Source of the DNA: a virus
Length of the DNA: 64,000 nt
Strand: one strand, 5' to 3'
Virus record (IMG/VR): IMGVR_UViG_2537562001_000004
Below the pieces are notes generated by a model. The model had not been told where the DNA came from. It did not search any database and saw nothing but the letters and a program-made list of their open reading frames with translations. The translations under genes and the position numbers were made by a program. Within the stretch, counting starts at the first letter, position 1. Each line of letters starts with the position of its first letter. This document shows, piece by piece, positions 1-64,000 of the stretch.

Positions 1-399
1 TTTATTTTAGCTTAATGGATATTAAAGAAGTATAAAGTGCGAAAAAACGTTTATATCTTTGGTATAGGGTTTGCGGTATTTATATATAGATTATATTAAG
101 GAGGTACTTTTATTGAGCAAAAGCTTGATGAAACTGATCGCTGTGAAAGAGAGGTGTTACAAATAGGGACGGAAAGCCGAGTTCTTCCGGAATATTTGAA
201 AAATGTTATGGAATTAGAACAAGAGCATAGGGGATGTATCACAACCGACAGCTTTTATATAAACAAATGCAACAAGAAAATCGAAATGGTAACAGGAACG
301 CTTATATTGAATTGCAGGCTTTATATTAAAAATAAATCAAAAGGGATTTAGAAATATCGAAAGAGTTATTAGCCATATACTTTAAGAAAATAAAAAGAG

Positions 400-745
400 A
401 TTCCTCTAAGGAAAGTAAAGATGTTTTAGGTGTAGCAAGTAGATCGCCTGGAAGTTGTAGGAGGAAGAAAAGAAGTTGTTGAATGGAATGCACAAGAAGA
501 GAACCCGCTGCAGCGGGTTCTAAATTAAAAACAAAAATATATATTATATCAATTTATGGATTTTTTGCGAATGGGAGAGGAAGGGAATATGAGAATTGTA
601 ATAGTAGAAAAGAAACTGTTCCAGATTGGTTACGTGAAGATGTTGAACCAACTAAAAAAGAAATAGAAAAACAAGAATCTACCGATGAAGAGCGTGAAAG
701 ATAGCAAGAAGCGATAAACAAATATAAATCATAGGAGTGATTCAC
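400..745 (+). pseudogene. Remnant of a phage DnaD-like replication initiator (C-terminal tail only). It contains a 20-bp perfect palindrome at 497-516.
   Basis: The ORF 483..704 tail ETVPDWLREDVEPTKKEIEKQ matches the C-terminus of ORF 34959..35309. The N-terminal two thirds is missing. The palindrome gaacccgctgcagcgggttc is also found at 35877-35896. Confidence 0.45.
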
Positions 746-1959
746 ATGCTAGATATCTTTGTTAATGTAGGAAAATAGTTTGATATTTACGGTAATTCTA
801 TTTCTCCTACCGATACAAGAAATATGTACTTGATGACTTAGAGAAAGCATAGTATAAAAGCTGTAGTGGACAAATAGAACGAAAGTTAAGAATATTAGAT
901 TTTCTCTTGATTTGCTAAGGAAATTAATAAGAGGGTTTGGTTTTGGGAATGTTCGTCAATTTAATTTAGTAACTGCAGAAAGATACATTATTGAAAACGA
1001 AGTGGCAGATTCAATCAAGAGACTTTAGGTCAATTTGTTTCATTATCTACACAAGAGTTAATCACAGTCATTAAATTTTTAAAGGAAAAAATCAATCCTA
1101 ATTTATAGATGAATGCTAGGATAAGGAATGTTTTGGAGTGGCGAATGATTATTACATTTGGACAAACAGAATGGAGCAAGAATAAATGAATTTACAAATA
1201 GAAAATCCTAAAGAAATAATAGGAAAATGGGTTGTTTGTGAACTGGAAGATGGTCCGAAAATTACAAAGGTTGAAAAAGCTGTTAGCAAAAACGTTCATA
1301 ACAAATTGGCACTATAGGGGAACTAATAAGTTTGTTGGATGAACAAAATAGAAACTCTAATAGATTTTGAATTTTGTTAAGAAATTAGGAGAGAAGAATG
1401 AAATTATTAGGTGAAAATTGTTTAGGAGTCATAGATACGGCTTTGAGTTTTGGTTTTGTAACCCATGAATACCCTTACAATGTTGTGATGCAAATCAAAG
1501 AGTATGATAAACCACAAGTCGTTGATAAAGAGAAAATTGTTAAAACGCAAAATGAAAGTGAAGTTAAAAAATTAGAGAAGCATTTATAACAAAAGATTTT
1601 TAAAATATCAAAACTCCTAGTTTCCCAGGGGTAATGATATAATAGTTCAATATTTTTTTGAGTGAAATATAATTATTGAATATTAGGCTATCCAAAACAA
1701 ATGAACGTTATGTAAATGCCATCTAATTTTTAATAAAAGAGTGAGTGATGAATAATGTGTGCTTATTTGGGAAATGCAGTTAAAGAATTCCTTAAGAAGC
1801 AAGAGCAGGAACGAAATAAAAGAGCAGTTAGCAAAACCTAACCCCTCATCTCCAGGGAGATTTGGAGAAAAATCAAATTCATGGAAGTAGGTCAAGCTGA
1901 TAATAATAATATGAGCTGAATTTAGGAGTTTATGCAGGAGGGAAAGAGTGGAATGAGAG

Positions 1960-2100
1960 AAATTAAGTTTCTCGCGTAGGATAAAGTATACAAGTATTTT
2001 CATGAGGGAGATATCATAAGGGACTATAATATTGGTGAATTTATTGATAACCCAGAATACGAAGTAACGCAATACAAAGGATTAAAAGACAAAAAAGGTA
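1960..2100 (+). pseudogene. YopX-family phage protein remnant
   Basis: The translation GLKDKKGKEII resembles the intact paralog 57470..57760 (GLKDKNGKRIYEGYII). It is short, with stops on either side. Confidence 0.35.
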
Positions 2101-2139
2101 AGGAGATTATTCTTTAGTTTATAGGGGTTGGGTAATATG

Positions 2140-2575
2140 GCAACATGTCTAGAGGTATTTAAAAATGAAGAGTTTGATTTTAGTAATTAGCTTGTTGTGA
2201 ATCAGAAAAAGACAATGGGGAAAGTATTAAAGGTTTTGGCTGAATATTGAAAATGTAAAAGAGAATTATCAGAATTAGATAAACGGCGTATTGAAAAAGC
2301 GATTCAAAATGATGTTTATGACGATTTAGTGGGAACGAAATTATATAAGCAATACAAAAAACATCTGTAAGTTAGAGTATGCATTAAAAAAAGCTTTGAA
2401 TGAGTTTGAAAGGGGATCATTGAAGAAGGCTATTTAACTAGAGAGAAGCACAACTGGGTACGGATGACAATGAAATTAAAAGTATCTAAAACAACGTACC
2501 ACAAAGGAAGGCGAGGAGCATTCAGTAGACTGGCTCATGCCCTGGAAATTGTGGTATATGATTGAGTTCGTGGGA
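2140..2575 (+). pseudogene. ArpU/RinA-like phage late transcriptional regulator, inactivated by at least three in-frame stops
   Basis: The translation MATCLEVFKNEEFDFSN*LVVNQKK..VLAEY*KCKREL...EEGYLTREKHNWVRMTMKL matches ORF 57248..57436 and the C-terminus of ORF 48232..48600. There is a TAG where a paralog has E and a TGA where a paralog has R. Confidence 0.6.
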
Positions 2576-2609
2576 AAAATATAGGATAAACAGTTGTACG
2601 ATTAAGGTA

Positions 2610-3600
2610 CCAAGGAATTGGTTCTTATTTTAATTACTAAATATGCCTCGGGTGAAGCGATTAATTTGTAATAACTCACAATGATAATAAATTAGTTAAC
2701 AACTAACGAGGATGAGAGGGGTTTCCTCTCTTTAAGGGTAATAAGAAGAACGGTGGGCAACTCGAGTCCCCTTAGTAGGTTCCTGCCTTTAAAGATGGGA
2801 AAACATTGGAAATATCGTTCACCTAAGGAACGTACATATACAATTGAGATACGAAAGAGGAGGAAATGCACATTTCCGATCTCTTTGAGTCTACAAAGGT
2901 TCTAGTCACTCATTCAATCCCCCCTTTTTTTCTTTGCAGGCTGAAAAAGGTAAGTTTGTAGGGGATGAAAGTCTAAAATATATTTTAACTCGTCAGTAAT
3001 ACGTGAAATATCAGACCTCGAAATACTACTGTTAGTTGATCTGGAAGTTCTCCTTGCAGAGAGAAGCACGAATAAGCGTTATTTTTATCTGGTTAATAAT
3101 TATTCTTTGAAAAGAGAATACGTTTTATGGGAATTGGTGACAAATTCATCATAGCGTGCTCATTATAATAAACTTTACTCGGTGACGCGGAGGTTAGAGG
3201 GGATAGGAATTCCGCGAAAAGAAATGTGTTTTTTGTCAATAGATGAAAATTTAGAAGAGTTTTTAAAATAGATATAGGTGATTATACATCTTCATTATTC
3301 TAAAAAACAGATTTCGTTTCTTACAACGCTGCTGTACGTTGAAAGGTGTGGAAACACCAAATTCAAGTGAAGATTTATTTACCAACAATTTAATATTTTA
3401 TGCTGACTTGGAAGGAGTTTCCTTCCTTTGAGCGTATGGCAAGGTGATATTGAAAATCCTAATTCAAATTCATGTACCTATTCTTTTGCTGTACGTTGAA
3501 AGGGATGGAAAACACCCAATTTTCTTTTCCTGTTTATTTCTGAAAGACCTTATTTTGTTAATCAAGATAGGGTCTTTCCCCTGTTTTAAGAATAGTCATT
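2610..3600 (+). ncRNA. Copy A of a large modular structured non-coding element. Modules are M1 (about 2676-3090), M2 (about 3090-3300), a half M3 (3328-3359), a full M3 hairpin module (3410-3516) and a terminator-like hairpin (3548-3590).
   Basis: It is conserved with copies at 12792-14295, 19215-20340, 47222-48100 (-) and 56070-56950 (-). It contains many short perfect hairpins (ggaaatgcacatttcc; agtctacaaa paired with tttgtaggct; ggaaggagtttccttcc; ggtgtggaaacacc). There is no conserved ORF: a 31-aa ORF with a ribosome-binding site exists only in this copy. Confidence 0.6.
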
Positions 3601-3639
3601 ATGAAATGGCTGTTTTTTGTGTGTAAAAAGAGAGTGTTG

Positions 3640-4660
3640 GAATGCATACAGAATGAAACTCGTTGTAGTTGAAGTTATTCAATGGTTCAAGGGAATGGAT
3701 GTTTGATGGTGTTATTTGCATGAAAATGCTGACAGATGATTCTGAAGCCGGTGGATTGTATAAAAGCATTGAATGTAACTATTCTTCCTTTGAGATATGA
3801 AGATGATAACCGTAAATTGATTGTTCAACATCCTTGCTGGGGGTGGATTGAAACACTTCGAAAAGACCTATGAACTTACAGATGAGATAGCGCAGATGGT
3901 TGAGCAGGAAATGGAGCAGTCGAAGAAAATGGGAGAAGATACGGAGTGAGGAAGGTGGAAACTCAATTAGTGAAACTCGTTCGTGATGAAAAAGGAGATG
4001 TGCTTGAAATTTAGGTGGGAGAAACAGTTTTTTCGAAAGATGGAGTTATAAAAGAAGGGGAGCGAGAAATGATGAATGGACTTGAAATGTATGTACACCA
4101 AATGAACGCATGAATTAAAGAACAAGAAGCAGGAAGAGAACAGATTGTAGCTACGATTGAAACGAGTTCAGAACTTGTTGAGAAAAATAAGAAACAGTTA
4201 TAGTTATAATGGCTAGATAAAAGATTTGAAGCTGCAAAGCTAGAGTTTGAAGAATGGGTAAAGGAACATATTCATATTTTAGATAAGATGCATGAGTGAG
4301 AGAAAAAGAAACTAGATAATAAACGAACAATTGCTATAACTTTTGATTGATTATTTAAGGTTGTTAATGGTATTGTAAATTTTCTAGGGCAAGAATCTAT
4401 TAATGAAGAGCTGACAAACGCTACGTTACGATGGACTATTTAACAGCGGATATAATTGAACGTGAGCTGAATTGGAATACGGCAGTAATTATGTTACTAC
4501 CAGTAAAACAAAAAAGTATTATGGATGCTAAAACAGATGTCTTTTGTGGTGTGTTACTTCAATTAGCAAAAGAATATGGTATTCCATGTTTAGATTTAGG
4601 AGAAGATTTGTTAAATATCCCTGCTGATTTTAATCTGATAAAATTCATTTAAATGGCGAA
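3640..4660 (+). pseudogene. Decayed phage genes. This includes a homolog of the 185-aa zinc-ribbon protein (44460..45017) with in-frame TGA and TAG stops.
   Basis: The 4070-4200 translation MMNGLEMYVHQMNA*IKEQE.. and ORF 4431..4652 (MDYLTADIIERELNWN..) align to the MMNKHEIYVRQMNAWIKEQE and KEYLTADAIQQGSLKSG segments of ORF 44460..45017. Confidence 0.5.
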
Positions 4661-5289
4661 GGATATAAGTTTTTAGCTTCTAAAATTGTGAGCTTTGTCA
4701 TGAATGGCGCTTGTCTATACCTAACAAAAGTATCTAATAGTTCATTATAAATTATAGAACAGATGGATGGCAACTTTTATCCGAATTCTTCGCAAACAAG
4801 TGGAGATACAATTACTGCCAATATAAGTGAGATTCGCTTTTTAGAGGAAAAATGTTACTTATTCCAAAAAGCGGTTAGCATACCATCTTATTCGATAATA
4901 CATCTCAAGTAGATTGTATATTTTATGGATTGGATTTTAAACCATATGGAGAGATTATGATCAAATGTATGCTCATTAGATACGATGAAATGAAAGTTAT
5001 CTGTAAAAGAAACTTAATTGAAGTGGAATGTAAGAAACTCACGAAAGTGAGCTTTTTCTATTGGATGAAAGTGAAAAAATAATTAATATTAATAGGATAT
5101 GGTTAATTATTACAAAATACATCGTAGATTTATCAAAATGGAATGACAATATTTATTGGGATGTGGTTAAACCCCATAGCTATCAAGCTAAGCTTATGCA
5201 AAGTCAATTTTAGGCGAGATTGTTTCTTTTTTCTAAAGAGCAAGTGTAGGTGTTTGAAAGATTTGCATACGAAATAAACCCTAACGGGT

Positions 5290-6765
5290 TTCACTTTTTT
5301 GAATTAAGCGGCTTGATTATCAGACATGGTACAATTGTAAACGACACCTAATATATCAAAGATCGTTTTTTTATCATATCGATGAGATTTCCACCCATTT
5401 TGCTGTAGGAGATTGAACAGGCGAAGTAACACCTTTGATAGCTCTTGGGTGTTTTGTATAGTTTGGAATAGAAGAAGAAAATAGTCTTTAATCATATATA
5501 TGGCTTTATACTCACTAAGCTCTCGTTTTTTCTTCATGAGGAGCAATTGGCGCATTTGAAACATGATAGAAGAACAGAGTAGAATGGCAATCAATTGACC
5601 ATATAAATGGCACTCCAATCGTTCTGGTTTTATCTTTTTACAATGATGGATTTGAAAGAATGACTTCCACGTTTTAAATAAAATTTCGATTTGCCAACGC
5701 AAAGAATACCAGTCATGTACCTGTCCCATCGGGACAATATCTGTAGGGGTGTTTGTCATATATACATTGATACCACTGAGCCGTTTACTACGAGGAGAAT
5801 ACTTCATTCCTTTCTTTTTTTCTCTTACAGCTTGATCTTGTAATCGTTTTTGTTGCTGTTGTTTTGTTAATCGGTGAATAATTACACGAGCTGGCACTTT
5901 ATCAATCATTCCTACTAAGCATCAGCTATTTCACATGTTTGTCCTGGTTGAAGGGAGCTCATTAACGTCTCCATATCTATCTGTATATACTCTGTACCTT
6001 TCGTAATTCTTCCGTTTTGAAAATAATTAGGGTTAGGATTTTTTTGATACATACGTGTATTCGACTTGATACGAGAGATATAGTAGGCCTCTTTATCTTG
6101 TATATATTGAAGGTCTTTTAAATGAAAATAACCTAAATCTCGGATGCATAAATCATTCGCTGTCACAGTTGGGGCACACAGAGAGCCGTAAGTGCGATCA
6201 TGTTGTTTACCTGGGCCTGTATGAATATGTAGGAACTGTCCACTTAACAAATCATACTCAAGTTGAATTTTTATCCCAGCTGTATGGCTGCACCCTCCTG
6301 CACCTGGATAAACCGATGAAAATACATCTGGGAGTTGAAATGCAGTTGAATCTAAAATACGAATACGCTTGAAAACAGAAGTGTATGGAGAAGAAATCGG
6401 CATAGATGTGGCCAATTTTTTGCTTAGTAGTTCGGCTAGTAGGCGTTGTAAAAGTTGGACGGCTGCCTTATTAAATCGTTGATTCAGTCCCTCAGGACTG
6501 ATAAGTACTTCTGTTGATGCTTCTAAACAGCTAGATAACTGAGTTAAAGAAGTCATAGCTACATTTTGGCTCACCCATACACATAAAGCTACTAAATCTT
6601 TTGCTTGGTACTTACTGGTTCGTTGTACAAAACCAACATCTCTAGCAAGATCCCGTAAGGTATTTGGAGATAAAAAACTTTGAATCTCTTGAGCAAATAG
6701 TTGTAATTCGTCAGACACAGAAACAGACATAAAAAACGCCATCCTTTCCTATGATTCTACAAAAA
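5290..6765 (-). mobile_element. IS4-family (IS231-like) insertion sequence. Its transposase is split by a stop or frameshift near 5910.
   Basis: ORFs 5915..6742 (275 aa) and 5304..5909 (201 aa) together make about 477 aa. The C-terminal [12 protein letters not shown] motif is typical of IS4-family DDE transposases. The element ends were not mapped. Confidence 0.6.
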
Positions 6766-6857
6766 GAATAGCGTATTTTGTGAATTATGAGTATAAATTC
6801 ATCTAAATTTTAACTTTCTAGCTTACTGAAAAAATAATCATAGACTGGAAAAGCTTT

Positions 6858-7697
6858 TTAATTATAAATACGAACATTTTTTATAGATAAATTTACACAT
6901 TCTACAGAAATTTGATACCCTAGCCAACATTGAGCGATATATTCAAATGATGAAACAGAACCTGTTGTAAAAAAGCGATGCTTAGAATTAAGATGCTCAG
7001 ATAAAATACCTTGATGTTGTAAAATAGTACTTAACTCTATTGCTGTTTCTTCTGCTGAACTAATAATAGAAACATCTTTCCCTAGTTCTTTTATTATATA
7101 TGATTCTAAAAGTGGATAATGGGTACAACCAAGAATTAAGGTATCTATGTCTTCTTTATTTAATGAAGATAAAGCTTGTTTAACTTGCTGTTCTACATAT
7201 ACTGTATCATCTAATCGATTTTCTACTACTGTAGCTAAAGTTGGACAGGCAAGACTATGTACTTCTAAATTTGTATGAAGTTCCTGTAAAGCTTTTGCAT
7301 ACATATTAGAATTTATGGTACCTATAGTCCCAATTACTCCAATCTTGCCTTTCTTTGTTACTTTAATTGCCGCTCTTGCTCCTGGATGTATAACTCCAAT
7401 AACCGGAATAGGAAGTGATTCTTTCAGTGAGAACAATGCAGCAGCCGCACCAGTATTACAAGCCACAACAAGAGCTTTTAATGGGAATTGTTTGAGGAAT
7501 TCAACCATTTCAAATGTAAAAGATTTAACTTCTTCTACACTTCTTGGCCCATAAGGACAACGCTTATTATCACCAATATAGTAAATACTCTCTTTTGGCA
7601 ATTGTCGCATAATTTCTTCGACAACTGTTAATCCTCCAACTCCTGAGTCAAGTACACCTATTACGGAATTTTCATTAGCTAAATTCATATATTTCAT
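6858..7697 (-). CDS. murI: glutamate racemase
   Basis: A 279-aa intact ORF with the DSGVGGLTV, ACNTGAA and LGCTHYP motifs of MurI/RacE. Confidence 0.9.
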   Translation of the reverse strand: MKYMNLANENSVIGVLDSGVGGLTVVEEIMRQLPKESIYYIGDNKRCPYGPRSVEEVKSFTFEMVEFLKQFPLKALVVACNTGAAAALFSLKESLPIPVIGVIHPGARAAIKVTKKGKIGVIGTIGTINSNMYAKALQELHTNLEVHSLACPTLATVVENRLDDTVYVEQQVKQALSSLNKEDIDTLILGCTHYPLLESYIIKELGKDVSIISSAEETAIELSTILQHQGILSEHLNSKHRFFTTGSVSSFEYIAQCWLGYQISVECVNLSIKNVRIYN

Positions 7698-7899
7698 CCC
7701 TTTCTTAATCTTTTGTCTTATGTTGATAAAGATATTATATTATGGAATTTTAAAAATTTCATAATATAATATCCTTATTTGGAGTATTTCATCTGAACTT
7801 CCTAATAAATAAAAATATTATTACCTATGTATATGGCTATGTAATAAATTCTTTTTTCGTTTTTGAGAGGAATGTGTTTCTTAACTTGATAGAGATGTG

Positions 7900-8555
7900 G
7901 TTAAACCCCCAACTGGATTTAGTGATTAGTCGTGTACAATATGGTTCCAGATTAGTAGATCATCTATATACAAAATTAGAGCAATAAGGAATTCCTCATG
8001 CTGTATATGCCTATGAATGCTATGTATTTGTAGATGATGCGATTGTAGAAGCAAAAGACTTTTTAGAGAGAGTAAATCCAAATGCGAAGTTTCTTATTTT
8101 AGATGTGGAAGATGATACTTTGGATAAGAGTAAATTTGCAGAAGCATCACAAGCATTTATTGATACATGTCGTGCTTCAGGATGAAAAGTGGTTTATATA
8201 TATGTAGCACAACATATGTACGGTGATTATAAACTACAAAGTGTACAATCTGTACAAGCTGATTCATTTGGTTACCACGTTATGGGACAATCACAAATTA
8301 AGCCAGCGTATCCATGTGACATGTGGCAATATACAGATAATGGTTATATTGAAGGGGTTGGAAAAGTGAATATTAACTTACTACAAGGGGATAAAACATT
8401 AAGGTGGGATTTTGGAAAGTAGGCTAGTTTAATTACTCCAGAAGTAGGGAAACGGGTTGTTTCTAAGGTCGATCAATTACGATTCTATCCAAAACCTTCT
8501 TGGGTAAATGAAGATGATGCAGGTATTGTGACTAAAGGGTTAGGATTCACACCTA
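7900..8555 (+). pseudogene. GH25 muramidase plus SH3b endolysin, heavily decayed and truncated at its 3' end by an IS3-family insertion
   Basis: The translated fragments resemble the 32532..33258 endolysin (..DLWQYT../..[31 protein letters not shown]). ORF 8189..8422 is an internal piece. The reading frame runs straight into the IS copy at about 8556. Confidence 0.6.
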
Positions 8556-9711
8556 TGGAAAAAGTAGATGAGATGTACGAAGTTCACCACAATATAAAGT
8601 GGAAAGTGATTGAGATGAAAAAGGATGGTTATTCAAATCGTATCATTATGGAAACACTCGGAATTAAAAATGTTTCCCAAATTAAGACATGGATGAAATG
8701 GTATCGTACAGATCAAACATATCGTTTTCAACAACCTGTAGGAAAACAATATTCTTATGGAAAAGGGGCAAAAGAGTTAAGTGAATTGGAACAGCTACGA
8801 TTAGAAAATAAACATTTAAAAACAAAATTACTTGTATGGGGAAAGTATATGGAAATCGAAAGGAGCTGAAACCACATACCGTTATCACTCTATGGAATGA
8901 ATTAAAAACAAAAGTAACCGTACAAGAACTGTGTAACATATTAGAATTACCACGTTCCACATTTTATCGTTGGTTACAGACAACAGAACGCCCTAAAGAC
9001 GACATAGAAGAGAAAGTAAAGACGGTCTGTTTTAAGCATAAATTACGATATGGGTATCGAAGAGTGACCGCCACTCTTCAAAAAATGGGGCTATGTGTCA
9101 ATCATAAAAAAGTATTACGAATCATGAACAAATACCACATACTCTCGAAAGTACGTCGTAAGAAAAAGAAATATATCAATGGTGCAGAACCAGTTGTAGC
9201 TCCTCATCGATTAGAACGTCAATTTGAAGCGTCAGCCCCAAATGAAAAGTGGTTTACGGATGTAACGTATTTATTATTTGGAGAGCGTACTTTGTATTTA
9301 TCAACGATTATGGATGCCTTTAATCGCGAAATTATAAGTTATGTCGTCAGTGAATCACAAACGCTGGGATTAGCGATGAAGACGTTAAAACAAGCAATGA
9401 GAGGAAGAAAAATAAAAGATGTCCTCTTTCATTCAGATCAAGGAAGTACTTATACTGCGAAGGAATTTCAAGCGTATGCCAAAGAAAAAGGCATTATCAC
9501 CAGCATGCCCCGGAGAGGAAATTACCATGATAATGCCGTCATGGTAAGCTTCTTTTGTCATTTAAAAAGTGAAGCTTTCTATTCACAAAAGATAACAAAA
9601 GTATCCAACACAACTGTGCGAATTCAAGAAAAATTAAACCACCTATCCCCTAAAGAATTTAGGGAACAGATGGTTTAGGTGTTTTAATAGGTGTCCCTTT
9701 TTCAGGGTTCA
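8556..9711 (+). mobile_element. IS3-family insertion sequence, copy 1 (orfA about 8555-8869, orfB 8836..9678). OrfB carries an internal deletion relative to copy 2.
   Basis: OrfA is a helix-turn-helix protein (KWKVIEMKKDGYSNRIIMETLGIKNVSQIKTWMKWYR). OrfB is an rve-type DDE transposase (HSDQGSTYTAKEF..NYHDNAVMVSFF). The right end ..cagggttca matches copy 2 at 41401. About 12 codons (IVLEYIHYYNRV) present in copy 2 are missing here. Confidence 0.75.
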
Positions 9712-9739
9712 CTTCAGTGTGAGTGTCGGTTTTTTTTAT

Positions 9740-9960
9740 GAATAGATTTGTTTGATAAGTACATTATATATATGAAATGAAAGATTATGTGATAGATTTT
9801 TTCTGTATTAGATGAAGTAGTATATCAATTTTTATTTATATAAATGTGATATCATTCGCATAAGGAAGGTATGGTCATGTTACTTTCCTACCCTAAGTAG
9901 TACCCCCTTTTGTGAGAGCCCCCATCAGTTCTGGTGGGGGCTTTTTATATTTAATTGCAA
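9740..9960 (+). repeat. Intergenic repeat family R2 (about 190 nt, ending in a terminator-like hairpin)
   Basis: Alignable with 18060-18230 (+), and in reverse orientation with 32160-32340 and 51290-51470. Shared string: ttagatgaa.tagta.a.c.attt...tatgttactttcc....cctaagtagtacccc. Confidence 0.5.
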
Positions 9961-10348
9961 TATAAAAAGAATCTATGCTATACATCGGAATAGATTCTTT
10001 TTCCGTGTTACGATACCCTTCTGTACCCCCTGTACCCCCTCAATGCACGAATTGAGGGGGATTTAAAATTTCAATAAAAAACATCTTCAACTGTGGAAGA
10101 TGTTTTTTATTGTTTGTCTAGATGTCAGTTAGGGTAATGCAGTTTACATAAATTATTTACTATACAGAGCCCAATCTCTCTGATGTTGGTATCCTTGATA
10201 AACACAATTAAGAAAGTCATGAAAGTTGTTGGTGTTAACCCGATCTTTCGCAACGGGATGGATTGTATAAACCAAGTTTTAATATGGATAGTTATTTCAC
10301 TTCATAGTATATATCTCGTCAAGTTGCTTTGAAACTGAAAAGATACTA

Positions 10349-10397
10349 ATGAACCTTGTAGTACTAGAACCTACGACGGAACGGTTATGAGCTGTTT
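10349..10397 (-). pseudogene. tRNA(CAT) pseudogene, deleted at its 5' end. Its upstream R4 region is retained at 10420-10620.
   Basis: About 49 nt match the anticodon arm through the 3' acceptor of the intact copies, with about 6 mismatches. The 5' arms are missing. Confidence 0.6.
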
Positions 10398-10642
10398 GGA
10401 TTTAATAAGATGTACTGTTTTCAAATCCGATGACATACTGACAACATTTAAGGTAAGTGTATCACGCTAAAAAGTGGTATTAGTATGATTTTCTTCTTCA
10501 TTAGATGAAAATTTTATGTAGTTTTAATAATGCGTTTCATGAGAAAATAACATGATTAAATGAGTTCTTCAAGACTCCCATACAGAAGCCCTCTAGTAAA
10601 TTGAGGGCTTTTTATTAAGGGTAGCTGTTTCAATTCTATTAA

Positions 10643-11494
10643 GTGGTATTTTTGAGAGATAATCTTTATAAAATCTTTTCGAGGGAGGGTTCTATGAATT
10701 TACATAAAGCTAGAAGTGGAATAGCTCTATCCGCTGCATTGTTTACATTATTAGCGAACCAAGGTGAGGTTGCAGCAGCAACTGTTCATCCTGTTAAAAA
10801 AGGGGACACACTTTGGGATATTAGTAAGTGATATGGGGTTTCAATGCAAGCCATTAAACAGGCGAATAATAAAGTAAAAGATCAAACTTTTATTGGGGAA
10901 CAATTAAATATTCCAGGATCCATGAAATCAAATGAGGGTACTGTTTATCAATACGAAAAACCTAGGAACATTTCAGGACAAATTATTTATCAAGTACAAC
11001 CTAGAGACTCATTAGAAACTATAGCAAAGCGTTACAATGTAACAGCTCAATCTATAAAACAACTCAATAATAAAACAATTGGAAATAAGCTTTATGTAGG
11101 ACAACATTTGAAAATTAATTCAAGTATTTCAGAAAAAGAAAAAGACCTAATGGCACGCCTGGTCAATGCTGAAGCAGGTGGCGAATCATATAAAGGAAAA
11201 GTTGCAGTGGCGAAAGTTGTCTTGAATCGAGTAAATGCAAAAGGATTTCCAAATACAATTACAGGGGTTATTTATGAACCGATTAAATATGGATATGCAT
11301 TTACGCCTATTACAGATGGAAGAATTAATCAGCCTGCAAGTTCAGAAGTGAAAATGGCTGTAGAAGAAGCTATCTCTACAAATGGAATCCATTCCGATTG
11401 GCTTTATTTTTACAATCCCCAAACATCTACAGACAAGTGGATTACTTCACGGCAAACCGTAGCAGTAATTGGAAATCACGTATTTGCTAAGTGA
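10643..11494 (+). pseudogene. SleB/CwlJ-type cell-wall hydrolase with two LysM domains, interrupted by an in-frame TGA at about 10832
   Basis: ORFs 10643..10831 and 10844..11494 are in the same frame. The stop falls in the LysM motif TLWDISK*YGVS. The C-terminus is a Hydrolase_2 (SleB) domain (LMARLVNAEAGGESYKGKVAVAKVVLNRV). Confidence 0.7.
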
Positions 11495-11524
11495 ATATAT
11501 TTATATAATTTGTGAGAATGATAA

Positions 11525-11597
11525 GGTGCTTGTTTTTATGATCGAATTGTTATGAATCATTTGTTCTAACCAGCTGAGCTAAAGGTCCGGTATAAAG
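11525..11597 (-). pseudogene. tRNA(CAT) pseudogene. The 5' half is conserved, the 3' half is mutated with many G-to-A changes.
   Basis: ggacctttagctcagctggttagaacaaatgattcataacaattcgatcataaaaac compared with the intact ggacctttagctcagctggttagagcaaacggctcataaccgttcggtcgtaggttc. The upstream hairpin aaaagcaccctttcgag is retained. Confidence 0.55.
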
Positions 11598-11849
11598 GAA
11601 AAGCACCCTTTCGAGTAATTTTTCTGTTTGGATCCAGTAAGTGTACTGTTATTCTTTAGTGAGTTCTAAATCATCCTGTTTTGAGAGGTTTGCGTACTTG
11701 ATCAAAAGTGTTCGTCCACAATTTGTCCACGTGACTTCAAGAATTCATCGTATTGATTTACTGTGGTTTCTTCTATGAATTTTGTTACATGTAGATGAAC
11801 GTCTGCTGTCATGTTATATGTTTAAAATTTACTTATTTACAATTTTTTT

Positions 11850-12300
11850 CGAGGGATATAAGGCTGAAGTTGACAATGTGCATAAATTATTCTCATTAGT
11901 AAATATAAAGTTACAATCGCAATGATATTTGCCGTGTATTAGGGGGATGGCTTGCTTTATCCTGATTTTTTTTGTAGATTACATGTAGAATCGTCTAAAG
12001 AGATGCTTCTAATATTACTTACATTTTTAGGCGGACCAAATTGTATAGAATAGTTTCTCTTAGAAGCAAGTAATATTTTATTAATGTGGAGTACCTTTTT
12101 GTCAAAGTCTATATTATCCCATTGTAATGCTAAACACTCCCCGATCCGTAGACCGGTACGTGTTAAAAATATAAATAACGGATAGTACTTAAATTTGCTT
12201 TCTTGCTATGATACATAGTCTAAGAACGCGTTAAGTTCATTGATATCATAACATTTGATTTTTTTTGTATCTGAAATTTGTTGTTTTTTCATTTTTGTTT
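11850..12300 (-). pseudogene. Phage tyrosine integrase remnant
   Basis: The reverse-strand translation RTGLRIGECLALQWDNIDFDKKVLHINKILLASKRNYSIQFGPPKNVSNIRSISLDD contains integrase box I. No long ORF remains. Confidence 0.55.
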
Positions 12301-12791
12301 GTAGGATTTTTACTTATTATTTTTAACTCGTTAACCGCTGCTTCTAAAGCGTTATGCATAGTGCCATTAATAACGGATACAGTTTTGTTATTTTATTTTT
12401 TTAATAACGCGAATAAAATTTTGGTATTTTATTCGAGTTAGATCTTTTAATTTTATGTTTCTGAATTCTGGTCAGATATAGAGTTTTGTGTTTTTTTATA
12501 AGTTTTATATGTACGAGGAGAAATAGTATCTTTTTTATAAGTCTCAAGCCACTCATACATATACTCATTAAATATTACTTGACTAGCATGAATGTTTATT
12601 CTATGTTTCAGTGATTCTTCCACCTTAGCAGCTGTTAGCTGTGCTTCTTTTTTAGTTTTGAATCCATCTTTCTCATTAAGTTAGAATTGAAATTCACGCG
12701 AATTTTATAATGAAAATAGACAAATAGTTTGTGTTTTTTCATTATTAATTATCTTAAGATTAAAGAGTCGATAGGTCATATTCTGACTATT

Positions 12792-14295
12792 GGCTCTTTA
12801 ATTTTGTTTAAATGACTAAGAACAACTAATTTGTAACTACTCACGATAATTAATAATTTGTTAACAACTAACGAGGAGGAAATGACGGCGGGTGTCGCTT
12901 TAAAGGTTGTGTATAAATTCCCGGGCTTGTAGCGGGATCTCTACACATTTCCTATCTCTTTGAGTCTACAAAGGTTTCAATCTTCTTTTCCCTTGTAGGC
13001 TGAAAGGGGTGAAAGGTCAGTAGCGTGTGAAATTCTAAAATATAGTTAATTTGTTAATAATACGTGAAACCTGAAACCCAAAACTCAAAATTCCTACTGT
13101 TAATTGTTCGGGAGTTTCTCCTAGCAAAGAGTAACGCGGATAAGCGTTATTTATTGTCTCATTAATTAAACGATGGTCAATATAAGTTCTTTGAAAAGAA
13201 AATCTGGGGATAGCGTGCTCATTAAAACAACGTTACTCTGTGACGCGGAGGTTAGAGGGGATAAGAGTTTCCCGGAAAGAAAGTGTGTATTTTTCGGTGT
13301 TAAACGAAAAATTAGAAGTGTTTTCGAAATTGATGTATGTAAAAATATAGGGCTGGATAACAACTCCACAAGACATATTACTTATCGAACGATATCAGGG
13401 GAAGGGTTTCCCTTCCTTTGAGCGTACAGCAAAATGAAATAATACACGATGATTGAAGGCAACTTGCTGTGCGTTGAAAGGTGTGGAAACACCATCCCTT
13501 TTTTGCAAAACAAACTGTATTTATAATTACATTTTTCTGATAGAAAGCTTTGTTTCCCTAAGACAGAGGTTTTTATCATTTGAGAGTAACTAATTAGTTG
13601 CTCATTTTTTTATGTTTTTTTCATCAATAGATGAAGAAATAGCAGCGTTTTCCAGCTGGATATATGTGATTATATAAGCGTGAATAACAATCTATACATT
13701 CACTTTAAAATTCATGTTGTTGGGAGGGTTTTCCCTTCCTTTGAGCGTACAGAAAAGGTTAAGATTCTTATGTATCCGTCTATCAATCATCTTACCGTTC
13801 GTCCTGCTGTACGTTGAAAGGTGCGGAAAACACCATAAAGAAGGTTTGTTACATTGTACTCCTGATAAAGTTTATGCTTGATAAAAAGTCCTGTTTCTAG
13901 ATTGGAGAACAGGACTTTTTGTTTTATTACAATCCTTTATATAACAAGGTGTATAGTGAGTTCCTCTGATTGTTACAGTGGTTGGTACTAAGTAAGAGTG
14001 ATCAATTGGTTTCTACTTTTTCGTTAATAGATGAAAAAATAGAAACGTTTTCGAAATAGGCTTACGTAATAATATAGGTGTGGATGCGCTTCCACATTTT
14101 GTTTGAATCACATATTGTTGGGAAGGGTTTCCCTTCCTTTGAGCGTACAGCAAAATTAAACGGTTCCCTTCAGTTCCTTCACTGATTCTGCTGTACGTTG
14201 AAAGGTGTGGAAACACCATCCCTATTGTGCACATTGTAATATAATCTGATAGAAAGCTCTGTTTGTATAACAGGGCTTTCTATCGTTTAAGAGCA
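12792..14295 (+). ncRNA. Copy B of the large structured element. It has M1 (12792-13130), M2 (13130-13370) and three M3 hairpin modules (13398-13494, 13722-13836, 14120-14219). Each M3 is followed by a terminator-like hairpin (13538-13575, 13873-13915, 14252-14285). The third is also followed by a box motif at 13945-13990.
   Basis: Same module order and sequence as copy A. The M3 units repeat at about 330-400 bp spacing with partial M2-tail repeats (cgttaatagatgaaaaaatagaaacgttttcgaaa) between them. The loops differ between units. Confidence 0.6.
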
Positions 14296-14365
14296 ACTAA
14301 ATGGTTGTTCTTTTTGTTGGATAAAGCAGAAATTTAAAAGTTAAAAGATTATAAGGAGGAAAAAT

Positions 14366-16060
14366 GTGATTACTGAACTATATGTAAATGTTATTGATTT
14401 TGGTGCGAAAGGTGATGGAGTTACAGATGATACAGTAGCTATTCAAAAAGCCTTAGATAACGGTGGCGAGATATTTTTTCCTGCCGGAACATATGTAGTA
14501 AAAAATACGCTGAAATTGAAACAATCTAATACTAGATTATTTGGTGATAAAGGAAAAACAATATTAGATTGGTCTAAAGCATCTTCTGTTTTTAATACCA
14601 TCGGAGCGGAATTATTCCAAGTGTATGGAACTAAATCATCTGCTATTAAATTAACTACAGATGTATTAAAGGGAAAAGGACTGGGAAATGTTACAAACGA
14701 TTATCCAGGGCATCTTGTTGTTAAAAGGTTTGACTATGAAATCGAAGTAGCTTCTACAGAATCTGTTAATGACAATGATTTGATTTTAATTACCTCAGAT
14801 TTTATGTGGATAGATGATGCTGTTGAACATCAGCATGGTGAATTAGCTATTGTTTCAAATACTGTTGATTCTACAATATTGAGATTATCAAACCAATTAC
14901 ATGAAGATTATTTAACAACTAAAGCAGCGAGATACCATAAAATAACACCTATTGAAAATGTTGTAATAGAAGGATTAACATTTAGGGGGCATGATTACAA
15001 AGATAAAGTAAGGGGAGATTATGGCTTAATAGTTAAATATGGTCGAAATATTACTGTACGTGATTGTAGCTTTAAATCTGTCGACCAATGTTCTGTTGAT
15101 TTTATTAGTGTATATAATGGGTGTATTGAGAATTGTGATTTTTATCATATGTATACTAAGCCTAAATATTATATTCAATATGCATCTAAAGTTTCAAATG
15201 CATCTATGTTTATTAGAGTTTTAAATAATAACTATATAAATGGTAGACACGCTGTTGTAACTGGACATACATTGTATGAAGATTTGACGAAACCCGCAGA
15301 ATTAAGAGAACGTTGCCCAGGTATTCAGCGACATATTTTAGTTGAGGGTAATACAGCATCAGGATATTGGCACGCTGCATATAGTACACATAATTCCTCA
15401 GAATACGTTACATTTAAAGATAACTGCGCATTGCACTGTGATAAAGGATTTGAGTTGCGATGTAGATTAGTGGATGCTGTAGGGAACCATATACAGCATT
15501 GTCGAGTAGGATTCAATTTAACTGTACGTCCTGAGTATTTACAAATATCGAAGAATACACTTGTTGATACGGATTTATCTATTTATGCGAAAACATATAA
15601 AGAAGGATTCAATCCTAAATCTATTATGATTAGTGATAATTATCTTCTAAATACTACGGGAACAGGTATTGCTTTAAACTTTACTGATTGTCCTGGTATT
15701 GTAAAAGATATTGTAATTACACAGAATCGCATTGTAGATTGTGTAGCAAACACATATGCACTTCAGGTATCGGGAAAAGCTGAATGTGTAATTACAGGTA
15801 ATATAATTAGAAATATTTCGAATTTTGTTATTTCTCTAAGAGGTGTTATTAATAGCTGTGTTTCACAGAACATTGCTTATGATGCAGATACAAAGGGCAT
15901 GTTTTATTTAGTAAATGGTACCGCTTATGCTGCTGCGGGCAATGTTATCCGTGATAATTTTGCCTATAATTGTTACAAAGGTTTAATAGAAATGAATGCT
16001 TGGGGAGGTACAACAAACACAATTTCTCAGAACTACAATAATGGTGTGTTAGTTCCTTAA
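14366..16060 (+). CDS. Right-handed beta-helix (pectate-lyase fold) protein, likely a phage tailspike, depolymerase or pre-neck-appendage-like protein
   Basis: An intact 564-aa ORF. The N-terminus (VIDFGAKGDGVTDDTVAIQKALDNGGEIFFPAGTYVV) is typical of pectate_lyase_3 and tailspike beta-helix proteins. There is a ribosome-binding site (aggagg) upstream. Confidence 0.6.
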   Translation: MITELYVNVIDFGAKGDGVTDDTVAIQKALDNGGEIFFPAGTYVVKNTLKLKQSNTRLFGDKGKTILDWSKASSVFNTIGAELFQVYGTKSSAIKLTTDVLKGKGLGNVTNDYPGHLVVKRFDYEIEVASTESVNDNDLILITSDFMWIDDAVEHQHGELAIVSNTVDSTILRLSNQLHEDYLTTKAARYHKITPIENVVIEGLTFRGHDYKDKVRGDYGLIVKYGRNITVRDCSFKSVDQCSVDFISVYNGCIENCDFYHMYTKPKYYIQYASKVSNASMFIRVLNNNYINGRHAVVTGHTLYEDLTKPAELRERCPGIQRHILVEGNTASGYWHAAYSTHNSSEYVTFKDNCALHCDKGFELRCRLVDAVGNHIQHCRVGFNLTVRPEYLQISKNTLVDTDLSIYAKTYKEGFNPKSIMISDNYLLNTTGTGIALNFTDCPGIVKDIVITQNRIVDCVANTYALQVSGKAECVITGNIIRNISNFVISLRGVINSCVSQNIAYDADTKGMFYLVNGTAYAAAGNVIRDNFAYNCYKGLIEMNAWGGTTNTISQNYNNGVLVP

Positions 16061-16746
16061 GTATTTAATGGATAATAGTAGGATACCTTAAGGTTTTAAA
16101 TTAAGGTTAAATATATCAAAAAGACGTTATCATATTCAAAAAAGAAAGCGTCTTTTTAATTTTAGGAATAATTATATATTTTGGAACGATAATAATATAG
16201 TCGTCTTAAAAAGCATGTTTTGTTTCACTGCTAATACCAGTAAAAGATGTATTATGAGGTAGTTGATATAAGTATTAGTTTAAAGGTGAATATGAACTTG
16301 TAAACGGTTATCTTTTGTAGTTATTCCAATAAAAAAATTACTATGTATTGGTATTCTATTTAAGGGATTTCTTATAGCAGCCATGTCGTATATTTTGCTT
16401 AGATTGTTTATTTTTCATTCGTTCCACCTACATATCAATATGATTTATATAGCTTTAGCCTCAATAATAACGTGGAGCTTTCACATAGCGGATGCTTTTT
16501 ATTATGCGAAAATTACATAGGTGGTGTAAAGGGAATTGAATACATTCTTAGACAATGTAATTGGTGTGCATGAAGAGGCAACTATCCTTAATGTCTCATC
16601 TGGTCATATTAAGAACTTTTGTGCTCAAGGAAGAATTGTAGTAAAGGAGATTGGTAAGACATGGGTAATGATAAATCAAGATTAAGAGGATTGAGATAAT
16701 AATGATTATTGAAATTAGAAAAATAGTAACTGGTACAGAGTATTAA

Positions 16747-17103
16747 TTGGGGGTCTTAAATGATACTGATTTAACAAATGAAATCACAACAGTTTCTAAA
16801 CGAACAGGTCCTGATGTGGCGGAAAATACAAATCCTGCTCAAAAATTGATAATGAAGTTTGGTTTAACGGGCGAAGAAGTGATGAATCTAATTGCTTATG
16901 GCTATCAAAATAATTTAAATAAAACAGGTGACTATCTTAACAGTTTGAATGAATATGCGCCGTTATACGCGGACGCTCAATTTTCTGGAGGGCAGATGCT
17001 AGATTCGTTAATAAAAGATATGGAAGGCGGTGCCATGAATACCGACAAGGTTTCCGATGTAGTTAAGGAACTTCAACTTAAATTTGGTGATGGAACTTTT
17101 TAG
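16747..17103 (+). CDS. Hypothetical phage structural-protein fragment
   Basis: A 118-aa ORF inside a prophage remnant with no recognisable motif. Possibly a fragment of a larger tail gene. Confidence 0.25.
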   Translation: MGVLNDTDLTNEITTVSKRTGPDVAENTNPAQKLIMKFGLTGEEVMNLIAYGYQNNLNKTGDYLNSLNEYAPLYADAQFSGGQMLDSLIKDMEGGAMNTDKVSDVVKELQLKFGDGTF

Positions 17104-17229
17104 GGGATATTGGTACATTTTTTGAAGATATTGCTGATCTGTTCAAGAAATGGCAAGATGGAAAAGCTAGCATGTCTTATGTCATGAATAGTAACTAAAA
17201 AGATATTATAATGGTTTACTGGTAATCAG

Positions 17230-17470
17230 AATAGGGCATTCATTCCACCTGTAAGTAGTATAGTCGGTAAGCGTGTTGTTTCTAAGGTAGAGAAATTACG
17301 ATTCTATTCTAAACCGTCCTGGGCCGATGCGGATGTTGCTGGAGTTGTAACTAAAGTTTTATTGAAATTATCGATAAAATAACAGCGAATGGATCTCCGC
17401 AGTACAAAGTGAAAAATAGTAGGGGAAATGTTTATTACATTACGGCGGAAGCGTATGTTTCTGTAAAGTA
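17230..17470 (+). pseudogene. SH3b cell-wall-binding domain fragment of an endolysin
   Basis: The translation [31 protein letters not shown] matches the C-terminus of ORF 32532..32909. Confidence 0.5.
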
Positions 17471-17533
17471 AAACGAAAAGAGCCAGAACTCACATTTGAG
17501 TCTTGGCTCTTTTCGTTTTGTGTCTCGATTATG

Positions 17534-17818
17534 CTATTTACTACTATTAGGATTCAATTCATAACGAGTATGATTTTTTATTTTTTCATGTAATTCTACC
17601 GCCTGGCTATAAATTTCATTTAATTCTTTTAAAGAAACTTTGGATGGATTATGGCTTTTAATATTAAAAAATAAGCACTGGAGCTCATGGATTTTAATAA
17701 CAATGTGTCCCATATTAATCTGATCCTTATGTTTGGATAATAATTTATTTGTACTTGTAATAACGTTACGGATTTTTAGGAGTAAAATTTTCTTTGTGGC
17801 TAACAAAGTGGTCGTCAT
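17534..17818 (-). CDS. Hypothetical 94-aa protein, possibly a Spo0E-like regulator
   Basis: The ORF ends beside a terminator hairpin at 17480-17520. Only a weak resemblance (KELNEIYSQAVELHEKI). Confidence 0.25.
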   Translation of the reverse strand: MTTTLLATKKILLLKIRNVITSTNKLLSKHKDQINMGHIVIKIHELQCLFFNIKSHNPSKVSLKELNEIYSQAVELHEKIKNHTRYELNPNSSK

Positions 17819-18723
17819 AAGTTTTCTCCTCTATAATTAATGATTTTTTAAATATTTCAGGGGGAATATACCATAATTTAAGCGGGACAAAGAGTTGGAT
17901 GGGTGCGAAGGGGGATGAAATGAGAGAATCTGAGTAATAGATAATAAAAAATATTCAGGACTTAAAGGGAAAAGTTCTGAATATTTTTTGTGAATATCCG
18001 TAAACATCAATTTCAATGAATGCGATTGTCAAAGAAATAATATCATAATGGCTCAGTGTGTAGTGGAGTGTTTTTTTTGTTAGATGAAATAGTACATCAA
18101 TTTATGATTTTACATTTGTGATACTCTTCCCGTATGGAATATAGTTATGTTAATTTCTTACCCTAAGTAGTATCCCTTTTGTGAGGTTTCTCAATGTATG
18201 GAGAGCTTTTTATTATGTAAGTGAATAATATAAAAAGAGCTGACTCTCCATATGAGAATCAGCTCTTTCTTTGTGTCTCGGTACCCTATGTCATTTCCTA
18301 TCTTACAACTTATGATAAACCATAATTGTACTAGTAGGTTCGAAGAATATAATAACATTATATTTCGATTGGAAAAGGGTTTTATTTTCTTTGTTAAATG
18401 AAATTTTATATAGTTTTATAATGCGTTTCATGAGATTATAATATTGATTAAAGGATTTCCTAAAGAGTCATAGAAATATGATGCTTTTGTATGTTGGGGT
18501 ATTAGTTGTTTACAAATCATTCTGTTAGGGTAATATAAGTATACAATTAAATCATTCGACAATGTTTGTATAATTTCTTTATTAAATGAAATTATAAATG
18601 GTTTTGTATGCTGTTTTTATGAGATTATAATAAGGTCATTGAATATATGTTATGTGCCTGTTTTTCCGTATACCCTAATTAGATGGCCCCCAACAGTAAT
18701 GTTGAGGGCTCTTTTTTGTTATA

Positions 18724-18797
18724 TGGACCTTGTAGGACTCGAACCTACGGCCGAACGGTTATGAGCCGTTTGCTCTAACCAGCTGAGCTAAAGGTCC
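18724..18797 (-). tRNA. tRNA with anticodon CAT (Met or lysidine-Ile2 type)
   Basis: The reverse complement ggacctttagctcagctggttagagcaaacggctcataaccgttcggccgtaggttcgagtcctacaaggtcca folds as a cloverleaf with a 7-bp acceptor stem and a CTCATAA anticodon loop. A terminator hairpin lies downstream and a conserved R4 promoter-like region lies upstream at 18798-18990. Confidence 0.85.
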
Positions 18798-19214
18798 GAT
18801 ATTTAGAGAGTAAAAGCACTCTTTCGAGTGCTTTTACTCTTGTTTGGATCCGATAACCTGTAATGTTTTCCAATACGATGACATAATGCATAAAACATAG
18901 CAACAGCTTCAAAATTAATATACCAGATCATAAAGAGGATAGTTTTTTTATTTTTGCCTCATTAGATAAATTTTTAAATAGTTTTAATAATGATTTTCTC
19001 AAGAATCATAGAAAAACCTTCGATACTTTGTGTGTGTCGGTTTTTTCCTGTGCAAGTACAAATAAAAAAAGAACCAAATGTCAATGTGAGAATCAGCTCT
19101 CTTTTCGTGTCTTGACACTGTACTTATCATTATAGATTGATTAAAGAATGCATATATTTTCTTTATTTAAGAAAATCGTAGTATTGAATTTATAAATTCT
19201 TTTAATTGTATTTA

Positions 19215-20340
19215 TATAACGTAAGCTACAGGAACTTACATATACAATCGAGACACAAACAAGAAAGGGATAGGAAATATACATTTCCTATCCCTTTGAG
19301 TCTACAAAGGTTTCACTCATTCAATCACTCCTATTATCTTTTTGTAGGTTGAAAAAGATAATAGGTCAGTGGCGTATGAAAGTCTAATAAAAATATCAAA
19401 CCGTCAATAATACGTGAAATATCAGACCTCGAAATACCACTGTTAATTGATTTGGGAGTTCTATTTGCAAAAAAATAGCGTAAATAGGCATTATTTTTTG
19501 TTGAATTAATTAGTCGACAGTCAATTAGTGTTCATTGAAAAGAAAATATGTTTCATGAGATATTGTGTTCATTATAATAACGTTGCTAGGTGATTCGGAG
19601 GCCAGATGGCATAAGAGTTTCTCGAAAAGAAGATGTGTTTTTTCGTCAATAGATGAAAATTAGAAATATTTTCGAAAGGTGTATTTGTGTTATGTTTTAG
19701 GTGAGAATAGTCATGTGAAAGATGTCTATTCTAATTCAAGAATGTTTAAGGGCCACACAGAGGTTATCTTAAGTGTTTTTGACGACAATTTAATATTTAT
19801 GCTGACTTGGAAGGGTTTTCTCTTCCTTTGAGTGCACAGCAAAACGAATGTATCCGTTTTGCTGTGCGTTGAAAGGTGCGGAAACAACATAAACATTATT
19901 CACTACATTATGGTTTCTGATTTGATAAGAAGTCCTATTTTCTAAATTGGAGAGCGGGGCTTTTTATCGTGTATACAATATCTCATATACAGAGGCGAAT
20001 AGTGAGTTTCTTGAACAAAAAAACGCTTCTATTTTTTCGTTAATAAACGAAAAAATAGAAGCGTTTTCGAAAAACATTTCTGTAATAATATAGATGTAGA
20101 AGAAAAATTTACAATAACATCCTAAATTTCTTTGTTTTCGTAGGGAAGGTTTTCCTTCCTTTGAGCGTACAAAAAGCCAAGGAAAAAAGGCGATTTTGCT
20201 TTGCTGTACGTTGAAAGGTGCGGAAAACACCAAACTAGGGCAGCTTACTGTTTATGATACTTTATCAATGTAATAAATTTATTAAAAAGCCCTATCATTC
20301 ATAAAGATTAGAATGATAGGGCTTTTGGTCACTTAAGAGT
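19215..20340 (+). ncRNA. Copy C of the large structured element. M1 is truncated at its 5' end. There are two M3 modules (19809-19888 and 20143-20231) and terminator-like hairpins (19920-19965, 20285-20328).
   Basis: Same module order. The first M3 has a short loop of about 20 nt. A box motif is present at 19975-20010. Confidence 0.55.
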
Positions 20341-20377
20341 AGCTGAAAGGTTGCTCTATTTTTATGAGAAAAGGAGA

Positions 20378-20523
20378 ATGATGGGCTGAAGGAAATACTG
20401 TCTATTATACTCCTTTTCATTCTGGTAGTAGGTTGTACAACTTTGATTATTGACACATTCAAAGTAATTCGTGAAAAACGTGTTGCTGATAGGGTGGTTG
20501 AGAGGGAAATGGAGCAATTGTAA
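20378..20523 (+). pseudogene. Small single-transmembrane phage protein, paralog of 45014..45178, with a stop at its third codon
   Basis: atgatgggctga..., then EILSIILLFILVVGCTTLIIDTFKVIREKRVADRVVEREMEQL. It sits after an M3-terminator unit, as do the intact paralogs. Confidence 0.5.
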
Positions 20524-20869
20524 TTACAATCAAAACCAGTTCTGAACTTGTAGAACAAAATAAAATATGATATCTTTACCCATCCCCTCGAAATGGGGGA
20601 ATAGCACTCAAAGTATTAAAAAATACACATATCAAAACTTATAAAGTTTAATTGACACATCTCAAATAAATATAAGTTTTATTTTTGAAACGAAAAAATT
20701 CTATATTTCTAGCTATGCCATAAAGTGTACTTTTTGACATAGCTAGAAAGTTTAAATGAATTAGGTTAATTCCCTTATTCCAACTATATTTAGGTGAAAA
20801 TATAGTTGGAATGACTGGATATGGTTCAATTTGAGGAATGAAACAAAGAAAATAACCGCTATATTACGT

Positions 20870-21060
20870 AGGATTATGCAACAGCAGATGTGATTCCACA
20901 GGGTTTGTTAAAGAGTGGTTATGCACATTATAAGTGTTTATGTTGTGAACACGCGGAGAAATTAGAAGTAACGAAAGATGAACATTTGGATGATGATCTT
21001 AGCATGGGTTATCACATTAGATTGGATAATAGGGAGTAGGGCAGCCAAGCTGGATGGAAT
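20870..21060 (+). pseudogene. C-terminal fragment of a homolog of the zinc-ribbon phage protein 44460..45017
   Basis: The translation ATADVIPQGLLKSGYAHYKCLCCEHAEKLEVTKDEHLDDD compares with TADAIQQGSLKSGNARYKCGCCGYADKVEVMKDEHFDGK. Confidence 0.45.
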
Positions 21061-21269
21061 ATATTCATCACACTATGGAATTGAAGGTATCGCACAAACG
21101 ATGGTGCCTTTTTATCGCCTTTGTTAGCTTATTTGTTTGATATGGAGCATGTAAAATTATTATCTCAAGATGGATTCTTAGATCCATTAACCACGGCTTA
21201 TGTAAGAGGGTTTGCGAAGGTTTTTGGATTTGAATTAAACGGAAAATAAAGGTGGTAATATTCAGTTAA

Positions 21270-21625
21270 CACCAGCCCCTGCTCCACCATTAACAAATGA
21301 AACTAGGGTTGCGTATATCAAAGGGATAAATGTCAATCTTCGAAAAGGGGCGTAGTTAAACTTAGGTAAAGATCAGTGTATTTATAATGATCCATCCTAT
21401 ATTCGATATGATAAAGAGGAGAGCAATAGCGACAATGTAACTGGAAAACGTGCCAAGTCGAAAGTGGACAACCTTCATTTTATTTCCAAACCACCTTGGG
21501 TGGATAAAAATGTTGCCGGAACTGTAAATAAAGGTTTAGGGTCTACTATTGATGAAAAAGTCATGGTAAATGGTTCGCTACAGTATAAAATACACAATTT
21601 AAAAGGTGCAATATATAACGGATAG
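21270..21625 (+). pseudogene. Endolysin or amidase C-terminal remnant (SH3b-like)
   Basis: The translation VDNLHFISKPPWVDKNVAGTVNKGLGSTIDEKVMVNGSLQYKIHNLKGAIYNG has stops upstream. Confidence 0.4.
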
Positions 21626-22149
21626 TCCTATATATAGGTGAAATGACAAAAAATCCCCAATACTATTATTTATATTGGAGATTTTTTGTCATCGCAGGGG
21701 TGTGTGATAAATAGGTAAGTACATATTTGTTTGGTTCATTAAATTTTAATATTAACATTTAAAATGAGGGATAAATTGGTTGCTTTGCGAATTAGTTATG
21801 GAATCGACATATACTATATTATGCGATTTTGTAAATGGAGAAAAGAGATTGAACGCAAGGGGATGAGTTCTATCTCTTTTCTCCATTATACATATGTTTT
21901 TGTGCGACTCAATATCACATGGAAAAATATAACATGACATGAAGACAAGAAGGTAGTTATTTTTTCTTTAAAGACGAAAAATAATATCGTTTTGAATCGT
22001 GATATATGAAATAATATAAATGTGTGTTATTTCTTTTAATTCATTTGCGTGCTCCTGTTATGGAGTCTTTTTTATGAAAAAGGTTTTGTAGGGGAAATAA
22101 AAAGTGCTGCCTCTTATGAACTGTACCCTATAAAATGGACAGTTTAATA

Positions 22150-23620
22150 AAAAAGCCCTGAAAAATCAAGCACTTAAAAGGTGGTTCCGATATTCGATCG
22201 GAGCCATCTTTTTTAATGTCCACTGATAACGATTATAATTATACTCCTCCATATAATCCTTTATGTTGAGCTCAAGGGATTCAAAGGTTTGACAATCTTT
22301 ATAATCTAATTCATCTTTCATATGACCAAAAAAGGATTCCATTGGTGCATTGTCTAAACAATTGCCCCTACGGGACATAGATTGTCTGATCCCCATTTCT
22401 CTTACACGTTTCTGAAATTCAGGGTGTGTATAATGAATACCTTGGTCTGAATGTAGAAGCGCTTCAGGATGAATGACTGCTCCTAATCTATCTTTCAAGT
22501 TATCTAATGTTTGATAGACGATATCCATTCGTAAAGAAGAGGAGACATGATAGGCTAAAATCTCTCGTGTTGTGCTGTCTTTTACACATGATAAATAAGC
22601 CTTCTTTCCTTTTCCATAAAATAAATAGGTAATATCCGTTAATATATTTTTTCAGGCTCTTCTTGATTGAATTGGCGTTTTAAAAGGTTCGGACATGTTT
22701 TATGTTCTTGTGTCGCTTTTGCGATGTGTTTATAAGGATTCGCTCGGCGAATCTTTGTCACAAGATTATATTTACGCATAATACGGTAAATACGTTTGAG
22801 ATTCATACAAATTCCTTTTGTCTTTTCCGACACCATTTTGATAGAACGACCACCACATGTTTTCCCTTTTCGATTAAAAATTTCTTGGATCCATTCATAA
22901 TCTGTTTCATCATTGCGTTCTTTTTCCAGGTGTTTATCTGTCTGATGAAGCCACGCATAGTATCCGCTCCGACTTACCCCAGCCAGTGTGCAAAGATAAC
23001 GCACCATACGTGGGAATTGGAATCGACGTATGGTTTGTTCAATTAGTGTGTATGTTTCTCGTGGTGTTAACGCTTCTTCTGTAACGCCTGCCTTTCGAGT
23101 TCGTCTAACTTTTTTAGGAATGTCAATTCCGCTTCTAAAAACGCAATACGTGCTTCCGCTTTCTTTAATTTTTCAGCAGAAGAGAGAGGTTTTTCCGAAG
23201 GGCGTCCCGTGCTTCCTTTCCCGCGGCGTTCTGTATAAAAGCCTTCCTCACCAAATCGTTCAAAGGTTCTTCGCCAACGTTTCAAGCATTGTTTTGGTTT
23301 CTTCTCACCAATCACAGCTAAGTCGAACCCATTCTCTAAAAAGATTTGGCTAGGACCTTTTCCTTGTTGATTTTCTTTTACCGCTCTTACTTTGAAATCT
23401 GAACAATAGCTAATCGAACGTTCCGATGCTTTTAATACATTTTTATTTTTTTCTAGCTGTTTCATTTGAATTTCGTTAAAAATAATTTTACTCATTCTCC
23501 GTACCTCATTTCTATCGTTGGTTCCATTATAACGAGGTTTTTTTGATAAAAATACACAAAAACCCCGAATCATGGGGCTTTTTTTAGTGTCCATGATTCG
23601 GGGTACAGTTCACTGCAAGG
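22150..23620 (-). mobile_element. IS3-family insertion sequence of a different subgroup. OrfA (23067..23594) is intact. OrfB is broken into 22639..23007 and 22166..22528.
   Basis: OrfA has a helix-turn-helix plus leucine zipper (AEARIAFLEAELTFLKKLDELE). The orfB pieces carry DDE transposase motifs (HSDQGIHYTHPEF, RGNCLDNAPMESFFGHMK). A gap of about 110 bp and a frame change separate the two pieces. The element ends are approximate. Confidence 0.65.
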
Positions 23621-24329
23621 TACCTTTTCTAAGGGATATAACTCATTGTTTGAGCAATCGTTGATCAAATAACGCTTAGACTCTTACATGAATTATAATT
23701 TTATTATACATTAATCATACCAAAATTATTATCAATGGTGAAATTTACTTTAATTATTTATTGTTTCTCTATACTTTTAGTCGCAGCAATACATTTTGTA
23801 TCTCTTATGCTTTAACATTGATATTTTTTCTGCTAGTATCTGTAATTTATTTGATATATTTCCGACACATTTAATAGTATTAAGCCTATTATATTATTTC
23901 ATATAACAGCTAAGACTCGCCTGCAGTACGGTATAGTTCTCTGATCACTTCAATTTTAACTATTGATTCCTAATTTTTTACCATGAACTAAAAAGCTCCA
24001 TTTAAAAGAAAGTTAGTTCATATACAGCAAAAGAAGAACAAACATTCCTGAAAGAGGGATTAGATCTTTGATATAGAAAATTCGTTGTAGTGGGGGATGT
24101 TAATCGTAGTGGTTCAATTGTACTTGCGGCAACCGAATTATTAAAGAACTCTTGGGTAAAAAAGCTGGTAAGATTTTATATTGCTGATTTTATTAGAGTT
24201 AAATTAATTTTAATAACTATATTACAAGTTAAATTAATTTTTCTCAAAGTAGAAAAATTTTTGAGGCGAAACCATTGGCAACCGCTTGTTCTAATGCCAA
24301 GTAGCTCTAATTCCTGATTGGGTCCTAAA

Positions 24330-24620
24330 GAAAGACCTTCTATTGAAAATTTACTGGCATAGTATTAGGAGAATCCCTGGAATGTAATAATACCCTGCAG
24401 CAGAGGACATATTAATGATATGATCCAATTTTTTCTGTAAAAAAACCGGTAGTACCACTCGTGTAACGTGTATTAAACAAAATACATTGGTTTCGAATTG
24501 ATTAAGAATCTGTTCGTCAGTAACATCTTCGAAAGGACGAAACAGACCATAACCAGCGTTATTAACAAGTACATCAATAGAACAAAATACTTTATTGTTT
24601 TTTAACTACTTTTCCATTAG
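24330..24620 (-). pseudogene. Short-chain dehydrogenase/reductase (SDR) fragment
   Basis: The reverse translation contains IDVLVNNAGYGLF, the SDR NNAG motif. No ORF of normal length. Confidence 0.4.
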
Positions 24621-25211
24621 TAGCGACTAAGGACTGAATGTAAAAAGTAGATGAGTCATATCGATAATATAAATATAGTCGCATTAGAAATACATCTAAT
24701 AAAGCGCACCAAATGAAAATTTTTTGGAGTGCTAAATAAAATACCGTAAATTATAAATTACATGTAAAAGCCCTTTAATTCCTGTATAACAAAGAGGAAT
24801 AAGACGCTCACTATGCACAGTATATGTTCTTATACGAGAAAGTCATGATAACCTATATCACATTTTAGGGGATAAGAATCCACATTAAGACGAAATGAAC
24901 AATGAATGTATAACAGTGATATATCCCAAGTTTAAGATAGGGATATATACTTGTATTCGTAACACTGTTTCAATTATATTTCTCAATAAGTTCCAAAAAT
25001 CGGAAATAAAGTGATGATTCATGATGGGATGAACACCGTATTTTTGATGCAAAGTCGTATCGTGATTTCTATAGAAAATAATGTAAATATATAATCGATT
25101 GATAATATCTAAATGTTTTTTAATATAGTATCATTAAAAAATGTGAATAATAAACAAATTAATGAATATGTGAAAAGTCCTGATTTTTCCTGGATATAAA
25201 ACAAAAAAATA

Positions 25212-25814
25212 ATGGAATTAAAGGATCCATATACAAAAGGACATAGTGTGCGCGTTGCAAATTATGCGACTATCCTTGCTAAGGTAACAAATAAATTTAA
25301 TAATATTTCTTTAAAAAGATTTCATTTTACTTGTTTGTTGCATGATATAGGGAAAATAGGTATTCCTGACGAAATTTTAACTAAGGCATCTTCTCTAACA
25401 GAAGATGAATATAACATTATAAAAAAACATCCACAATTAGGATTAGAGGTTTTCAAAAATGTATCTTTACCAAAAGATAATGAAGCCATCATTCTTTCTC
25501 ATCATGAAAGATGGGATGGAAATGGTTATCCTCAAAAATTAAAAGGAAATCAAATACCGTTATGTGCACGAATTGTTGCGATAGCAGATGCGTTCGATGC
25601 AATGACTTCCTCGAGAGTATATCGTTCGGCTTTATCTCCTGACGAAGCTTATAAACGTATCATTGAAGGCTCCGGAGCTCAGTTTGATCCATCACTAGTA
25701 GTGCTTTTCAAAAATGTATTCCCTTTATGGAAAAAAGTGGTTGTTTCACCTCTTAATAAAAATTCATGCCTCGGGTTAATTTTTATTAGAGGGAGACTCA
25801 TCGCTGTAAAGTAG
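25212..25814 (+). CDS. HD-GYP domain protein (c-di-GMP phosphodiesterase type), probably truncated at its N-terminus
   Basis: HDIGKIGIPDEIL and HHERWDGNGYP motifs. The ORF begins at the start of the HD domain with no upstream sensor or receiver domain and no clear ribosome-binding site. Confidence 0.6.
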   Translation: MELKDPYTKGHSVRVANYATILAKVTNKFNNISLKRFHFTCLLHDIGKIGIPDEILTKASSLTEDEYNIIKKHPQLGLEVFKNVSLPKDNEAIILSHHERWDGNGYPQKLKGNQIPLCARIVAIADAFDAMTSSRVYRSALSPDEAYKRIIEGSGAQFDPSLVVLFKNVFPLWKKVVVSPLNKNSCLGLIFIRGRLIAVK

Positions 25815-26085
25815 ATACTTTGCAAGAAGCTGTAGATGATTTATATTATGAGGGCTAATTAACATAAACAATGATTGTGGGAATCTATAATTTTTTAAGT
25901 ATATCTACTATCTAATCAAGGGAATGTTTTTATATCTCAATTAATGTAGAATCTAAATTATGTATTTTTCACATAATAAAATTAAAATTCAATTGAAATA
26001 TATATAACGGTTTAATTTAACGGGAAACAGTGGTGTTTTGTAAGAATAAGAGTTCAGCAAGGCAACATTACTAAACTCTTATTCT

Positions 26086-27201
26086 TTATTTTTTTCCTAT
26101 TCTCCCCAAACTATCTTTAATAGTGGTTTCCCCCAGTTGAGTGTATAATAAAGCTGTATCTTGACTAGTATGCCCAAGTTGCTGCATTACTTGTAACGAG
26201 TCTTTTTCTTCCATATATAATTTATTTGCTAATGTATGTCTTAATTTATGAGGAGACATTCTTTTTCCGAATGATTTAGTATATTTTTCTACTATATCCT
26301 GGATAGCCCTAACCGAAAGAGGTTGTGCAGTATGTTTATATTTCGATAAAAATACATTTTTTAATTCTTTTCTTGGAGCATATTTGCTATCTCTAATTTC
26401 CATATATTTTTCAAGATCATTCAATGCAATTGGGGTAATCCATACTGAATCTTCTTTATTTCCTTTGCGGATTACATCAATTAGTCTTTCTTTTAGGTTT
26501 ATATCCTCCATACGAAGATCGGCTAATTCACTTACACGAATACCACTACCAAGAAAGAGGGAGAGGATAGCTACATCACGATCTTTATCTCTTAGGAAAT
26601 AGAACAACTGATGTTTTGTTAAAGATTTTTCATGTTCGTACTTAACGTAATTCAAAAATTCTTGATCGTCATCATTATGGAATATTTTAGATCTCATACG
26701 TTTCGCACGAGCATTTAATGTTTCTTTATCTTTATGTATTTCTATTTTAGCCATGACATTTCTATAAAAATAACATTCTCCATCATCATTTTCTGATAGG
26801 GAGGTAAGGTACTTAAATAAAGACTTTAAGGCCGAAATTTTTCTGTTAACAGAGGAATTCTGCATGTTTTGTTGTAGTTTTAGAAACCTTATAAAGTTCT
26901 CAACATCTTTTTTCTTTAAATTCTCCAAATCAGAGAAGGATATGTCTTTTATGGGTTTCAATTCAATAATTTGTTCAGATAATAACCAATTAAAGAAGAC
27001 TCTGAAATCATATACATAATTCAGTAGGGTGGAGGGAGAGGCATCATGCAATTCTTTGTACTCCACAAATTCTTCTATGTAAAAGGGCATTTCATTTAGA
27101 TTTTCGTATAATTTCTTACGATGTACGGATTTTTGACGTTGCTTGCTGTAATCCATAAAAATCACCTCATCTATACTATAACAGAAAAAACACACGAACA
27201 C
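26086..27201 (-). CDS. Tyrosine site-specific recombinase (integrase), intact
   Basis: A 371-aa ORF. The C-terminus has a catalytic R..HxxR..Y arrangement (KLRHTLANKLY...LGHTSQDTALLYTQ). It lies in an AT-rich island (23600-29500). Confidence 0.7.
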   Translation of the reverse strand: MFVCFFCYSIDEVIFMDYSKQRQKSVHRKKLYENLNEMPFYIEEFVEYKELHDASPSTLLNYVYDFRVFFNWLLSEQIIELKPIKDISFSDLENLKKKDVENFIRFLKLQQNMQNSSVNRKISALKSLFKYLTSLSENDDGECYFYRNVMAKIEIHKDKETLNARAKRMRSKIFHNDDDQEFLNYVKYEHEKSLTKHQLFYFLRDKDRDVAILSLFLGSGIRVSELADLRMEDINLKERLIDVIRKGNKEDSVWITPIALNDLEKYMEIRDSKYAPRKELKNVFLSKYKHTAQPLSVRAIQDIVEKYTKSFGKRMSPHKLRHTLANKLYMEEKDSLQVMQQLGHTSQDTALLYTQLGETTIKDSLGRIGKK

Positions 27202-28981
27202 AAGTTCGCATAAAATTCAATTTTTACACAGACTTATTTACATAATTAAATTATGGGTGCCAGAATATACCCGAAATTGAATAATCATTGTATTAAAAAT
27301 TATAGATAACCATTTCATAAATTAAAATTACATTATAAAACTAGTAGAAAAATCACATGTGAATGTAGATAAAATAAAGGATTCTTCATACAAAAATCAA
27401 TATGTGGAAACAGTTTAAAAGTTGTTATCAAATATGAATTGATTATTTTAATCATGATTATGAGGAGTTAATTAGATCAACATAAGAAAAAATCTTATAA
27501 ATTAAAATGTAATTTACTATAAAAATTATTAATGAGTAACTCAGCATTTAATAATTTCTATATAAAGTATGAATTATATGGGCACATATCAATACACTAA
27601 GATTAATGCAATTGAGCTCAAAACCCCTAAATACTGTATTAGAGTTGTATATCACCGTATTATTGTTCGTAAAATTGGTATTTCGTGCGGATTTTATATA
27701 AAAACAACCAGCCCTCTTTGTATCCTACTTATTTGGCGATGCGCGAAATAAGTACAGCTTTGCTAATCTGAATTTCATGCTATTTCTTTAAAACTACGGT
27801 TTATGGTGTTATAAATTAAGGTTAATTTTATAGATTCTTCGGCAATAGTAAAATGAATATCCAATATATATACATATAACTTCATTTGCATTTAAATGAA
27901 TTGCCTAAACTAAAGGGACAAGATGTACTGTTTTTATTCCATTATATAGTAAAAAGCTCCCAATCGTACATTTGGGAGCTCCTCAGGCAGAAAAGTAGAT
28001 AAAGTATATCTCATACTCTACTCATATATGTTCGCATAAAAACCCCACTTATTATGATTGAAAATTTCTTTTAATAAAGAAAAATAAAAACATCTCGAAT
28101 TAATATTTTATGCCGCTTATTTACTGAATCTGTTAATTATCATAAGTTGTAAAGCGGGAAATGACCTTTCCGAGATACAAAAGAAAGGCAAGCCCTTTAT
28201 TTTTGAGTATGTTATTGCTAGTAGCTCTTATATATCGATACGTTGTTAATATCTCTGTTCGGAGAACTTTTTCCTTCTCGAAAGGATAGCGAAGCCCTTT
28301 GATCCCATGTAAATCCCAAAAGAAGATCCCGTTATTAGTATTTCTATTACTATTACTTCAATTTCAACATAACAGAGACACAAAGTATTTACCGCTTGGA
28401 TTTAGTCTGATGAATGAATTCAGAATCTTTCCCGTTCCCTCGTGCTCTTTGCCAATTTCACAAGTTCGATTTATCTTATTTTACGCTTTTACATGAAAAA
28501 AAACATGCTTTTCACCTCTCTTTTGATGTAATAATAGTATTGTACAACTTTTCGTTTTATCTAACCTCTCTTGATTTTTAGTTAGAATGATACTTATGTA
28601 TGACCCCCAATTTAAATTGGGGGATTTTTTCTTTGAAATGGATCTCCAGTTTTGGTGCGAAATGTAGCTTTAAAATAAAGTTTGATAAAATTAATGATAA
28701 TGCCGTTGATAATAGACAAATAGAAAGAGCATGTTTTGAAAAAAGATTAATCAAAACATGCTCTTATTTCATCTAATTGCTCAAATATTTTATAGGAAAG
28801 TTTGAGCGTTTCAATGAACCTTCCACAATTAAAGCACCCATTAATTCAATAAAAAGACTTACCAAATCAATATTCCTTCTGTAACCTCTCAATCTAGGTG
28901 TTGAAGGGGTAATTATATGTATCCATATGAATTAAAAAAGCCAAATCTCAATCTGAGATTTGGCTTTTTTAATTTTTCAGT

Positions 28982-29278
28982 TTATTTTAACTCAATATAT
29001 TTTTCACTATCCTCTTCTTTAATTGACTCTTTTGGAGGTACAGTTTGCGTTTCAATTTTTTTCTTACAAAAAATCTCTATAGTTTCCTTTAAATCTTCAA
29101 TAACAGCTTGCATGTTTTCTTTTATTTCGGTACTTTCACTGATTTCATTCATTTTTGATTTTGTTGTTGCTGCTGCATTTTTAACTTTCTCACGGTTTTC
29201 TTTTTTAAACATGGAAATAGCTACACCGACCGCTACAAAAATCACAATATTTCGAGTTATATTATTTTTATCTGTCAT
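28982..29278 (-). CDS. Small membrane-anchored coiled-coil protein (YtxH-like or general-stress-like), hypothetical
   Basis: A 98-aa ORF with an N-terminal transmembrane segment (IVIFVAVGVAISMF) and a charged helical remainder. A terminator hairpin lies at 28925-28965. Confidence 0.35.
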   Translation of the reverse strand: MTDKNNITRNIVIFVAVGVAISMFKKENREKVKNAAATTKSKMNEISESTEIKENMQAVIEDLKETIEIFCKKKIETQTVPPKESIKEEDSEKYIELK

Positions 29279-29849
29279 ATTCTCTCATCCTTCTCCTATA
29301 TATATAATAAATTTTTTTGTCTAAAAGGTAGTTTAAAAATCTCATCTATTTAAAGAAAACATACACGCTATTTTTGAGATTGCTACCTTACTCTTATTTG
29401 TATAATCTCATGATATTCATATTTAAAACGATGAGAATTTTCTTTAAATAAGGAAAAATTAATATCTTTTTTGAAGTACATAGAGATTTGAAATACTTTA
29501 TTCCTTATATAAACAAAAACGGAATTTGCAACCAAACTGCGTTTTTTCAACATACAATGAATTACAAAAATTATTCATTGTTGATCAAATCATTGGCATT
29601 ACAATAATACCTGGTTCTATAAAATTCACTCGGATTTTATCTCTACCAACCTCTACAGCCGCTGATTTAGATAAAACACGAAGTGCACCTCTATTAGATG
29701 TATATGTTGCACATGACATCTTCAAATTGTGTTTCTAAGTAAGGTCTTCATTTTGGCAGGCATATTTGAAATGGTAGAAAGGCTGAAGGCTCGAAATTTC
29801 CTTTTAGTAATCACATAATCACGTTATTTCTCATGCCAAAATGTATAAA

Positions 29850-30570
29850 AATAGCATCAGCGATACAATGACTGATTTACCTTGCATCTTTTTCTTTGTA
29901 TTAAGAACAACTCCAAAATCATGAGAATTGTATATCTTAACAGTCTTGCCATTGTATGGTTGATTAAGTACATCATTTTCTCTCGGATCACCTGCTGAAT
30001 TTGTTCACGAACAAATTCAGCAGTATACGGTTTGTATTGAAAGGCTGATTGGAACTTAGCCGCTCCCTTCATTTTCCACTTCTTCTCTACTGCAATCAAT
30101 CCTAGATTTGGGAATCTTGATAAACACAAGTCCAAAATCCGCTTCTTCTAGGTCGATGACCATATCGAAATAATTGGCTACAACGGTTAACTCAACAGGA
30201 TGATATAACTTTTCATGGATTGCTGAACCCCAGCTGCTTTCGATTCAGGTAGGTATTATTTAATAATATATATTTTTTTACACCCCTTTATAGGTAGTGT
30301 CTATCCTTTATTTTTCAACAGAACGATTGATTTTTGTTGTGCTTCATAACCTGCTTTTGAAAACCCTGGACACTTTACAATTTTCCCACTTTTTTCGGGC
30401 TGCAAGTATGGCTTTTCGAATAAGTCGAGATGAAATATGTTTAGTAGCAAACTTACTGCCGATTTTTCAAAACGTGATCTAATAAATTCTTCTCCGTGTT
30501 CTTTGGCACCCATTTGATAAGCTGCTAGTACAGGAGACACTTCATTATTTCCACCGGATTGATCCATTAA
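29850..30570 (-). pseudogene. GH3 (beta-glucosidase or beta-hexosaminidase) fragments
   Basis: ORF 30301..30567 ends in ..KSIVLLKNKG, typical of GH3 N-terminal domains. ORF 29857..30135 is another fragment. Multiple frame breaks. Confidence 0.4.
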
Positions 30571-30716
30571 ACAAAATTATTTACAGTTTATCAATACACC
30601 AAACCCTGTAATATCAAGGTTTTTCTTGCTCTTATTTTTACTGAAATAAGTGTACTATTCTAAACATATGTTACCGAAATCATTACCACTACCCCCTAAT
30701 TTAATTGCTAGGAGTT

Positions 30717-30941
30717 TTATTTTTTTGCATATTGGTATCTCACTCTTACTTTATCAACTGATAGTATATTAGCTAATTTCAGCATTCTAACTTGTTGTTT
30801 CTTCATGCATAACACTAATACACGATCTTCATATATTTTTCTAACAATCACTGTCCTTTGAGAGAAATCTCCTGAACTTTTTAAATACATTAATTCGATT
30901 GGTATTTTTTGATTCAGTGAATATTTGAGTAGATGATTCAT
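30717..30941 (-). CDS. Hypothetical 74-aa protein, paralog of 38283..38498
   Basis: About 75% identical to ORF 38283..38498 (MNHLLK.SL.QKIPI.L.YLK..GDFSQRTVIVRKIYEDRVLV.CM.KQQVR.LK.ANILSVDKVR). Confidence 0.5.
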   Translation of the reverse strand: MNHLLKYSLNQKIPIELMYLKSSGDFSQRTVIVRKIYEDRVLVLCMKKQQVRMLKLANILSVDKVRVRYQYAKK

Positions 30942-31138
30942 GCGACAATCTCAACCAGAACGTTTGTCCGTTCATAATCATAGCACGCACGTTCTGTTTT
31001 TGGAGCTTCTATAAGGAGAATTCGTACAATTCAAGTATATATATTTTCAGTTATTAAAGAAAAACATACAACTATATCCCTTTCAACTATGATAAAATCC
31101 AACGTGAATCTTGTATCTTCAGAATTGGAGGTTACTCA

Positions 31139-31630
31139 ATGAAAAAAGTATTACTATCATTAGCTTGTAGCGTTTTATTAACAGGCTTAGCGGCATGTGG
31201 ATCTAATGAAAAAGCGGACAGTGATGTTCAAGTAAACGAAAACATTCAACAAGAACAACAAAAACCAGAAGAAAATGAACCACCACAAAAAGAATTGAAC
31301 GATACAATGAAAAGAGAAGCTGTACGAGGTGAATTCGTAGAATTCAATAATGATACTCCCTCGAAAAAGAAGGAAGTATTCTTCGAAGGAAAGATTGATA
31401 AGTTAATATCTTCAACTGGTGAGAAAGAATTACGACTGAATGATTACTTCATGTTAAAAACACAAGAAAATGATGGCATTGGATTGTTTAAAATTTTTAA
31501 TGGCGATATAGATAATACAAAGAGAGAACATTTCAAGGAGGGTGATACAGTTCGTGTATATGGAATCTTTCTGGGGAAAGATGAACTTGGGTTTCCTACC
31601 ATTGGAACAACTCTCATAGAAAGGATGTAA
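31139..31630 (+). CDS. Lipoprotein
   Basis: A signal peptide with lipobox LTGLAAC. A 163-aa ORF with a ribosome-binding site (ggaggt). A terminator-like sequence follows. Confidence 0.7.
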   Translation: MKKVLLSLACSVLLTGLAACGSNEKADSDVQVNENIQQEQQKPEENEPPQKELNDTMKREAVRGEFVEFNNDTPSKKKEVFFEGKIDKLISSTGEKELRLNDYFMLKTQENDGIGLFKIFNGDIDNTKREHFKEGDTVRVYGIFLGKDELGFPTIGTTLIERM

Positions 31631-31736
31631 CAATTATGGAGTTTGAATTTCAAAAAAATTATAGAATTAGTTCCTACGTTAAGGGGAATTTAAGCAAAAA
31701 AGGAACTCAATAGATTGTTTTTTTCATTAACGGACC

Positions 31737-31810
31737 TTTAGCTCAGCTGGTCAAAGCAAACGGCTCACAACCGTTCGGTCATAGGTCGAATCCTACAAAA
31801 TCCATATAAC
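31737..31810 (+). pseudogene. Degenerate tRNA(CAT)-derived pseudogene
   Basis: ggacctttagctcagctggtcaaagcaaacggctcacaaccgttcggtcataggtcgaatcctacaaaatcca. The acceptor and T stems are broken and the anticodon has mutated to CAC. Confidence 0.55.
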
Positions 31811-32531
31811 AAAAAAGAGCCCTCGACATTACTATCATCCTAACAACAAAAAGAGCTGAAACTCCTATTTGAGTCCTAGCTCTTTTTGTTAATTATTTTA
31901 CATAAAAAAAGCTCCCAACGGTACATTTGGGAGCTTCCAAGATAAAATATATTGTCAATTCTAATAATGGGTTCACAAATATGATCTCACAAAATTATTA
32001 TCTAAGGTGATAGAAATTTTCCTTCAATCAAGAAAATAAAGTTATCTAAACATAGAGATTCAATGATAGAATTTACATTGCAAAGACGGGAAATGACATC
32101 TATTACCGTGACACGAAGAAAGAGCCTATTCTCATATAGAGATTAGGCTCTTCTATTTTACTATCACATATAAAAAGCCCTAAATGGAACCAATGATAGC
32201 CCTTACAAAAGGGGTACTACTTAGGTAGAAAAGGAAAGTAACATAACAATACTTCCCTTTTGTAAAAAATATCAAATATATACATAAAAAATCGCTGTAC
32301 TATTTCATCTAATAAAGAAAAAATCCATCGCATAACTTTTCGTTTCATTTCATATATATAATATATTTATTAAGCTAATCCTTTCAATAAAAAAAGCCAG
32401 AACTCTTTCCTTTTGAGTCCTGGCTTTTTTATCTATTTCACAATTACATAGGATTTACTAGCTGTAATGTAATACACATTTCATTTCGAATTATGAACTT
32501 TATACTGTGGCGCACCATCTACCATGACTTT

Positions 32532-33258
32532 CTAATCAATAGTAAACTCTAAACCTTTAGTTACAATTCCAGCAATGTCTTCATCCGCCCAAGAAGGTTT
32601 TGAATAGAATCGTAATTTCTCCACCTTAAAAACAACACGTTTACCTGCTACACTACTTGAAGGTGGAACTGATGACCCACTATGATTACCAGTAAACCAC
32701 TCTAAAGGCTTATCACCATTTAATAGATTCATATCAACATCTCCTAGTATACCTGCCATTTTCCCTTTATTTGTATACTGCCAAAGATCACATGAGAAGT
32801 CTGGCTTCACTTGTGGTGTTCCGTTATTTGTTCCATAGCGCGGAATCCAAATAAAGTCAGCTTGGTACACTCTGTAAATTATATTTGTTGTATAAATGAT
32901 GTGAGACATAAAAGTCCACTTTATACCCAGTTGCTCTGCATGTGTTAATAAAAAACTGCGAAGCCTTTACTGTATGATCTTCCACATCTAAGACTAAAAA
33001 CTTCACAGCAGGATCTATTCTCGATAAGAAGTCTTTCGCTTCTACAATTGCGTCACTCACACTTACAAAACATCCATAAGCATAATGTCCAAACGGAATG
33101 CCGTAGGCTTTACATCCCGTAATGTTTCGTTGATATTTACGGTCTATCAGATTACTTCCATATTGCACAAGAATAATAGTCATTTTGATGTATTGATGTG
33201 CAACACTCCAATCAATGTCTTCATTATGATGTGATAAATCTACGATTGTTTTTTTCAT
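32532..33258 (-). pseudogene. Phage endolysin, GH25 muramidase plus SH3b, frameshifted (ORFs 32857..33258 and 32532..32909 overlap)
   Basis: DLSHHNEDIDW and GIPFGHYAYG (GH25). The C-terminus is SH3b ([28 protein letters not shown]). The two ORFs sit in different frames. Confidence 0.75.
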
Positions 33259-33298
33259 TATTTAACATCCCCTTCAAAAATTATTTATTTAATTTCTG

Positions 33299-33825
33299 TT
33301 ACATCCTTAGACAATGAACCAAAAGCCTTAGCTTGTTCTTCAATGACACCTTGGTTTTTTCGATAACTTTTTGATATTGTAATTCCTGCTGTTCATTTTT
33401 TTGCGAAGTAATAAGCATCCTCAAGAATAAAACTGCAAATGATCCTTGTTGAATGAGGGGATCTAAAAATTGTTCATTCACCGTTTTCATCTCCTTTCAA
33501 ACAAAAAAGCCTGCTTCTGCACGCCTGATTTCATAAATTATGCTAACTGAACCGTTAAAACAGATGTTGTATCAATTGCATCTTTCCAAAAGATTTTTAA
33601 ATTACTTGTATCGATTGTAAAGTCCTCAATTAATCTTTGTTTATCTTTTGATACCGAATATATCAACTTCGCTGCTGTATGGTTCGATCCTCCAGCCATA
33701 AGACTCTTTACCGCAATTGGATACTTTATAATACCCTTATTGATGTTATGGACAGTAAGTAATAACGCTGGGTTATCTAGTGCGTTTTGATCCGATAAGT
33801 TCAATCGTAAGCGCTCAAAAATCAA
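33299..33825 (-). CDS. Two small ORFs upstream of the endolysin, possibly a holin-like lysis cassette
   Basis: The only support is their position directly upstream of the endolysin. ORF 33299..33490 has a hydrophobic stretch. Confidence 0.25.
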
Positions 33826-33929
33826 GTGTTATATTATCCCACCTGTCTTAATACCTAACCATCAATAATATCATTACAAGCAGGGTGTGATGATATTATT
33901 GATGGTTAATAGAATCATTATGTAAACTA

Positions 33930-34090
33930 GATTTTGAGTTTGCTTTGTTATTTTTCATCGTCTTCAATTGCTCCATTTCCTTCTCAATCATCCTGTCAAT
34001 CTCTCGTTTTTTATGAATCATTTCGTTAAATGCATTTATAGTAAATGAACCCCCATACTAACAATTACAATGAATAGTATTTCTTTTATC
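33930..34090 (-). pseudogene. Degenerate copy of the small transmembrane protein gene. A box motif lies at 34141-34200 and an M3 module at 34276-34385 upstream.
   Basis: The reverse strand carries ...gagaaggaaatggagcaattgaag.. (EKEMEQLK) with multiple stops. Confidence 0.4.
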
Positions 34091-34728
34091 CCATCACTCT
34101 CCTTTTCACAAAAAATAGAGAAATCATTTGATAACTCTTACTTAGCGCCAGCCACCGTAACGATTAGAGGCACTCACTATACGTCTTGGTATATGAGATA
34201 TTACATAAAATAAAAAGCCCTGTTCTTCAATTAAAAAAACATGGCTTCTTATCGGAATTGCTTATATTATTTTATGGTGTTTCCACACCTTTCAACGTAC
34301 AGCAGATTGTGAGTCAATTCCAAATAGTGAGCGCCGGTTTTTTGATACTATCTCGCTATACGCTCAAAGGAAGAGAAATCCTTCCCCGTATATGAAGTTG
34401 CTAGTGAAGGCGCAAATTCATTTCCAACACTTGCATTATCACATAAAGCTATTCCCAAAAATGTTTCTATTTTTTATTTATTGGCGAAAAAACAGGTCTT
34501 CTTCCAGACCCCTTAATCATCTGATTACTTTTGATATAGAAAAACCCCCAATCATTTTGAGTCTTTAGAATGATTGGGGGGGTGAAAAAAACAGAGAGTT
34601 TATATAAAATGGGAACGTTATGAATGTTATATCCACTTATTCACTCTCAAACTTCTTCCAATCGCTAAATACCATATATTTAAACATTAGTAATTAATCG
34701 GAAGAATACTCGGGTAACTGTGAACCCG

Positions 34729-34833
34729 TGGTGTTTTCCGCACCTTTCAACGTACAGCACGAGAGAGGAAAATATTTCTTGAAAGGTGCATCTATTAACC
34801 TTGCTGTACGCTCAAAGGAAGGGAAAGCCTTCC
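34729..34833 (-). ncRNA. Isolated M3 hairpin module, reverse orientation. A partial M2 lies at 34900-35040.
   Basis: ggtgttttccgcacctttcaacgtacagca-[loop]-tgctgtacgctcaaaggaagggaaagccttcc. Confidence 0.5.
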
Positions 34834-34958
34834 TATTCAGCGTAAAATATTAAATTTTCAACAAGAATACTTAAAATAACCTCCGTGTCATCCTCAATTA
34901 TTCTCACTTAAAAAATATCACAAACACAGCTTTAAAAATACTTCTGTTTTTTCGTATA

Positions 34959-35832
34959 TCAGAGAAAAAATACACCTTCTCCTCGAGGGACTTTTATCCC
35001 CTCTAGCCTCCGCGCCACTGTGTAAGTAGATTGAGTGTGTTGTCTTTTGATCTCTTTTTGAGTTGGTTCTGTATCTTCATGTAACCAATCAGGGACAATT
35101 TCTATTCGTTTTCCATTGTTTCCCCTCGAGTATTCTTTTCTTTGTTTTTCCCTTTGGAATCGGGCATCTATTGCTGCAACATCATCTAGCATTTTTACTG
35201 TCTCTCTTTCCCAATTTTTCAAAATAACATGTACGTATCCCCATTTCAGCGCATTTTCATCCACCGCTTTATTAACTGCATGCTCAATTAACTGACTGCC
35301 AAACAGCATACAAAATCTTTGTAACTTTTCTTCAGCCTTTTTACTTAGAGCGATTTTTTCCCTTTAAAATAGTCACGGGCTATTTTATATTCTTGTTCAA
35401 TTGATTTTTGAGATAATGGATTATCGTCATCATGATAATGATTAGTATTTAGTAGTATGGGACTTTCCTGTCACTAGATTTTCCACTGGTGGAGAATGCA
35501 CCCAGTGGCTCCACTTGCGGAACTTCATGAATTACTGTTTCCCCACTAATAATTTTGTTGTTATCATTTCTGATTGGAATGCGTCGTAAATATCTATATT
35601 CTTTTAACTCCTTCATGCCACTTCTCAAACTATCAACACCATCTTTCGCATGGGTAGCTAGCTCATCTCGATAAAACATCCAATCATCTGGAGGAGTAAG
35701 GATATATGCTAAAATCCCTTTTGCCTTCCATGAAAGTCTTTCATCTCTTAAACCGGTATTATTTACGACAGAATAATTTTTGTTCTTTTCCACTCTTACA
35801 ATTCCCATATTCCCTACCTCTCCTGTTTGCAC
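34959..35832 (-). pseudogene. Phage replication initiator (winged-helix N-terminus plus DnaD-like C-terminus), frameshifted. The palindrome gaacccgctgcagcgggttc lies upstream at 35877-35896.
   Basis: ORF 35449..35832 (LSWKAKGILAYILTPPDDW) and ORF 34959..35309 (NALKWGYVHVILKNWERE) are in different frames and are separated by about 140 bp. Confidence 0.55.
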
Positions 35833-36307
35833 AAAATCATTTAATCTCTATAATACATATTATTATTTTTACTTTAGGACCCGTTGCAGCGGGTTCTTTT
35901 CTTATGCATTCCTTCGAATCGCTTCAACAACTTCTTTTTTTCCTCCTACAGCTTCCAGGCGATCCGCTACATCTAAAACATCTTTAATTTCCTTAGAGGA
36001 ATTACTTTATATTTTCCTAAAGTACATGGCCGATAACTCTTTCGATATTTCTAAATCCCTTTGGATTTGTTTTTGATATAAAGCGTGCAATTCAATATAA
36101 GCGTTCTTAATTCCATAGCCTTCGCTCGATAAAAGTACCGACTTTATACAATCCGTACATAAATACCGCAAACCCTAAACAAAAGATACAAACGTTTTTC
36201 ACACTTTCAACTTCTGTAATATCCATTAGGTTATAATAAATACCTTTTTAGATTTAATTTCTTCCGCTAATTCAGCAGTTAAATACTTTTAATATTTTTT
36301 ATTACTT

Positions 36308-37110
36308 CTAATTCCAAGCACTACCATCAGCTTCATGAAGAGAGCATTTTGGAACATCTTTCATACAGAAAATAAAGTTACTTTCTGGTTGTGTTATCTT
36401 AATAAACGCTCTATATGGTTGTAACGCTACAGGATTCGGAACCGCTACTTCATCCACCGTAGCAATATCAGTTTTTGCTACAACACTTTGAAAAAACCCA
36501 TTATCACCGTATGTCTTCACATTTTCCTCTGTTATATTTACGACTACTTTAAGCATTACATCTCAATCATCATTTTTTACAAAAGCGGATTAAAGATTAA
36601 TAATGCAATTTTCAACATCAAAACTAGAATTGCCCTTGCTGTTGGCTCTTCCACTACATGTAATGGTTGCGTTGATAATGTTTGTCCATCAATTACCTTT
36701 GTTTCTGCGTTACCTAATCTCACTAGATACTCAAGAACTGCGTTAATCATTTTTCATTTCCCCTTTACGATTTATTAGTTGATTTGTTGTTTGCGAAAAT
36801 CTACTACAGATTTTTCAGCTGGAACTGTATTTTCTCTTGATTCCCTTTCTTCAGAAACTTTTTCACCTACATTAATTGCTACATCTCCATCTCTATCAAT
36901 TTACATTTGACCTGGTACACCAGAAGATAATTCATGAACAATAACTTCTCCATCTTCAGTACGTCCAACAATAAATGTTGATTCAACTTCTTTTGCAGGA
37001 ATTAATTTAGATGTCACTGTTGCAGTACTTTCCCATAGTTCACGTTTCTTGTTACCTTTAAAAAAAGAGTAATCGTGATAGACCTTGCTTTTGTTGGATC
37101 TGTGTTTGGG
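36308..37110 (-). pseudogene. Decayed phage tail-region genes (one 82-aa ORF plus fragments)
   Basis: ORF 36308..36556 is intact but unassigned. The reverse translation of 36780-37110 carries internal stops. Confidence 0.3.
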
Positions 37111-37114
37111 TCCT

Positions 37115-37315
37115 TCATATTTTTAGAACTCTTTCAAACTCTGCATCTACTTTTTCAGCAAGAGCTCCATCAGTAAATCCATCCCCGTAACCTTTAGCTA
37201 TTAAGAAATCATCGAATTCATTTAGGAATATTTCAATCTTCTCTGTTATGTTTTTATCACTGTTAAAAGTCAGTTTAAGATTAAGTTGTCCCTCATTTGA
37301 ATTTAGTGAAGCCAC
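37115..37315 (-). CDS. Hypothetical 66-aa protein, paralog of 60541..60753. It is the divergent partner of the head-module gene at 37437..37757.
   Basis: SLNSNEG.LNLKLTFNSDKNITEK.E.FLNEFDDFLI..GYG.G is shared with ORF 60541..60753. Confidence 0.5.
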   Translation of the reverse strand: MASLNSNEGQLNLKLTFNSDKNITEKIEIFLNEFDDFLIAKGYGDGFTDGALAEKVDAEFERVLKI

Positions 37316-37436
37316 GCTGATTGAACAGTGTTTTATCTTGATTTTCGTTTCATTATTTTACACATTTTTCCTCATTGACGGAAATTATGTTACCTTTTCT
37401 ATCTTCTTATTTGTCGTATGATGGCGACGATAGGAG

Positions 37437-37757
37437 GTGAATATAATGAATAAACTAGAAAAAGTTATTGCAGTTCTTAAAGAACTTAGAATTTCTGCTG
37501 CATCCATTGATTCTGAAATCGCTTTAAGGAACACTATGAAAAGGTACAATATGCTATTTATTGGTAGTGAATTCAAAATCATACTTTCTTCAGACTTACA
37601 TCACTGTTTAATAGATAAATTCGAATGCAGAATCTCAGAAGAAGACTTTTTAAGTGTTATTCCGATTGCTTGTGAATCACTAGAAATGAAAACTGAAGCC
37701 ATGTATCTCCTGGAAGACTGTAGCAAAATAGTAGGATACTCTATCCAACTATTTTAA
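37437..37757 (+). CDS. Hypothetical 106-aa protein behind the conserved head module
   Basis: A strong ribosome-binding site (aggagg) lies 7 nt before the ATG at about 37446. The track start at 37437 is an upstream GTG. Upstream sequence is shared with 60836 and 61523. Confidence 0.5.
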   Translation: MNIMNKLEKVIAVLKELRISAASIDSEIALRNTMKRYNMLFIGSEFKIILSSDLHHCLIDKFECRISEEDFLSVIPIACESLEMKTEAMYLLEDCSKIVGYSIQLF

Positions 37758-38282
37758 AAGATTCATCATATAGAAGATTTTCACTCAATAATAGACCACT
37801 TAAAATCCTAGCTTTATTCGGTGTAATTCTACCTTCTTTTAGTAGGTCGCTAAGGTAACTTTCCTTTTCGTGCCTCACAATCCATATTGAATGGTTGTGG
37901 GGTTTTTGGTTCGTATATTTCATTTCTTTCATCTCCTAATTTGATAGTTTGATTGATTCTAAATTCACCCAACCGAAATAGAAACATTCTCAACGTTCAT
38001 AGTTGTCGGAACTTCCTTACAGCTTTTGATATTTCATCACATTCAATCGCATATAAAAGCGCGTTTTCTCGTAAGTCCTTTACCTCAGACTAAATCTCTT
38101 TCATTTCCTTTGCTTTAAATAACGAACGATTATATCTTATGCTAAGATATAAAACGAAAAACATATACAAATGCCCATAGAACAACACTTATTCGCATTC
38201 TAAATTTTTATACGATCGATAAAAACGATACAAAAAGAAGAGTATGTGGGCAACTTGTGGGCAAAAAAAGACACTTAGCAAA

Positions 38283-38498
38283 TTACGCTAGGTGTCTTTT
38301 TCTTACTTTATCAACTGATAGTATATTAGCTATTTTCAATGTTCTAACCTGTTGCTTTTGCATGCAATACACTAATACACGATCTTCATATATCTTTCTA
38401 ACAATCACTGTCCTTTGAGAGAAATCCCCTAAACCTTTTAAGTAAATTAAGTCGATTGGTATTTTTTGATCGAGCGAACATTTAAGTAGATGATTCAT
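38283..38498 (-). CDS. Hypothetical 71-aa protein, paralog of 30717..30941
   Basis: See 30717..30941. A terminator-like hairpin follows. Confidence 0.5.
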   Translation of the reverse strand: MNHLLKCSLDQKIPIDLIYLKGLGDFSQRTVIVRKIYEDRVLVYCMQKQQVRTLKIANILSVDKVRKRHLA

Positions 38499-39679
38499 GT
38501 GAGAACCTCAAAAAGAACACTCGTTTGTGCACACCACAGAACTAATGTTCTGTTTTTTTAACAATGAATTGCTAGTTTCACTTTTGTGAGGAATTTATGA
38601 AGGCATAAAAAGCCCCCGAATACTAAACATCGGGGGACTCTAAAGGTAAATAGGAGAAAAGACCGTAGAGGGGAACCTCTACAATTAAAATACTACATAA
38701 TAATATATCGTAAGCACATATTATCATAATTTTCTTATTCCGAAACATTAAAATTTTCATTGAAGAACGAAAAAATACTACTTTTCATTCACTCAACTTA
38801 TGTTACAGTTCCCTATGTTAGCAAATAATAATATTTTCAAAAAGAGGTTATTACATGAGTTATGATACTGTGCATCGCTACAACGTATGCAACAATTAGA
38901 ACAAGAACAAGCAGCAACTGGGAAACCTTTAGTATTAAAAAGGAGAACTCCTAAATTGAATATTATTATTGTAATAACTTTTTTATTAGCTGTTCCAATC
39001 CTTACACTTTCTATATTGATATGGGCCACTTATTTTTCAATCAAAGAATTTATGACTAAAACATATTTATTAAAAACGTAGCTACAGGTGAACAATTCCA
39101 TGTAGAAAAACAGGACTTCAAACAATATAAGAGGAACTTTAAGAAGAAAGAAAAACAAGTGAGAAAGATATCTGACTTGTAATAAAAGGAGAAAATTCGA
39201 TGGATGCAAAAAAACAAGAAAACAAATTGCAAGATAGACAACTGAAATATGTACTCAAAAAATATATTATTTCTGGTAAAGATTTTGATCCAAATAACAT
39301 TAGAACACAAGAAGAAATTACTGATATTCAAGAAGGGTTTGATAAATTTCATAAGCTTTCTGAGGAAGAATTAAATGAACTATTTCTTTCTATTAGAAAC
39401 GGCACTTACAAACTATAAGGTAAAAACCCTCAATTTACTTGAGGGCTTCTCATGGGAGTCTTGAAGAATTCATTTAACCATTATCATATTCCCATATAAT
39501 ACATCGTTAAAACAATAAAAAATTTCCCTTAATGACGAAAAATTACATAATCCAATTTATCAACCGCATGATAAATTATCCATGCGCTGTTGTTTTATAT
39601 GCATTATGTCATCGGATAAGAAAACAAATTACTTAAGTCACTCAAGAAAAAGCACTCGAAAGAATGCTTTTTCTCTGAA

Positions 39680-39753
39680 CGGACCTTTAGCTCAGCTGGT
39701 TAGAGCAAACGGCTCATAACCGTTCGGTCGTAGGTTCGAGTCCTACAAGGTCC
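39680..39753 (+). tRNA. tRNA with anticodon CAT (Met or lysidine-Ile2 type), intact
   Basis: ggacctttagctcagctggttagagcaaacggctcataaccgttcggtcgtaggttcgagtcctacaaggtcca. The acceptor GGACCTT pairs with AAGGTCC. The anticodon CAT is at 39714-39716. No CCA is encoded. A conserved upstream R4 region lies at 39452-39679. Confidence 0.9.
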
Positions 39754-41400
39754 ATAAATACCTTGTCATTCACATCAACTTGACAAGGTATATACTAAGA
39801 AGTAAAATAACTATCCGTGTAAAAACTTGGTTTATACACTCCATTGTGAAAGATCGGGTTAACACCAACAACTTTCATGACATTCTTAATTGTGTTTATC
39901 AAGGATGTACATCAGAGCGGTTTAACAAGTGGTAATAACGAAAGAGATAGGGCTCTAATATAGTTAACAATTTGCGTGAACTGCATTACTCAAAATGACA
40001 TCTAAACAAACAACAAAAAGACATCTTCAACTGGGGAAGATGTCTTTTTTATCAAAACTAAAAACCAACATTTTTTCCTTTGAAAAAGAAAAAATATATC
40101 ATTTGAATTTTCATTTCACACATATAATATACTTAGACGTTCCGAACTTCTAAGTCAAAAATCACCTTATCGCAATGGGATTTTTTTAAAAAAGCGTTTT
40201 ACAGCGGACCATAAAATAAAAAAGAAGCCTCCACCATCATATTCTAATGACAGTGGAGGCTTCTTTTTTGTGTGTAAATCTCAACAGTCTAGAATCATAC
40301 ACTTTAGGACATAACGGAAGAACAAAAACTGGGAGAATTCATTCTAAATACATCGACTTGTAACTATAATCTCATAAATCCAACACGAAAAGCGATTTAT
40401 TATTTCCTTTAATAAAAGAAATAATAAATCTCCGTAATTCCGAATGTAGTTATATACTAACATTATAAATTTATTTTGACCTACTTTTGTTTTTGTAATG
40501 TCATGACATACATTGTTTGATTAGGATTCGCGCCTTTTCAAACAACAAAAAATCCCCGAAACTCACACAGAGCATCGGGGATTTTTCTATGATTCTTGAG
40601 GAAATCATTTAATCACCATTATAATCTCATAAAATACATCGTTAAAACTATATGAAATTTCCTTTAATACAGAAAAACAAAGTATGGTTTGGCCATTATG
40701 CTGTGATAAGCTTTAAGTGCATACATAAAAAGTTGGAATAAGCAATTAAGATGTCTGATTGGGAAACGAACATCTTAAAGAACCTCAGCAACAGAAAAAG
40801 CCAGAACTCAAATTGAGTCCTGGCTTTTTTACATTTATACAATCACATAGAAAAGGCTCCCAACCGTACAATTGGGAACCTTCCGAGGGAGAAAAATAAT
40901 ATAGATAAAAATAAAGTATATGTCAATTCCAATAATGGATTCATAAATATCATCTCACAAAAGTATCATCTAAGATGATTGAAATTTGCCTTTATATGAG
41001 AAAATAAAGATTTCTAATTCTAAAGATTCTATGATGTATTTTGTATTGCAAAGACGGGAATTGACATCTAGTACCGTGACACGAAGAAAGAGCTTATTCT
41101 CATGTGGAGATTGGGCTCTTTTTTATTTCGTAAGGTTATATAACAAAAAGAGCCCTCAACAGTTTTGTTGAGGGCTCTCTAATTAGGGTATACAGAAAAA
41201 AGAAACACATGACATACATTCAATCGCATCATCTCACAAAAACAACATTCAAAATGATTGAAAATTTCCGTTAGCCCAGAAAAAAATAGTACCCCTATAC
41301 ACTAATGCATTATGATAATATTTATTTGACAATCGCAGTCACAGAAAATGTATGTTTACGGATATTTATAAAAAAAGAACCAGAACTCTTCCCCTTGAAG

Positions 41401-42472
41401 TGAACCCCGAAAACGGGGCACCTATCAAAACACCTAAACCATCTGTTCCCTATATTCTTTAGGGGATAGGTGGTTTAATTTTTCTTGAATTCGCACACGA
41501 TTGTAGTAATGAATGTATTCTAGCACAATCTTTCGCACAGTTGTGTTGGATACTTTTGTTTATCTTTTGTGAGTAGAAAGCTTCGCTTTTTAAATGACCA
41601 AAGAAGCTTTCCATGACGGCATTATCATGGCAATTTCCTCTCCGGGATATGCTTGAAATTCCTTCGCAGTATACATACTTCCTTGATCCGAGTGAAGGAT
41701 GACATCTTTTACTTTTCTCCCTCGCATTGCTTGTTTTAATGTTTTCATCGCTAATGTTAAAGTTTGTGATTCACTGATGACATAACAAATAATTTCACGA
41801 TTAAAGGCATCTATAATCGTTGATAAATACAATGTGCGCCCTCCAAATAATAGGTAAGTCACATCCGTAAACCGCTTTTCATTTTGGGTTGATGATTCGA
41901 ATTGACGTTCCAATCGATGAGGGTCTACGACTGGTTCAGCACCATTGATATATTTCTTTTTCTTACGATGCACTTTTGAGAGTATATGATATTGTTTCAT
42001 AATCCGTAATACTATTTTATGATTGACACATAGCCCCGTTTTTCGAAGAGTGGCGGTCACTCTTCGATATCCATACCGTAATTTATGCCTAAGGCAGACC
42101 TTCTTTGCTTTCTCTTCTATCTCGTCTTTAGGGCGCTCGGCTTTCTGTAACCAATGATAAAATGAGGAACGTGGTAATTCTAATACTTTACACAGTTCTT
42201 TTATGGTTACTTTTGTTTTTAAATGCTTATTTTCTAATCGTAGCCGTTCCAATTCACTTAGCTCTTTTGATCCTTTTCATAAGAATATTGTTTTCCTACA
42301 GGTTGTTGAAAACGGTACGTTTGACCGGTGCGATACCATTTCATCCATGTCTTAATTTGGGAAATATTTTTAATTCCAAGCTTCTCCATAATGGTCCGAT
42401 TGGAATACCCATCCTTTTTCATTTCAATCACTTTCCACTTTACTTCTTCTGGGTAATGAACTCTTGTTTTCA
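41401..42472 (-). mobile_element. IS3-family insertion sequence, copy 2 of the 8556..9711 element. OrfB is frameshifted by a deletion of about 27 bp.
   Basis: ORFs 42258..42533 (orfA) and 41590..42252 (orfB) are 85-90% identical to copy 1. The deletion removes AKEKGIITS and shifts the frame at ..AKEFQAYPGEEIAMIM. Confidence 0.7.
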
Positions 42473-42507
42473 AAACAAAAACACCTCCATTGAATTTGCA
42501 TACTAAT

Positions 42508-43796
42508 TGAAGTGACCCAATGAAATAAGACAAGGAAAAAACACCTATGCTACCTGTTTCTTATATTCTATAGGAGACAGGTAGTTTAACTTTTCTTGAA
42601 TACGTTCCGTATTATAATACTCAATGTAATCGTGAATGAGTTGTTTGAGAGTAGAAGTTGAATGTATTTGTTTTTCTTGGGAGTAAAACAATTCAGATTT
42701 CAATGAGGAATGAAAAGATTCTATTACGGCATTATCATGACAATTTCCTTTACGGGACATACTTGTGGTAATGCCATTCTCTTTAGATAACGTTTGGAAA
42801 GCGTAGGAGGTATACACGGCCCCTTGATCACTATGTAGTATAATTTGAGTCTTTTGTTTTAGTTTGATCGCCTTCTCAACTGTGTTTAAGACAAGTGTTA
42901 CGTCTTGTCTGTTACTTATTTCATACGCAATGATTTCATTGTTATATAAATCCATAATACTTGATAAATACAACATCTCTGTACCAAATGGCAAATATGT
43001 AATGTCTGTAACCCATTTTTCATTTGGCTTGTTAGCTTGAAAGTTTCTATTTAAGAGATTCTCTACAACAATTCTACTTTCTCCATTGATCCAGGTTCTT
43101 CTCTTTCTTTTAACCCTACATTGTAAACTTTTCTTTTGCATTATTTTTTGTACAGTTTTTCGATTTAGGTGATAATTATATTTTCGTTTCAATAAAGCAG
43201 TAACTTTTCGATGGCCATATCGAAAGTGATTTGTCATACAAATTGTCAAAATAGCCTGTTCTAATTTTGCTTCCTTTACATCTTTTGCTTTATTTTTCCA
43301 TCGATAATAAGTAGAACGAGGTATACCAATTAATATACATATCTCTTTAATGGAGTACTCATCTTTCATCAACTCCACTACTTCTACAACTACTTCTTTA
43401 ACCAACTCCTCTCGATTTCGTGGTACTTTTTTAAAATATCTAGTTGCATTTTTAATTTCCGATTCTCTATTTGAAGTTTCTCGATTTCAGTTATGCCTTC
43501 TTCACTAGCCTTTTGTAGCGCACTTTGTTTTCCTACAGGGCGATTAAAACGATACGTTTCACCTTCACGATGCCACTTCATCCAAGTTTTAATCTGTGCT
43601 TTATTTTTAATTCCTAATTGTTCCATAATTTCTTTGTTTGTGTATCCTTGTTTTTTCAGTTCGATTGTTTTCCATTTAATTTCTTCTGAATAAGATTTTC
43701 TCGTTCCCATAAAAGAAACACCTCCGTATATTCGTATTTAAATTAAATACGGTATAAGAGGTGTTTTTTCCTTGTCTTATTTCATTAGGTCACTTC
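42508..43796 (-). mobile_element. IS3-family insertion sequence (second type), apparently intact (orfA 43390..43710, orfB 42545..43405). It abuts IS copy 2.
   Basis: Terminal inverted repeats of about 38 bp (tgaagtgaccYaatgaaataagacaaggaaaaaacacc). OrfA has a helix-turn-helix and leucine zipper. OrfB has an rve DDE domain (HSDQGAVYTSYAF..GNCHDNAVIESF). The orfA/orfB overlap is typical of a -1 frameshift. A possible 3-bp target duplication is att. Confidence 0.75.
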
Positions 43797-43831
43797 ATTC
43801 ACTTCATTTTGACCGGGGGTGTTTTATACAA

Positions 43832-44140
43832 TCAAATCGAAGTATCTCTCGATAAAATCCAAAATAAAAAGACTTCTTCTTTAGAAACCTTTAGTAGATT
43901 GATTGTATAATTCAATTCATTTTCATCTTGTAACTTTTCTTTCACTTTATCTAATGACATCCTCTTACACTTCCTAGTGTTCACGCAGTTCCTAACTTGG
44001 CAGTAACGCCAATAAGAATACTTTCTAAACTGATTCAACATATCTCTTTCATAAGAAGTTCGTTCTTTCTTCTCAGCATATTGAATCATTAAGTCCGTAT
44101 CGAATGTCCAACTACTATCAGTAATAATCATATCTACCAC
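43832..44140 (-). CDS. Hypothetical phage protein downstream of HNH, possibly the 5' part of a packaging gene cut off by the IS at 43796
   Basis: A 102-aa ORF that ends about 35 bp before the IS boundary. Confidence 0.3.
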   Translation of the reverse strand: MVDMIITDSSWTFDTDLMIQYAEKKERTSYERDMLNQFRKYSYWRYCQVRNCVNTRKCKRMSLDKVKEKLQDENELNYTINLLKVSKEEVFLFWILSRDTSI

Positions 44141-44448
44141 CGCTCTTCATTCATGAACTTAGGTTTCTTCTTCTCAACCTTATCTAACCGATCATGCACT
44201 TCGTTATGACAACGGATGCACAGACATTGTAAGTTATCCAAGTCTAATACTAACTCTGGATGTGTCTTCACTTCCTTCATATGATGCACATTCTCAACAG
44301 GTCTGTACTTTCCTTTTGACTTACACATCTGACATTCATAGTTGTCACGCTTCATTGCTTCTTGTCTTAGTGCTTTCCATTCTTTTGATTTATAAAACTT
44401 CTGGAGTTTGTTCTCTTTAATGAGTTGAATCAGTTCATGGATTTCCAT
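44134..44448 (-). CDS. HNH endonuclease, phage packaging-associated
   Basis: CQMCKSKGKY..VHHMKEV...NLQCLCIRCHNEVH, the zinc-finger HNH motif. It sits in the usual position before terminase genes. Confidence 0.75.
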   Translation of the reverse strand: MEIHELIQLIKENKLQKFYKSKEWKALRQEAMKRDNYECQMCKSKGKYRPVENVHHMKEVKTHPELVLDLDNLQCLCIRCHNEVHDRLDKVEKKKPKFMNEERW

Positions 44449-44459
44449 ATTTCAAATAC

Positions 44460-45017
44460 CTATTTGTATAACCTATAAACAAAACAATCTACAAAAGCAC
44501 CTTTGCACTTTGGGCAAATCTTCCCATCGAAATGTTCGTCTTTCATTACTTCTACTTTATCTGCATATCCACAGCATCCACACTTATAACGTGCATTGCC
44601 GCTCTTTAATGAACCCTGTTGAATTGCATCTGCTGTTAGATATTCCTTCGTAACATAGCGTTTATTTGCCCGTTCTTCATTAACAAACCCTTGCCCAATA
44701 ACCTCCAAGATACCATTAAATGCTTTATTCAATTCTGTAGCTATGGTTCGCAAAACTTTAATTGCTTTTTTGATATCTTCTTTCTTTTCTTCTTGTTCAG
44801 GTGTCATATCTAAAATATGACCATATTCCTTTTTCAATTCTTCAAATTCTTTCTTTGATTGATTCGATCTTTCGTTTAACAATTGCAATTGTATCCCGTT
44901 TTGTCTTGCAATTTCAGAACTTGTTTCAATATTCATTCGAATCTGTTTCCTCAAAACTTCTTGCTCTTTAATCCAAGCGTTCATTTGACGTACATATATT
45001 TCATGTTTATTCATCAT
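44460..45017 (-). CDS. Phage protein with an N-terminal coiled coil and a C-terminal C4 zinc ribbon (hypothetical)
   Basis: A 185-aa ORF with YKCGCCGY...CPKCKG. Pseudogene copies exist at 4070-4650 and 20870-21060. Confidence 0.5.
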   Translation of the reverse strand: MMNKHEIYVRQMNAWIKEQEVLRKQIRMNIETSSEIARQNGIQLQLLNERSNQSKKEFEELKKEYGHILDMTPEQEEKKEDIKKAIKVLRTIATELNKAFNGILEVIGQGFVNEERANKRYVTKEYLTADAIQQGSLKSGNARYKCGCCGYADKVEVMKDEHFDGKICPKCKGAFVDCFVYRLYK

Positions 45018-45238
45018 TTATCGCTCCTTTGTTTTATAGCCTTCAATTGCTCCATTTCCTTCTCGACCATCCTTTTAACATCACGTTTTTCACGAATCAC
45101 TTTGATAATGTCAACCATCCAATTTGTACAACTTGATACCAGAATGACAAGGAATATAATGGACAATATTTCTCCCATCCCACCACTCTCCTTTTCACAC
45201 AAAAATAGAGCAACCAAACGGTTACTCTTGTATAGCAA
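45014..45238 (-). CDS. Small single-transmembrane protein, probably 54 aa starting at the ATG near 45178. Resembles a type I toxin or holin.
   Basis: The ribosome-binding site aaaggag lies 8 nt before ATG GGA GAA ATA. MGEILSIIFLVILVSSCTNWMVDIIKVIREKRDVKRMVEKEMEQLKAIK. Paralogs lie at 45981..46202 and 47001..47198. Confidence 0.55.
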   Translation of the reverse strand: MLYKSNRLVALFLCEKESGGMGEILSIIFLVILVSSCTNWMVDIIKVIREKRDVKRMVEKEMEQLKAIKQRSDK

Positions 45239-45299
45239 AAAGCGTGATTTATTCTGATCCTTGAGAATAAATCATGCTTTAAGAAAAACATATATTCAA

Positions 45300-45610
45300 T
45301 AGATGTTTGCGCCCTAGTCTGGTGTTTTCCACACCTTTCAACGTACAGCAGAATCAGTGCAGGAACTGAAGGGAACCGGTTAATTCCGCTGTACGCTCAA
45401 AGGAAGGGAAACCCTTCCCATGTCTTGGGTAAATTAATTTTGTGAAGTTGCGATCCACACCTATATTATTCCATAATCACCTTTTTGAAAACGCTTTTAT
45501 TTTTCATCTATTAACGAAAAAACACGTTTTCTTTTCAAAGAACTCTTATCCCCTCTAGCCTCCGCTTCACCGAGTAACGTTTATTATAATGGGCACGCTA
45601 TGTTCCTTCT
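45300..45610 (-). ncRNA. M2 partial (45480-45600), M3 hairpin module (45321-45419) and a terminator (45239-45285) leading the small transmembrane-protein gene at 45178
   Basis: ggtgttttccacacctttcaacgtacagcag-[loop]-gctgtacgctcaaaggaagggaaacccttcc. Confidence 0.55.
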
Positions 45611-45719
45611 CCAATAAGGATGTTTATAGAATTTAATAATATTATCTTGTTCATATAGTTTTATGATTTCTTGTATTGTTAGAGGTTGCATGAACTATCT
45701 TCACCCCTTTTTAACAACG

Positions 45720-45854
45720 CTTTGATTCATCATTGATCCATTGCATTTAGGACAGTTCCACCCATCACGTATCTTATGAGAAGTCTCTTCAAATCCACAA
45801 TTTTTATTTAGACACCAATGTTTTGTTAATGGCATTTTCAAAGTTCTTCCTCCT
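45720..45854 (-). CDS. Small zinc-ribbon protein (about 44 aa), related to the N-terminus of 55446..55748
   Basis: MPLTKHWCLNKNCGFEETSHKIRDGWNCPKCNGSMMNQ compared with THYCLNKECEWTETSHKMCDGMKCPKCKGHFMS. Not in the ORF track because it is under 60 aa. Confidence 0.45.
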
Positions 45855-45980
45855 CCAAAATAAAAAGAGCAGCAAAAAAGCTACTCGTTTTCAACTGGTT
45901 TTAATTTAAGTGCATTATCATTAATATCTTCTACAATACGCTCAACATCTACATCAAACATTTCATCCTCAACTCTAATC

Positions 45981-46202
45981 TTATCGCCTTTTCGAATGTT
46001 CGATAAAGTATCCTTCACCCTTTATCGCTTTCAATTGTTCCATTTCCTTCTCGACCATCCTGCTAACAGCACGCTTTTCACGAATCACCTTGATTACATC
46101 AATAATCCAACTTGTACAACTTGATGCCAAAATACTAACGGATATAATAGACAGTATTTCTCCCATCCCACCACGCTCCTTTTCGCATAAAAAATAGAGC
46201 AA
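45981..46202 (-). CDS. Small single-transmembrane protein paralog (true start probably near 46166)
   Basis: MGEILSIISVSILASSCTSWIIDVIKVIREKRAVSRMVEKEMEQLKAIK. A box motif lies at 46212-46290 and a terminator at 46291-46337 upstream. Confidence 0.55.
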   Translation of the reverse strand: MLYFLCEKERGGMGEILSIISVSILASSCTSWIIDVIKVIREKRAVSRMVEKEMEQLKAIKGEGYFIEHSKRR

Positions 46203-46377
46203 CCCAATAGTTGCTCTTAATTAACACCAACCGCCGTAACGATTAGAGGAACTTACTATACGTCTCGGTATATGAGATAGTTCGTATACAAAAAAGCTCT
46301 ATTGTTCTGACCCTTAAGAACAAACAGAGCTTTTTTGCAATTGTGCAATATATAAGAAATGACACCGATATTTCCCT

Positions 46378-46905
46378 GGTGTTTCCGCACCTTTCAACGT
46401 ACAGTAAAGTATGGGAGAAGGCATGTTAGGATACCTTTTAACTTTACTGTACGCTCAAAGGAAGGGAAACCCTCCCAAATCAGCATATGACATATTTAGT
46501 TGTTATTAAGAACATTTAAATCAGCTTGCACCATCAATAAATGCTCTTACTCCAAGGTCGATGTGGTAAATCGACTATCTACCTCCCTATAATCACATAT
46601 ATTCACTTTGAAAACACATCTGTTTTTTCATCTATTAACGAAAAAACAAACTTTCCTTTCAAGGGAACTCTCTATACGTCTTGGCATGTGAGCGCGACAA
46701 AAAGTCCTGTTCCCTAATCCAGAAACAGAACTCCCTATCAAATTAAGAATAGATGACAGCAATATGCGTTCGAAAACCCAATAAGCCTTTGGTGTTTTCC
46801 ACACCTTTCAACGTACAGCAGATTAAGTGAGGGAACGGATTTAGGGTACCTGTTAATTCTGCTGTACGCTCAAAGGAAGGGAAACCCTTCCCCGTATATG
46901 AAGTT
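46378..46905 (-). ncRNA. Two M3 hairpin modules (46378-46475, 46791-46890) with an M2-tail and box (46580-46700) between them
   Basis: Module 46378-46475 carries the compensatory pair caacgtacagTAaagt paired with actttActgtacg, where other copies have cagCag paired with ctGctg. Confidence 0.55.
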
Positions 46906-47000
46906 ACTAGATTGCGGAATGAGCATCCACCAACTTATTTTAACAGAATTTCATCACTTGGATATCTATATTTTTTCCTCATAAAATGAAAATTCTTTTA

Positions 47001-47198
47001 TTAAAAGAGCAACCATGCATCAGTTGCCCTTTCGTCGATTTCCTTCTTCAACGACTTATTCATATCACGTTTTTCACGGATCACTTTGATTATGTCAATA
47101 ATCCAACTTGTACAACTTGATACCAGAACGACAAGAAATATAACAGACAGTATTTCCCCCATCCCATCACACTCCTTTTCGCATAAAAAATAGAGCAA
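47001..47198 (-). CDS. Small single-transmembrane protein paralog (true start probably near 47162)
   Basis: MGEILSVIFLVVLVSSCTSWIIDIIKVIREKRDMNKSLKKEIDE. An M3 module (47294-47408) and terminator (47222-47256) lie upstream. Confidence 0.5.
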   Translation of the reverse strand: MLYFLCEKECDGMGEILSVIFLVVLVSSCTSWIIDIIKVIREKRDMNKSLKKEIDERATDAWLLF

Positions 47199-47221
47199 CC
47201 AAATGGTTACTCTTCAACGAC

Positions 47222-48100
47222 AAAAAGCCCTGTCTTGGGTAAACAGAGCTTTCTATCAGAAAAAAGTTATTACATATACTACACAATAGGGACGGTGTTT
47301 TTCTACACCTTTCAACGTACAGCAATTTTTTTAATGTGAGCACTACGATTGATTTTTCAATGTCAGTTTTGTTTTGCTGTACGCTCAAAGGAAGGGAAAA
47401 CCCTTCCCCATAATATGATTTTAAAGGTAAGAACAACACGTAAGTTGGCTACTTACACTTATATTTTTACACATATTCATTTCAAAAACGCTTCTGATTT
47501 TTCATCTATTAACGAAAAAACACGTTTTCTTTTTGAGGAACTCTTATCCCCTCTAGCCTCCGCGTCACCGAGTAACGTTATTATAATGAGCACGCTATCC
47601 CACGAAACGTATTCTCTTTTCAAAGAACACACTTATTGAACACTGGTTAATACGTACTAACAAAAAACAACGTAACAAAACGTTGCCTCTTGCATAGATA
47701 ACACCCGATCAATTAACAGTAGTAATTGAGGTTTCAGCTTTCGCGCATTACTGACGAGTTAAAATGTTTTAGACTTTCATACGCTACTCACCTATTACCT
47801 CTTTCAGCCTACAAATGGAATGGATAACGATTGAATGAGTGATTGGAACCTTTGTAGACTCAAAGAGATAGGAAATGTGTATTTCCCACTCTTTCGTGTT
47901 CAGTCCAGTATATGGATGGTTTCCCATCTTTAAAGGTATTCACCTTAAGTTGCAGTGCGAAATTCCAACTTAAAACAATCCCCTTAAAGAGAGGAAATCC
48001 TCTCCTCCTCGTTGGTCGATAACTAATTTGTTATCATTGTGAGTAATTACAAATTAACTGCTCGGCTTGAGATGTTTAAACAAAATAAAAGAGCCAACAG
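47222..48100 (-). ncRNA. Copy E of the large structured element, reverse orientation. M1 is at 47690-48100, M2 at 47450-47640 and M3 at 47294-47408. It lies directly downstream of the intact ArpU gene.
   Basis: The reverse complement aligns along its full length with copies A and B. Confidence 0.6.
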
Positions 48101-48231
48101 ATACCAGCAGGTTTGCTAGGATGCCTTATCGACTCTTTAATCATAAAATACTTATTATCAGTGTGATTCCTTTGTTTTTCCCTTCTTTTTTCGCATTTTT
48201 TCCGTCATTTCGCTCTTTTCCACCTCTATTC

Positions 48232-48600
48232 CTAGTGCATATGCCAATCTTCTAAACGCTCTAGCTCGTTTGTTATAGTATGGTGTTTTTCCAGCCCTAA
48301 CTTTTGGGACATCACAATCCAGTTATGCTCTTTTGATTCCACATAACCTTCACGTATAATTCTTTGCTCTTGTACGTTCAATGCATTCTCTATCGCATCT
48401 TCAAAATCTTTGATGTATTCGTATCGTTTTCTCTTTTTTTCTGATACCTCAAGACCATTTTGGATATCTTCCCGATCTCCCTTTGTAACGCTTAGCAAAT
48501 ACAGCCGATACTTTTCTAATGCTTGATGTACATTAGCCTTTGTAGCTTCCATATCTAACTCAGGAATTTTAATATCAAGCATTTCAATCCACTCCTGCAT
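48232..48600 (-). CDS. ArpU/RinA-like phage late transcriptional regulator, intact
   Basis: A 122-aa ORF whose C-terminus (QRIIREGYVESKEHNWIVMSQKLGL) resembles a sigma-70 region-4-like helix-turn-helix. Pseudogene paralogs lie at 2140-2575 and 56990-57436, each followed by the large element. Confidence 0.5.
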   Translation of the reverse strand: MQEWIEMLDIKIPELDMEATKANVHQALEKYRLYLLSVTKGDREDIQNGLEVSEKKRKRYEYIKDFEDAIENALNVQEQRIIREGYVESKEHNWIVMSQKLGLEKHHTITNELERLEDWHMH

Positions 48601-49343
48601 AAAATTCCAAATCTAGCACATACTATAGTTACCAGCTAGACCTACTTCCATGAATTTGATTTTTCTCCCACTCTCCCTGGAGATGAGCAGTTAGTTTTTG
48701 CTAGCTGCTCTTTTATTTCGTTCCTGCACTTGTTTCTTGAAGAACTCCTTAACCGCATTTTCCCAATACGTACACATACCCATTCTCCTTTTTCTACAAA
48801 GTGAAATTTTCATAATCATAATTAGATAAAATCAACATAGACTTTAATGAGATTGGGTATTTATTAGCGATTGGGAGCATTCTAGTTGGACGCTCCTTTT
48901 TTTCTGCTGACAAAATAGCCTTTTCGTTCAAATCACATATTTCTTATTTCTTTTAACTCCTACATCCACTTCCCAATACTCAATCCCGTCATTCGTAATA
49001 CCAAACGAAACGATCTTACCTACAATTTCAGAAACTTTATTCTCGATAGTTCTACACCTAAATACTAATGTTTCACCAATTGCAGCTTTATCTTTCCCCA
49101 TATAAGGTTAATATCTTTTCATTTTTGTCTCCCTTTCTCTCAAATAACAATTCCGTTTGCTGCTCAAGGTTCACACGAATTACATTGTTTTACATAAATG
49201 AATATTATATCTTTATAATGCAACTCAAATAAAATTTGAGCTGTTATACCACGACTCCTGGGAAACCAGGAGTTTTGATATGTACTAAAGGTTTTGCATT
49301 ACTATCCGGACTCCTATATTTCAAGAAGCCCAGATTGCATTAT

Positions 49344-50140
49344 TTACTTAACTTGAACTAACGGATTAGCTTCTCCATTTACTTGTGGTAACTTACCATC
49401 CCATTTCTCGATTTTCTTCATTTCTACAATTTCAGGAGTTAAAGATTCCTTAAGGATTTTGTTTGCTTCCGCTTTACCTCGCGCTTCTTCAATAGCTTTC
49501 TCCGCATGAATTGTAGCTTGTTTCTTCTCAACCTCCGCTTTCTCTAAGTTTTGTTGAGCATCTACTACACCTTGAATTGCTTTTGCTGTATTTGCATCTG
49601 GTTTTGGGGCTTCTAACGTAACGGAATCTACTAAGAACCCAGTACTGTCTACCGTTTTTCTAAACTCCTTTTGTATTGATCCATTAATTTCTCCTTGATG
49701 TTGAAATACTTCTAAAACGGAATAATTCGAGAAAACGTTTAATGTGGCCTTTTTAAGTGGAGTCTGTAACCACCCATTTTCAATTACATCTGGAGCCTGT
49801 CCTTTAAACTTGTTATAAATATTAGGAAGTTTCTCAGCATCATTCATATAGTCATAAGATAGGCTAACCGTTAGCGGCTTACCATCCTTAGTTTGTACAC
49901 TAAATTTGTCCACCTTAACTGTTTCTGTTGAAATAGGATAAGCTGTTACACGCTTAAATGGAGATACTAAATGCCATCCTTGACCTAACGTTTATTTTTC
50001 AATACCAGTACTTCTGTTATAAACAACACCTGCATGCCCTTGATCAATTACCTTCACACTCATTGCTGTTAAAATTCCACCTGTTAAAAGACTAACTCCT
50101 AATACTACCTACGATTTTCTTTGTATTCATTTCCAATTTA
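49344..50140 (-). pseudogene. SPFH/band-7 (prohibitin-like) domain protein, interrupted
   Basis: ORF 49344..49913 forms the C-terminus. Upstream, in another frame, lies MSVKVIDQGHAGVVYNRSTGIEK*TLGQGWHLVSPFKRV, a typical SPFH N-terminus. Confidence 0.55.
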
Positions 50141-50384
50141 TTTTTCCTCCTTTTTACCAAATATATTATTCATATTTCACACCCCCACCTTATAGATAAT
50201 AAGCTGATTTTTCAGCTTTCCATTGCCTCGTTCTATCCAATAATTTACACGTTAGGGAACGTGATTTATCGGCTTTTCTTTATAGTGCTACGAAAGCTAA
50301 ATAAGTAGCTTACAAACACAAAACACTATCCTAAAAGTAAGGATCCAACGAAAATAAGATAGATGTGTTTCAGCTTAATAACAG

Positions 50385-50815
50385 GTGATACTTATGACCA
50401 TATTCGATAGAGTAAAGGATTTAGCTAACAATCAAGGACTATCAATGGCTGAACTGGAAAGGAGATTAGATTTCAGTCCTAATACTTTATATAAGTTAAA
50501 AACTCAAAAACCATCGATAGATAGGATTGAAGCAATTGCTCAATTCTTTAATGTCTCTACAGACTATCTATTAGGAAGAACAGAAAAAAATACTGGGAAC
50601 TAAATGAAAAAGACGAAAAAGATATTCAAAAGAAATTAGAAGAGATCATTGAAGATATGAGTAACGCTGACGCTCTTGCATTCTCTAAAGGCTCTGAACC
50701 TATGTTAGAGGAAACAAAACAACTCATTCTTATATCATTAGAAAACTCACTTAGAGTAGGAAAAGAAATGGCTAAAAAGAAATTTACACCTAAGAAATAT
50801 AGAAACGAGGATTGA
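50385..50815 (+). pseudogene. XRE-family helix-turn-helix phage repressor whose C-terminal extension is frameshifted
   Basis: ORF 50385..50603 has the helix-turn-helix (LSMAELERRLDFSPNTLYKL). The continuation LNEKDEKDIQKKLEEIIEDMSNADALAF.. is in the +1 frame. Confidence 0.55.
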
Positions 50816-50974
50816 TCGGAGTGGATCTAGTTGATTTCGAAACAGCAAATCAATTTAAAAATAGACGAACTACTTAGACGATTTAACACCAGAGATCCTT
50901 TCCTCATCGCTGAAGAAAAAGGAATTGTTGCTATCAACGAAGATTTTGGAATACTACCACAAAAGTATCTCGTA

Positions 50975-51008
50975 TCCCCTTCATATTGGCCGTAGTTTCG
51001 ATTCCTAC
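50975..51008 (+). other. tRNA(CAT) 3'-end fragment (att-site-like remnant) at the edge of a prophage repressor region
   Basis: ggccgtagtttcgattcctacaaggttca compared with the tRNA 3' sequence cgtaggttcgagtcctacaaggtcca. Confidence 0.45.
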
Positions 51009-51749
51009 AAGGTTCATATATTAAAAAAGGAACCTCGACATTACTGTTGAAGGCTTTTTAATCAAAATATACGGAAAAATAAACACATAACATAATTTTT
51101 AATGGATTCATTATAATCTCATAGATTCATTTTACAAAATGATTGTTAATTTCATATAAAGAAGAAAAAATACTAATCCATTTTTCTTCTTTATAATATA
51201 CAATGAATCTACCATCAACAAACCGTCTAGTTGCTTCAAGCTTCTTAGCTCCTAATCCCATTGTTTCATCATTGCAATGGGATTTTTTATGTCTACAATG
51301 AACAAAAAGCCCTCAATACAATAAATTGAGAGCTCTCACTAAGGGATACTACTTAGGGGAGGAAAGTAACATGACAATACCTTCCACATGGGAATAATAA
51401 CACATACATAAAAAATCGCTGTACTATTTTCATCTAAAAAAATACCTCATATAACTTTTCGTTTCATATATATAATATACTTATCAAACAAATCTATTCA
51501 AACAAAAAATCCTGAACTCACCCCCTTTTGAGCCCTAGCTTTTTTGCTATCCTACTTTACTCTAACTGTCTCTTCAAACAAAATATATACAATATATATC
51601 CTTTACTTTTAAACTTATCCATGTTCCCCTCGATCCTCACTTAATTATTTTTTCGTTTAATAAGGAATTAATAGTTATCATTACATTATATGTTCTATGA
51701 TAAAATTTAAACTGTCCTATTTGATTTGCAATAAAAAAGAGGAGGATAT

Positions 51750-52235
51750 GTATGTTAAAAAAATCTCTACTATCGCCTTAAGCGGAACTATAGCGTTCAG
51801 TTTCACCACAAGCAGGATCCCCATAACCAAGAGGAAACGAAAAAGGATAAGGTTGCCGACAAAGTAGGCGATTCTGTTGAAGTTAAGAATCTACAAATCA
51901 CTTTAAATTCTACTAAATTTGCAGAACCATCTGAATACTTCGCGGCAGAAAAGGGGAAAGTGCTAGAAATTACTTTTCCAGCTAAAAATCATGGTAAAAA
52001 AGAAGCTTATTTCGGATCTGAAGAACTGAAAATTGCTGACGCTAATGGTAATCAATTCAAAGAATATTTCGGTGCTGATGATGCATTTATGAATGAAAAC
52101 ATCTCACCAGGAAATCAAATTACAGGAAAAATGTATTATGATGTAGCAGAATCTGAAAAATACATTGATACATATAAACCTAACTTTACATTTGATGAAA
52201 AATCAGTGAAATTTGAATTTACAGCTGCACAGTAA
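51750..52235 (+). pseudogene. DUF4352-like secreted or lipoprotein-like protein. The N-terminus has decayed. ORF 51960..52235 remains.
   Basis: The upstream frame-broken sequence starts with MLKKSLLSP and has stops. Confidence 0.3.
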
Positions 52236-52254
52236 AGGAGCATTTATTTTAATG

Positions 52255-52600
52255 AAGCGAACAACTGAATTTGTACTAGGTCTTATTGGTGGTATTTTCG
52301 GTATTATTTTTTCATTTATCGCTTTAATGATCGGTGGCATGGGTGCTGCATTTGAAGCTGATGGAGCTAATACTATAATCGGATTAGGTTGAGCAGCTAT
52401 CGCTTTATCTATCTTAGGAATTTTTGGTTCTGTAATGATAAAAGGGAAAGCAAAGGCGACGGTATCAAGATGACCATTGCTGCAATTGGTGGATTCATTT
52501 GTATCTTCATGTTCTATATCCTACCTGGAGTATTATTATTAATCGGTGGGTTAATGGGGATATTCCGTAAAGATAACCCTACTATAAATACATAAATTAA
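52255..52600 (+). pseudogene. Small polytopic membrane protein with internal stops
   Basis: MKRTTEFVLGLIGGIFGIIFSFIALMIGGMGAAFEADGANTIIGLG*AAIALSILGIFGS... ORF 52389..52595 is the residue. Confidence 0.35.
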
Positions 52601-52904
52601 CTTTTTATTTTATAAAATCACAAAAAGAAAAAGCCCCCAATATAATTGAGGACTTTTTTATGGGAGTCTTGAAGAACTCATTTAATCAACATCATTTTCT
52701 CATGAAACACATTATTAAAACTATATAAAATTGCATCTAACAAAGAAAAAATATCTCGCATAATTTTCCGTCTCATATATATAATATAATTATCAAACAA
52801 ATTCATTCATACAAAAAAATCGACACTCACACTGAGTATCGATTTTTTTGTCATTTAACTTCTACATATTTCGGGTTAGTTGTAATATAATACACATTTC
52901 CTTT

Positions 52905-53171
52905 TCAATTATGAACTTTATACTGTGTGTGGTGCACCATTGCGTAAATTAAAGAACGCATCAATTTAACTTCATGTTCTCCTAAGTATAAATCACTTTT
53001 CTTTAACATTTGATTCATTCCTTTTTCAAATTCATGATATGGTTTCCCATAAGATTTCTCCACATATCGGAATGATTCAAACGTAAAAATAACAGGAATT
53101 TCAACGCCCTGTATCTTGTTCATGTTTATATTAATGTTAACTAAATCACTTAAACGTGCCATATTTATCAC
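52905..53171 (-). CDS. Hypothetical phage protein
   Basis: An 88-aa ORF downstream of the terminase remnants. Confidence 0.3.
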   Translation of the reverse strand: MINMARLSDLVNININMNKIQGVEIPVIFTFESFRYVEKSYGKPYHEFEKGMNQMLKKSDLYLGEHEVKLMRSLIYAMVHHTQYKVHN

Positions 53172-53179
53172 TCCCCTTG

Positions 53180-54760
53180 CTTTTTAAGCTTCGCCCCTGG
53201 TTTTGCACCAATTGAAGCTATTTGAGATTCATCACAAATTACTTACTTCATAAAATCTTCCACTGTGACGCCTTTCGCTTCTGCATCACCTGTATCCAAT
53301 TTCACTAAAGTAACGTCATTAAATAACAATGGATTAGCTGTAATTGTGTATGCAACATCATCCATAACCATCATTGTTTCTTTATGGGCAACTAAAAAAG
53401 CCACAAATCCATCAATCTTCTTTTTGGACTGTCGGTAATTAAACGCTTTTCATAAATTAGTATTTCTGAATCATCAAGCATTGCATTCATAACGTTTGGA
53501 TACTGATTTACGGCAATACATTCTAAACCGAGATTTTCAAGCTTCTCTATTAACTTTTGAGACATCGCTGGGTCATAGTTTATTTGTTGCACATCGTATA
53601 AACCCATGCATTCAACGATATATTCCATAACTTGATCATGCTCAATCATCTTTCCATCACAAAACGTAGCAAAACCACGTTCAACTATATCGGTATATGG
53701 GACATTGTCCTCTTTTTCTTTAAAATCAATGTTCTCATTAGGAAGGAAATACATCTGTTTAACTTTTATAATCGGCCTTTCTTCGTCATCATGTGAAAGG
53801 GAGTTTAAACTTACACAGGTTAATCTGTTGTTTTAGATAAATCCAATCCTAAATAGCAACCTTCACCTGTAAGGTCACCCAAATCTTCTGCAAGAACATG
53901 TTGTACTTGATCATGCTCAAAATAATTATCAGCACCATTTACGAAAACATTTAAGTGTTTGGAAAGAAACTCAGCTTTTGAATGTGCGGACTGCTTCGCT
54001 TTTTTGAATTCAATCTCAAGTGGCTCCATCGCAACGGAAACACCAATATTCGGGTTAACCATTTCCAAAACTTTACGATCTTCCCAATCATAATTTTTAT
54101 TAGGTTCCCAGATTGCTACAAATAAGGAATCATCATCATTTTCAAGAACAAGTTTCGCATATTTATAAACACGCATACCGACAGATGACGTAACCTTACC
54201 AGCCGTTGAAATATTAAGCATCATTGGTTATTCACGTGAAATCTGAGCTGACTTCAAGTTATCGTACATCTCCATATTTTCTTGCGCATGGGGTTCATCG
54301 TTCAAGACAAAATAAGGGTTCTTTCCTTCAAGCCCCTTAGGGTTTTTCGTTAATACTTTGAATTTATTTTGATATACAATTCCATTGATGCTATATCGAT
54401 ACATAATTAACACCTTTATAAATTTGAGTAGGTTGTGCCAGAGGTTCAGGGTCTTCTATTGCTTGTGCAATTGGTTCAGCTGCGTTTTGCGCTTATTCAT
54501 AGTCTGATGCTGCACAATAACAATCCGCTCCAAGTTCTAGTTCACCATACATAGCATAGAGCAATGCACTTGCTGCAATAATTGTTTTTCCATTCTTCTT
54601 TGGTACTTGAACATATGATTCACGAATAACACGAACGTTTTTTCCTTTTTCGTTTTTATGATACCAACCATACATATTCGCAAAAACAAACATTTCCCAA
54701 AGTTCTAATTCCATCAATTGACCTGCAAGTGGCCCTTTAACATGAAGAATGAACAAAATC
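53180..54760 (-). pseudogene. Phage terminase large subunit, fragmented into at least four ORFs
   Basis: 54493..54756 has Walker A (VPKKNGKT). 53820..54224 and 53392..53754 carry nuclease-domain-like segments (GLDLSKTTD). Frames alternate and stops intervene. Confidence 0.6.
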
Positions 54761-54920
54761 CAACATTCATTTGCCCGATCTACATTAAACTAAATATCTT
54801 TACGCTTTTTCCACTTCTTATAATGTTCTACAGCAAGAATGATCGATTTCGGGTATTTCTTTTTATTACGCATGACATTATTCGCATACTTATCAGTGTA
54901 GTTAACACCGGGCGTAATAA

Positions 54921-55352
54921 TCAATTAGATTTCCGCCATTTATTCCGATGAGCCGCCAGTTCATCTTTAGGATCGTTAGATTGAATATTCTCTACATTTC
55001 CTAGTGTTTTTTTTACACTTTTACCCTTACTTGTCATTCTAAGAGCTTCTAACATTTTATTCTTCTTATCGTTCCAAGTTTCCACTTGTTGAGCAAGTGG
55101 GGGCTTTATTACATTTACTACTCCAGTCTTGTTTTTATGCATTTTTGTAGGCGCAAACCCATCGGCTTTCCATTCATCAAACATAGTTTTATAAATGATA
55201 AAAGCATCTAAATAATTTTCAATTAGTGGTTCTAATGGAGGGGTGAAATTATCATCATCAGTCAATAATTTTATGATTCTATTTCGTTCTTCATCCCTTG
55301 CAACATCTAGCATTTCCGATTTTCCCATCTTTGACATTCGATCCATTTTCAC
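54921..55352 (-). CDS. Phage terminase small subunit (P27-like)
   Basis: A 143-aa ORF immediately upstream of the terminase large subunit, with an LIENYLDAF-type helix. The family assignment is from memory. Confidence 0.45.
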   Translation of the reverse strand: MKMDRMSKMGKSEMLDVARDEERNRIIKLLTDDDNFTPPLEPLIENYLDAFIIYKTMFDEWKADGFAPTKMHKNKTGVVNVIKPPLAQQVETWNDKKNKMLEALRMTSKGKSVKKTLGNVENIQSNDPKDELAAHRNKWRKSN

Positions 55353-55445
55353 CCCCTCTTCATTTAAAAAAATGGTACAACTATTGGTATGCGCCCCCTA
55401 CGCTACCTATCCCCCAAAGGACAAATTTTATTTTTTGACAGGAGG

Positions 55446-55748
55446 CTATTGTATTTTTCCTGACATTCTATTATTTTTTCGAATTACAATTCCCGTTGAT
55501 TTATTAAATTCTTTCATCCATTCTTCCCTATCTACTTCATGTAAACACCCATATGATTGTATTGTCATTGTTATAGGTGGAGTAGAACCAACAACGATTG
55601 CATCAATCAAAGGTTTACTCATGAAATGTCCTTTGCATTTCGGACATTTCATTCCATCACACATTTTATGTGATGTTTCTGTCCATTCACATTCTTTATT
55701 CAAACAATAATGTGTCGTTCGCTTTTGCTTCATCAACAAGCACCTCAC
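55446..55748 (-). CDS. Small zinc-ribbon phage protein
   Basis: A 100-aa ORF with CLNKECEW..CDGMKCPKCKG. A paralog lies at 45720..45854. Confidence 0.4.
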   Translation of the reverse strand: MRCLLMKQKRTTHYCLNKECEWTETSHKMCDGMKCPKCKGHFMSKPLIDAIVVGSTPPITMTIQSYGCLHEVDREEWMKEFNKSTGIVIRKNNRMSGKIQ

Positions 55749-55990
55749 TTATCCGAAATAACTCGGAAAAACTTTTTTGTTTATCTTCATTTTCTTCGAT
55801 TGTATGATAAACTGGACAAAGTAGTCGTAAATTGTTCTCTTCTAATTTAAGTGTTTCATCTTCTTTGATTGATATTATGTGATGAACATGAGCACACCTA
55901 CCAAAGACGAACCCTCCACATCGTTGACAGCAGCCACTCTCTCTTTCGTATACCTGTGACCTAACATACTTCCATGCATCAGTTGCCCTT
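55742..55990 (-). pseudogene. HNH endonuclease remnant (no ATG start, N-terminus missing)
   Basis: The reverse translation ..ESGCCQRCGGFVFGRCAHVHHIISIKEDETLKLEENNLRLLCPVYHTIEE is a zinc-finger HNH. Confidence 0.55.
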
Positions 55991-56069
55991 CCATAAGCAC
56001 TAACCCCTTAACGATCAGAGAAACTCACTATACGTCTTGGTATATGAGATAGTGTATATACGACAAAAA

Positions 56070-56950
56070 GCCCTATTCTTCAATTAAGAAAACAGGGCTT
56101 TTCGCCGGTTTAAGAGAATGTGTTCTACAAAAAAGTTAGCACATTTTCTCGTCTGGTGCTTTCACACCTTTTAAATATTAAATTGTTATAGTGCGAAATT
56201 ATTTTCCGCACCTTTCAACGTACAGCAGATTATAGATGTGAGTGCAAATAATGGTTTTTGATGTCATGTTTATTCCGCTGTACGCTCAAAGGAAGGGAAA
56301 TCCTTCCCTAGAAAAATAAAAAAATCAAGAATATAGGTGCGAAGTTGTCATCCACACCTATATAATCACACATATTCATTTCGAAAGCACTTCTAGTTTT
56401 TCATCTATTAACGAAAAAACACGTATTCTTATCGAGGAACTCTTATCCCCTCTAGCCTCCGCACCACCGAGTAACGTTTTTTAATGAGCACGCTATCCCA
56501 TAAAACGTATTATCTTCTCTAAGAACATTTATTGACCGTTGGTTAATTAATCGAACAAAAAATAACGCTTATTTACGTTACTCTTTGAAAGGAAAAATCT
56601 AAATCAATTTAAATCAATCAAAAACAATTATTAAGGCTTCGGCCTTCACGTATTACTGACGGTATAAAATTTGTTGTAGACTTTCATACACTACTAACCT
56701 ATTACCTTTGTAGGCTGAAAGAGATAGGAAATGTGTATTTCCCCCTCTTGTGTATCGGCACTTCAGTATATGGATAGTTTCTCATTTTTAAAGGTACTCA
56801 CCTTAAGCCATAGTACGAAATTCCAACTTAAAACAATACCCTTATCTTCTTCCTCGTTGGTCGGACCCTTGCTTACGTTTATTCGTGAGTAAACTATAAT
56901 TAATTGCCCTTGCCGAGTGTTTAAATAGAATTGAAAAAAGACATCAATTT
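56070..56950 (-). ncRNA. Copy F of the large structured element, reverse orientation, with an M3 at 56190-56308 and an extra half-unit at 56153-56180. The central M1 stem-loop is collapsed by an internal deletion at about 56700-56730.
   Basis: The reverse complement aligns with the other copies. Where they have ctctttgagtctacaaaggtt[35 nt]tttgtaggctgaaagaggtaat, this copy has only ctctttcagcctacaaaggtaat. Confidence 0.55.
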
Positions 56951-56989
56951 CTTGATGCCTTCATGGTATAACTATTTCTCCTATATTTT

Positions 56990-57436
56990 TTCCACGAAAT
57001 CAATCATACACAACAATTTTTAATGTATGACTAACTTACTAAATGTCTCACGTCTTTCGTTGTAATACGTGGAACTAGACACATTGAATACCATCGTCAT
57101 TCTCACCCAATTATGTTTCTCTTCTTTTAAATATCCTTTTTCTATAATTGCTCTTTGGCGAACATTCAAAACATGTTCTAGTGCATGTTCGAACTTCCAA
57201 ATGTTTTTATACTGCTTGTACCCCTTTGTTTCCTTTAACTTTTCGTATTAATCACTTTGAATTGCTTTTTCAATTCGTAGTTTATCTTTTATCGGTAACT
57301 CTCTTTTATCTTTCCTATATTCAGCTAGAGCCTGCAATACTTTCTTTGTTGTCTTTTTCCAATTCACAACAGGTTCATCACTAAAATCAAACTCTTCATT
57401 CTGAAATACCTCTGAACATGTTGCCATATTATCCAA
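56990..57436 (-). pseudogene. ArpU/RinA-like late regulator with an in-frame TAA (ORF 57248..57436 is the N-terminal part)
   Basis: ..IEKAIQSD*YEKLKETKGYKQYKNIWKFEHALEHVLNVRQRAIIEKGYL continues the ORF after the stop and aligns with ORF 48232..48600. Confidence 0.55.
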
Positions 57437-57469
57437 CTCTTATAAACTAAAAAATACTTGTACTACTCA

Positions 57470-57760
57470 TCATTCATATTCCTCTAACAGTTCAGGATTC
57501 CCATAGATATTCTCGATGACTTCGCACTCTCCTATATCCCGTAACCACCAATCGTCTGTACCAAAGCCACCGTCAACAAACGTTATTTCACCACATTTTT
57601 CTATATCTAGATTTTTGTCCTTAAAGCGAATAATATATCCTTCATAGATTCTCTTGCCATTCTTATCTTTTAAACCTGTATACTCACCAACTCTTTTTTT
57701 ATTTACTATCCAACTTTTTATATCATCTGCTATTCCATTTTGAAGAATTATATAATGCAT
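57470..57760 (-). CDS. YopX-family phage protein
   Basis: A 96-aa ORF ending ..IENIYGNPELLEEYE, with GLKDKNGKRIYEGYII. The family assignment is from memory. Confidence 0.5.
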   Translation of the reverse strand: MHYIILQNGIADDIKSWIVNKKRVGEYTGLKDKNGKRIYEGYIIRFKDKNLDIEKCGEITFVDGGFGTDDWWLRDIGECEVIENIYGNPELLEEYE

Positions 57761-57896
57761 ATTAACTCCTGTCTGAACATGACTCTCATATACCCAATTA
57801 CCATCACAAAATTTACCTCTAAACTAAATATCTCTCATTTTCATCTTCCTCCTTATTTTCCCTCTTAAATTCACCCTTCACATCATCCATCAACTC

Positions 57897-60400
57897 TTAT
57901 AACTTTTCTATAAATATTTTCGAATACATAATATGCTTATCTGGATTTTTCTTGTAAATTTGATACTTATAACCTGAATATCCCTTTTCAGCACTTTCGA
58001 TTATTGCAGCTTCCATTATTTCTACAAATTCAACTACCTTTTCATCGATAGCTTTGTCTCGCATCTCTTTCAGATTTTCAACTAATGACATATCCATCCC
58101 TCACTTCTATACAAAATTCAAATTTTAGAATAATGCTAGTTGTCCATTGAGTCTTTCCAGCAAAGCAACACATTCCTGCTCTGGTGTTTCTTTAATTTCT
58201 TCTTGTACCTCTGATAATTCCTTAAAATCAGCAAACTAATGTACTGGGAAACATCCAACGGGTTTCTTCCGTTCCTCATCATGCCAAAACATGCAATGTA
58301 TATTTTTCGGCTGAACAACATACCTTTTGAGTGACTTATTCTTGTATCCTTGTTATCTCCAGATTAATTCCGCACGATAGAAAATATCTGGATCAAGCAG
58401 TGGGATAACCTTATTTGGTTCTTGTGATTACTCTTCTTTCTCAATAACTTGGAATTTATCAACCTGATAACATCCGAAATTAGCACCTTTATTATCGAAT
58501 TAGCTTATATAAAAATGATTCGGTTTCGCTAGAAACAAGTAGTATTCTTGATCTAATTTTAGTTCTGTAGAGGTATCGGCATTTATAACTATGCCTGTCA
58601 TCCAAACCAACACATCATGACAATCCAAAATATCCAGATCATCAAAATCCATTTTGCATCAGTCATGCTGACGCGTCCTATTTCTCACTAGTAAAACGAG
58701 AGTTTCAATCCTTGCATTATCAATTAATAGCATCGGTTACATTTCGCCATCAATCTGAATGAAAAGTTGTTTAGTACCTAATTTTTGATGTGCCTCAATA
58801 GCATCTCGCGTATATTCAATTTGGTAGCAAACTTTTTCTACACTACTAGATTTATTCCGCTCATAAGGCGCCGTCATTTTTACATCTGTACCATCTAACA
58901 CAAACTCAAACCCTGATTTATTCATGTGTATGTTTACTGTTTCATAAGTCAATTTCACAACTTTGGCTATTTGTAAAATTGACTTATGAATTTGCAACCA
59001 TAATTTAATATGCTCTTCATTTAAAACAATTGTAGCTTCCTTGAATTCAGTAATCACTTTACCTAAATCCGGATATGTTCCAGTTGCAATTTCAAATGTA
59101 TATGGATTTATTAAGTAATTTCTATCAAACCCATGAATGTTTTAATTCGTATAGCTCGACGGCTATCCGTCGCTGCAATCGCTTCTTTATTCTCATGATA
59201 AACAAACATCAAAGCCATACGAATTGGTGACTTACCTGCGATTTTTTTGCACTTGTAAAGCTACTCCGTATTTTCATTGTGTAACATTTCCATTGTTATT
59301 CACTCTCTAAAATTTGTTTTAGTTTTTCTACCATCTGCTCACCAAAAAGACTCTTTGTCCATTATGGAACCCGTAGGTTTCATAATCATCTACACCCAAA
59401 TCTCTAAGAATCTCATTAGATTTTTTTAGCTATAAATCTTCAATCAACTTTTCGAATTGGTTTCTCGTATCCGATTCACTCATATTAATTCGTATATAAT
59501 AATTAAACATTTTATTTAATTCGTTCTAAAGCTTAAACCTTTCACTTGATACAGATAATCTTTACTCATTCCAAACAACTGATCGGCGGCTGCGAATCCG
59601 ATTTTATCCTCCAATGTATCTAAACCCTCATTATTCGTATACCAGATTGGAAGATTACGAGAATATCTATCATTAATAATCTTGTAATACATATTCTCTT
59701 TGAACTCGCTATACTTAGATTTTACGATATCGTCCATATGAGAATGTCACATGTGCATAAATCATGAAGTATTTCATTCAAACGCCTCTTATTGTCATTT
59801 AAGAACGAGACATCTCGAATTTCAGCCATGATATTTACATCTTGGACACATACGGACACCACGCAAACGCCCTGTATGCTTGTCTAAGACCTTAAAACGA
59901 TTCAATGCATATATTTACTGCCGCTGAGTTTTCCCTAAACCATACGAGTTATTAGCCTGTCTCATTTTGTTACGCCCACCTAAAGGCAAAGACTTTAATT
60001 TCGTTTCGCCTACCTCTGCAATGAAACCGATACTATTTATCTTTAAATCTCGTATCTCATTAAAATTTTTGAGATATTCAATCATCGTACATAGTTTGTT
60101 GAACTGATGAATGCCCAGTGATTCCTTAACCGTTGCTTTCGCTTCTTCAAATTCTATATTATAAATTTACGCTAATTCCCTGATTTGAGTGTACCCAATG
60201 ATGCCAAATTTTACACGCGGCCTCCTACTGTAACAGGAGGCTTTTCCTTAGTCTTCCGTTTTCTCCAACTTCTTAGTCAGATATAGATGCTCTTTAGCAA
60301 AGTATTTGAATCCTTGTTCATCATTCTTTAACATCGCTTTCCATTGATTTTTTACCGCCTGGTTCATTTGCTCAACGAGTAACATTTCTTCTGTCTTAGC
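57897..60400 (-). pseudogene. Block of decayed phage early and replication-region genes. Intact small ORFs at 57897..58097, 58136..58321, 58737..59057 and 59516..59737 sit among fragments with stops.
   Basis: Every reading frame is broken every 60-110 codons. No domain confidently recognised. Confidence 0.3.
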
Positions 60401-60540
60401 CAATATTCTCACCCTTTTTAATCAGCTTATCTAAAATATACATGCACACTTTGATACAACAATTTCCCTCCGGACTTGCGAAACGATACATGCATAGCAA
60501 TCTAAAGTAATCAGCCGATTTGGATTTCTCATAGTTAATG

Positions 60541-60753
60541 TTAAGATACATCATTTTTATCAGCAACCCCCTCCCCATATCCTTCGGTTATTAAGAAATC
60601 ATCGAATTCATTCAGGAATGTTTCACCCTTCTCTGTTATGTTTTTATCACTATTAAAAGTCAATTTAAGATTAAGTTTTCCTTCATTTGAATTTAGTGAA
60701 GCCTCGCTGATTGTACAATGTTTTATCTTGATTTTCTTCTCATTATTAGACAT
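60541..60753 (-). CDS. Hypothetical 70-aa protein, paralog of 37115..37315, divergent from 60836..61048
   Basis: See 37115..37315. Confidence 0.5.
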   Translation of the reverse strand: MSNNEKKIKIKHCTISEASLNSNEGKLNLKLTFNSDKNITEKGETFLNEFDDFLITEGYGEGVADKNDVS

Positions 60754-60835
60754 ATTTTTTCCTTCTTAACGGAATTTTACTCACTCTTTTACAACCATAG
60801 TTGTCTTATGATGGCAACAAGAGGAGGTGTGAATT

Positions 60836-61048
60836 ATGAAACTTTATTACTTTAACAAAAATACGGATGGTAAGGGTAATCATGAAGTACATACTAGTGA
60901 TTGTGATCGCTTACCAAATTTAGAGAATAGTATTTTAATTGGGTATTTTTATAATTGTCAAGACGCTATCACTAGCGCCAAAAATGCGTACCCGTATAAA
61001 TCTTTTGATGGTTGTTTTTACTGTTGTAACTCATGTCACAAAAATTAA
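60836..61048 (+). CDS. Cysteine-rich 70-aa hypothetical protein behind the conserved head module
   Basis: HEVHTSDCDRLP...DGCFYCCNSCH. The ribosome-binding site is aggagg. The ATG may be 1 nt to the right of the track coordinate. Confidence 0.5.
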   Translation: MKLYYFNKNTDGKGNHEVHTSDCDRLPNLENSILIGYFYNCQDAITSAKNAYPYKSFDGCFYCCNSCHKN

Positions 61049-61522
61049 TTGCCCCAAAACGCTAGGTACAGCCCCCTAGCGCTTTTTTCAAAGATAAATT
61101 GTTCTCTCCCTTAAGATTGGACTACTAAACCTCTTATCCCCTCAATATCAGTAGTACCTGTTTTTAATAAACACGTCCACTCTGTTCTTCCTTCTTTCCA
61201 CATAAAGGCATGTATCTCTATAACCTCATACCCAAGCTCACTCGCTAATCCAATACTTTTTTGATAAATGCATGAGACCTCATAACATAATAAAAAAGTC
61301 CCCATGTAGCTATACTGCTGGACAATTGGTATTCAATTTCTTCATCTATGCATTTATCACAACAAATATCTTTTATATAAAAATTTCTATATAGAGATTA
61401 TATACCCTTGACCTTTCCCATAAGTTGTTCCTTTGCACATATTTTTCCTCCTAAGATGAAATTTTGTTAGCGTTCCTAACTCCTTATTTGTCGTATGATG
61501 GCGACAAGAGGAGGTGTGAATT

Positions 61523-61798
61523 ATGGCCGTGTATTTAATCACATATGATTTACATAAATTTGGTCAAGATTATAAAGGACTTCATCAAAAAATCAAAAGT
61601 TTAGGCGAAAACATCCACCCTTTAGAATCTACTTGGATTGTTTCTAGTAATCACGATAGCAAAGAAATATATAATACTCTCAAACCCTCATTAGATTCTA
61701 ATGATTGTATTCTCATTGTCAAAATTCAAAGTACATCAGATTACTACGGTTTACTTAATAAAGCTTACTGGTCTTGGTTAAAAACACATATCGATTAA
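61523..61798 (+). CDS. 91-aa hypothetical protein with a predicted beta-alpha-beta-beta-alpha-beta (ferredoxin-like, Cas2/VapD-like) pattern, behind the conserved head module
   Basis: MAVYLITYDL...TWIVSS...CILIVKI matches the alternation seen in Cas2-like small proteins. This rests on pattern only. Confidence 0.35.
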   Translation: MAVYLITYDLHKFGQDYKGLHQKIKSLGENIHPLESTWIVSSNHDSKEIYNTLKPSLDSNDCILIVKIQSTSDYYGLLNKAYWSWLKTHID

Positions 61799-62099
61799 TC
61801 CTCATTGAATGATATGCACTCTTCTTCTCTGACAGCCTCTGTAGTAACAGAGGTTTGATTCATTTTCTTTCCTCCTAAACCATGAATTTACGATAACTCT
61901 TGTAACATATGTAAAACGATGCACTAATTGTAATTCGTTTGTTACTTTCTTGTAGATCAACCAATTGTCAGGGTTCAATCCATTAGACTTGATGGGAATC
62001 CTCTTCCACTTGTGGACTTAAGACCGAATCTTTAAGATTTTGTTGCATTCGAATCCCCCCTACTTAATGTATGTTCATTTACGAATTCACAAAATCATT

Positions 62100-62863
62100 T
62101 TCTTTACTTAATACAATTGGTAATTCATAATTAACTACTATATTTTTGGCTATCTCTAAATGACGACGTCTAATAGCCTTATGATTTTTTACATCAAATT
62201 GGTGACGTATATCCTGATAAACTTTACCTCTCACACTTATATCTTGATAAGCATTTGATTTTTCACTGCCGAGTAACGCTACTCCACAACGTTTAACTTC
62301 ATTAAAAATTTCATCTCACTTAATCGCGAATAATGGTGCATTTTCTCGCAAATCTTTTACATCTGTTTTAATAGCTGAATTTCTTGCTTATTTCCTTCTA
62401 ATGCCCGGAATGTAAGTTTTAGGATGCTCATCGGATCGTTAGGGATTTGTTGTTGTTTCCTTATATTGAACTAACTATCTATGAATTGATCGTATACTTC
62501 CCATGCTGTCTCGTCTTCGAGGATTCTTAGTAGTTTTGCGTACCCTTGTTCTGATAGAATGTAAATGTTATTTGCTTTTGCTATCTGCATTTTAGTGAAT
62601 CCTAAATTTAATAATTGCGGTTCGTTTAAAGCACCACTTTTTAAATCTACAATATCGATCACGTTTTTAAATCTAACAAAATTCCCATTAATGCGATGGT
62701 TGATTTGTTTTAAGGATGCATTATGAAATTCAGCAATTTCTTTCACTAACATTGCTTTCTTACCCTCACTGAATCCCCCCTCGATTCCAGTGAGTTCATA
62801 ACCTGCGATGTTTTGTGTGCCTAAAATATGTAGCTCGTTTGCTGCAGTGAATTGATCGTACAT
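62100..62863 (-). pseudogene. Phage regulatory protein Rha/ORF6N-like (62471..62863, intact N-terminal domain) followed by a frame-broken C-terminal domain (62100-62460)
   Basis: AMLVKEIAEFHNASLKQINHRIN is Rha-like. The downstream reverse translation ..YQDISVRGKVYQDIRHQFDVKNHKAIRRRHLEIAKNIV has stops. Confidence 0.4.
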
Positions 62864-63329
62864 TTTGAGTCTTCCTTTTTAGTTAGTGACATTATCTGAA
62901 AAAAATCATCTAATATACATTCGAATAATTTTACTAACATTTGCGCTACCTTCAACTTGAAATCAACTTTTTCTCATTCTTTTTCATGATACGTTTAAAG
63001 ATGTACACCTATTTTCTAGCTACCTCTCTTTGGTGGAGTCCTCGCTCACGTCTAGCCACATAAAGTGAATGATGCATTATGAATTCTTCTCAATCACTAA
63101 TATTTTTTCACCGTTTCTTTTAACTAACAAAATGTCTGATAGATAAGGACCTGAAATGTTTAGCGTTTTTGCTAAATCGCCTTACCTCATATCATTGATA
63201 AAAATCCATGTTTTTACTCTTTTTCTGAATTTCAATACATATCTTCACCTCCTTTGCATTTTTAGCTTTTCGTTGAATTTAACTAATCTATAGAATATTT
63301 TTGTGATTGCTTTGAAAGGTTGATTTGTA

Positions 63330-63700
63330 TGGTTATTACCGAAGTAATAAAAAAACTGTGTCAAAAAAGTGGGATATCTGTTTCTGATTTAGAAGAAAAA
63401 TTGGGATTCGGCCAAAATACTACTTATCAATGGAAGAGAAAACCCCTGTCGTTGAACGAGTTCAAAAAGTCGCAGATTACTTTGATGTTTCTATGAACTA
63501 TTTGTTAGGAAGAGAAACAATCCCTGAAGAAGATTTATATGACGAAGATCTCTTCGCAATCGAAAGAGCGACAACACCTATATTATTCTTTATAACAAAA
63601 AAATTGATTCCTTCCAAAGGGTTTCATGGACAATTGCTCATGAACTTGGTCATTTTATACTTAAACATAACTTACGTTCAAATAAGAGAGTGATGTCTAG
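63330..63700 (+). pseudogene. XRE helix-turn-helix plus ImmA/IrrE metallopeptidase-type phage repressor or anti-repressor, frameshifted
   Basis: The helix-turn-helix (SGISVSDLEEKLGFGQNTTYQW) is in one frame, ORF 63430..63693 in another, and the HEXXH motif TIAHELGHFILKHNLRS (63640-63690) in a third. Confidence 0.5.
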
Positions 63701-63814
63701 GGGGCCACTAACCAATAAGGAATATGAAATTTTGAATAAGAAGCAAATTACTTTGCTAAAAACTTTCTGGTTCCGCTTCCTATTATCTCTAAGTTATTAA
63801 CTGACGTTTCAACA

Positions 63815-64000
63815 ATGAATATGTTTAACATAGCAGAAATCTTTGATATTTCATACGAAGCTGCGGAAAATATCATCAAGTATCTAAACCGAATTCAAAA
63901 TAAAGGTGTTTCTATACAATCTATATATCCTCAACTCACTGAATCTTTCGATCATTATATTGAAAATCTAGTTTTAGAATTAAAAAGCTATTCCCGTTAA
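63815..64000 (+). CDS. Hypothetical ORF running off the window end
   Basis: A 61-aa partial ORF. Confidence 0.2.
   Translation: MNMFNIAEIFDISYEAAENIIKYLNRIQNKGVSIQSIYPQLTESFDHYIENLVLELKSYSR

What the first reader, a model, noticed from the sequence alone, without database searches (positions are those of the whole stretch)
2610..3600. Conserved 0.8-0.9 kb hairpin-rich non-coding element, repeatedly placed between ArpU-like late regulators and phage packaging genes
Five copies share the same module order M1-M2-M3 over nearly 1 kb: 2610-3600, 12792-14295 and 19215-20340 on the + strand; 47222-48100 and 56070-56950 on the - strand. None has a conserved ORF. Each contains many short perfect hairpins and a 10-bp stem (agtctacaaa paired with tttgtaggct) closing a loop of about 35 nt. 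Three copies (A, E, F) start about 60-160 bp after the stop of an ArpU-family gene, and two of them (E, F) are followed by HNH and terminase genes. This is where a late promoter and a cos/pac site are expected. A conserved, highly structured untranslated region of almost 1 kb is unusual there. It could be a large structured late-operon leader RNA, a large prophage-associated ncRNA, or a packaging-site region with arrayed protein-binding hairpins. I do not recognise it as any named family.
Basis: seen in the sequence. Interest (0 to 1): 0.85.

Follow-up and report, generated by a model that had tools for sequence, protein, structure and literature searches.

The report
Structured non-coding RNA before phage late genes
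Between the late-gene regulator (arpU) and the packaging genes of Bacillus cereus-group prophages lies a roughly 1-kb stretch that codes for no protein, appears to fold as a modular RNA on one strand only and ends in strong terminators; no RNA database describes it and its role in late gene control is untested.

Summary
The window is Bacillus cereus BAG6X1-2 DNA, ORF-poor and full of decayed prophage junctions. It holds the five copies listed, plus a partial copy at 35032-34110(-) and extra cassettes at 46898-45201(-).

The element is non-coding. It is predicted to fold far better on the phage-sense strand (-267.7 kcal/mol, z -7.2) than on the antisense strand (-196.8, z -2.4). It is modular:
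- a 5' domain;
- a ~100-nt M2b hairpin domain;
- one to three ~110-nt three-helix units (H1-P2-H3; 13 in the window);
- intrinsic terminators ending about 22 nt before the first late start codon.

Nearly all of the 44 ArpU loci fetched from IMG/VR have a 0.8-1.1 kb ORF-free gap at this position. So do cultured phages such as IEBH, 250 and phi4B1.

A covariance model built only from those unrelated-looking relatives has strong covariation (11 compensated pairs, 0/500 shuffles). It finds the window's units as its top hits. No Rfam family matches.

Function is not established. I favour a terminated structured ncRNA or 3' UTR that also insulates the late promoter (0.42). The main rival is a late-operon leader with attenuation or antitermination (0.30). 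A cos/pac site and a decayed gene are unlikely.

The parts
2197..2556 (+). Decayed arpU (late regulator) pseudogene upstream of copy A
   Evidence: tblastn with the phi4B1 and P0003 ArpU proteins; in-frame stops visible in the sequence
2610..3600 (+). Copy A of the element. 5' block about 2661-2680; M1 three-helix module about 2862-2949, with one A.C mismatch in P2; M2b about 3103-3215; orphan 3' arm plus H3 at 3329-3363; unit at 3403-3525; long-stem terminator at 3542-3578
   Evidence: fold z = -3.2
12792..14315 (+). Copy B. M1 at 12827-13340, with module P2 at 12959-13005; units at 13393-13503, 13716-13843 and 14114-14227; T2-type terminators at 13582-13611 and 14289-14315
19215..20363 (+). 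Copy C. M1-M2 at 19230-19665, with module P2 at 19295-19354; units at 19803-19898 and 20136-20240; T2 terminator at 20335-20363, followed by a decayed small TM ORF at 20425-20520
34110..35032 (-). M2 tail at 35025-34931; units at 34840-34721 and 34392-34266; T2 at 34139-34110
47185..48085 (-). Copy E, the best preserved. 5' block with a -10-like TGTAAT; M1-M2 at 48057-47473, with module P2 at 47864-47802 and M2b at 47628-47531; unit at 47413-47286; long-stem terminator T1 at 47257-47219; terminator T2 at 47214-47185
45201..46898 (-). Extra cassettes that extend copy E. Units at 46898-46782, 46483-46368 and 45425-45312; T2 terminators at 46218-46189 and 45229-45201. Each T2 is followed by a copy of the small TM ORF (47162-47031, 46166-46020, 45178-45017)
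   Evidence: (family D1)
48079..48600 (-). arpU of copy E. The ORF is 48600-48232; similarity to the 168-aa ArpU P0003 continues to 48079
56170..56950 (-). Copy F. M1-M2 at 56935-56361, with the loop and 3' arm of the M1 module deleted; unit at 56314-56189. An arpU remnant at 57373-57029 lies upstream. An HNH remnant (55983-55768), terS (55352-54921) and terL fragments lie downstream
44134..45017 (-). First late genes after copy E: a 185-aa zinc-ribbon protein (45017-44460) and an HNH endonuclease (44448-44134)

Best explanation
The element is the template for a long, modular, strongly folded non-coding RNA region, read in the same direction as the phage genes. It lies at the boundary between the early/regulatory operon, which ends with the late activator gene arpU, and the late packaging-morphogenesis operon.

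It is built from repeated RNA domains:
- a 5' domain;
- an M2b hairpin domain of about 100 nt;
- one to three copies of a three-helix module. This is hairpin H1, then a long stem P2 with a conserved base (UUUGAG paired with YUSAAA) and a freely variable tip, then hairpin H3.

It ends at one or two strong intrinsic terminators, T1 and T2.

My preferred mechanism is as follows. Transcription coming from the arpU side, or from a promoter at the element's 5' edge, produces a stable structured RNA that stops at T1/T2. The terminators insulate the late genes. Late genes then depend on an activator-dependent promoter that starts about 20 nt before the first late gene, as mapped for Staphylococcus phages phi11 and 80alpha. 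The folded RNA itself would be a phage regulatory RNA or a precursor of several. In the sister family it ends in a RoxS/RsaE-like C-rich sRNA module.

Shown here: non-coding status, strand-specific folding, covariation of the three-helix module, terminator placement, and spread among B. cereus-group phages.

Inferred only: that the element is transcribed at all, where the promoters are, that the terminated RNA is the functional product, and any trans-acting role.
For: Non-coding.

Strand-specific RNA-type conservation:
- The unit stem has 30 G.U against 2 A.C in its 16 core pairs over 22 distinct copies.
- Sense copy E folds at -267.7 kcal/mol (z -7.2); antisense at -196.8 (z -2.4).
- Model R1 scores 100-146 bits on the sense strand and 17-31 on the antisense strand.

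Covariation of H1-P2-H3 in 21 relatives: 97.9% of cells paired, 11 pairs and 42 cells with compensatory change, 0/500 shuffles, and slid controls at 31-52% paired.

The model built from those relatives alone retrieves the window's units as its best hits, E from 1e-7 to 1e-2.

Compensated helices between copy E and phage phi4B1: GGGAAAT/ATTTCC becomes GGGTAAC/GTTACC, and TCTACAAA/TTTGTAGG becomes CCGAGGAAC/GTTCCTCGG.

Terminators:
- 11 on the element strand against 1.9 expected.
- The conserved T2 (AAGAGTAAC..GGTTGCTCT plus a T run) occurs 8 times in the window, and also in L001, L057 and, in diverged form, phi4B1. Its T run ends about 22 nt before the ATG.
- T1 has a 16-17-bp stem flanked by A and U tracts.

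Precedent from phi11 and 80alpha (PMC3152322): a terminator lies between rinA and terS, and the RinA-dependent start site is 23 bp before the terS ATG. This geometry matches the one seen here.

Relatives end in an sRNA-like module. UCUCCCAUCCCCUU plus a terminator is present in 35 of the 60 loci fetched, all of them L008-type. RsaE scores are 38-44 bits, with both C-rich regions aligned.

Generality: nearly all of 44 IMG/VR ArpU loci have a 0.8-1.1 kb ORF-free gap. Cultured phages IEBH, 250, PfNC7401 and 0105phi7-2 carry it with no annotation.
Against: - No transcript data were available. No sigma-A-like promoter was found either at the 5' edge or after T2.
- In the window's type, T2 ends only about 8-10 nt before the Shine-Dalgarno sequence. 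A promoter would have to overlap the terminator, with only a weak -10 (TATTTT) and no -35. That geometry equally fits read-through control.
- The RoxS/RsaE-like module is absent from the window's own copies. It is below Rfam's threshold even in the relatives.
- Within the window's units alone, covariation is weak: 3 compensated pairs, and shuffles give 96.1% paired against 96.6% observed. The structural support rests largely on the relatives.
- Unit loops are only mildly C-enriched. They show no significant complementarity to the downstream start region.
Confidence: 0.42

Rival explanations
1. Late-operon leader with regulated termination. The ArpU-dependent late promoter sits at the 5' edge of the element and the whole ~1 kb is the 5' leader of the late mRNA. 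T1/T2 stop transcription unless an antitermination or attenuation mechanism operates. Candidates are the three-helix modules acting like HK022 put, EAR or conAn2 RNAs, a zipper-type switch, or ArpU acting like lambda Q at PR'-tR'.
For: - T2 ends about 22 nt before the ATG and about 8-10 nt before the SD, with no recognisable sigma-A promoter in between.
- At the element's 5' edge there is a conserved block containing a -10-like hexamer (TATAGT or TGTAAT) just before the conserved TTACTCAC.
- The layout (regulator gene, then a terminated leader, then late genes) mirrors lambda Q-PR'-tR' (established knowledge).
- Each unit can adopt either three hairpins or one zipped long hairpin; the zipped form is the MFE in 12 of 22 units. 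This resembles the pLS20 zipper-type attenuator (PMC13401043).
- RinA needs sequences more than 155 bp upstream of the start site, which its authors call hard to explain by simple activation.
Against: - The only mapped start sites in Ltr-type phages are 23 bp before terS, and they are primary ends.
- H3 of the units has no U tract, so a unit is not itself an attenuator.
- T1 has a very long stem, a feature reported to resist processive antitermination (abstract of PMC10325885).
- Relatives end in an sRNA-like module with its own terminator, which suggests that the terminated RNA is a product.
Confidence: 0.3
2. Interspersed B. cereus-group repeats (bcr- or MITE-like modules) have piled up in a dispensable spacer. 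The hairpins then reflect the repeats' own biology, not a phage function.
For: - Units and modules occur in variable copy number, and also in plasmid regions with no ArpU gene nearby (L057, L058).
- The 98-nt M2b module is 93-95% identical on many B. mycoides plasmids.
- Eighteen repeat families are known in this group, some with predicted RNA structure and some transcribed within UTRs (PMC3446304).
Against: - In 42 of 42 L008-type loci the module sits at one fixed position and on one strand, about 500 nt after arpU.
- No target-site duplications or terminal inverted repeats were noted, though I did not look for them systematically.
- The plasmid copy I read through (L057) carries the same T1/T2 terminators and looks like a prophage remnant.
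- The whole region, not only the repeats, is conserved in cultured phages.
Confidence: 0.12
3. A DNA-level site: a cos/pac packaging region, or an array of binding sites for terminase or the late activator. The inverted repeats would then be protein-binding palindromes.
For: - The position is just upstream of HNH/terS, where cos or pac sites are often found.
- T2 is a conserved dyad (AAGAGTAAC..GGTTGCTCT) lying where the -35 region of a promoter placed as in phi11 would be.
- Ltr proteins bind repeats distal to their own gene (PMC3753634).
Against: - Pairing is kept through G.U, which becomes a C.A mismatch on the other strand: 30 G.U against 2 A.C.
- There is a 71 kcal/mol fold asymmetry between strands.
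- Stems covary while their sequences change completely between families. That is expected for RNA helices, not for sequence-specific DNA sites.
- The length (0.8-1.5 kb) and the variable number of modules are atypical for cos or pac.
Confidence: 0.08
4. A decayed protein-coding gene, frameshifted in all copies.
For: The window is full of pseudogenes. Only 40 ORFs of 100 aa or more occur in 64 kb, and arpU of copy A carries in-frame stops.
Against: - There is no codon periodicity in substitutions, and 81% of indels are not multiples of 3.
- There are no Pfam or PHROG hits.
- No gene is annotated or called in intact phages and prophages: phi4B1, IEBH and L055.
Confidence: 0.02

Closest known systems
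rinA/ltr-terS intergenic region of Staphylococcus phages phi11 and 80alpha, and the Ltr superfamily including ArpU (PMC3152322, PMC3753634)
   Same: The genomic slot is the same: a late-regulator gene, then a non-coding region containing an intrinsic terminator, then the first late gene. The distance from terminator end to ATG here (about 22 nt) matches the mapped start site 23 bp before terS.
   Different: The element here spans 0.8-1.5 kb, and most of it is covarying RNA structure and repeated modules. The papers read describe binding repeats, a terminator and a promoter in the staphylococcal spacer but no RNA structure. Promoter and binding sites are unmapped in the Bacillus phages.
pLS20 conjugation-operon leader with the zipper-type attenuator cATT (PMC13401043)
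   Same: It is a long non-coding region (456 nt) before a very long operon of a Bacillus mobile element. It has a weak hairpin, a long imperfect hairpin and a third hairpin. The flanking hairpins are complementary to each other, so the long stem can zip further. A terminator lies just before the first gene's SD.
   Different: Here the third hairpin (H3) has no U tract, so it is not the terminator. H1 is GC-rich rather than weak. The modules are repeated. The context is a phage late operon without conAn1/conAn2. No sequence similarity was noted by eye, and I ran no direct comparison.
Lambda Q / PR'-tR' (6S leader) and HK022 put RNAs (established knowledge)
   Same: The order is late-regulator gene, then a terminated non-coding transcript, then late genes. 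The put RNAs are stem-loop RNAs that act in cis on RNA polymerase.
   Different: The lambda leader is 194 nt and put is about 70 nt. There is no homology. ArpU is reported as a DNA-binding activator, not an antiterminator. No antitermination has been shown in this system.
GOLLD and ROOL large prophage-associated ncRNAs (PMC5737381, PMC12286853)
   Same: They are large (about 0.6-0.8 kb) structured RNAs of unknown function, found in Firmicutes prophages and often near tRNA genes. A tRNA-Met lies about 0.4 kb upstream of copy C and also upstream of arpU in L053.
   Different: There is no match to their Rfam models. The element here is a variable array of repeated modules rather than one compact fold with conserved multistem junctions and pseudoknots.
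RsaE/RoxS sRNA (Rfam RF01820)
   Same: In the sister (L008-type) elements, the last ~100 nt carry both C-rich regions (AUUCCCCUUU and UUUCUCCCAUCCCCUUU) followed by a terminator. They align end to end with the RsaE model.
   Different: Scores are 38-44 bits against a threshold of 79, and the first hairpin is truncated. The module is absent from the window's copies.

Membership tests
Any Rfam 15 family (including GOLLD, ROOL, HEARO, group I/II introns, T-box, pRNA, Y RNA-like) | Covariance-model score at or above the family's gathering threshold | tested here: not met
   Only three tRNAs in the whole window reach threshold. E-value scans of copies A and E and of phi4B1 give only chance-level miRNA-type hits. 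The best non-trivial hit is T-box at 26.7 bits against 93, in L055.
GOLLD/ROOL-type large prophage ncRNA | A single compact fold with conserved multistem junctions and pseudoknots | tested here: not met
   The element is a mosaic. Unit number varies from 1 to 3, cassettes are duplicated, and the M2b module is shared independently of the rest. RNAalifold on 8 copies gives mostly local hairpins plus one short long-range stem.
GOLLD/ROOL-type large prophage ncRNA | Prophage context, often beside tRNA genes | tested here: inconclusive
   The prophage context is met. A tRNA-Met lies about 0.4 kb upstream of copy C only, on the opposite strand, and upstream of arpU in L053.
Zipper-type transcription attenuator (cATT of pLS20) | A long imperfect stem-loop flanked by two hairpins whose sequences can pair to extend it | tested here: met
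   H1 (GGGTTTCC) and H3 (GGAAAC-A-CC) can pair. The zipped form is the MFE in 12 of 22 units. In the M1 and L008-type modules, the 3' strand of H1 pairs with the 5' strand of H3 (read from the sequences). This is predicted by energy only; these positions hardly vary, so covariation cannot test it.
Zipper-type transcription attenuator (cATT of pLS20) | The downstream hairpin is an intrinsic terminator (a U tract follows) just before the first gene | tested here: not met
   H3 is followed by ATCCCT, AGACTA, ATAAAG and similar sequences, with no U tract in 21 of 22 units. The real terminators T1/T2 lie 30-100 nt further downstream.
Processive antitermination RNA (put, EAR, conAn2) | Acts in cis on RNA polymerase so that it reads through downstream terminators | not testable with these tools
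   This needs reporter or in vitro transcription assays. Only the prerequisites are seen: the same strand as the late genes, and terminators downstream.
RsaE/RoxS sRNA | Two or three C-rich regions plus a terminator, with a model score of at least 79 bits | tested here: not met
   The window has no match even with 3 mismatches to the signature. Relatives score 38-44 bits with both C-rich regions aligned, so they resemble the family but do not reach its threshold.
cos/pac packaging site | DNA-level recognition, so conservation should not depend on strand | tested here: not met
   30 G.U against 2 A.C in the unit stem. Sense fold -267.7 against antisense -196.8 kcal/mol. Model R1 favours the sense strand by about 100 bits.
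cos/pac packaging site | Virion DNA ends or the terminase cut site map inside the region | not testable with these tools
   The phi4B1 record is linearised at the terS start, which says nothing about the ends.
B. cereus-group interspersed repeats bcr1-bcr18 | Sequence match to a bcr consensus | not testable with these tools
   The consensus sequences (Kristoffersen et al. 2011) are not held. They are not in the supplement searched. Full-text search for four element motifs found no paper.
Protein-coding gene or pseudogene | Codon periodicity, a conserved reading frame, or homology to a protein family | tested here: not met

The most novel reading that the evidence does not exclude
Most temperate phages of the Bacillus cereus group would carry a previously undescribed class of large modular RNA at the junction between regulator and late operon. 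Its covarying three-helix modules (H1-P2-H3) have an invariant G.G/G.U patch at the base of P2 in the window's units. They would be functional RNA devices of one of two kinds. Either they are cis-acting elements that reprogram RNA polymerase or switch termination to time late gene expression. Or they are scaffolds that release or present regulatory RNAs, RoxS/RsaE mimics in the sister family, that retune host metabolism during the lytic cycle. The good preservation of unit stems in prophage remnants whose protein genes are dead would then hint at use by the host as well.
Probability: 0.3. Interest if true: 0.8.

Novelty: new variant of a known kind. Interest (0 to 1): 0.66.

Why it matters
Late gene control in ArpU/RinA-type phages of Gram-positive bacteria is only partly understood. 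The RinA authors themselves noted that the activator needs sequences far from the start site.

About a kilobase of covarying RNA structure, bounded by strong terminators, sits exactly at this control point. It is present in cultured, tractable phages (IEBH, 250, phi4B1, PfNC7401), so the question can be tested directly with RNA-seq, Term-seq and deletions.

If the modules act on transcription, this would be a new RNA-based layer of phage late regulation. If they are trans-acting, and especially if the RoxS/RsaE-like ends of the sister family are functional, it would be a case of phages copying a host metabolic sRNA.

It also supplies a covariance model, and candidate modules, that are missing from Rfam.

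Tried and rejected
Database and collection searches that found little:
- Rfam at gathering and E-value thresholds on the window, copies A and E, phi4B1 and 16 further related loci gave no family.
- Both scans of the species-representative genome collection found nothing useful, although the organism is a B. cereus-group strain. One hit was a chance match in a Caldilineaceae MAG. I cannot explain this, and it cost the chance of a genome-wide census.
- blastn of copy A against 50,697 phage records found nothing. Copy E matched only phi4B1, over 106 nt.
- Viral-contig pattern scans for M1 motifs gave 0 and 1 loci. The search for related loci with copy E's ArpU gave none.

Ideas tested and dropped:
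- Protein-coding.
- tRNA or tRNA-like identity for the 92-nt insertion with a T-arm in the P2 loop of L050. ARAGORN and the Rfam tRNA model both say no.
- Unit loops as antisense to the start region of the downstream small TM gene. One loop is 9-nt complementary (UUCUCCCAU to AUGGGAGAA). RNAduplex against shuffles gave nothing significant for it.
- Resemblance to group II intron domain V (GAGCGUAC...GUACGUUGA). I noted it from memory and dropped it because no Rfam intron model hits.
- Integron attC-like sites. I considered them because of the imperfect inverted repeats around variable centres. I dropped them because of the strand-specific G.U pattern and the conserved flanking hairpins.

Inconclusive or not completed:
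- The sigma-A promoter scan was not informative: counts equal the shuffled expectation.
- The literature held here does not mention the region.
- My two-state energy calculation for the units is rough, and I do not lean on it.
- One count of structure pairs for the zipped form failed on a length error. I did not repeat it because those positions are nearly invariant.
Full report
**What the window is.** An ArpU-like protein encoded at 48600-48232(-) is 100% identical to a protein of Bacillus cereus BAG6X1-2. All blastn hits in the plasmid collection are Bacillus. The window is strikingly ORF-poor, with 40 ORFs of 100 aa or more in 64 kb. It is full of diverged direct and inverted repeats. It reads as a set of decayed prophage junctions. 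Genes run on the + strand on the left and on the - strand on the right, matching a GC-skew switch near 22-30 kb.

**Checking the observation.**
It also finds further pieces at 34275-35025, 45320-45602 and 46377-46891.
- The five-way alignment shows the shared order of modules.
- A 16-nt arm motif occurs 24 times against 0.24 expected.
- The quoted 10-bp stem is real in copies B, C and E. It has one mismatch in A and is deleted in F.
- ArpU remnants precede A, E and F only.
- HNH follows E. A weak HNH remnant, terS and fragments of terL follow F. After E, the terminase position is taken by IS3-family transposases.

The corrections are that there are more copies and that the element is a mosaic.

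**It is not protein-coding.**
- In the aligned M1-M2 region the longest stop-free stretches are at most 70 aa in all six frames of eight copies.
- Substitutions fall 36/33/32% over the three phase positions.
- Only 19% of indels are multiples of three.
- Stop-free translations hit nothing in Pfam or PHROGs.
- No gene is annotated or called there in phage phi4B1, phage IEBH or an intact Logan prophage contig.

**Anatomy.** Each copy runs as follows:
- A 5' block with a conserved -10-like hexamer (TATAGT or TGTAAT) just before TTACTCAC.
- M1, a hairpin-rich domain that contains one three-helix module.
- M2, which includes a ~100-nt M2b domain (GTTCTTTGAAAAGAGAAT...GGAGGCTAGAGGGGATAAGAGTTCC).
- One to three 'units' of about 110 nt.
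- Terminators.

A unit consists of hairpin H1 (GGGAAGGGTTTCCCTTCC), then a 17-bp stem P2 (CCTTTGAGCGTACAGCA paired with TGCTGTACGTTGAAAGG) closing a variable 18-50-nt loop, then hairpin H3 (GGTGYGGAAACACC). There are 13 units in the window and 22 distinct ones once related loci are included.

The element ends with T1 and T2. T1 is a long-stem terminator flanked by A and U tracts. T2 is conserved (AAGAGTAAC..GGTTGCTCT followed by a T run). The T run of T2 ends about 22 nt before the ATG of a small transmembrane ORF. Behind copy E, a cassette of unit(s), terminator(s) and the small ORF occurs three times.

**RNA rather than DNA.**
- In the 16 core pairs of P2 over 22 units there are 30 G.U pairs and only 2 A.C. 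G.U becomes a mismatch on the other strand.
- Copy E folds at -267.7 kcal/mol (z -7.2) on the phage-sense strand. The antisense strand gives -196.8 (z -2.4).
- Unit-plus-terminator segments have z about -6.7.
- All 11 terminator-like sites between 44900 and 48700 are on the element strand, against 1.9 expected.

**Beyond this strain.**
- The window's sequence type ('W-type') recurs at 74-77% identity after arpU in B. cereus Schrouff and in two Logan assemblies.
- Its 5' domain recurs in phage phi4B1, between arpU plus one ORF and terS. Several helices there are fully compensated: GGGAAAT/ATTTCC becomes GGGTAAC/GTTACC, and TCTACAAA/TTTGTAGG becomes CCGAGGAAC/GTTCCTCGG.
- I fetched 44 IMG/VR loci by a different B. 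cereus-group ArpU. Nearly all have 0.8-1.1 kb with no sense ORF of 70 aa or more after arpU. My cruder ORF call gives a median gap of about 960 nt.
- The downstream regions of the 43 of these loci that are long enough to compare, together with plasmid locus L008, form one sequence family, 'L008-type'. It is not BLAST-similar to W-type apart from the M2b module.
- The L008-type region is present and unannotated in cultured phages IEBH, 250, PfNC7401, PfIS075, 0105phi7-2 and LY4. It is partly present in BMBtp3, BceA1, phi4J1, Waukesha92 and TP21T.
- In L001 a unit with T1 and T2 precedes the late genes. The regulator there is a Sigma70_r4/DUF1492-type protein, not ArpU. The element therefore goes with the start of the late operon.

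**One RNA module family.** The pattern hairpin, (C)TTTGAG, covarying stem, variable tip, YTSAAAG, hairpin recurs with entirely different stem sequences. It appears in the units, in M1, in phi4B1 and in every L008-type locus. The tip ranges from a 4-nt loop to a 92-nt insertion.

On 21 L008-type sequences, the three helices are paired in 97.9% of cells. Eleven pairs and 42 cells show compensatory change. None of 500 shuffles reaches this, and slid controls give only 31-52% paired.

A covariance model built from those sequences only (R1) returns the window's units as its best hits (E from 1e-7 to 1e-2) and M1 of copy C at E 0.12. It finds one copy at a fixed position, about 500 nt after arpU, in all 42 L008-type loci searched. 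Sense-strand scores there are about 100 bits above antisense.

On the window's units alone, covariation is weak because they are nearly identical to each other. For the eight W-type M1-M2 sequences, RNAalifold finds 99 pairs, only 8 of them with compensatory change. The structural case therefore rests mainly on the comparison across families.

**Comparison with known families.** No Rfam family matches.

The closest architectural relative I found in the literature is the pLS20 zipper-type attenuator. It has a weak hairpin, a long hairpin and a terminator, and its flanks can zip the long stem further (PMC13401043). The units share the zipping potential. Their H3 has no U tract, however, so they fail that defining feature.

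The sister family ends in a module that aligns end to end with RsaE/RoxS. Both C-rich regions are conserved and a terminator follows. Scores are only 38-44 bits against a threshold of 79. The window lacks this module.

Whether any module equals one of the catalogued bcr repeats could not be tested.

**Mechanism.** Two RNA-level models fit.

*Model 1: a terminated ncRNA or 3' UTR that also acts as an insulator.*
- In phi11 and 80alpha, a terminator lies between rinA and terS. The RinA-dependent primary 5' end is 23 bp before terS. That matches the spacing between T2 and the ATG here.
- T1 has the very long stem that has been reported to resist antitermination (abstract of PMC10325885).
- The sister family ends like an sRNA gene.

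*Model 2: a late-operon leader whose terminators must be read through.*
- In W-type, T2 ends about 8-10 nt from the SD, with no recognisable promoter after it.
- The element's 5' edge has a conserved -10-like hexamer.
- The layout mirrors lambda Q-PR'-tR'.

I give 0.42 to the first and 0.30 to the second. The remainder is 0.12 for repeat accumulation, 0.08 for a DNA-level site and 0.02 for a decayed gene. Transcript end mapping in any of the cultured phages would decide between the two RNA models.

**Verdict.** This is a real, widespread, undescribed structured non-coding region at a key phage control point. It has one module family well supported by covariation. Its function is open. Interest 0.66; it is a new variant of a known kind (structured regulatory or non-coding RNA at an operon boundary).

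Noticed in passing
L050:3800-3903; L019:2076-2183; L009:3580-3681; also L059 (phage IEBH) about 3291 and L060 (phage 250) about 3365: The last ~100 nt of the L008-type non-coding regions align end to end with the RsaE/RoxS sRNA model. Both C-rich regions are present (AUUCCCCUUU and UUUCUCCCAUCCCCUUU) and a terminator follows. Scores are 38-44 bits against a threshold of 79. The signature, allowing up to 2 mismatches, is in 35 of the 60 loci fetched. This may be a phage copy of a host metabolic sRNA.
   Followed up: partly
L050:3386-3477: In one metagenomic relative, the tip of P2 is replaced by a 92-nt insertion with a perfect tRNA-like T-arm (GTAGGTTCGATTCCTAC), closed by a 7-bp stem. ARAGORN and the Rfam tRNA model do not call it a tRNA. 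It shows that the tip of P2 tolerates large insertions.
   Followed up: partly
window 1-64000: The window is very ORF-poor, with 40 ORFs of 100 aa or more. It holds at least seven decayed copies of the same prophage junction. They are on the + strand on the left and on the - strand on the right of a GC-skew switch near 22-30 kb. Protein genes next to the elements carry stops, while unit stems remain almost fully paired. I did not examine whether this reflects selection or gene conversion.
   Followed up: no
window 3428-3430/3498-3500 and the same position in all 22 distinct units (13 of them in the window): The base of P2 has an invariant G.G mismatch at pair 6, next to a G.U at pair 8 that is nearly invariant (18 of 22 units; 5'-UGAG/5'-UUGA). 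In the L008-type and phi4B1 modules the G.G is a G-C pair. It could be a recognition patch.
   Followed up: partly
window 47628-47531; L008:3001-3097: The ~98-nt M2b module is 93-95% identical on many B. mycoides plasmids. On pBWB401 it lies about 75 nt after an intact arpU. It is much more conserved than its surroundings.
   Followed up: partly
window 47162-47031, 46166-46020, 45178-45017 (decayed copies at 20425-20520 and 34021-33953): A small transmembrane ORF (MGEILSIIFLV...) is triplicated. Each copy sits directly behind a T2 terminator. It has weak PHROG hits only (phrog_21871; a membrane protein family).
   Followed up: partly
window 18724-18797(-), 31732-31804(+), 39681-39754(+): There are two nearly identical tRNA-Met(CAT) genes on opposite strands, 99% complementary. 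A related gene is called tRNA-Val(CAC) and is 84% identical to the Met gene including its flank. A tRNA-Met also lies upstream of arpU in L053.
   Followed up: no
window 8528-9678(+) and 41590-43710(-): IS3-family transposase pairs form 88-95% inverted repeats across the window. The right-hand ones sit where the terminase of copy E should be.
   Followed up: no
window 14366-16060(+): Copy B is followed not by packaging genes but by a 564-aa right-handed beta-helix (pectate-lyase-like) protein. It is 23-24% identical to pre-neck appendage or tail-spike proteins of phi29-like Bacillus phages.
   Followed up: partly
Genome-contig collection: Exact-pattern scans of the species-representative genome collection found none of the unit motifs. 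Yet the motifs are present in several B. cereus-group genomes, plasmids and IMG/VR prophages. I could not explain this.
   Followed up: no

Follow-up and report, generated by a model that had tools for sequence, protein, structure and literature searches.

Copies of a three-hairpin module in the window

The window (the whole stretch of viral DNA that was analyzed, 64,000 nucleotides) carries a ~100-nt module in which a long hairpin, P2, is directly flanked by two others, P1 and P3; there are 13 full copies and one truncated copy. The 17-nt arm of this module was matched 23 times in the window, compared to 0.18 matches expected by chance. The copies were scored with the covariance model R1 (in bits) and with folding z-scores. 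As the first-pass annotation had described, three units lie in tandem ahead of a tail-spike-like beta-helix gene at 14366–16060 (+; Pfam, and phrog_7458 tail spike with an E-value of 5.8e-53), with spacings of 323 and 398 bp. No paralogues of this gene were found in the window by tblastn. The first copy of the trio is located at 13398–13495 (+; 96.6 bits; z = −5.48), the second at 13721–13836 (+; 82.1 bits; z = −3.32), and the third, nearest to the tail-spike-like gene, at 14119–14219 (+; 105.1 bits; z = −5.08).

Further copies of this D type were observed on the plus strand at 3408–3518 (78.5 bits), 19807–19890 (76.3 bits; the shortest loop), and 20142–20233 (74.7 bits), and on the minus strand at 34274–34387 (83.1 bits), 34728–34835 (87.8 bits), 45319–45420 (100.9 bits), 46376–46478 (97.3 bits), 46789–46893 (100.8 bits), 47292–47409 (83.1 bits), and 56196–56309 (82.6 bits). 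The copy at 45319–45420 lies 5′ of an operon for a small membrane peptide, a 185-aa protein, and an HNH protein, while that at 56196–56309, in which an insertion disrupts P3, lies 5′ of decayed HNH, TerS, and TerL genes, as found by tblastn. The copies occur in both orientations, pointing towards the skew switch. All 13 copies reported earlier were recovered at the same coordinates and on the same strands. A fourteenth, which had been counted without a position, corresponded to a truncated 3′ half at approximately 3302–3360 (+), consisting of the 3′ arm and P3 only (exact 3′ arm at 3330–3346; 26.5 bits).

Fold, strand, and conservation of the module

The anatomy proposed earlier, a small hairpin, a mismatched stem with a loop, and a second small hairpin, was borne out. 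P1 reads GGAAGGG-UUU-CCCUUCC and P3 reads GGUG-(U/C)GGAAA-CACC. P2 comprises 15–17 bp with an invariant G·G mismatch (29/29 distinct copies), and its base is a conserved helix (5′-UUUGAG/5′-YUGAAA) in which the G·G mismatch adjoins a G·U wobble. The three helices abut without linkers, and the P2 loop, measured between the 17-nt arms as defined in this analysis, ranges from 16 to 48 nt. Folding, which had been suggested as a check on the module, gave z-scores of −3.0 to −7.0, and RNAalifold found P1, P2, and P3 independently. When the pairing was tabulated, 93.6% of the cells were paired, compared to 43–59% in slid controls. Both-sided changes occurred in seven pairs. The copy at 19807 has a compensatory change from U-A to C-G, and that at 46376 one from C-G to U-A. 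In the conserved part of P2, changes were compensatory or G·U-compatible only on the strand assigned by the first-pass annotation, and A·C mismatches were located at the loop-side end of the conserved stem. The forward strand folded better than its reverse complement in 11/13 copies. The module is an imperfect palindrome with ~30-nt arms, so in 6/13 copies the three-hairpin fold has a competitor in an extended hairpin. We also observed that the P1 loop (GUUUCC) and the P3 loop (GGAAAC) are mutually complementary. The pairing potential for a kissing interaction of these loops, or for a switch to the extended hairpin, is present, and both loops hardly vary.

Mean identity was 0.86–0.90 in the arms, 0.48 in the P2 loops, and 0.53–0.61 in the linkers and outer flanks. 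The strong conservation of the arms leaves little covariation within the D clade. These results confirmed that the module is real and indicate that it behaves as a transcribed, structured RNA whose action is at the level of RNA, on the strand assigned to it.

The identity values further showed that the P2 loops are unconstrained but not hypermutating. The loops had been termed hypervariable and unrelated. Instead, they drift at a neutral rate, the same as that of unconstrained linkers, and relationships among them are visible: the loops at 14138 and 45334 are ~94% identical, and several share an AUUAA... start and a ...CUCAC..AAUC end. In another reading, a constant protein-docking scaffold carries a diversifying loop. 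The tandem units would then be trans-acting RNAs with guide-like loops for different nucleic-acid targets, or the RNAs would multimerize by pairing of their P1 loops with their P3 loops, in a manner loosely resembling phi29 pRNA or the RNA cages of ROOL and GOLLD. We consider this reading highly improbable. Exact 12-mers of the loops had 32 matches in the rest of the window, within the range of shuffled loops (mean, 21.8; maximum, 38), and the concatenated loops had no BLAST match in the phage or plasmid collections; the evidence against the scaffold reading thus covers exact 12-mers in the window and BLAST-detectable matches in the two collections. On the same results, a guide or antisense role of the loops was rejected. 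As separate observations, the loop at 46390 has, by eye, a 9-nt complementarity to the region around the start codon of the gene for the small membrane peptide, which is absent from the other copies, and C/U-rich "anti-Shine-Dalgarno" loops occur in some copies only.

The module lies in a larger cassette with terminators

The repeated unit far exceeds the hairpins: a promoter-like element, a 5′ hairpin, and two terminators, T1 and T2, are part of it as well. The order of the cassette is an upstream terminator, the promoter-like element (extended −10), the 5′ hairpin, the module, T1, T2, and the ribosome-binding site (RBS) of the first late gene. An extended −10-like motif was found 43–53 nt 5′ of the module in 17/29 copies. 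In the tandem trio, by motif class and position, it is TGTAAAAAT at 13338–13346 (+), 51 nt 5′ of the first module, and TGTGATTAT at 13665–13673 (+) in the second unit. No sigma-70 promoter with −35 and −10 boxes was predicted at this element. The 5′ hairpin, at the inferred start of the transcript, varies in sequence among copies while its pairing is kept, as judged by eye from the alignment; in the third unit, it is located at 14079–14096 (+), where an inverted repeat was also predicted.

The earlier claim that a terminator follows each copy was upheld, as a terminator-like hairpin lay within 120 nt of 13/13 window copies, at the positions reported before. Across the assessable copies, a terminator started no more than 120 nt 3′ of the module in 26/28 cases, compared to 19/150 random window positions. 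In the first unit of the trio, T1 is at 13543–13573 (+; +48 to +78; ΔG = −8.7) and the predicted T2, of the AAGAGYAAC..GTTGCTC class with a T-run, at 13584–13603 (+). T1 of the second unit is at 13881–13922 (+; ΔG = −19.6), and that of the third at 14252–14280 (+; ΔG = −15.8), where a predicted T2 at 14289–14312 (+) lies ~40 nt 5′ of the RBS of the tail-spike-like gene. The module is nearly always accompanied by its own T1, through a linker of 22–96 nt that is unconserved (identity 0.53). T1 sequences fall into at least three unrelated classes, while the module is constant. In contrast to T1, T2 is of one class, AAGAGCAAC..GGTTGCTCT; only 10–40 nt separate its end from the RBS at the first late gene, and it adjoins the RBS of the small membrane peptide, of the tail-spike-like gene, and of a 93-aa late protein. 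No sigma-70-type promoter was predicted between the third-unit T2 and the RBS of the tail-spike-like gene. As T1 and T2 precede the RBS and T2 is only 10–40 nt away from it, there is no room for a downstream promoter; therefore, the downstream genes, including the tail-spike-like gene, lack a promoter of their own and are accessible by read-through of T1 and T2 only.

A wider hairpin family in phage late regions

The module belongs to a wider hairpin family with the common helix base UUUGAGY/GYUSAAA and covarying upper stems; ~10 unrelated upper-stem sequences keep their pairing on this base. In the window, B-type hairpins, with the base UUUGAGU/GCUGAAA and another upper stem, are located at 2884–2946 (+), 12959–13005 (+; in the leader 5′ of the tandem trio), 19295–19354 (+), and 47802–47864 (−; also a weak R1 match at 47792–47887). 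A-type modules, which are distant three-hairpin relatives, were aligned at 47913–48006 (−; 33.6 bits; homologous by blastn to the leader of phage phi4B1) and at 2712–2809 (+; 33.4 bits). A frameshifted ArpU-family late-activator gene was found 5′ of an A-B-D leader at 48215–48582 (−; tblastn with phi4B1 ArpU, E = 5e-20, two frames), and ArpU pseudogenes lie upstream of three clusters in the window.

The cassettes thus sit 3′ of ArpU-family late-activator genes in decayed prophages. Ltr/ArpU proteins act as activators of late operons from the region directly after their own gene (PMC3753634). With an Ltr-family regulator 5′ and packaging genes 3′, the arrangement is that of an ArpU/RinA-type late unit. 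In phage phi4B1, the order is ArpU, the promoter-like element, an A module, a B module, a T2-like terminator, and terS; both phi4B1 and pBWB401 have annotated ArpU genes. In two prophage loci (L006 and L003), a sigma-r4/DUF1492-type regulator is followed by HNH and Terminase_4 genes, and the module lies between the regulator and HNH/TerS/TerL. The wider hairpin was found in the late leaders of 20/47 related ArpU-type prophage loci, where 23 hairpins were on the ArpU strand and none on the opposite one; these hairpins lie inside long leaders with no terminator of their own directly 3′. Among sigma-r4-type ArpU prophage loci, the module was present in 3/80 and absent from 77/80, so a tie of the module to this regulator type was rejected. 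The 77 loci lacking it still have a T2-type hairpin directly 5′ of the first late gene, indicating that the module is not the universal means of passing T2.

BLAST searches with the module gave no match in 50,697 phage records and matched 14 plasmid records only, all from Bacillus. Pattern scans of species-representative genomes gave no match and then one chance match, in a Chlorobi-type MAG. The arms have stayed conserved even where the late genes 3′ of them (TerL, ArpU) have decayed to pseudogenes, so the module may have a function that does not depend on these genes. The module is described here as an RNA of late units of Bacillus cereus-group temperate phages and prophage remnants, and copies also persist in decayed or plasmid-captured late units.

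Relation to known elements

The module is in no catalogue and matches no Rfam family. At gathering thresholds, Rfam 15 found three tRNAs only in the whole window, and permissive Rfam scans of two module regions and of the phi4B1 and pBWB401 leaders gave chance-level matches only. Of the readings listed in the first-pass annotation, a structured recognition RNA 5′ of terminators, of the attenuator or antitermination class, was retained, while a MITE, a recombination site, and a DNA-binding array were abandoned. The flanks were searched for target-site duplications, and the longest words shared were 2–6 nt at inconsistent positions; in addition, every copy occupies the same slot of a longer homologous cassette and never occurs apart from it. 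The rejection of a MITE, a class that in the B. cereus group includes the bcr repeats, covers these flanks and this context. As for recombination, the sole full-length tyrosine recombinase found in the window, a 371-aa protein encoded at 26086–27201, is XerS (451 bits; cut-off, 267) and not an integron integrase (TIGR02249, 53.9 bits; cut-off, 265). The module copies also point both ways, unlike promoterless integron cassettes, which share one orientation, and an integron attC site was rejected. A double-stranded protein-binding array is contradicted by an arm spacing that varies from 16 to 48 nt and by complementarity kept via wobbles on one strand only.

More generally, action at the DNA level, whether as a MITE-like hairpin, an attC-like site, a cos, pac, or protein-binding site, or a single-strand origin or promoter, is very unlikely in our estimation. 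The imperfect palindrome with its competing extended hairpin and the many copies on one replicon would suit it, and in phages with HNH and terminase genes, cos or pac sites are expected where the module lies, an analogy that we counted in its favour. However, besides the missing target-site duplications, the constant place in the cassette, the one-strand G·U wobbles, the variable arm spacing, and the finding of XerS as the sole full-length tyrosine recombinase in the window, the orientation of the module followed that of the genes in 17/17 cases in the window and in 23/23 in the ArpU loci. Furthermore, as the module is absent from 77/80 related prophage loci, it is not their packaging site.

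Several RNA identities were also rejected. Type III toxin-antitoxin systems (ToxI-like) share the order of RNA, terminator, and open reading frame with the module, but the genes 3′ of the module vary by copy (small membrane peptide, tail-spike-like protein, HNH, and 93-aa protein) and none is of the ToxN/AbiQ type. Domain 5 of group II introns is a 34-nt hairpin with an AGC triad, a 2-nt bulge, and a GNRA loop. Its lower helix (GAGC..GUUS, with a G·U wobble) is the sole similarity to the module, which has no bulge, a long and variable loop, and no Rfam match. Resemblances to hammerhead, CsrA-sponge, and Y RNAs were dismissed on misfitting anatomy and the lack of Rfam support.

Proposed role of the module in late transcription

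We tentatively propose, at somewhat less than even confidence, that the module and its terminators constitute a promoter-proximal leader that acts as an attenuation or antitermination unit of late operons. A structured leader RNA is supported by the strand-specific G·U pairs, the compensatory changes, the fixed spacing of ~50 nt after the extended −10, and the co-orientation with genes. We infer that RNA polymerase would start, presumably at late times, at an activator-type promoter with an extended −10 (TGTGAWWAT-like) and no −35, 3′ of an ArpU-family late-regulator gene. The 5′ hairpin would be transcribed first and the module from about +40, after which polymerase would reach one or two intrinsic terminators ~20–100 nt past the module. 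The conserved helix base and the P1 and P3 loops may serve as a docking site for a factor conferring resistance to termination; the partner could be polymerase itself, by analogy with put RNA, or, by analogy with nut, a factor from the phage or the host. The P2 loop would be a free spacer, and transcripts stopping at T1 or T2 would yield a stable, structured leader of ~200–260 nt.

The module is located between the promoter-like element and the intrinsic terminators on the transcribed strand, as a put-type antiterminator would be. No conserved alternative pairing of the module with T1 or T2 was found; this rules out classical attenuation, and a processive mode of action is proposed only by analogy. 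The variable, unconserved linker and the unrelated T1 classes likewise led us to reject a classical attenuator or riboswitch, in which a sensor would pair alternatively with the terminator.

Alternatively, the terminated leader may itself be the product, such that the promoter, module, and T1 form a small-RNA gene for a ~200-nt trans-acting "RNA moron". Its conserved scaffold would, for example, bind or sequester a protein; any read-through that reaches the late genes would be a side effect or the work of another factor; and the RNA gene would occupy a hot-spot for morons, with the late regulator on one side and the late operon on the other. We regard this as possible but rather unlikely. It is consistent with the accessory presence of the module (3/80 sigma-r4-type ArpU loci). 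In relatives, this intergenic slot is filled by morons that encode proteins and by a cassette resembling a type I toxin. Even in tandem arrays, every module comes with a promoter-like element, a 5′ hairpin, and a terminator of its own, and the arms are conserved beside decayed genes. The occurrence of T1 in unrelated sequence classes indicates that termination as such is conserved, which would be expected of an RNA gene with a defined 3′ end no less than of an attenuator. The architecture resembles that of lambda pR′-tR′ 6S RNA and of StxS of Stx phages, and StxS is a precedent, since it arises from early termination of a late transcript (PMC7547250). However, the loops showed no excess of complementary matches in the window and no BLAST matches in phages or plasmids, and hairpins of the wider family lie in long leaders with no terminator of their own directly behind them. 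The module may serve terminator passage, or its job may be that of the small RNA itself, and the two readings are not mutually exclusive.

A role in RNA processing or stability, with P2 as a cleavage site for a double-strand- or structure-specific RNase such as RNase III, or as a 5′ stabilizer setting the half-life of late mRNA, seems improbable to us. A helix of 15–20 bp with a conserved non-canonical pair and a free loop at the 5′ end of long operon transcripts would suit such a role, as would the second conserved hairpin (T2) directly 5′ of the RBS in all relatives; early RNAs of Bacillus phage SP82 contain conserved RNase III sites. Nevertheless, processing leaves the terminators after every copy unexplained, and P1 and P3, with their complementary loops, would be superfluous for an RNase III site.

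Comparison with known leader RNAs

The module and its leader were compared with known systems. The HK022 put RNAs (putL and putR) are, like the module, ~70–100-nt stem-loop RNAs located 3′ of a phage promoter and 5′ of intrinsic terminators; in put, the features of the helices count for more than the sequence of the loops, and the terminator is not involved in any alternative pairing. In contrast to the module, put consists of two stem-loops and acts in early operons of a Gram-negative lambdoid phage, and no match in sequence or structure was seen. Moreover, the module, whose antitermination activity is putative, is missing from most related phages, and these keep the terminator. Similarly, the lambda pR′-tR′ leader (6S RNA) and StxS are short late-promoter-proximal transcripts with a terminator directly 5′ of late genes that have no other promoter, and a terminated leader of this kind can be a functional sRNA (PMC7547250). 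In lambda, however, read-through depends on Q at a DNA site and not on leader structure, whereas the neighbour of the module is an ArpU/RinA-type activator. We know of no Q homologue at module loci. The leader described here also differs from that of lambda in its conserved three-helix module, which is often in tandem.

Tandem small units of similar size with their own terminators are also known from the multicopy sRNAs LhrC1-5 of Listeria. LhrC-type families conserve the seed motifs in their loops and tolerate variation in the stems; the module shows the reverse, with conserved stems and a free loop.

Cis-acting RNA antiterminators have been described in Gram-positive mobile elements, namely conAn2 (PMC8191782) and canT (PMC11658703). 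Like the module leader, conAn2 of pLS20, canT of Tn916, and EAR of the eps operon are 5′-leader RNAs of long operons. These three enable polymerase to pass several terminators, are orientation-specific and cis-acting, and conAn2 regions share little sequence between plasmids. They differ from the module in that conAn2 and canT are regions of 260–600 nt (EAR is shorter) in conjugation or polysaccharide operons, and no shared motif was seen. In addition, conAn2 acts with the protein ConAn1, and nothing comparable was identified beside the module.

Implications for late-gene control

To our knowledge, the entry of polymerase into the 20-kb late operons of Gram-positive temperate phages, and its passage through them, is known only to the extent that an ArpU/RinA-type activator is required. 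In many Bacillus cereus-group phages, terminators lie directly in front of the first late gene, and in a sizeable subgroup, an uncatalogued recurring type of RNA hairpin, with an invariant base containing G·G and G·U pairs, precedes them. Should read-through be under the control of this motif, no RNA-based antitermination element would have been described before it for the late genes of Gram-positive phages, and it would explain how plasmids wire captured genes, such as those for the tail-spike-like protein and small membrane peptides, to late expression. If the terminated leader is the product, the module would represent a new family of phage and plasmid small RNAs with 13 copies in one replicon. 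Under either reading, the element is short, can be mutated, and offers direct experimental access to the control of late genes.

Copies and structure of the module

Both 17-nt arms of the module were searched on both strands, allowing up to three mismatches. The 5′ arm, TTTGAGCGTACAGCAAA, gave 23 matches compared with 0.18 in shuffled sequence, and pairing of the arms reproduced exactly the coordinates and strands of the 13 complete copies listed in the first-pass annotation. An orphan 3′ half was located at ~3302-3360 from arm matches, the covariance model and the sequence. The small hairpin, long looped stem and second small hairpin described in that annotation correspond to three helices that abut without linkers, namely P1 (GGAAGGG-UUU-CCCUUCC), P2 (UUUGAGCGUACAGCA ... 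UGCUGUACGUUGAAA around a loop of 16-48 nt) and P3 (GGUG-(U/C)GGAAA-CACC) in each copy. Folding energies were 3.0 to 7.0 standard deviations lower than those of dinucleotide shuffles. As had also been claimed, a terminator-like hairpin followed on the same strand, starting within 120 nt downstream of all 13 window copies; overall, 26 of 28 assessable copies had one within this distance, compared with 19 of 150 random positions.

A covariance model was built from 19 copies, and 29 distinct copies from the window, IMG/VR prophages, soil metagenomes and Bacillus plasmids were aligned. Covariation across homologues, a check suggested in the first-pass annotation, was evident: paired cells amounted to 93.6%, compared with 43-59% when the 3′ partners were slid by 1-3 columns, seven pairs carried both-sided changes, and the observed pairing values were reached in at most 1 of 500 shuffles. 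RNAalifold, unaided, returned the same three helices. In the conserved part of P2, every substitution was compensatory (U-A to C-G at 19827, C-G to U-A at 46390, GAGC/GUUG to GAGU/CACUG in a B. thuringiensis plasmid) or G·U-compatible, and the latter become C·A mismatches if read on the opposite strand. A·C cells were confined to the loop-side end of the P2 stem, where some other mismatches adjoin them. The G·G mismatch of P2 was kept in 29 of 29 copies and the adjoining G·U wobble in 27 of 29. When both strands were folded, another suggested check, the forward strand gave the better fold in 11 of 13 copies. These strand-specific P2 changes bear out the structural RNA among the candidates originally proposed, and comparison of the copies argues that the module acts as RNA on the strand named there. 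The proposed array of double-stranded protein-binding sites was rejected, because protein recognition of a duplex gives no reason for arms that are complementary and separated by 16-48 nt.

In all module copies the loops of P1 (GUUUCC) and P3 (GGAAAC) are mutually complementary, for example 14127-14132 and 14210-14215, so the two loops could kiss or the whole could form one extended hairpin; the latter was the predicted minimum free energy structure in 6 of 13 copies.

Mean pairwise identity was 0.86-0.90 for the arms, 0.48 for the loops and 0.53-0.61 for linkers and outer flanks. The loops at 14138 and 45334 were ~94% identical and clearly homologous, and one loop class was common to three loci outside the window (L001, L004, L005). 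On these identities the P2 loops, previously called hypervariable, are free rather than hypervariable. Loop 12-mers had no more matches elsewhere in the window than did shuffled loops, and BLAST gave no loop matches in the phage or plasmid collections.

The cassette and the wider hairpin family

Alignment of the flanks revealed a conserved order of elements. The upstream terminator GACGAAAGGGCAACTG..GGTTGCTCTTTT is followed by a promoter-like element, which consists of an ATGAAT/ATGAAA box and an extended −10 (TGTGAWWAT-like) with no −35, escapes a sigma-70 scan, and precedes the module by a fixed 43-53 nt in 17 of 29 copies. Then come a 5′ hairpin whose sequence differs among copies while its pairing is kept (alignment judged by eye), the module, a variable linker, terminator T1 (at least three unrelated sequence classes), often a second terminator T2 (AAGAGCAAC..GGTTGCTCT plus a T-run) and, 10 to 40 nt after T2, the ribosome-binding site (RBS) of the next gene. 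This gene encodes a tail-spike-like beta-helix protein (phrog_7458) at 14366, a 53-aa membrane peptide in other copies, and a 93-aa first late protein in prophage L003. No promoter was predicted between T2 and the next gene and there is scant room for one, indicating that these genes would be transcribed only by read-through.

Three more elements that resemble this promoter (ATGAAT..ATGAGATTATA type), at 51113-51130 (−), 40621-40639 (−) and 29403-29420 (−), have no module behind them, indicating wider use of this promoter type in the replicon. Just upstream of the promoter-like element, several cassettes carry a ~95-nt element, GGGATAGCGTGCTCATTATAATAACGTTACTCGGTGACGCGGAGGCTAGAGGGGATAAGAGTTCCTC (window 47531-47628 (−), 13210-13300 (+), 45520-45601 (−) and 56420-56500 (−); locus L216 2501-2597). 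It is 93-95% identical across about 38 B. mycoides plasmids, lies ~75 nt past an intact gene of the ArpU late-activator family in plasmid pBWB401, and may be a site where a regulator binds, an RNA or what is left of a gene.

Weak covariance-model hits uncovered two more module types in the same leaders: type A (P1, UUUAAGGG..CCUUUAAAG, and P3 with a GAAA loop) and type B (P1, then CUCUUUGAGU..GCUGAAAGAG). The leader of the sequenced phage phi4B1 carries both, in the order ArpU, promoter-like element, A, B, T2-like terminator, terS. A-type modules keep the loop complementarity with other sequences (UUUC/GAAA in the window, UAUUC/GAAUA in phi4B1). A search for the hairpin base UUUGAGY/GYUSAAA with at least 5 of 6 further pairs found 17 hairpins in the window, all 17 co-oriented with genes, and 23 within 20 of 47 prophage loci retrieved by TIGR01637-type ArpU proteins, with 23 on the ArpU strand and 0 on the other. 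Their upper stems fall into ~10 unrelated, self-complementary sequence classes, which would represent strong P2 covariation across the family, the base motif itself being fixed by the search.

In many B. cereus-group prophages, the 700-950 nt between ArpU and the first late gene hold no annotated or convincing gene (L254 3364-4320; L216 2430-3280; L008 3340-4020); in pBWB401 and in loci from the ArpU search the gene-free space measures 850-950 nt. These spaces contain conserved blocks (e.g. ...CTCCCAGTCACCGAACACAGGGCGTGTAGCC...) and one or two UUUGAGC hairpins, end in a terminator-like hairpin in L254 and phi4B1, and look like a large structured leader RNA. The two leaders scanned gave no Rfam matches.

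Late-operon setting

The module belongs to the beginning of phage late operons: prophages that look intact carry it between a 135-aa Ltr-superfamily regulator (Sigma70_r4/DUF1492; phrog_36) and packaging genes, with HNH endonuclease, small terminase and large terminase genes downstream. Published work on this regulator superfamily locates the binding repeats and the late promoter immediately behind the regulator gene (PMC3753634). Decayed HNH and TerS genes and a frameshifted TerL gene follow the copy at 56.2 kb; behind the copy at 45.3 kb come genes for the membrane peptide, for a zinc-ribbon protein of 185 aa and for HNH; and three window clusters have ArpU-family (TIGR01637-like) pseudogenes upstream.

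The window is part of a 183-kb scaffold in a B. cereus-group assembly and is very repetitive, with diverged paralogous units and few long open reading frames. All modules are co-directional with local genes and converge on a GC-skew switch (~22-28 kb) that holds the XerS tyrosine recombinase gene (26086-27201 (−); NF003462, 451 bits), exactly at the cumulative skew peak. This position and the converging gene and repeat orientation suggest that the terminus of replication, or dif region, of the replicon falls within the window. Decayed genes and IS elements abound: TerL is broken up over frames, frameshifts or stops disrupt the ArpU genes, and IS3-type and IS4-type transposase genes break a putative late operon after the HNH gene (53357-54906 (−), 48215-48582 (−), 57029-57373 (−), 41590-43710 (−), 5304-7697 (−), 8836-9678 (+)). 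Two tRNA-Met genes (18724-18797 (−), 39681-39754 (+)) and one tRNA-Val gene (31732-31804 (+)) lie inside diverged repeated segments (18722-18907 versus 39586-39756; 31695-31806 versus 39643-39756), which points to elements having integrated or been duplicated repeatedly at tRNA sites.

The 53-aa peptide (MGEILSIIFLVILVSSCT..KVIREKRD.., one hydrophobic helix) is encoded first after several cassettes (45028-45190 (−), 46028-46180 (−), 47039-47175 (−), 20349-20520 (+)). Strong sigma-70-like promoters (TTGATA-16-TATAAT) inside its gene, at 45133-45160 (+) and 46121-46148 (+), are aimed back at T2 and T1, a layout that resembles type I toxin-antitoxin systems. One prophage group has a convergent 45-aa hydrophobic ORF downstream of the module (L006 7860-7997, + in the locus and antisense to late transcription; L064 ~5000-5140). 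An RBS of its own, a bidirectional terminator and, close by, a TATAAT promoter that would drive a short overlapping RNA make it a candidate type I toxin-antitoxin moron.

Possible functions

Several readings were rejected. Target-site duplications were looked for and were absent, and no copy was seen outside the cassette, which speaks against the MITE suggested at first; the suggested recombination site (attC) was dismissed because the recombinase in the window is XerS. A packaging site is contradicted by the lack of the module in most relatives, a type III antitoxin RNA by the lack of a consistent downstream toxin gene, and a riboswitch by the absence of alternative pairing and by conservation of helices rather than junctions. 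The lower P2 helix of D (the module) and B types, GAGC(C)G../..C(G)GUUS with A-U, G·U and C-G pairs (e.g. 14141-14148 with 14195-14202; L008 3724-3731 with 3785-3792), resembles the helix with the AGC triad in domain 5 of group II introns. These types have no other feature of that domain and Rfam gave zero hits, so the likeness is probably a coincidence and this reading was also rejected.

The antitermination and attenuator candidates fared unequally. No alternative pairing was found between the constant module and the varied terminators, which removes a classical attenuator and leaves processive control, such as that by put, nut, conAn2 (PMC8191782) or canT (PMC11658703), as the only option for any regulation. 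The anatomy, a promoter-proximal structured RNA before terminators and promoterless late genes, fits the remaining part, and we tentatively read module and terminators as a cis-regulatory leader, possibly an attenuation or antitermination unit of the late operon. Its docking surface would be the invariant G·G/G·U helix base together with the P1 and P3 loops. Confidence in the cis-leader reading is limited by three observations, which favor the main rival, the terminated leader itself being the functional product, a small RNA. The module is missing from 77 of 80 prophage loci with a sigma-r4-type regulator, and at least 16 of these 77 have a T2-type hairpin 30-40 nt before the late RBS, indicating that something else can deal with T2; its own terminator T1 almost always accompanies it, suiting an RNA with a defined 3′ end; and its arms are conserved even beside decayed genes. 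We consider such a small RNA less likely than the cis-regulatory leader; it has a parallel in StxS, a functional RNA made from a lambda-type pR′-tR′ leader (PMC7547250), and the two readings are mutually compatible.

No Rfam 15 family matched the module, and a full-text literature search by related topics rather than by sequence found no description of it. The module is best filed as a phage leader RNA, unlisted in Rfam 15, that lies upstream of late-operon terminators.

What the first reader, a model, noticed from the sequence alone, without database searches (positions are those of the whole stretch)
37380..37450. A roughly 90-nt conserved head module (upstream region plus ribosome-binding site) reused in front of three unrelated small ORFs, two with paralogous divergent partners
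The string acatattttt.cctc.t.a..gaaatt.tgtta.c....ttatttgtcgtatgatggcgacaagaggaggtgtgaattATG occurs at 37385-37448, 60785-60839 and 61440-61525. The ORFs behind it are unrelated: 106 aa, a 70-aa Cys-rich protein (HEVH..C..DGCFYCCNSCH) and a 91-aa beta-alpha-beta-beta-alpha-beta protein. In two loci a paralogous divergent gene (37115..37315 and 60541..60753; SLNSNEG.LNLKLTFNSDKNITEK) starts about 80-120 bp upstream on the other strand, so the region looks like a shared bidirectional control region. Head-conserved, tail-variable small-gene cassettes resemble phage moron, toxin-immunity or polymorphic small-protein systems.
Basis: seen in the sequence. Interest (0 to 1): 0.6.

Follow-up and report, generated by a model that had tools for sequence, protein, structure and literature searches.

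The report
Shared control region before swapped prophage genes
An 80-82 base stretch between two back-to-back genes occurs three times in decayed prophages of Bacillus cereus BAG6X1-2, each time in front of a different small phage accessory gene; it is a tidy but ordinary example of phages swapping genes at conserved gene boundaries.

Summary
The 29-nt core TTGTCGTATGATGGCGACAAGAGGAGGTG occurs at 37411, 60801 and 61488 with at most 2 mismatches; 0 are expected by chance. Each copy lies in an 80-82 nt intergenic region that runs from the start codon of a minus-strand gene to the start codon of an unrelated plus-strand ORF.

The window is B. cereus BAG6X1-2, a graveyard of IS elements and decayed phi4B1-like prophages. 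The plus-strand "cargo" genes are small accessory genes of unknown function: an ORFan, phrog_4298 and phrog_1090. They lie antisense inside the early operon, in the same orientation as the cI-like repressor. Two are followed by terminator-like hairpins.

Two more head copies were found in other Logan assemblies. One precedes a fourth unrelated cargo (phrog_23950). Cargo homologues elsewhere carry different heads.

Inside the head, TATGATGGC never varies. It sits 8 nt before the ribosome-binding site, the position where unrelated heads carry their -10 box. My best reading is a portable promoter and translation-start module at which recombination swaps cargo, as in morons and mosaic boundary sequences. 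No -35 box, regulator or RNA covariation was found.

The toxin-immunity reading is not supported. The head is very rare: three lineages only. Interest is modest.

The parts
37366..37445 (+). Head copy 1: 80-nt region between the ancestral, now out-of-frame, div1 ATG (37363-37365) and the cargo ATG (37446).
37411..37439 (+). Core of copy 1. Imperfect palindrome TTGTCG-N8-CGACGA (37411-37430) enclosing the -10-like TATGAT (37417-37422), followed by the RBS TAGGAGGTG (37431-37439).
37446..37757 (+). Cargo 1 (IEQ_05002), 103 aa. An ORFan with no Pfam, PHROG or NCBIfam hit and no homologue in 5.8e9 protein clusters.
37115..37365 (-). div1, paralogue of div2. The start codon is put out of frame by a 1-nt insertion, so it is probably a pseudogene or N-terminally truncated.
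60541..60753 (-). div2 (IEQ_05035), 70 aa, early-operon gene. A tiny family: 3 clusters at 90% identity, 4 representatives by exhaustive HMMER search. Weak match to phrog_9497. The beta-beta-beta-alpha model (pLDDT 73) has no fold match.
60754..60835 (+). Head copy 2, 82 nt. Core 60801-60829, TATGAT 60807-60812, RBS GAGGAGG 60821-60827.
60836..61048 (+). Cargo 2, 70-aa Cys-rich protein, phrog_4298 (E 4e-29), function unknown.
61060..61090 (+). Terminator-like hairpin CGCTAGG...CCTAGCG plus T-run after cargo 2. It is preceded by an A-run, so it may act in both directions.
60932..60961 (-). Strong promoter-like site (TTGACA-18-TAAAAT, 11/12) inside cargo 2, antisense to it, pointing through the head into div2.
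61111..61440 (-). d3: the divergent gene of copy 3, unrelated to div. Its ATG is at 61438-61440. The reading frame is broken by a stop and frameshifts, so it is a pseudogene.
61441..61522 (+). Head copy 3, 82 nt. Both flanking genes differ from those of the other copies. Core 61488-61516 with a perfect TTGTCG-N8-CGACAA palindrome, TATGAT 61494-61499, RBS 61508-61514.
61523..61798 (+). Cargo 3 (IEQ_05038), 91 aa, phrog_1090 (E 6e-25). Weak Cas2b-like hit. Homologues lie in the lysogeny or early regions of Enterococcus, Staphylococcus, Clostridium and Bacillus phages.
61834..61855 (+). Weaker terminator-like hairpin after cargo 3.
61695..61722 (-). Strong promoter-like site (TTGACA-16-TAGAAT, 11/12) inside cargo 3, antisense to it, pointing through the head into d3.

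Best explanation
The head is the complete intergenic control region of a divergent gene pair in the early region of phi4B1-like temperate phages of the B. cereus group.

Its left end is the RBS and start codon of the next early-operon gene on the minus strand (div or d3). Its right ~60 nt is a portable expression module for a small accessory gene. That gene lies antisense to the early operon and in the orientation of the cI-like repressor.

The module has three parts. The first is a -10-like TATGAT embedded in an imperfect palindrome, TTGTCG-N8-CGACAA, which is a candidate operator. The second, 8 nt downstream, is a strong RBS (GAGGAGG). The third is the ATG.

The cargo genes are moron-like: a putative own promoter, an own terminator for two of the three, and different genes at the same position in related phages.

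Because the head is conserved between related phages and between neighbouring cassettes, homologous recombination within it swaps the gene behind it. The head has also been transplanted in front of a gene (cargo 3) that elsewhere carries another head.

Shown: the anatomy, the context, the cargo turnover, and conservation of the head at or above the level of the neighbouring coding sequence.

Inferred: that TATGAT is the -10 box, that the palindrome is an operator, and that the cargo is expressed in the lysogen.
For: Repeat and its limits:
- Three copies, with similarity ending at the start codons.

Context:
- The contig is B. cereus BAG6X1-2 JH791986.1.
- The neighbours are a split large terminase (TerL), a small terminase, YopX and an ORF6N anti-repressor.
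- The region is syntenic with phage phi4B1, including the cI/cro region. The early genes lie on the minus strand and a homologue of cargo 3 sits in the same antisense position.

More copies of the head:
- A fourth copy in L008 lies next to a div homologue (70% identical) and in front of an unrelated phrog_23950 gene. L008 carries intact replication genes.
- A fifth copy in L035 lies next to a further diverged div homologue, P0007. That contig ends inside the core.

Same cargo with other heads:
- The 76%-identical homologue of cargo 3 (L033/L034) and phi4B1 itself carry a different head.
- The 59%-identical homologue of cargo 2 (L005) also has another head.

Constraint on the head:
- TATGATGGC is invariant in all four full-length copies and in the truncated L035 copy, while the palindrome arms vary.
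- In 5 of 6 pairs the 66 nt upstream of div is more conserved than the div coding sequence. For L008 against L035 the figures are 91% and 78%.

Geometry:
- Unrelated heads of equivalent antisense genes have TATAAT, TAGAAT or TAAAAT 7-10 nt before the RBS.
- MAFFT places them in register with TATGAT.

Recombination within the head:
- 11 informative sites group (h2, L008) against (h1, h3) on the left.
- 3 sites group (h1, L008) against (h2, h3) on the right. The switch lies in the invariant core.

Terminator-like hairpins follow cargo 2 and cargo 3.
Against: - The consensus scan finds no sigma-70 promoter in the head. No -35 box or TG extension lies at the right distance from TATGAT, so promoter activity is unproven.
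- Only five copies from three lineages exist, so conservation could partly reflect recent exchange.
- No regulator was identified. The palindrome is unlike the phi4B1-type cI/cro operators. Copy 2 breaks two of its six pairs.
- Cargo 1 has no terminator and no homologue.
- Expression was not measured.
Confidence: 0.6

Rival explanations
1. RNA-level control. The head is transcribed as a 5' leader, and the hairpin UUGUCG...CGACAA, extended by an upstream CU-rich stretch, sequesters the cargo RBS. This would be a translational operator, thermosensor or stabilising 5' stem-loop.
For: In copies 3 and 1 the minimum-energy fold pairs CUCCUU or CUUCU with GAGGAG. Energies are -16.7 and -14.9 kcal/mol, with z-scores of -2.0 and -2.8.
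Against: - Copy 2 and L008 fold no better than shuffles (z -0.4 and -0.3).
- On the 4-copy alignment there are no compensatory changes, and 6 of 13 pairs are broken in some copy.
- The loop (TATGATGG) is more conserved than the stems.
- No promoter is seen upstream that would put the hairpin into the mRNA.
- There is no Rfam match.
Confidence: 0.1
2. No special shared function. The copies are simply homologous leftovers of related prophages plus one local gene-conversion event. The region is conserved only because it carries two ordinary ribosome-binding sites and has been exchanged recently.
For: - The window is full of diverged duplicated segments from several decayed prophages and IS elements, about 200 repeat pairs in all.
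- Another junction behaves the same way. L008 872-989 matches 38030-37918 at 86%, with unrelated proteins downstream.
- h1 against h2 is less conserved in the head (74%) than in div (89%).
Against: - In 5 of 6 pairs the head is more conserved than the adjacent coding sequence.
- The most conserved block is not the RBS but the 20 nt before it.
- The head was placed in front of cargo 3, which has another head in its closest relatives.
Confidence: 0.2
3. The core is an operator for the host sporulation regulator Spo0A. TGTCGTA-TGA-TGGCGAC reads as two imperfect 0A boxes (6/7 and 5/7 of TGTCGAA) 3 bp apart, overlapping the -10 box. Cargo expression would then be shut off, or altered, at the onset of sporulation.
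For: The consensus TGTCGAA, the binding of imperfect box pairs separated by 3 bp, and their use by phages phi29 and Nf are described in PMC2731898. The double-box pattern matches copies 1 and 3 with 3 mismatches.
Against: - At 3 mismatches or fewer the pattern is expected about 6 times per window by chance, and 11 were seen.
- Copy 2 is worse (5/7 and 4/7).
- The lead arose post hoc, and no binding data exist.
Confidence: 0.05
4. Toxin-antitoxin or toxin-immunity pairs: div and the cargo are functional partners regulated from a shared operator.
For: The layout is a divergent pair of small genes. Cargo 3 has a weak Cas2b-like hit (E 0.003), and some Cas2/VapD-fold proteins are toxins (from my own knowledge).
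Against: - div stays the same while the cargo changes among four unrelated families.
- Copy 3 has no div partner.
- In phages with a remote div homologue, the gene is co-directional with its neighbours and has no partner.
- There are no toxin-antitoxin or defence hits.
- The div model has no DNA-binding or antitoxin fold match.
Confidence: 0.03

Closest known systems
Phage morons (autonomous promoter-gene-terminator units in prophages, as described for HK97/HK022-type lambdoid phages; from my own knowledge)
   Same: Small accessory genes that are present or absent, or replaced, at a fixed position in related phages. They have their own upstream control region, terminator-like hairpins follow two of the three, and their orientation fits expression from the prophage.
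   Different: They are embedded antisense in the early operon rather than in the late region. Several unrelated cargo genes share one and the same head. There is no compositional difference from the flanks (GC 30-31% against 33%). Promoter activity and expression in the lysogen are not shown.
Conserved boundary or linker sequences at mosaic junctions of temperate phages (modular exchange at gene boundaries; from my own knowledge)
   Same: Similarity starts and stops at start codons. Non-homologous genes lie on one or both sides. The pattern of variants inside the 82 nt is reticulate, with the switch in the invariant core.
   Different: Here the boundary element is a whole divergent intergenic region. 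It is more conserved than the neighbouring gene, and it is duplicated 600 bp apart within one prophage.
Heads of the equivalent antisense genes in phage phi4B1 and in L033, L005 and L008 (99-aa gene)
   Same: The same architecture: a divergent pair, a 50-90 nt intergenic region, and a -10 hexamer 7-10 nt before a GGAGG RBS.
   Different: The sequences are unrelated. Those heads have recognisable -35 or TG-extended -10 elements and no TTGTCG palindrome.
Spo0A 0A boxes in the promoters of phi29-family phages (PMC2731898)
   Same: Two TGTCGAA-like heptamers 3 bp apart, overlapping a phage promoter element.
   Different: The matches are imperfect (6/7 and 5/7), close to chance level and untested. 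The host and the phage type also differ.

Membership tests
Phage moron | The gene is absent or replaced at the same position in closely related phages. | tested here: met
   The same head and div flank carry four different cargo genes. phi4B1 has other genes at the syntenic positions.
Phage moron | Its own promoter lies immediately upstream. | tested here: inconclusive
   An invariant -10-like TATGAT lies 8 nt before the RBS, in register with the -10 boxes of unrelated heads. No -35 box is present, and the consensus scan reports no promoter.
Phage moron | Its own terminator lies immediately downstream. | tested here: inconclusive
   A clear hairpin with T-run follows cargo 2 (61060-61081), and a weaker one follows cargo 3 (61834-61855). 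None follows cargo 1.
Phage moron | Expressed from the repressed prophage. | not testable with these tools
   Only the orientation, which is the same as the cI-like gene, is known.
Mosaic boundary (linker) sequence | A short conserved sequence at the junction between non-homologous genes in related phages. | tested here: met
Mosaic boundary (linker) sequence | Evidence of recombination within the element. | tested here: inconclusive
   11 informative sites conflict with 3, split left and right of the core. The RBS-to-ATG stretch is 11/11 identical between the neighbouring copies 2 and 3. The number of sites is small.
Integron-like gene cassette | A shared recombination site at the 3' end of each cassette, and an adjacent dedicated integrase. 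| tested here: not met
   The cargo genes share no 3' sequence. The only integrase ORF found in the window is the phage-type one at 26086-27201.
Toxin-antitoxin or polymorphic toxin-immunity pair | Cognate partner genes that co-vary, with recognisable toxin or antitoxin domains. | tested here: not met
   div is conserved while the cargo changes, and copy 3 lacks div. There are no family hits apart from Cas2b at E 0.003.
Structured RNA leader (riboswitch, thermometer or translational operator) | A conserved secondary structure supported by covariation, or a match to a known family. | tested here: not met
   There is no Rfam match. There are 0 compensatory pairs, and pairs are broken in copy 2 and in L008.
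Spo0A binding site | Two 0A boxes (TGTCGAA) about 3 bp apart, bound by Spo0A~P. | tested here: inconclusive
   The sequence matches at 6/7 plus 5/7 in copies 1 and 3 and is weaker in copy 2. The pattern is near chance frequency. Binding cannot be tested here.

The most novel reading that the evidence does not exclude
The head is a portable operator-promoter cassette. It places several unrelated accessory genes of one temperate phage under a single, still unidentified regulator, possibly Spo0A or a phage protein.

In two cassettes it faces a strong antisense promoter buried inside the cargo ORF. Each cassette would then be a small convergent-transcription switch between 'cargo on' in the lysogen and 'early operon on' in lytic growth.

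The invariant core doubles as the crossover point for cargo exchange.
Probability: 0.2. Interest if true: 0.5.

Novelty: new member of a known kind. Interest (0 to 1): 0.25.

Why it matters
If the head is a functional promoter-operator, it gives a compact handle (82 nt, with a 29-nt core) for two things. One is finding lysogeny-expressed accessory genes in B. cereus-group prophages. The other is asking how such genes are co-regulated and exchanged.

It is also a clean small example of an intergenic region that is conserved more strongly than the genes on either side while both neighbours are replaced.

As it stands, it illustrates known phage mosaicism and does not reveal a new kind of system. 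The element is confined to three lineages in the collections searched.

Tried and rejected
Searches for more copies of the head:
- Exact-pattern scans of the core found nothing real. GTDB species representatives gave 0 hits and then 21 chance hits with a looser pattern. IMG/VR gave 0 hits and 1 chance hit. JGI metagenomes gave 0.
- BLAST of the loci and of the head alone against INPHARED and PLSDB gave only chance-level hits.

Searches for homologues of the genes:
- div has no match in the phage collection by tblastn and none in IMG/VR.

The palindrome as an immunity operator:
- Rejected. The cI/cro regions of phi4B1 and of this window use TAGCTAA-type and CTATCG-type repeats.

div as a recognisable DNA-binding regulator:
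- The AlphaFold model (pLDDT 73) has no significant PDB fold match.

A Cas2-like fold for cargo 3:
- The model was too poor to test this (pLDDT 62, no fold match). PDB sequence searches were empty.

Alternative sigma-factor motifs (SigW-type CGTA, SigH, sporulation sigmas):
- I checked these by eye and found no consistent spacing. This was not a tool result.

A short upstream ORF (ATG ATG GCN ACN ...) starting inside TATGATGG:
- I considered it because two core substitutions fall on third codon positions. It has no RBS, and two sites are not significant.

Compositional anomaly of the cargo:
- None found.

Full report
**1. The observation**

The three sites were read directly. The 29-nt core TTGTCGTATGATGGCGACAAGAGGAGGTG occurs at 37411, 60801 and 61488 on the + strand, with 2, 2 and 0 mismatches. 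No shuffle gave any match. A profile of the roughly 110-nt region finds only these three copies in the window, at E 1e-27 to 1e-30.

Self-BLAST gives the extents:
- 60559-60840 ~ 37169-37450 (82% over 284 bp). This is most of the divergent gene, the intergenic region and the cargo ATG.
- 61437-61516 ~ 37360-37439 (81% over 80 bp).
- 61482-61525 ~ 60795-60838 (91% over 44 bp).

The cargo proteins (103, 70 and 91 aa) are unrelated to each other. The two divergent proteins are 82% identical.

The third copy also abuts a divergent start codon (61438-61440) with the same RBS. That gene is different and is broken by a stop and frameshifts. The conserved unit is therefore the whole intergenic region from start codon to start codon: 80, 82 and 82 nt. 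div1 has lost its ATG through a 1-nt insertion.

**2. Context**

Exact-protein look-ups place the window on contig JH791986.1 of Bacillus cereus BAG6X1-2, GCA_000291355.1. The window has 33% GC and few long ORFs. It contains:
- IS3-type and IS4-type transposase fragments and a phage integrase;
- three tRNA genes inside repeated segments;
- about 200 diverged internal repeat pairs.

It is a graveyard of integrated elements.

The 53-64 kb stretch is a decayed prophage with a large terminase (TerL) in three pieces, a small terminase, YopX and an ORF6N anti-repressor. It is syntenic with Bacillus phage phi4B1, including the cI-like and cro-like region at about 63.1-63.7 kb.

The early operon runs on the minus strand. 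The cargo genes lie on the plus strand, which makes them antisense inserts in the orientation of cI. phi4B1 carries an unannotated homologue of cargo 3 in the same antisense position.

The 34-40 kb stretch is a second relic with the same order: cargo, head, div, small genes, replication genes.

**3. What the genes are**

- Cargo 2 is phrog_4298.
- Cargo 3 is phrog_1090. Its homologues lie in the lysogeny or early regions of Enterococcus, Staphylococcus, Clostridium and Bacillus phages. It has a weak Cas2b hit, and some depositors call it Cas-associated.
- Cargo 1 is an ORFan. By my estimate, a 103-codon ORF starting exactly at the head's ATG is unlikely by chance in 33% GC DNA, about 3e-4.
- div is a tiny family. 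It has three clusters among 5.8e9 and four representatives by exhaustive HMMER search. Its model (pLDDT 73) has no significant fold match.

**4. Relatives of the head**

The core is absent from GTDB representatives, IMG/VR, JGI metagenomes, INPHARED and PLSDB. Following the div homologues gave two further copies.

- L008/L009 (Logan ERR9529544 and ERR9529532) is an early region with intact replication genes: Tad2-like, a replisome organiser, DnaC-like and dUTPase. The head is conserved there and precedes a fourth unrelated cargo, phrog_23950.
- L035 (SRR33868139) has a more diverged div (P0007) in front of a YqaJ/RecT module. Its head is about 90% identical to that of L008. The contig ends inside the core, as expected if the core is repeated in that genome.

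Conversely, the closest homologue of cargo 3 (76%, L033/L034) and phi4B1 carry a different head. The 59% homologue of cargo 2 (L005) also has another head. Head and cargo therefore assort independently.

**5. Anatomy and mechanism**

The five copies comprise four full-length heads and L035, which ends inside the core. Three blocks stand out:
- the block next to the div start, CAT.TTTTTCCTC..A.CGGAAATT;
- a variable middle;
- the core TTGTC(G/T)TATGATGGC(G/A)AC(A/G)A.AGGAG.

TATGATGGC never varies, whereas the palindrome arms do.

TATGAT lies 8 nt before the RBS. Unrelated heads of equivalent genes have TATAAT, TAGAAT or TAAAAT 7-10 nt before theirs, and MAFFT puts these in register with TATGAT. 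This makes TATGAT the likely -10 box of a short-leader cargo promoter, with the palindrome (-18 to +2) as a candidate operator.

Against this, there is no -35 box or TG extension, and the scan reports no promoter in the head.

In 5 of 6 pairs the 66 nt upstream of div is more conserved than the div coding sequence. This argues for constraint or for frequent exchange.

Informative sites split into two conflicting groupings, 11 on the left and 3 on the right of the invariant core. The RBS-to-ATG stretch is 11/11 identical between the adjacent copies 2 and 3. Both points are consistent with recombination or gene conversion inside the head.

Terminator-like hairpins follow cargo 2 and cargo 3.

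**6. Rivals**

- RNA hairpin sequestering the RBS. It forms well in copies 1 and 3 but not in copy 2 or L008. It has no compensatory support and no Rfam match.
- Neutral relic. This remains possible, because the window is full of such repeats and a second junction shows the same behaviour.
- Spo0A. The core reads as two imperfect 0A boxes 3 bp apart, as in phi29 and Nf, but such matches are near chance frequency.
- Toxin-immunity. This is contradicted by a conserved div with changing cargo, and by copy 3, which lacks div.

**7. A feature that may matter**

Only seven sigma-70-like sites with 11 or more of 12 matches exist in the whole window (about 4.4 expected). Two lie inside cargo 2 and cargo 3. 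Both are antisense to the cargo and point through the head into the next early gene. By my estimate from those numbers, this placement has a chance probability of about 1e-4.

They would face the putative cargo promoter and could restart early transcription after the cargo terminator. Cargo 1 and the L008 cargo lack them.

**8. Verdict**

The finding is real and correctly described in outline. It is best explained as a conserved, portable intergenic control module of a rare lineage of B. cereus-group temperate phages, at which accessory (moron-like) genes are swapped. That makes it a new member of a known kind. The mechanism is inferred, not shown. Interest is modest.

Noticed in passing
window 60932-60961 (-) and 61695-61722 (-): Two of the only seven near-consensus sigma-70 sites in the window (TTGACA-18-TAAAAT and TTGACA-16-TAGAAT) lie inside the small cargo ORFs. 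Both are antisense to the cargo and aimed through the head at the next early gene. This may be a face-to-face promoter arrangement, or a restart of the early operon after the cargo terminator.
   Followed up: partly
window 18724-18797 (-), 31732-31804 (+), 39681-39754 (+): Two tRNA-Met(cat) genes and a low-scoring tRNA-Val(cac) gene sit inside mutually similar segments (for example 39647-39756 ~ 31698-31806). This suggests repeated integration of elements at a tRNA gene and partial duplication of the attachment region.
   Followed up: partly
window 47035-48057, 45051-45601, 12942-13614, 2661-3275, 19258-19690, 56202-56844 and others: A family of apparently non-coding repeats with at least 10 copies, about 100-700 bp long and 70-90% identical, with 30-nt perfectly conserved cores. 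A roughly 95-nt piece is 93-95% identical to unannotated intergenic DNA on B. mycoides plasmids. They are probably interspersed repeats of the B. cereus group (bcr-like).
   Followed up: partly
window 5304-6742 (-), 8528-9678 (+), 41590-42252 (-), 42545-43710 (-): Several IS copies, some split: an IS4-like DDE_Tnp_1 in two ORFs, and IS3-family rve transposases, of which 41363-42222 ~ 9744-8902 at 81%. Together with the terminase split into three ORFs (53392-54413), this points to widespread gene decay in the region.
   Followed up: partly
window 37918-38030 vs L008 872-989: A second junction with a conserved head and a variable gene behind it. The stretch is 86% identical across the 3' end of one gene, the intergenic region and the first codons of the next gene, after which the proteins (63 aa and 70 aa) are unrelated.
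   Followed up: partly
L035 position 1 (end of Logan contig SRR33868139_2663): The contig stops exactly inside the invariant core (...TATGATGGCGACG). This is what a repeat-induced assembly break would look like if that genome holds several heads with different cargo.
   Followed up: no
L007 3001-3264 (KT626446.1 27286-27549): Phage phi4B1 has an unannotated ORF homologous to cargo 3 (36% identity over 99% of the query), lying antisense between XO26_0033 and XO26_0034. Part of it overlaps the annotated XO26_0034.
   Followed up: partly
L008 164-391: A Tad2-like (anti-Thoeris) gene lies about 1 kb from the head in the phage with intact replication genes. This stretch of the early region therefore looks like a hotspot for accessory or counter-defence genes.
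   Followed up: no

Follow-up and report, generated by a model that had tools for sequence, protein, structure and literature searches.

Repeated cassettes of a folded RNA element, terminators and a small membrane-protein gene where late genes begin in Bacillus cereus-group prophages

Repeated cassettes, in which a folded RNA element (hereafter the module) is followed by one or two terminators and a small membrane-protein gene, are located where the late (packaging) genes begin in prophages of the Bacillus cereus group. The module is a strongly conserved folded RNA element that was hitherto undescribed. We tentatively interpret the cassette, with a probability of about 0.4, as the 5′ leader of a phage late transcription unit, where tandem terminators would form an antitermination checkpoint. 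The cassettes look more like such a terminator read-through checkpoint than like a toxin system.

Cassettes in a stretch of decayed prophage remnants

The window, by which we mean the whole 64,000-nt stretch of DNA that was analysed, consists of decayed prophage remnants of Bacillus cereus BAG6X1-2. A previous sequence-only reading had described a series of modules, terminators, conserved boxes and small genes downstream of an ArpU gene, and all of these features were found on the - strand, with their order and coordinates (Table 1). The repetition it had noticed is real but was undercounted: the window contains 13 canonical and about seven divergent modules, and about 25 further copies were found in related loci. 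A 15-mer of the module had 30 matches against 0.65 expected by chance, so the repetition is far above chance. What had been called the large element is also present, and itself holds two of the divergent modules. The four copies in the originally flagged region (modules A to D) may be tandem duplications or recombination products of a leader inside a decaying prophage, in which case each duplicated leader would have taken its first late gene along.

Table 1. Features of the cassettes and their surroundings in the window.
Feature	Position	Strand	Evidence or remark
Two divergent module-like hairpins in the large element	48009-47909, 47890-47788	-	covariance model 31.0, 16.9 bits
ArpU/RinA-superfamily late transcriptional activator gene, 122 aa	48232..48600	-	phrog_248 "transcriptional activator", E = 3e-9
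M2 block, AT-rich palindrome (AAAACG..TTTTTTCGTTAATAGATGAAAAA..CGTTTT) and promoter-like block, 5′ of module A	47455..47640	-	direct-repeat families D2, D4, D7
Module A	47412-47288	-	covariance model 87.4 bits; folding z = -5.2
T1 after module A	47250-47226	-	hairpin and T-run, dG -11.7 kcal/mol
T2 (box) after module A	47213-47191	-	dG -12.6 kcal/mol; also terminator scan
Small ORF A	47162-47001	-	53 aa; C-terminus runs into a further box-like hairpin
Module B	46896-46785	-	covariance model 101.6 bits; folding z = -4.3
T1 after module B	46732-46703	-	dG -14.3 kcal/mol, then TTTTGTCG
Box remnant, palindrome and promoter-like block, 5′ of module C	46585..46695	-	repeat families D2, D8; sequence read
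Module C	46481-46372	-	covariance model 100.9 bits; folding z = -5.7
T1 after module C	46331-46295	-	hairpin and T-run; conserved spacer block separates T1 from T2
T2 (box) after module C	46217-46195	-	terminator scan
Small ORF B	46166-45981	-	61 aa; protein IEQ_05014
Terminator-like hairpin before the 46-aa zinc-ribbon ORF	45886-45867	-	terminator scan
46-aa zinc-ribbon ORF	45701..45841	-	phrog_16900, E = 1.4e-27
Second M2 copy, palindrome and promoter-like block, 5′ of module D	45455..45620	-	repeat families D2, D4, D7, D9
Module D	45423-45315	-	covariance model 102.4 bits; folding z = -4.7
T1 after module D	45278-45241	-	hairpin and T-run
T2 (box) after module D	45228-45207	-	terminator scan
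Small ORF C	45178-45014	-	54 aa; protein IEQ_05013; sequence as in the sequence-only reading
185-aa gene	44460..45017	-	N-terminal phrog_16418 domain, C-terminal zinc ribbon
Phage packaging-type HNH endonuclease gene	44134..44448	-	PF01844, E = 3.8e-9; phrog_119, E = 1e-25
Module 5′ of a copy of the 185-aa gene (4069-4463)	3405..3522	+
Three further tandem modules	13395-13499, 13718-13840, 14116-14223	+	5′ of tail-spike gene 14366-16060
Two modules, then disrupted small-ORF copy	19804-19894, 20138-20237; ORF 20378-20523	+
Two modules, then degenerate small-ORF copy	34838-34724, 34390-34270; ORF 34090-33930	-
Module between second ArpU-like gene remnant (57373-57095) and HNH fragment/Zn-ribbon/terS/broken terL	56192..56312	-

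The module as a folded RNA element

Rather than an accessory, as which it had first been treated, the module is the most conserved and best supported part of the cassette. It is a structured element of 100-125 nt. P1 is a hairpin (GGAAGGG/CCCUUCC), P2 a long helix whose base (5′-CUUUGAG..CUGAAAG-3′) carries an invariant G·G mismatch, and P3 a small terminal hairpin with a GGAA(A) loop. No family in Rfam, which includes the EAR/epsC motif, matches the module in sequence or structure, antitermination RNAs included. Modules A to D all had covariance-model E-values of at most 6e-19, and the P2 stem of module C shows a compensatory change (GUACAGU/ACUGUAC). The canonical set is 95.8% paired, and both partners have changed in five pairs, where shuffles gave 1.5 (0/500). 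When divergent members were added, including 47788-47890 as A6, the basal helix had double-sided changes in seven pairs and 29 cells against 8.4 in shuffles (0/500), with far lower values in slid controls; the two G's of the mismatch did not vary in this set. Of the two hairpins in the large element, 47890-47788 folds into the CUUUGAG...CUGAAAG helix with its G·G mismatch, whereas 48009-47909 forms a continuous UUUAAGG...CCUUUAAAG helix that lacks it. One G·U pair is kept in 26/26 canonical copies. The asymmetry of the G·G suggests that what folds is a single strand with the same sense as the genes.

Identity between copies is 89% in the module core, while the loops and 80-nt flanks are only 54-62% identical, compared to 60% for random sequence. 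Selection appears to act on the module core only. The core is intact in 13/13 window copies, even though the neighbouring protein genes are fragmented or dead.

The arms of the module form an imperfect inverted repeat of ~33 nt around a variable centre, and the many copies have shuffled flanking blocks. A DNA-level repeat, in which the imperfect palindrome serves as a recombination or mobility site (MITE-like, bcr-type or a single-stranded-DNA hairpin), would account for the spread of the module and its mosaic flanks. B. cereus-group genomes indeed contain the interspersed families bcr1-bcr18, some of them transcribed within 5′ UTRs and conserved in an RNA-like structure (PMC3446304, PMC6542083). 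Still, we consider this explanation very unlikely. The outermost ends are the least conserved, reading the copies revealed no target-site duplication, and the arms lie 22 to 54 bp apart, depending on the copy. The orientation is always that of transcription, with terminators following on the same strand, and the conserved G·U and strand-asymmetric G·G are unlike selection by a dimeric DNA-binding protein. While bcr repeats are reported from most strains, the module is rare and tied to phage late regions: a module 19-mer matched only two of ~185,000 representative genomes, and only one of the two was confirmed by the covariance model. The comparison with the bcr families covers their reported distribution, by which the module is probably distinct from them.

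Terminators and the small gene behind them

In most scored modules (26/31), a hairpin and T-run comes about 25-145 nt further 3′; the hairpin sequence varies between copies while the pairing is retained. The terminator scan identified 11 terminator-like sites in the region against 2.5 expected. In cassettes A and D, only ~13 nt separate T1 from T2, which abuts the ribosome-binding site; the scan recovered this second hairpin and T-run in cassettes A, C and D. The second terminator occurs in two lineages, as the box and as a GGCACT..AGTGCC type in loci L004 and L026. Because a sigma-70 scan of the stretch from each module to its small ORF detected no promoter-like site on the - strand, the small ORF would be expressed only by read-through of both terminators. 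The attenuation control suspected earlier is supported in that conditional read-through would be needed, but the arrangement resembles tandem terminators behind a leader RNA and not a classical attenuator; no alternative pairing between module and terminators was evident by eye. Upstream of module A is a promoter-like block, TTTGAAA-N16-TATAAG, that an eye alignment showed to be conserved 5′ of eight other modules. It lacks the canonical final T of the -10 element and was not called as a promoter by the sigma-70 scan.

The small ORF is probably a real coding gene, as dN/dS values of 0.19-0.28 among the three intact copies suggest purifying selection; values against a disrupted copy were 0.8-1.7. 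Its protein begins with a hydrophobic helix and ends in a charged tail, an architecture that we also read from the sequence, and both degenerate copies reported elsewhere in the window were confirmed. This architecture had led to the proposal of a type I toxin or small holin. However, searches of Pfam, NCBIfam and PHROGs revealed no such match: the protein belongs to a very narrow family whose sole match is phrog_21871, of unknown function. A type I toxin-antitoxin-like or holin-like system, where the leader, terminators and/or an antisense RNA would keep a small membrane toxin in check, is consistent with the helix and charged tail, the purifying selection, the tight block imposed by two terminators and the disruption of 4/9 small-ORF copies examined (two each in the window and in L022), a fate that toxic genes can meet. 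In addition, opposite-strand promoter-like sites inside ORF C (TTGATA-16-TATAAT, 11/12) and ORF B (TTGATG-16-TATAAT, 10/12) face the ribosome-binding site. Such sites are absent from the third intact copy and occur in the region at chance level (16 against 14.7 expected), so this hint of an antisense RNA is not supported. Moreover, the small gene is syntenic in the late operon, directly 5′ of the Zn-ribbon and HNH genes, and neither forms a self-contained two-gene module nor adjoins an endolysin gene. The module also precedes genes without any small ORF, namely a tail-spike gene and that of the MITEIRK protein. A toxin or holin system therefore seems quite improbable to us.

Late-operon position and comparison with known systems

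In the window and in loci L001, L003 and L004, the module is flanked by an activator gene (ArpU-like or sigma-r4/DUF1492-like) on its 5′ side and by p185/MITEIRK/HNH/terS on its 3′ side, while in L007, L009, L025 and L029-L030 its downstream packaging-gene side is visible. Its orientation is always that of the late genes. L004 derives from a 38-kb viral contig whose terS, terL and portal ORFs are still full-length; it contains a single module, located where the late operon starts. The activator gene in the window also hits TIGR01637 phage_arpU (E = 2.7e-7), with 30.9 bits, under the 43.1-bit NCBIfam cutoff. The 46-aa zinc-ribbon ORF has ~87-94% DNA identity to Bacillus phages, B. anthracis phages included, and fragments of the 185-aa gene follow other modules (4069-4463, 20845-21000). 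The distribution of the module is narrow, comprising one confirmed representative genome, four viral contigs, five plasmids and six metagenome contigs, and no candidate partner protein co-occurs universally with it among the loci compared.

In the leader model, transcription would presumably begin at the conserved non-canonical promoter-like block just 3′ of the late-activator gene, and its first product would be the module, a structured RNA of roughly 105 nt. The polymerase would next encounter the intrinsic terminator T1, alone or with the box T2, and only then the first late genes, encoding the small membrane protein, Zn-ribbon and 185-aa proteins, HNH and terminase. Transcripts in a resting prophage would stop at T1/T2, yielding a short leader RNA. 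Once late development is under way, the module may, by itself or together with a phage factor, render RNA polymerase termination-resistant, allowing the late genes to be expressed. This action would be akin to that of lambda PR′-tR′, nut, HK022 put, B. subtilis EAR and Tn916 canT. T1 could also simply end the upstream activator operon, whose 3′ UTR would then contain the module.

An intact core upstream of dead genes is easier to reconcile with a trans-acting or self-maintaining role than with purely cis-acting control, and speaks for a function that does not depend on the genes downstream. The promoter-module-T1 unit might thus be a stand-alone small RNA gene for a trans-acting RNA of roughly 200 nt, envisaged as a host or phage gene regulator, a decoy or an interference RNA against related superinfecting phages, whose nearness to late genes would be merely historical. 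With its promoter-like block, structured core and strong terminator, the unit resembles such a gene, and there are up to 3-4 units in tandem. StxS, a leader-derived sRNA that starts at PR′ and is formed by termination at tR′, sets a precedent (PMC7547250). We nevertheless regard stand-alone small RNA genes as rather unlikely, given that every locus has the module strictly co-oriented and in a fixed place where the late operon starts. A second terminator right behind the first would be superfluous, the scan found no promoter-like site belonging to the small ORF itself, and no candidate target is known. The small RNA genes and the leader model are compatible and not mutually exclusive.

Among known systems, type I toxin-antitoxin systems of Bacillus prophages (txpA/ratA, bsrG/SR4 class) likewise have a small single-pass membrane protein that is encoded in a prophage region and blocked in expression at the RNA level. 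Here, in contrast, the small ORF belongs to a late operon and has no toxin-family match, and any antisense RNA would be putative. Other likenesses, judged by eye, are to lambda: P3 (GGUGU-GGAAA-ACACC) has the 5-bp stem and GNRA-like loop of boxB, and the pyrimidine-rich stretch CCUUCCUUUGAG upstream of it resembles nut. A 63-aa Arg/Lys-rich protein (phrog_16399, N-terminus MRREKELLKQWKA) encoded just after module and terminator in L003, L022 and L028 loosely recalls the arginine-rich motif of lambda N, but neither the window nor L004 encodes it, nor do most other loci.

Cis-acting antitermination RNAs occur in mobile elements of Gram-positive bacteria (PMC11658703). Like the module, HK022 put, B. 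subtilis EAR, pLS20 conAn2 and Tn916 canT are structured RNAs early in a long mobile-element operon, 5′ of intrinsic terminators and orientation-dependent (PMC11658703). The module differs from them in its compact shape, a rod or three hairpins, and in its G·G mismatch motif, and its antitermination activity is putative. Lambdoid late control (PR′, 6S/StxS, tR′, Q) differs in its regulator, which here is an ArpU/RinA/sigma-region-4-like protein and not Q. Q uses a DNA site and does not depend on a conserved structure in the leader; in the present cassettes, by contrast, it is the structure of the leader RNA that is conserved best. The layout is nevertheless alike: immediately after a regulator gene come a promoter, a short leader, terminator(s) and a late operon, which here (HNH, then terminase) presumably also spans the joined genome ends, and early termination would yield a short RNA comparable to StxS (PMC7547250).

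Layout of the late region and its decayed surroundings

The sequence-only reading had described cassettes of a module, a terminator (T1), a conserved box and a small ORF repeated behind an ArpU-like gene, and this order on the - strand was confirmed (see the table). The box proved to be real as well: it is a second terminator-like hairpin (T2), and all three boxes were picked up by a terminator scan. DNA matches in phage and plasmid collections belonged exclusively to the Bacillus cereus group. The late operon of the flagged remnant is interrupted by an IS3-family element, inserted directly 3' of the HNH gene and a 102-aa phrog_5942 gene, at the expected position of terS.

Across its whole length the window is a prophage graveyard in which remnants lie among insertion sequences. 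Its coding density is very low, with 55 ORFs of at least 90 aa and none longer than 564 aa, and several phage genes are split or survive as pieces. Frequent matches to B. mycoides plasmids suggest that the window possibly lies on a megaplasmid. It also carries two nearly identical tRNA genes, probably tRNA-Met as judged from the anticodon loop CUCAUAA, and a degenerate third copy. These could have arisen by duplication of a phage attachment site, or be tRNAs borne by phages and travelling with the remnants. A fragment of the same tRNA adjoins the module cluster of strain RP43 (locus L022, about 8190-8250).

Features of the flagged region, the rest of the window and related loci outside it (L numbers); coordinates are those of the window unless a locus is named
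Feature	Position	Strand	Remark
ArpU-like gene	48600-48232	-	first in - strand order
Non-coding stretch	~800 nt	-	after the ArpU-like gene
Module, four copies		-	each followed by a hairpin and T-run
Small ORF, three intact copies	47162-47001, 46166-45981, 45178-45014	-
46-aa zinc-ribbon ORF, 185-aa zinc-ribbon gene, HNH gene		-	end of the series
Promoter-like site TTGATA-16-TATAAT	45133-45160	+	antisense in N-terminal part of small ORF C
Promoter-like site TTGATG-16-TATAAT	46121-46148	+	antisense in N-terminal part of small ORF B
Promoter-like block with overlapping AT-rich palindrome	about 19990-20050	+	palindrome covers the -35-like part
Equivalent palindrome/promoter-like blocks	about 47530-47485, 46652-46608, 45531-45488	-
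63-aa Arg/Lys-rich protein gene	L003 1034-1222; L022 9297-9485; L028 1491-1309
terL, split	53392-54224
Endolysin pieces	32532-33258
Tape-measure fragment	16747-17103
DnaD pieces	34959-35832
IS3/IS4-type transposases	42545-43710, 41590-42252, 22166-23594, 5304-7697		42545-43710 (-) is IS3-family orfA/orfB
tRNA genes, nearly identical (one base different)	39681-39754, 18724-18797	+, -	both 72.5 bits
tRNA, degenerate third copy	31732-31804	+	45.9 bits

A structured module under selection

The module begins with GGAAGGG-UUU-CCCUUCC and UUUGAGCGUACAGC, continues through 25-55 variable nt, and closes with GCUGUACGUUGAAA and GGUG(Y)GGAAA(A)CACC. One of its 15-mers had 30 matches in the window where 0.65 were expected, and 13 full copies were found there. 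A covariance model built on 21 copies identified 26 canonical copies, counting the window and the first related loci together, with further matches in metagenome contigs and in loci encoding homologues of the small protein. It also found divergent relatives, two of them within the block downstream of the ArpU-like gene that had been set apart as a 'large element'. Altogether, modules were found in four viral contigs, five plasmids, one confirmed representative genome and six metagenome contigs, and were absent from the GenBank phages searched. Among the representative genomes, a gap pattern gave zero matches and a 19-mer gave two loci; the 19-mer match in L005, an Eubacteriales MAG, is a chance one that the covariance model does not hit. 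A degenerate pattern scan of viral contigs added 11 loci (L010-L021), which represent a single conserved coding sequence without module features and were discarded.

When the whole window was compared to Rfam 15, three tRNAs alone reached the gathering threshold and the module had no family match. At E <= 10, the best matches in 44000-48700 were chance-level miRNA and snoRNA models far under threshold, and no occurrence of the core sequence was found in the literature searched. By the Rfam 15 search the module falls outside all families described so far, and as an RNA element it is new. Being unannotated and clearly covarying, and with no Rfam family of its own, it would be a candidate for submission as a new RNA motif, with its narrow distribution as the practical limit.

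A three-helix model pairs 95.8% of cells and includes five pairs with changes on both sides, compared to 1.5 in shuffles (0/500). The canonical set alone is too invariant to yield more, and it is the divergent relatives that are informative: they keep the basal helix 5'-CUUUGA...UGAAAG-3' and replace the stem above it by GUACAGC, CUACAAAGG, UAACAAC or UCACAAC, each with its complement. We examined this helix in a hand-made, gap-free alignment of its two strands, in which the apical part was reduced to a fixed GAAA linker. Both-side changes occurred in 7/17 pairs and amounted to 29 cells against 8.4 in shuffles (0/500), while slid registers all scored far lower. Both bases of a G·G mismatch are invariant in this alignment, and a G·U pair is retained in 26/26 canonical copies. 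Such asymmetry between the strands is consistent with a single strand, of the same sense as the genes, that folds, and not with a double-stranded protein-binding site. Folding z-scores of the four modules in the flagged region (A-D) ranged from -4.3 to -5.7. A single long rod (structure B) is energetically competitive and is the minimum free energy fold for about half of the copies; the sequences are compatible with it, but its covariation is no higher than in shuffles. The module may be bistable, alternating between three hairpins and a rod. Copies share 89% identity in the core, against no more than that of random sequence in the apical part and the 80-nt flanks, so selection is confined to the core.

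We consider it less likely that the module is a DNA repeat. Reading the copies by eye, conservation peaks at the inner arms and fades outwards, the outermost AGGGG/UCCCU pairing is present in 5/26 copies, and no target-site duplication was seen in the flanks, which speaks against a MITE or other transposable repeat. Distribution alone argues against identity with bcr1-bcr18, as those repeats are widespread and the module is rare in representative genomes. An integron attC site resembles the module in its conserved base and variable top, but was rejected because terminators come after the module and its orientation follows transcription, and no integron integrase was noted. Ribozymes, riboswitches, group II intron domain 5, phi29 pRNA and 6S RNA were rejected for want of an Rfam match and because their architecture does not fit; domain 5 has a similar AGC/GUU pairing, whereas the module lacks its bulge, fixed length and domain 6.

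A narrow family of small putative membrane proteins

In Bacillus cereus BAG6X1-2 the small proteins carry the names IEQ_05013 and IEQ_05014. Over their shared part, dN/dS is 0.19-0.28 among the three intact copies and roughly 0.8-1.7 against the disrupted copy at 20378, which indicates that the ORF evolved as a coding sequence. Intact copies make up five of the nine examined (three in the window, one in L023, plus P0004) and disrupted ones the other four (two in the window, both in strain RP43). The family is very narrow, with four matches among 5.8 billion proteins and, in a profile search, six among 1.84 billion representatives. Homologues occupy the same position, in the order module(s), small ORF, Zn-ribbon ORF and HNH gene.

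A single transmembrane helix (MGEILSIIFLVILVSSCTNWMVDII) followed by a charged tail can be read from the sequence, as had been noticed before, and is conserved in the alignment and in the homologues. The identities proposed from this architecture fared less well. No toxin family, of the TxpA/BsrG/Fst/Hok kind or any other, matched in Pfam or NCBIfam at E <= 1, and the sole family match was to phrog_21871 in PHROGs, whose function is unknown. Holin families were not matched either, and next to the ORF lie Zn-ribbon, 185-aa and HNH genes, with no endolysin among them. Near-consensus sigma-70 promoter-like sites inside small ORFs B and C face the ribosome-binding site and the box, and the region has as many sites of this kind as shuffles would give; the two could be promoters of antisense RNAs or a by-product of the codons for VSS...II. 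We regard a type I toxin reading of the cassettes as less likely.

A box-like hairpin (GGGCAACTGATGCATGGTTGCTC and a T-run) supplies the last 9-10 codons of small ORF A (47000-47040, -). Since the same hairpin recurs in non-coding sequence in L001 (10550-10590) and at 56060 in the window, the tail of this ORF is probably a recombination product.

Tandem predicted terminators and a possible antitermination step

Eleven terminator-like sites were found in the region, compared to 2.5 expected. T1 hairpins have a dG of -11 to -15 kcal/mol with a T-run next to them; the T2 hairpin (AGAGTAACC..GGTTGCTCT, then a T-run) ends about 10 nt 5' of the ribosome-binding site. A G+C-containing hairpin and then a T-run on the transcribed strand are the marks of intrinsic terminators, which are predicted here. 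Such a unit lies within about 25-145 nt 3' of 26/31 modules, with a hairpin sequence that varies between copies, and the second terminator is present in two lineages. In cassettes A and D, about 13 nt separate T1 from T2, which directly adjoins the ribosome-binding site. Riboswitch control, or attenuation as suggested from the sequence, found no support: when the sequences were read by eye, no antiterminator pairing between the module and the 5' arm of T1 was found. T1 is a self-contained hairpin that lies 25-95 nt 3' of the module, differs in sequence per copy and follows a non-conserved spacer, and the alternative folds are confined to the module itself.

Comparing the loci by tblastn, we found that the module follows a late-activator gene and precedes the packaging genes, and that its orientation always agrees with theirs. 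Both activators of the window, at 48600 and 57373, are ArpU-like, and those of L001, L003 and L004 are sigma-region-4/DUF1492-like; both kinds match phrog_248. On the packaging side, the 185-aa protein or a Rho_N/HeH protein is followed by HNH and terS. L004 derives from a 38-kb viral contig that has full-length terS, terL and portal ORFs and one module at the late-operon position. Modules are also found ahead of a tail-spike gene in the window. A cos or pac site was rejected for the module, as related phages have their genome end 3' of HNH, about 1.5 kb downstream of the position that the module would occupy.

In L004, a 45-aa hydrophobic DUF3956 protein is encoded antisense to the late genes (7860-7997, E = 1.8e-32), in the interval that separates the terminator after the module from the first of these genes. 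Bounded by a bidirectional terminator, this gene is a moron-like insertion. In some loci a 63-aa Arg/Lys-rich protein (phrog_16399, function unknown), absent from the window, directly follows the module and terminator. At its N-terminus it reads MRREKELLKQWKADLQ, loosely reminiscent of the arginine-rich motif of lambda N, which contains …RRRERRAEKQAQWKAAN.

Many modules have, on their 5' side, a conserved palindrome rich in A and T together with a promoter-like block that has TATA(A/G)G at its end; the sigma-70 scan did not call this block, which may be an activator-dependent late promoter. The palindrome, perfect in the copy near 20000 with 21-nt arms (AAACGCTTCTATTTTTTCGTT AATA AACGAAAAAATAGAAGCGTTT), might serve as operator to the late activator or to a repressor.

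No promoter-like site was detected by the scan in the module-to-small-ORF intervals on the - strand, including the stretch from T2 to the ORF. Together with the purifying selection on the small ORF, this implies that the ORF must be transcribed through the module, T1 and T2, from which we infer that the cassette is a leader with a termination checkpoint and that read-through occurs. Transcription would start 5' of the module, transcripts would terminate at T1 or T2, and the module would be the obvious candidate for the element that permits read-through. The observations behind this are the structure and core selection of the module, its position and orientation, the terminator-like hairpins and the lack of an intervening promoter-like site; a conserved structured leader RNA in operon orientation with terminators downstream is also the layout of cis-antitermination RNAs. 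The boldest reading, put at a probability of 0.3, is that the module represents a new class of cis-acting antitermination RNA, with 5'-CUUUGAG/CUGAAAG-3' and the invariant G·G as its hallmark. It might let RNA polymerase pass the tandem terminators, alone or with an ArpU/RinA-type late regulator, and remnant copies might still make trans-acting short leader RNAs.

In the main rival reading the units are independent small RNA genes, which is favoured by the conservation of modules ahead of genes that are dead. In B. cereus-group genomes, prophage DNA that seems dead retains a non-coding element under selection, suggesting that the element serves the host or acts against incoming phages. A small RNA gene and a leader are not exclusive, and both models may hold, as for StxS (PMC7547250). 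The flagged finding merits follow-up chiefly for the RNA element, its original interpretation being supported in part. If cis-acting antitermination is correct, the Gram-positive temperate phages of this group control their late genes by antitermination and not by simple promoter activation.

As an architecture, a phage late-operon leader whose terminators are presumably overcome by antitermination is familiar; the present one differs in the class of regulator. It parallels the lambda Q-PR'-leader-tR'-late gene arrangement as well as the cis-acting antitermination RNAs put, EAR, conAn2 and canT, to whose very short list the module, if it acts by antitermination, would be a compact and easily testable addition. 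Late-gene control by the RinA/ArpU superfamily in Gram-positive phages has been described as promoter activation (PMC3152322); a conserved leader RNA and tandem terminators at this very point suggest an extra, or different, antitermination step.
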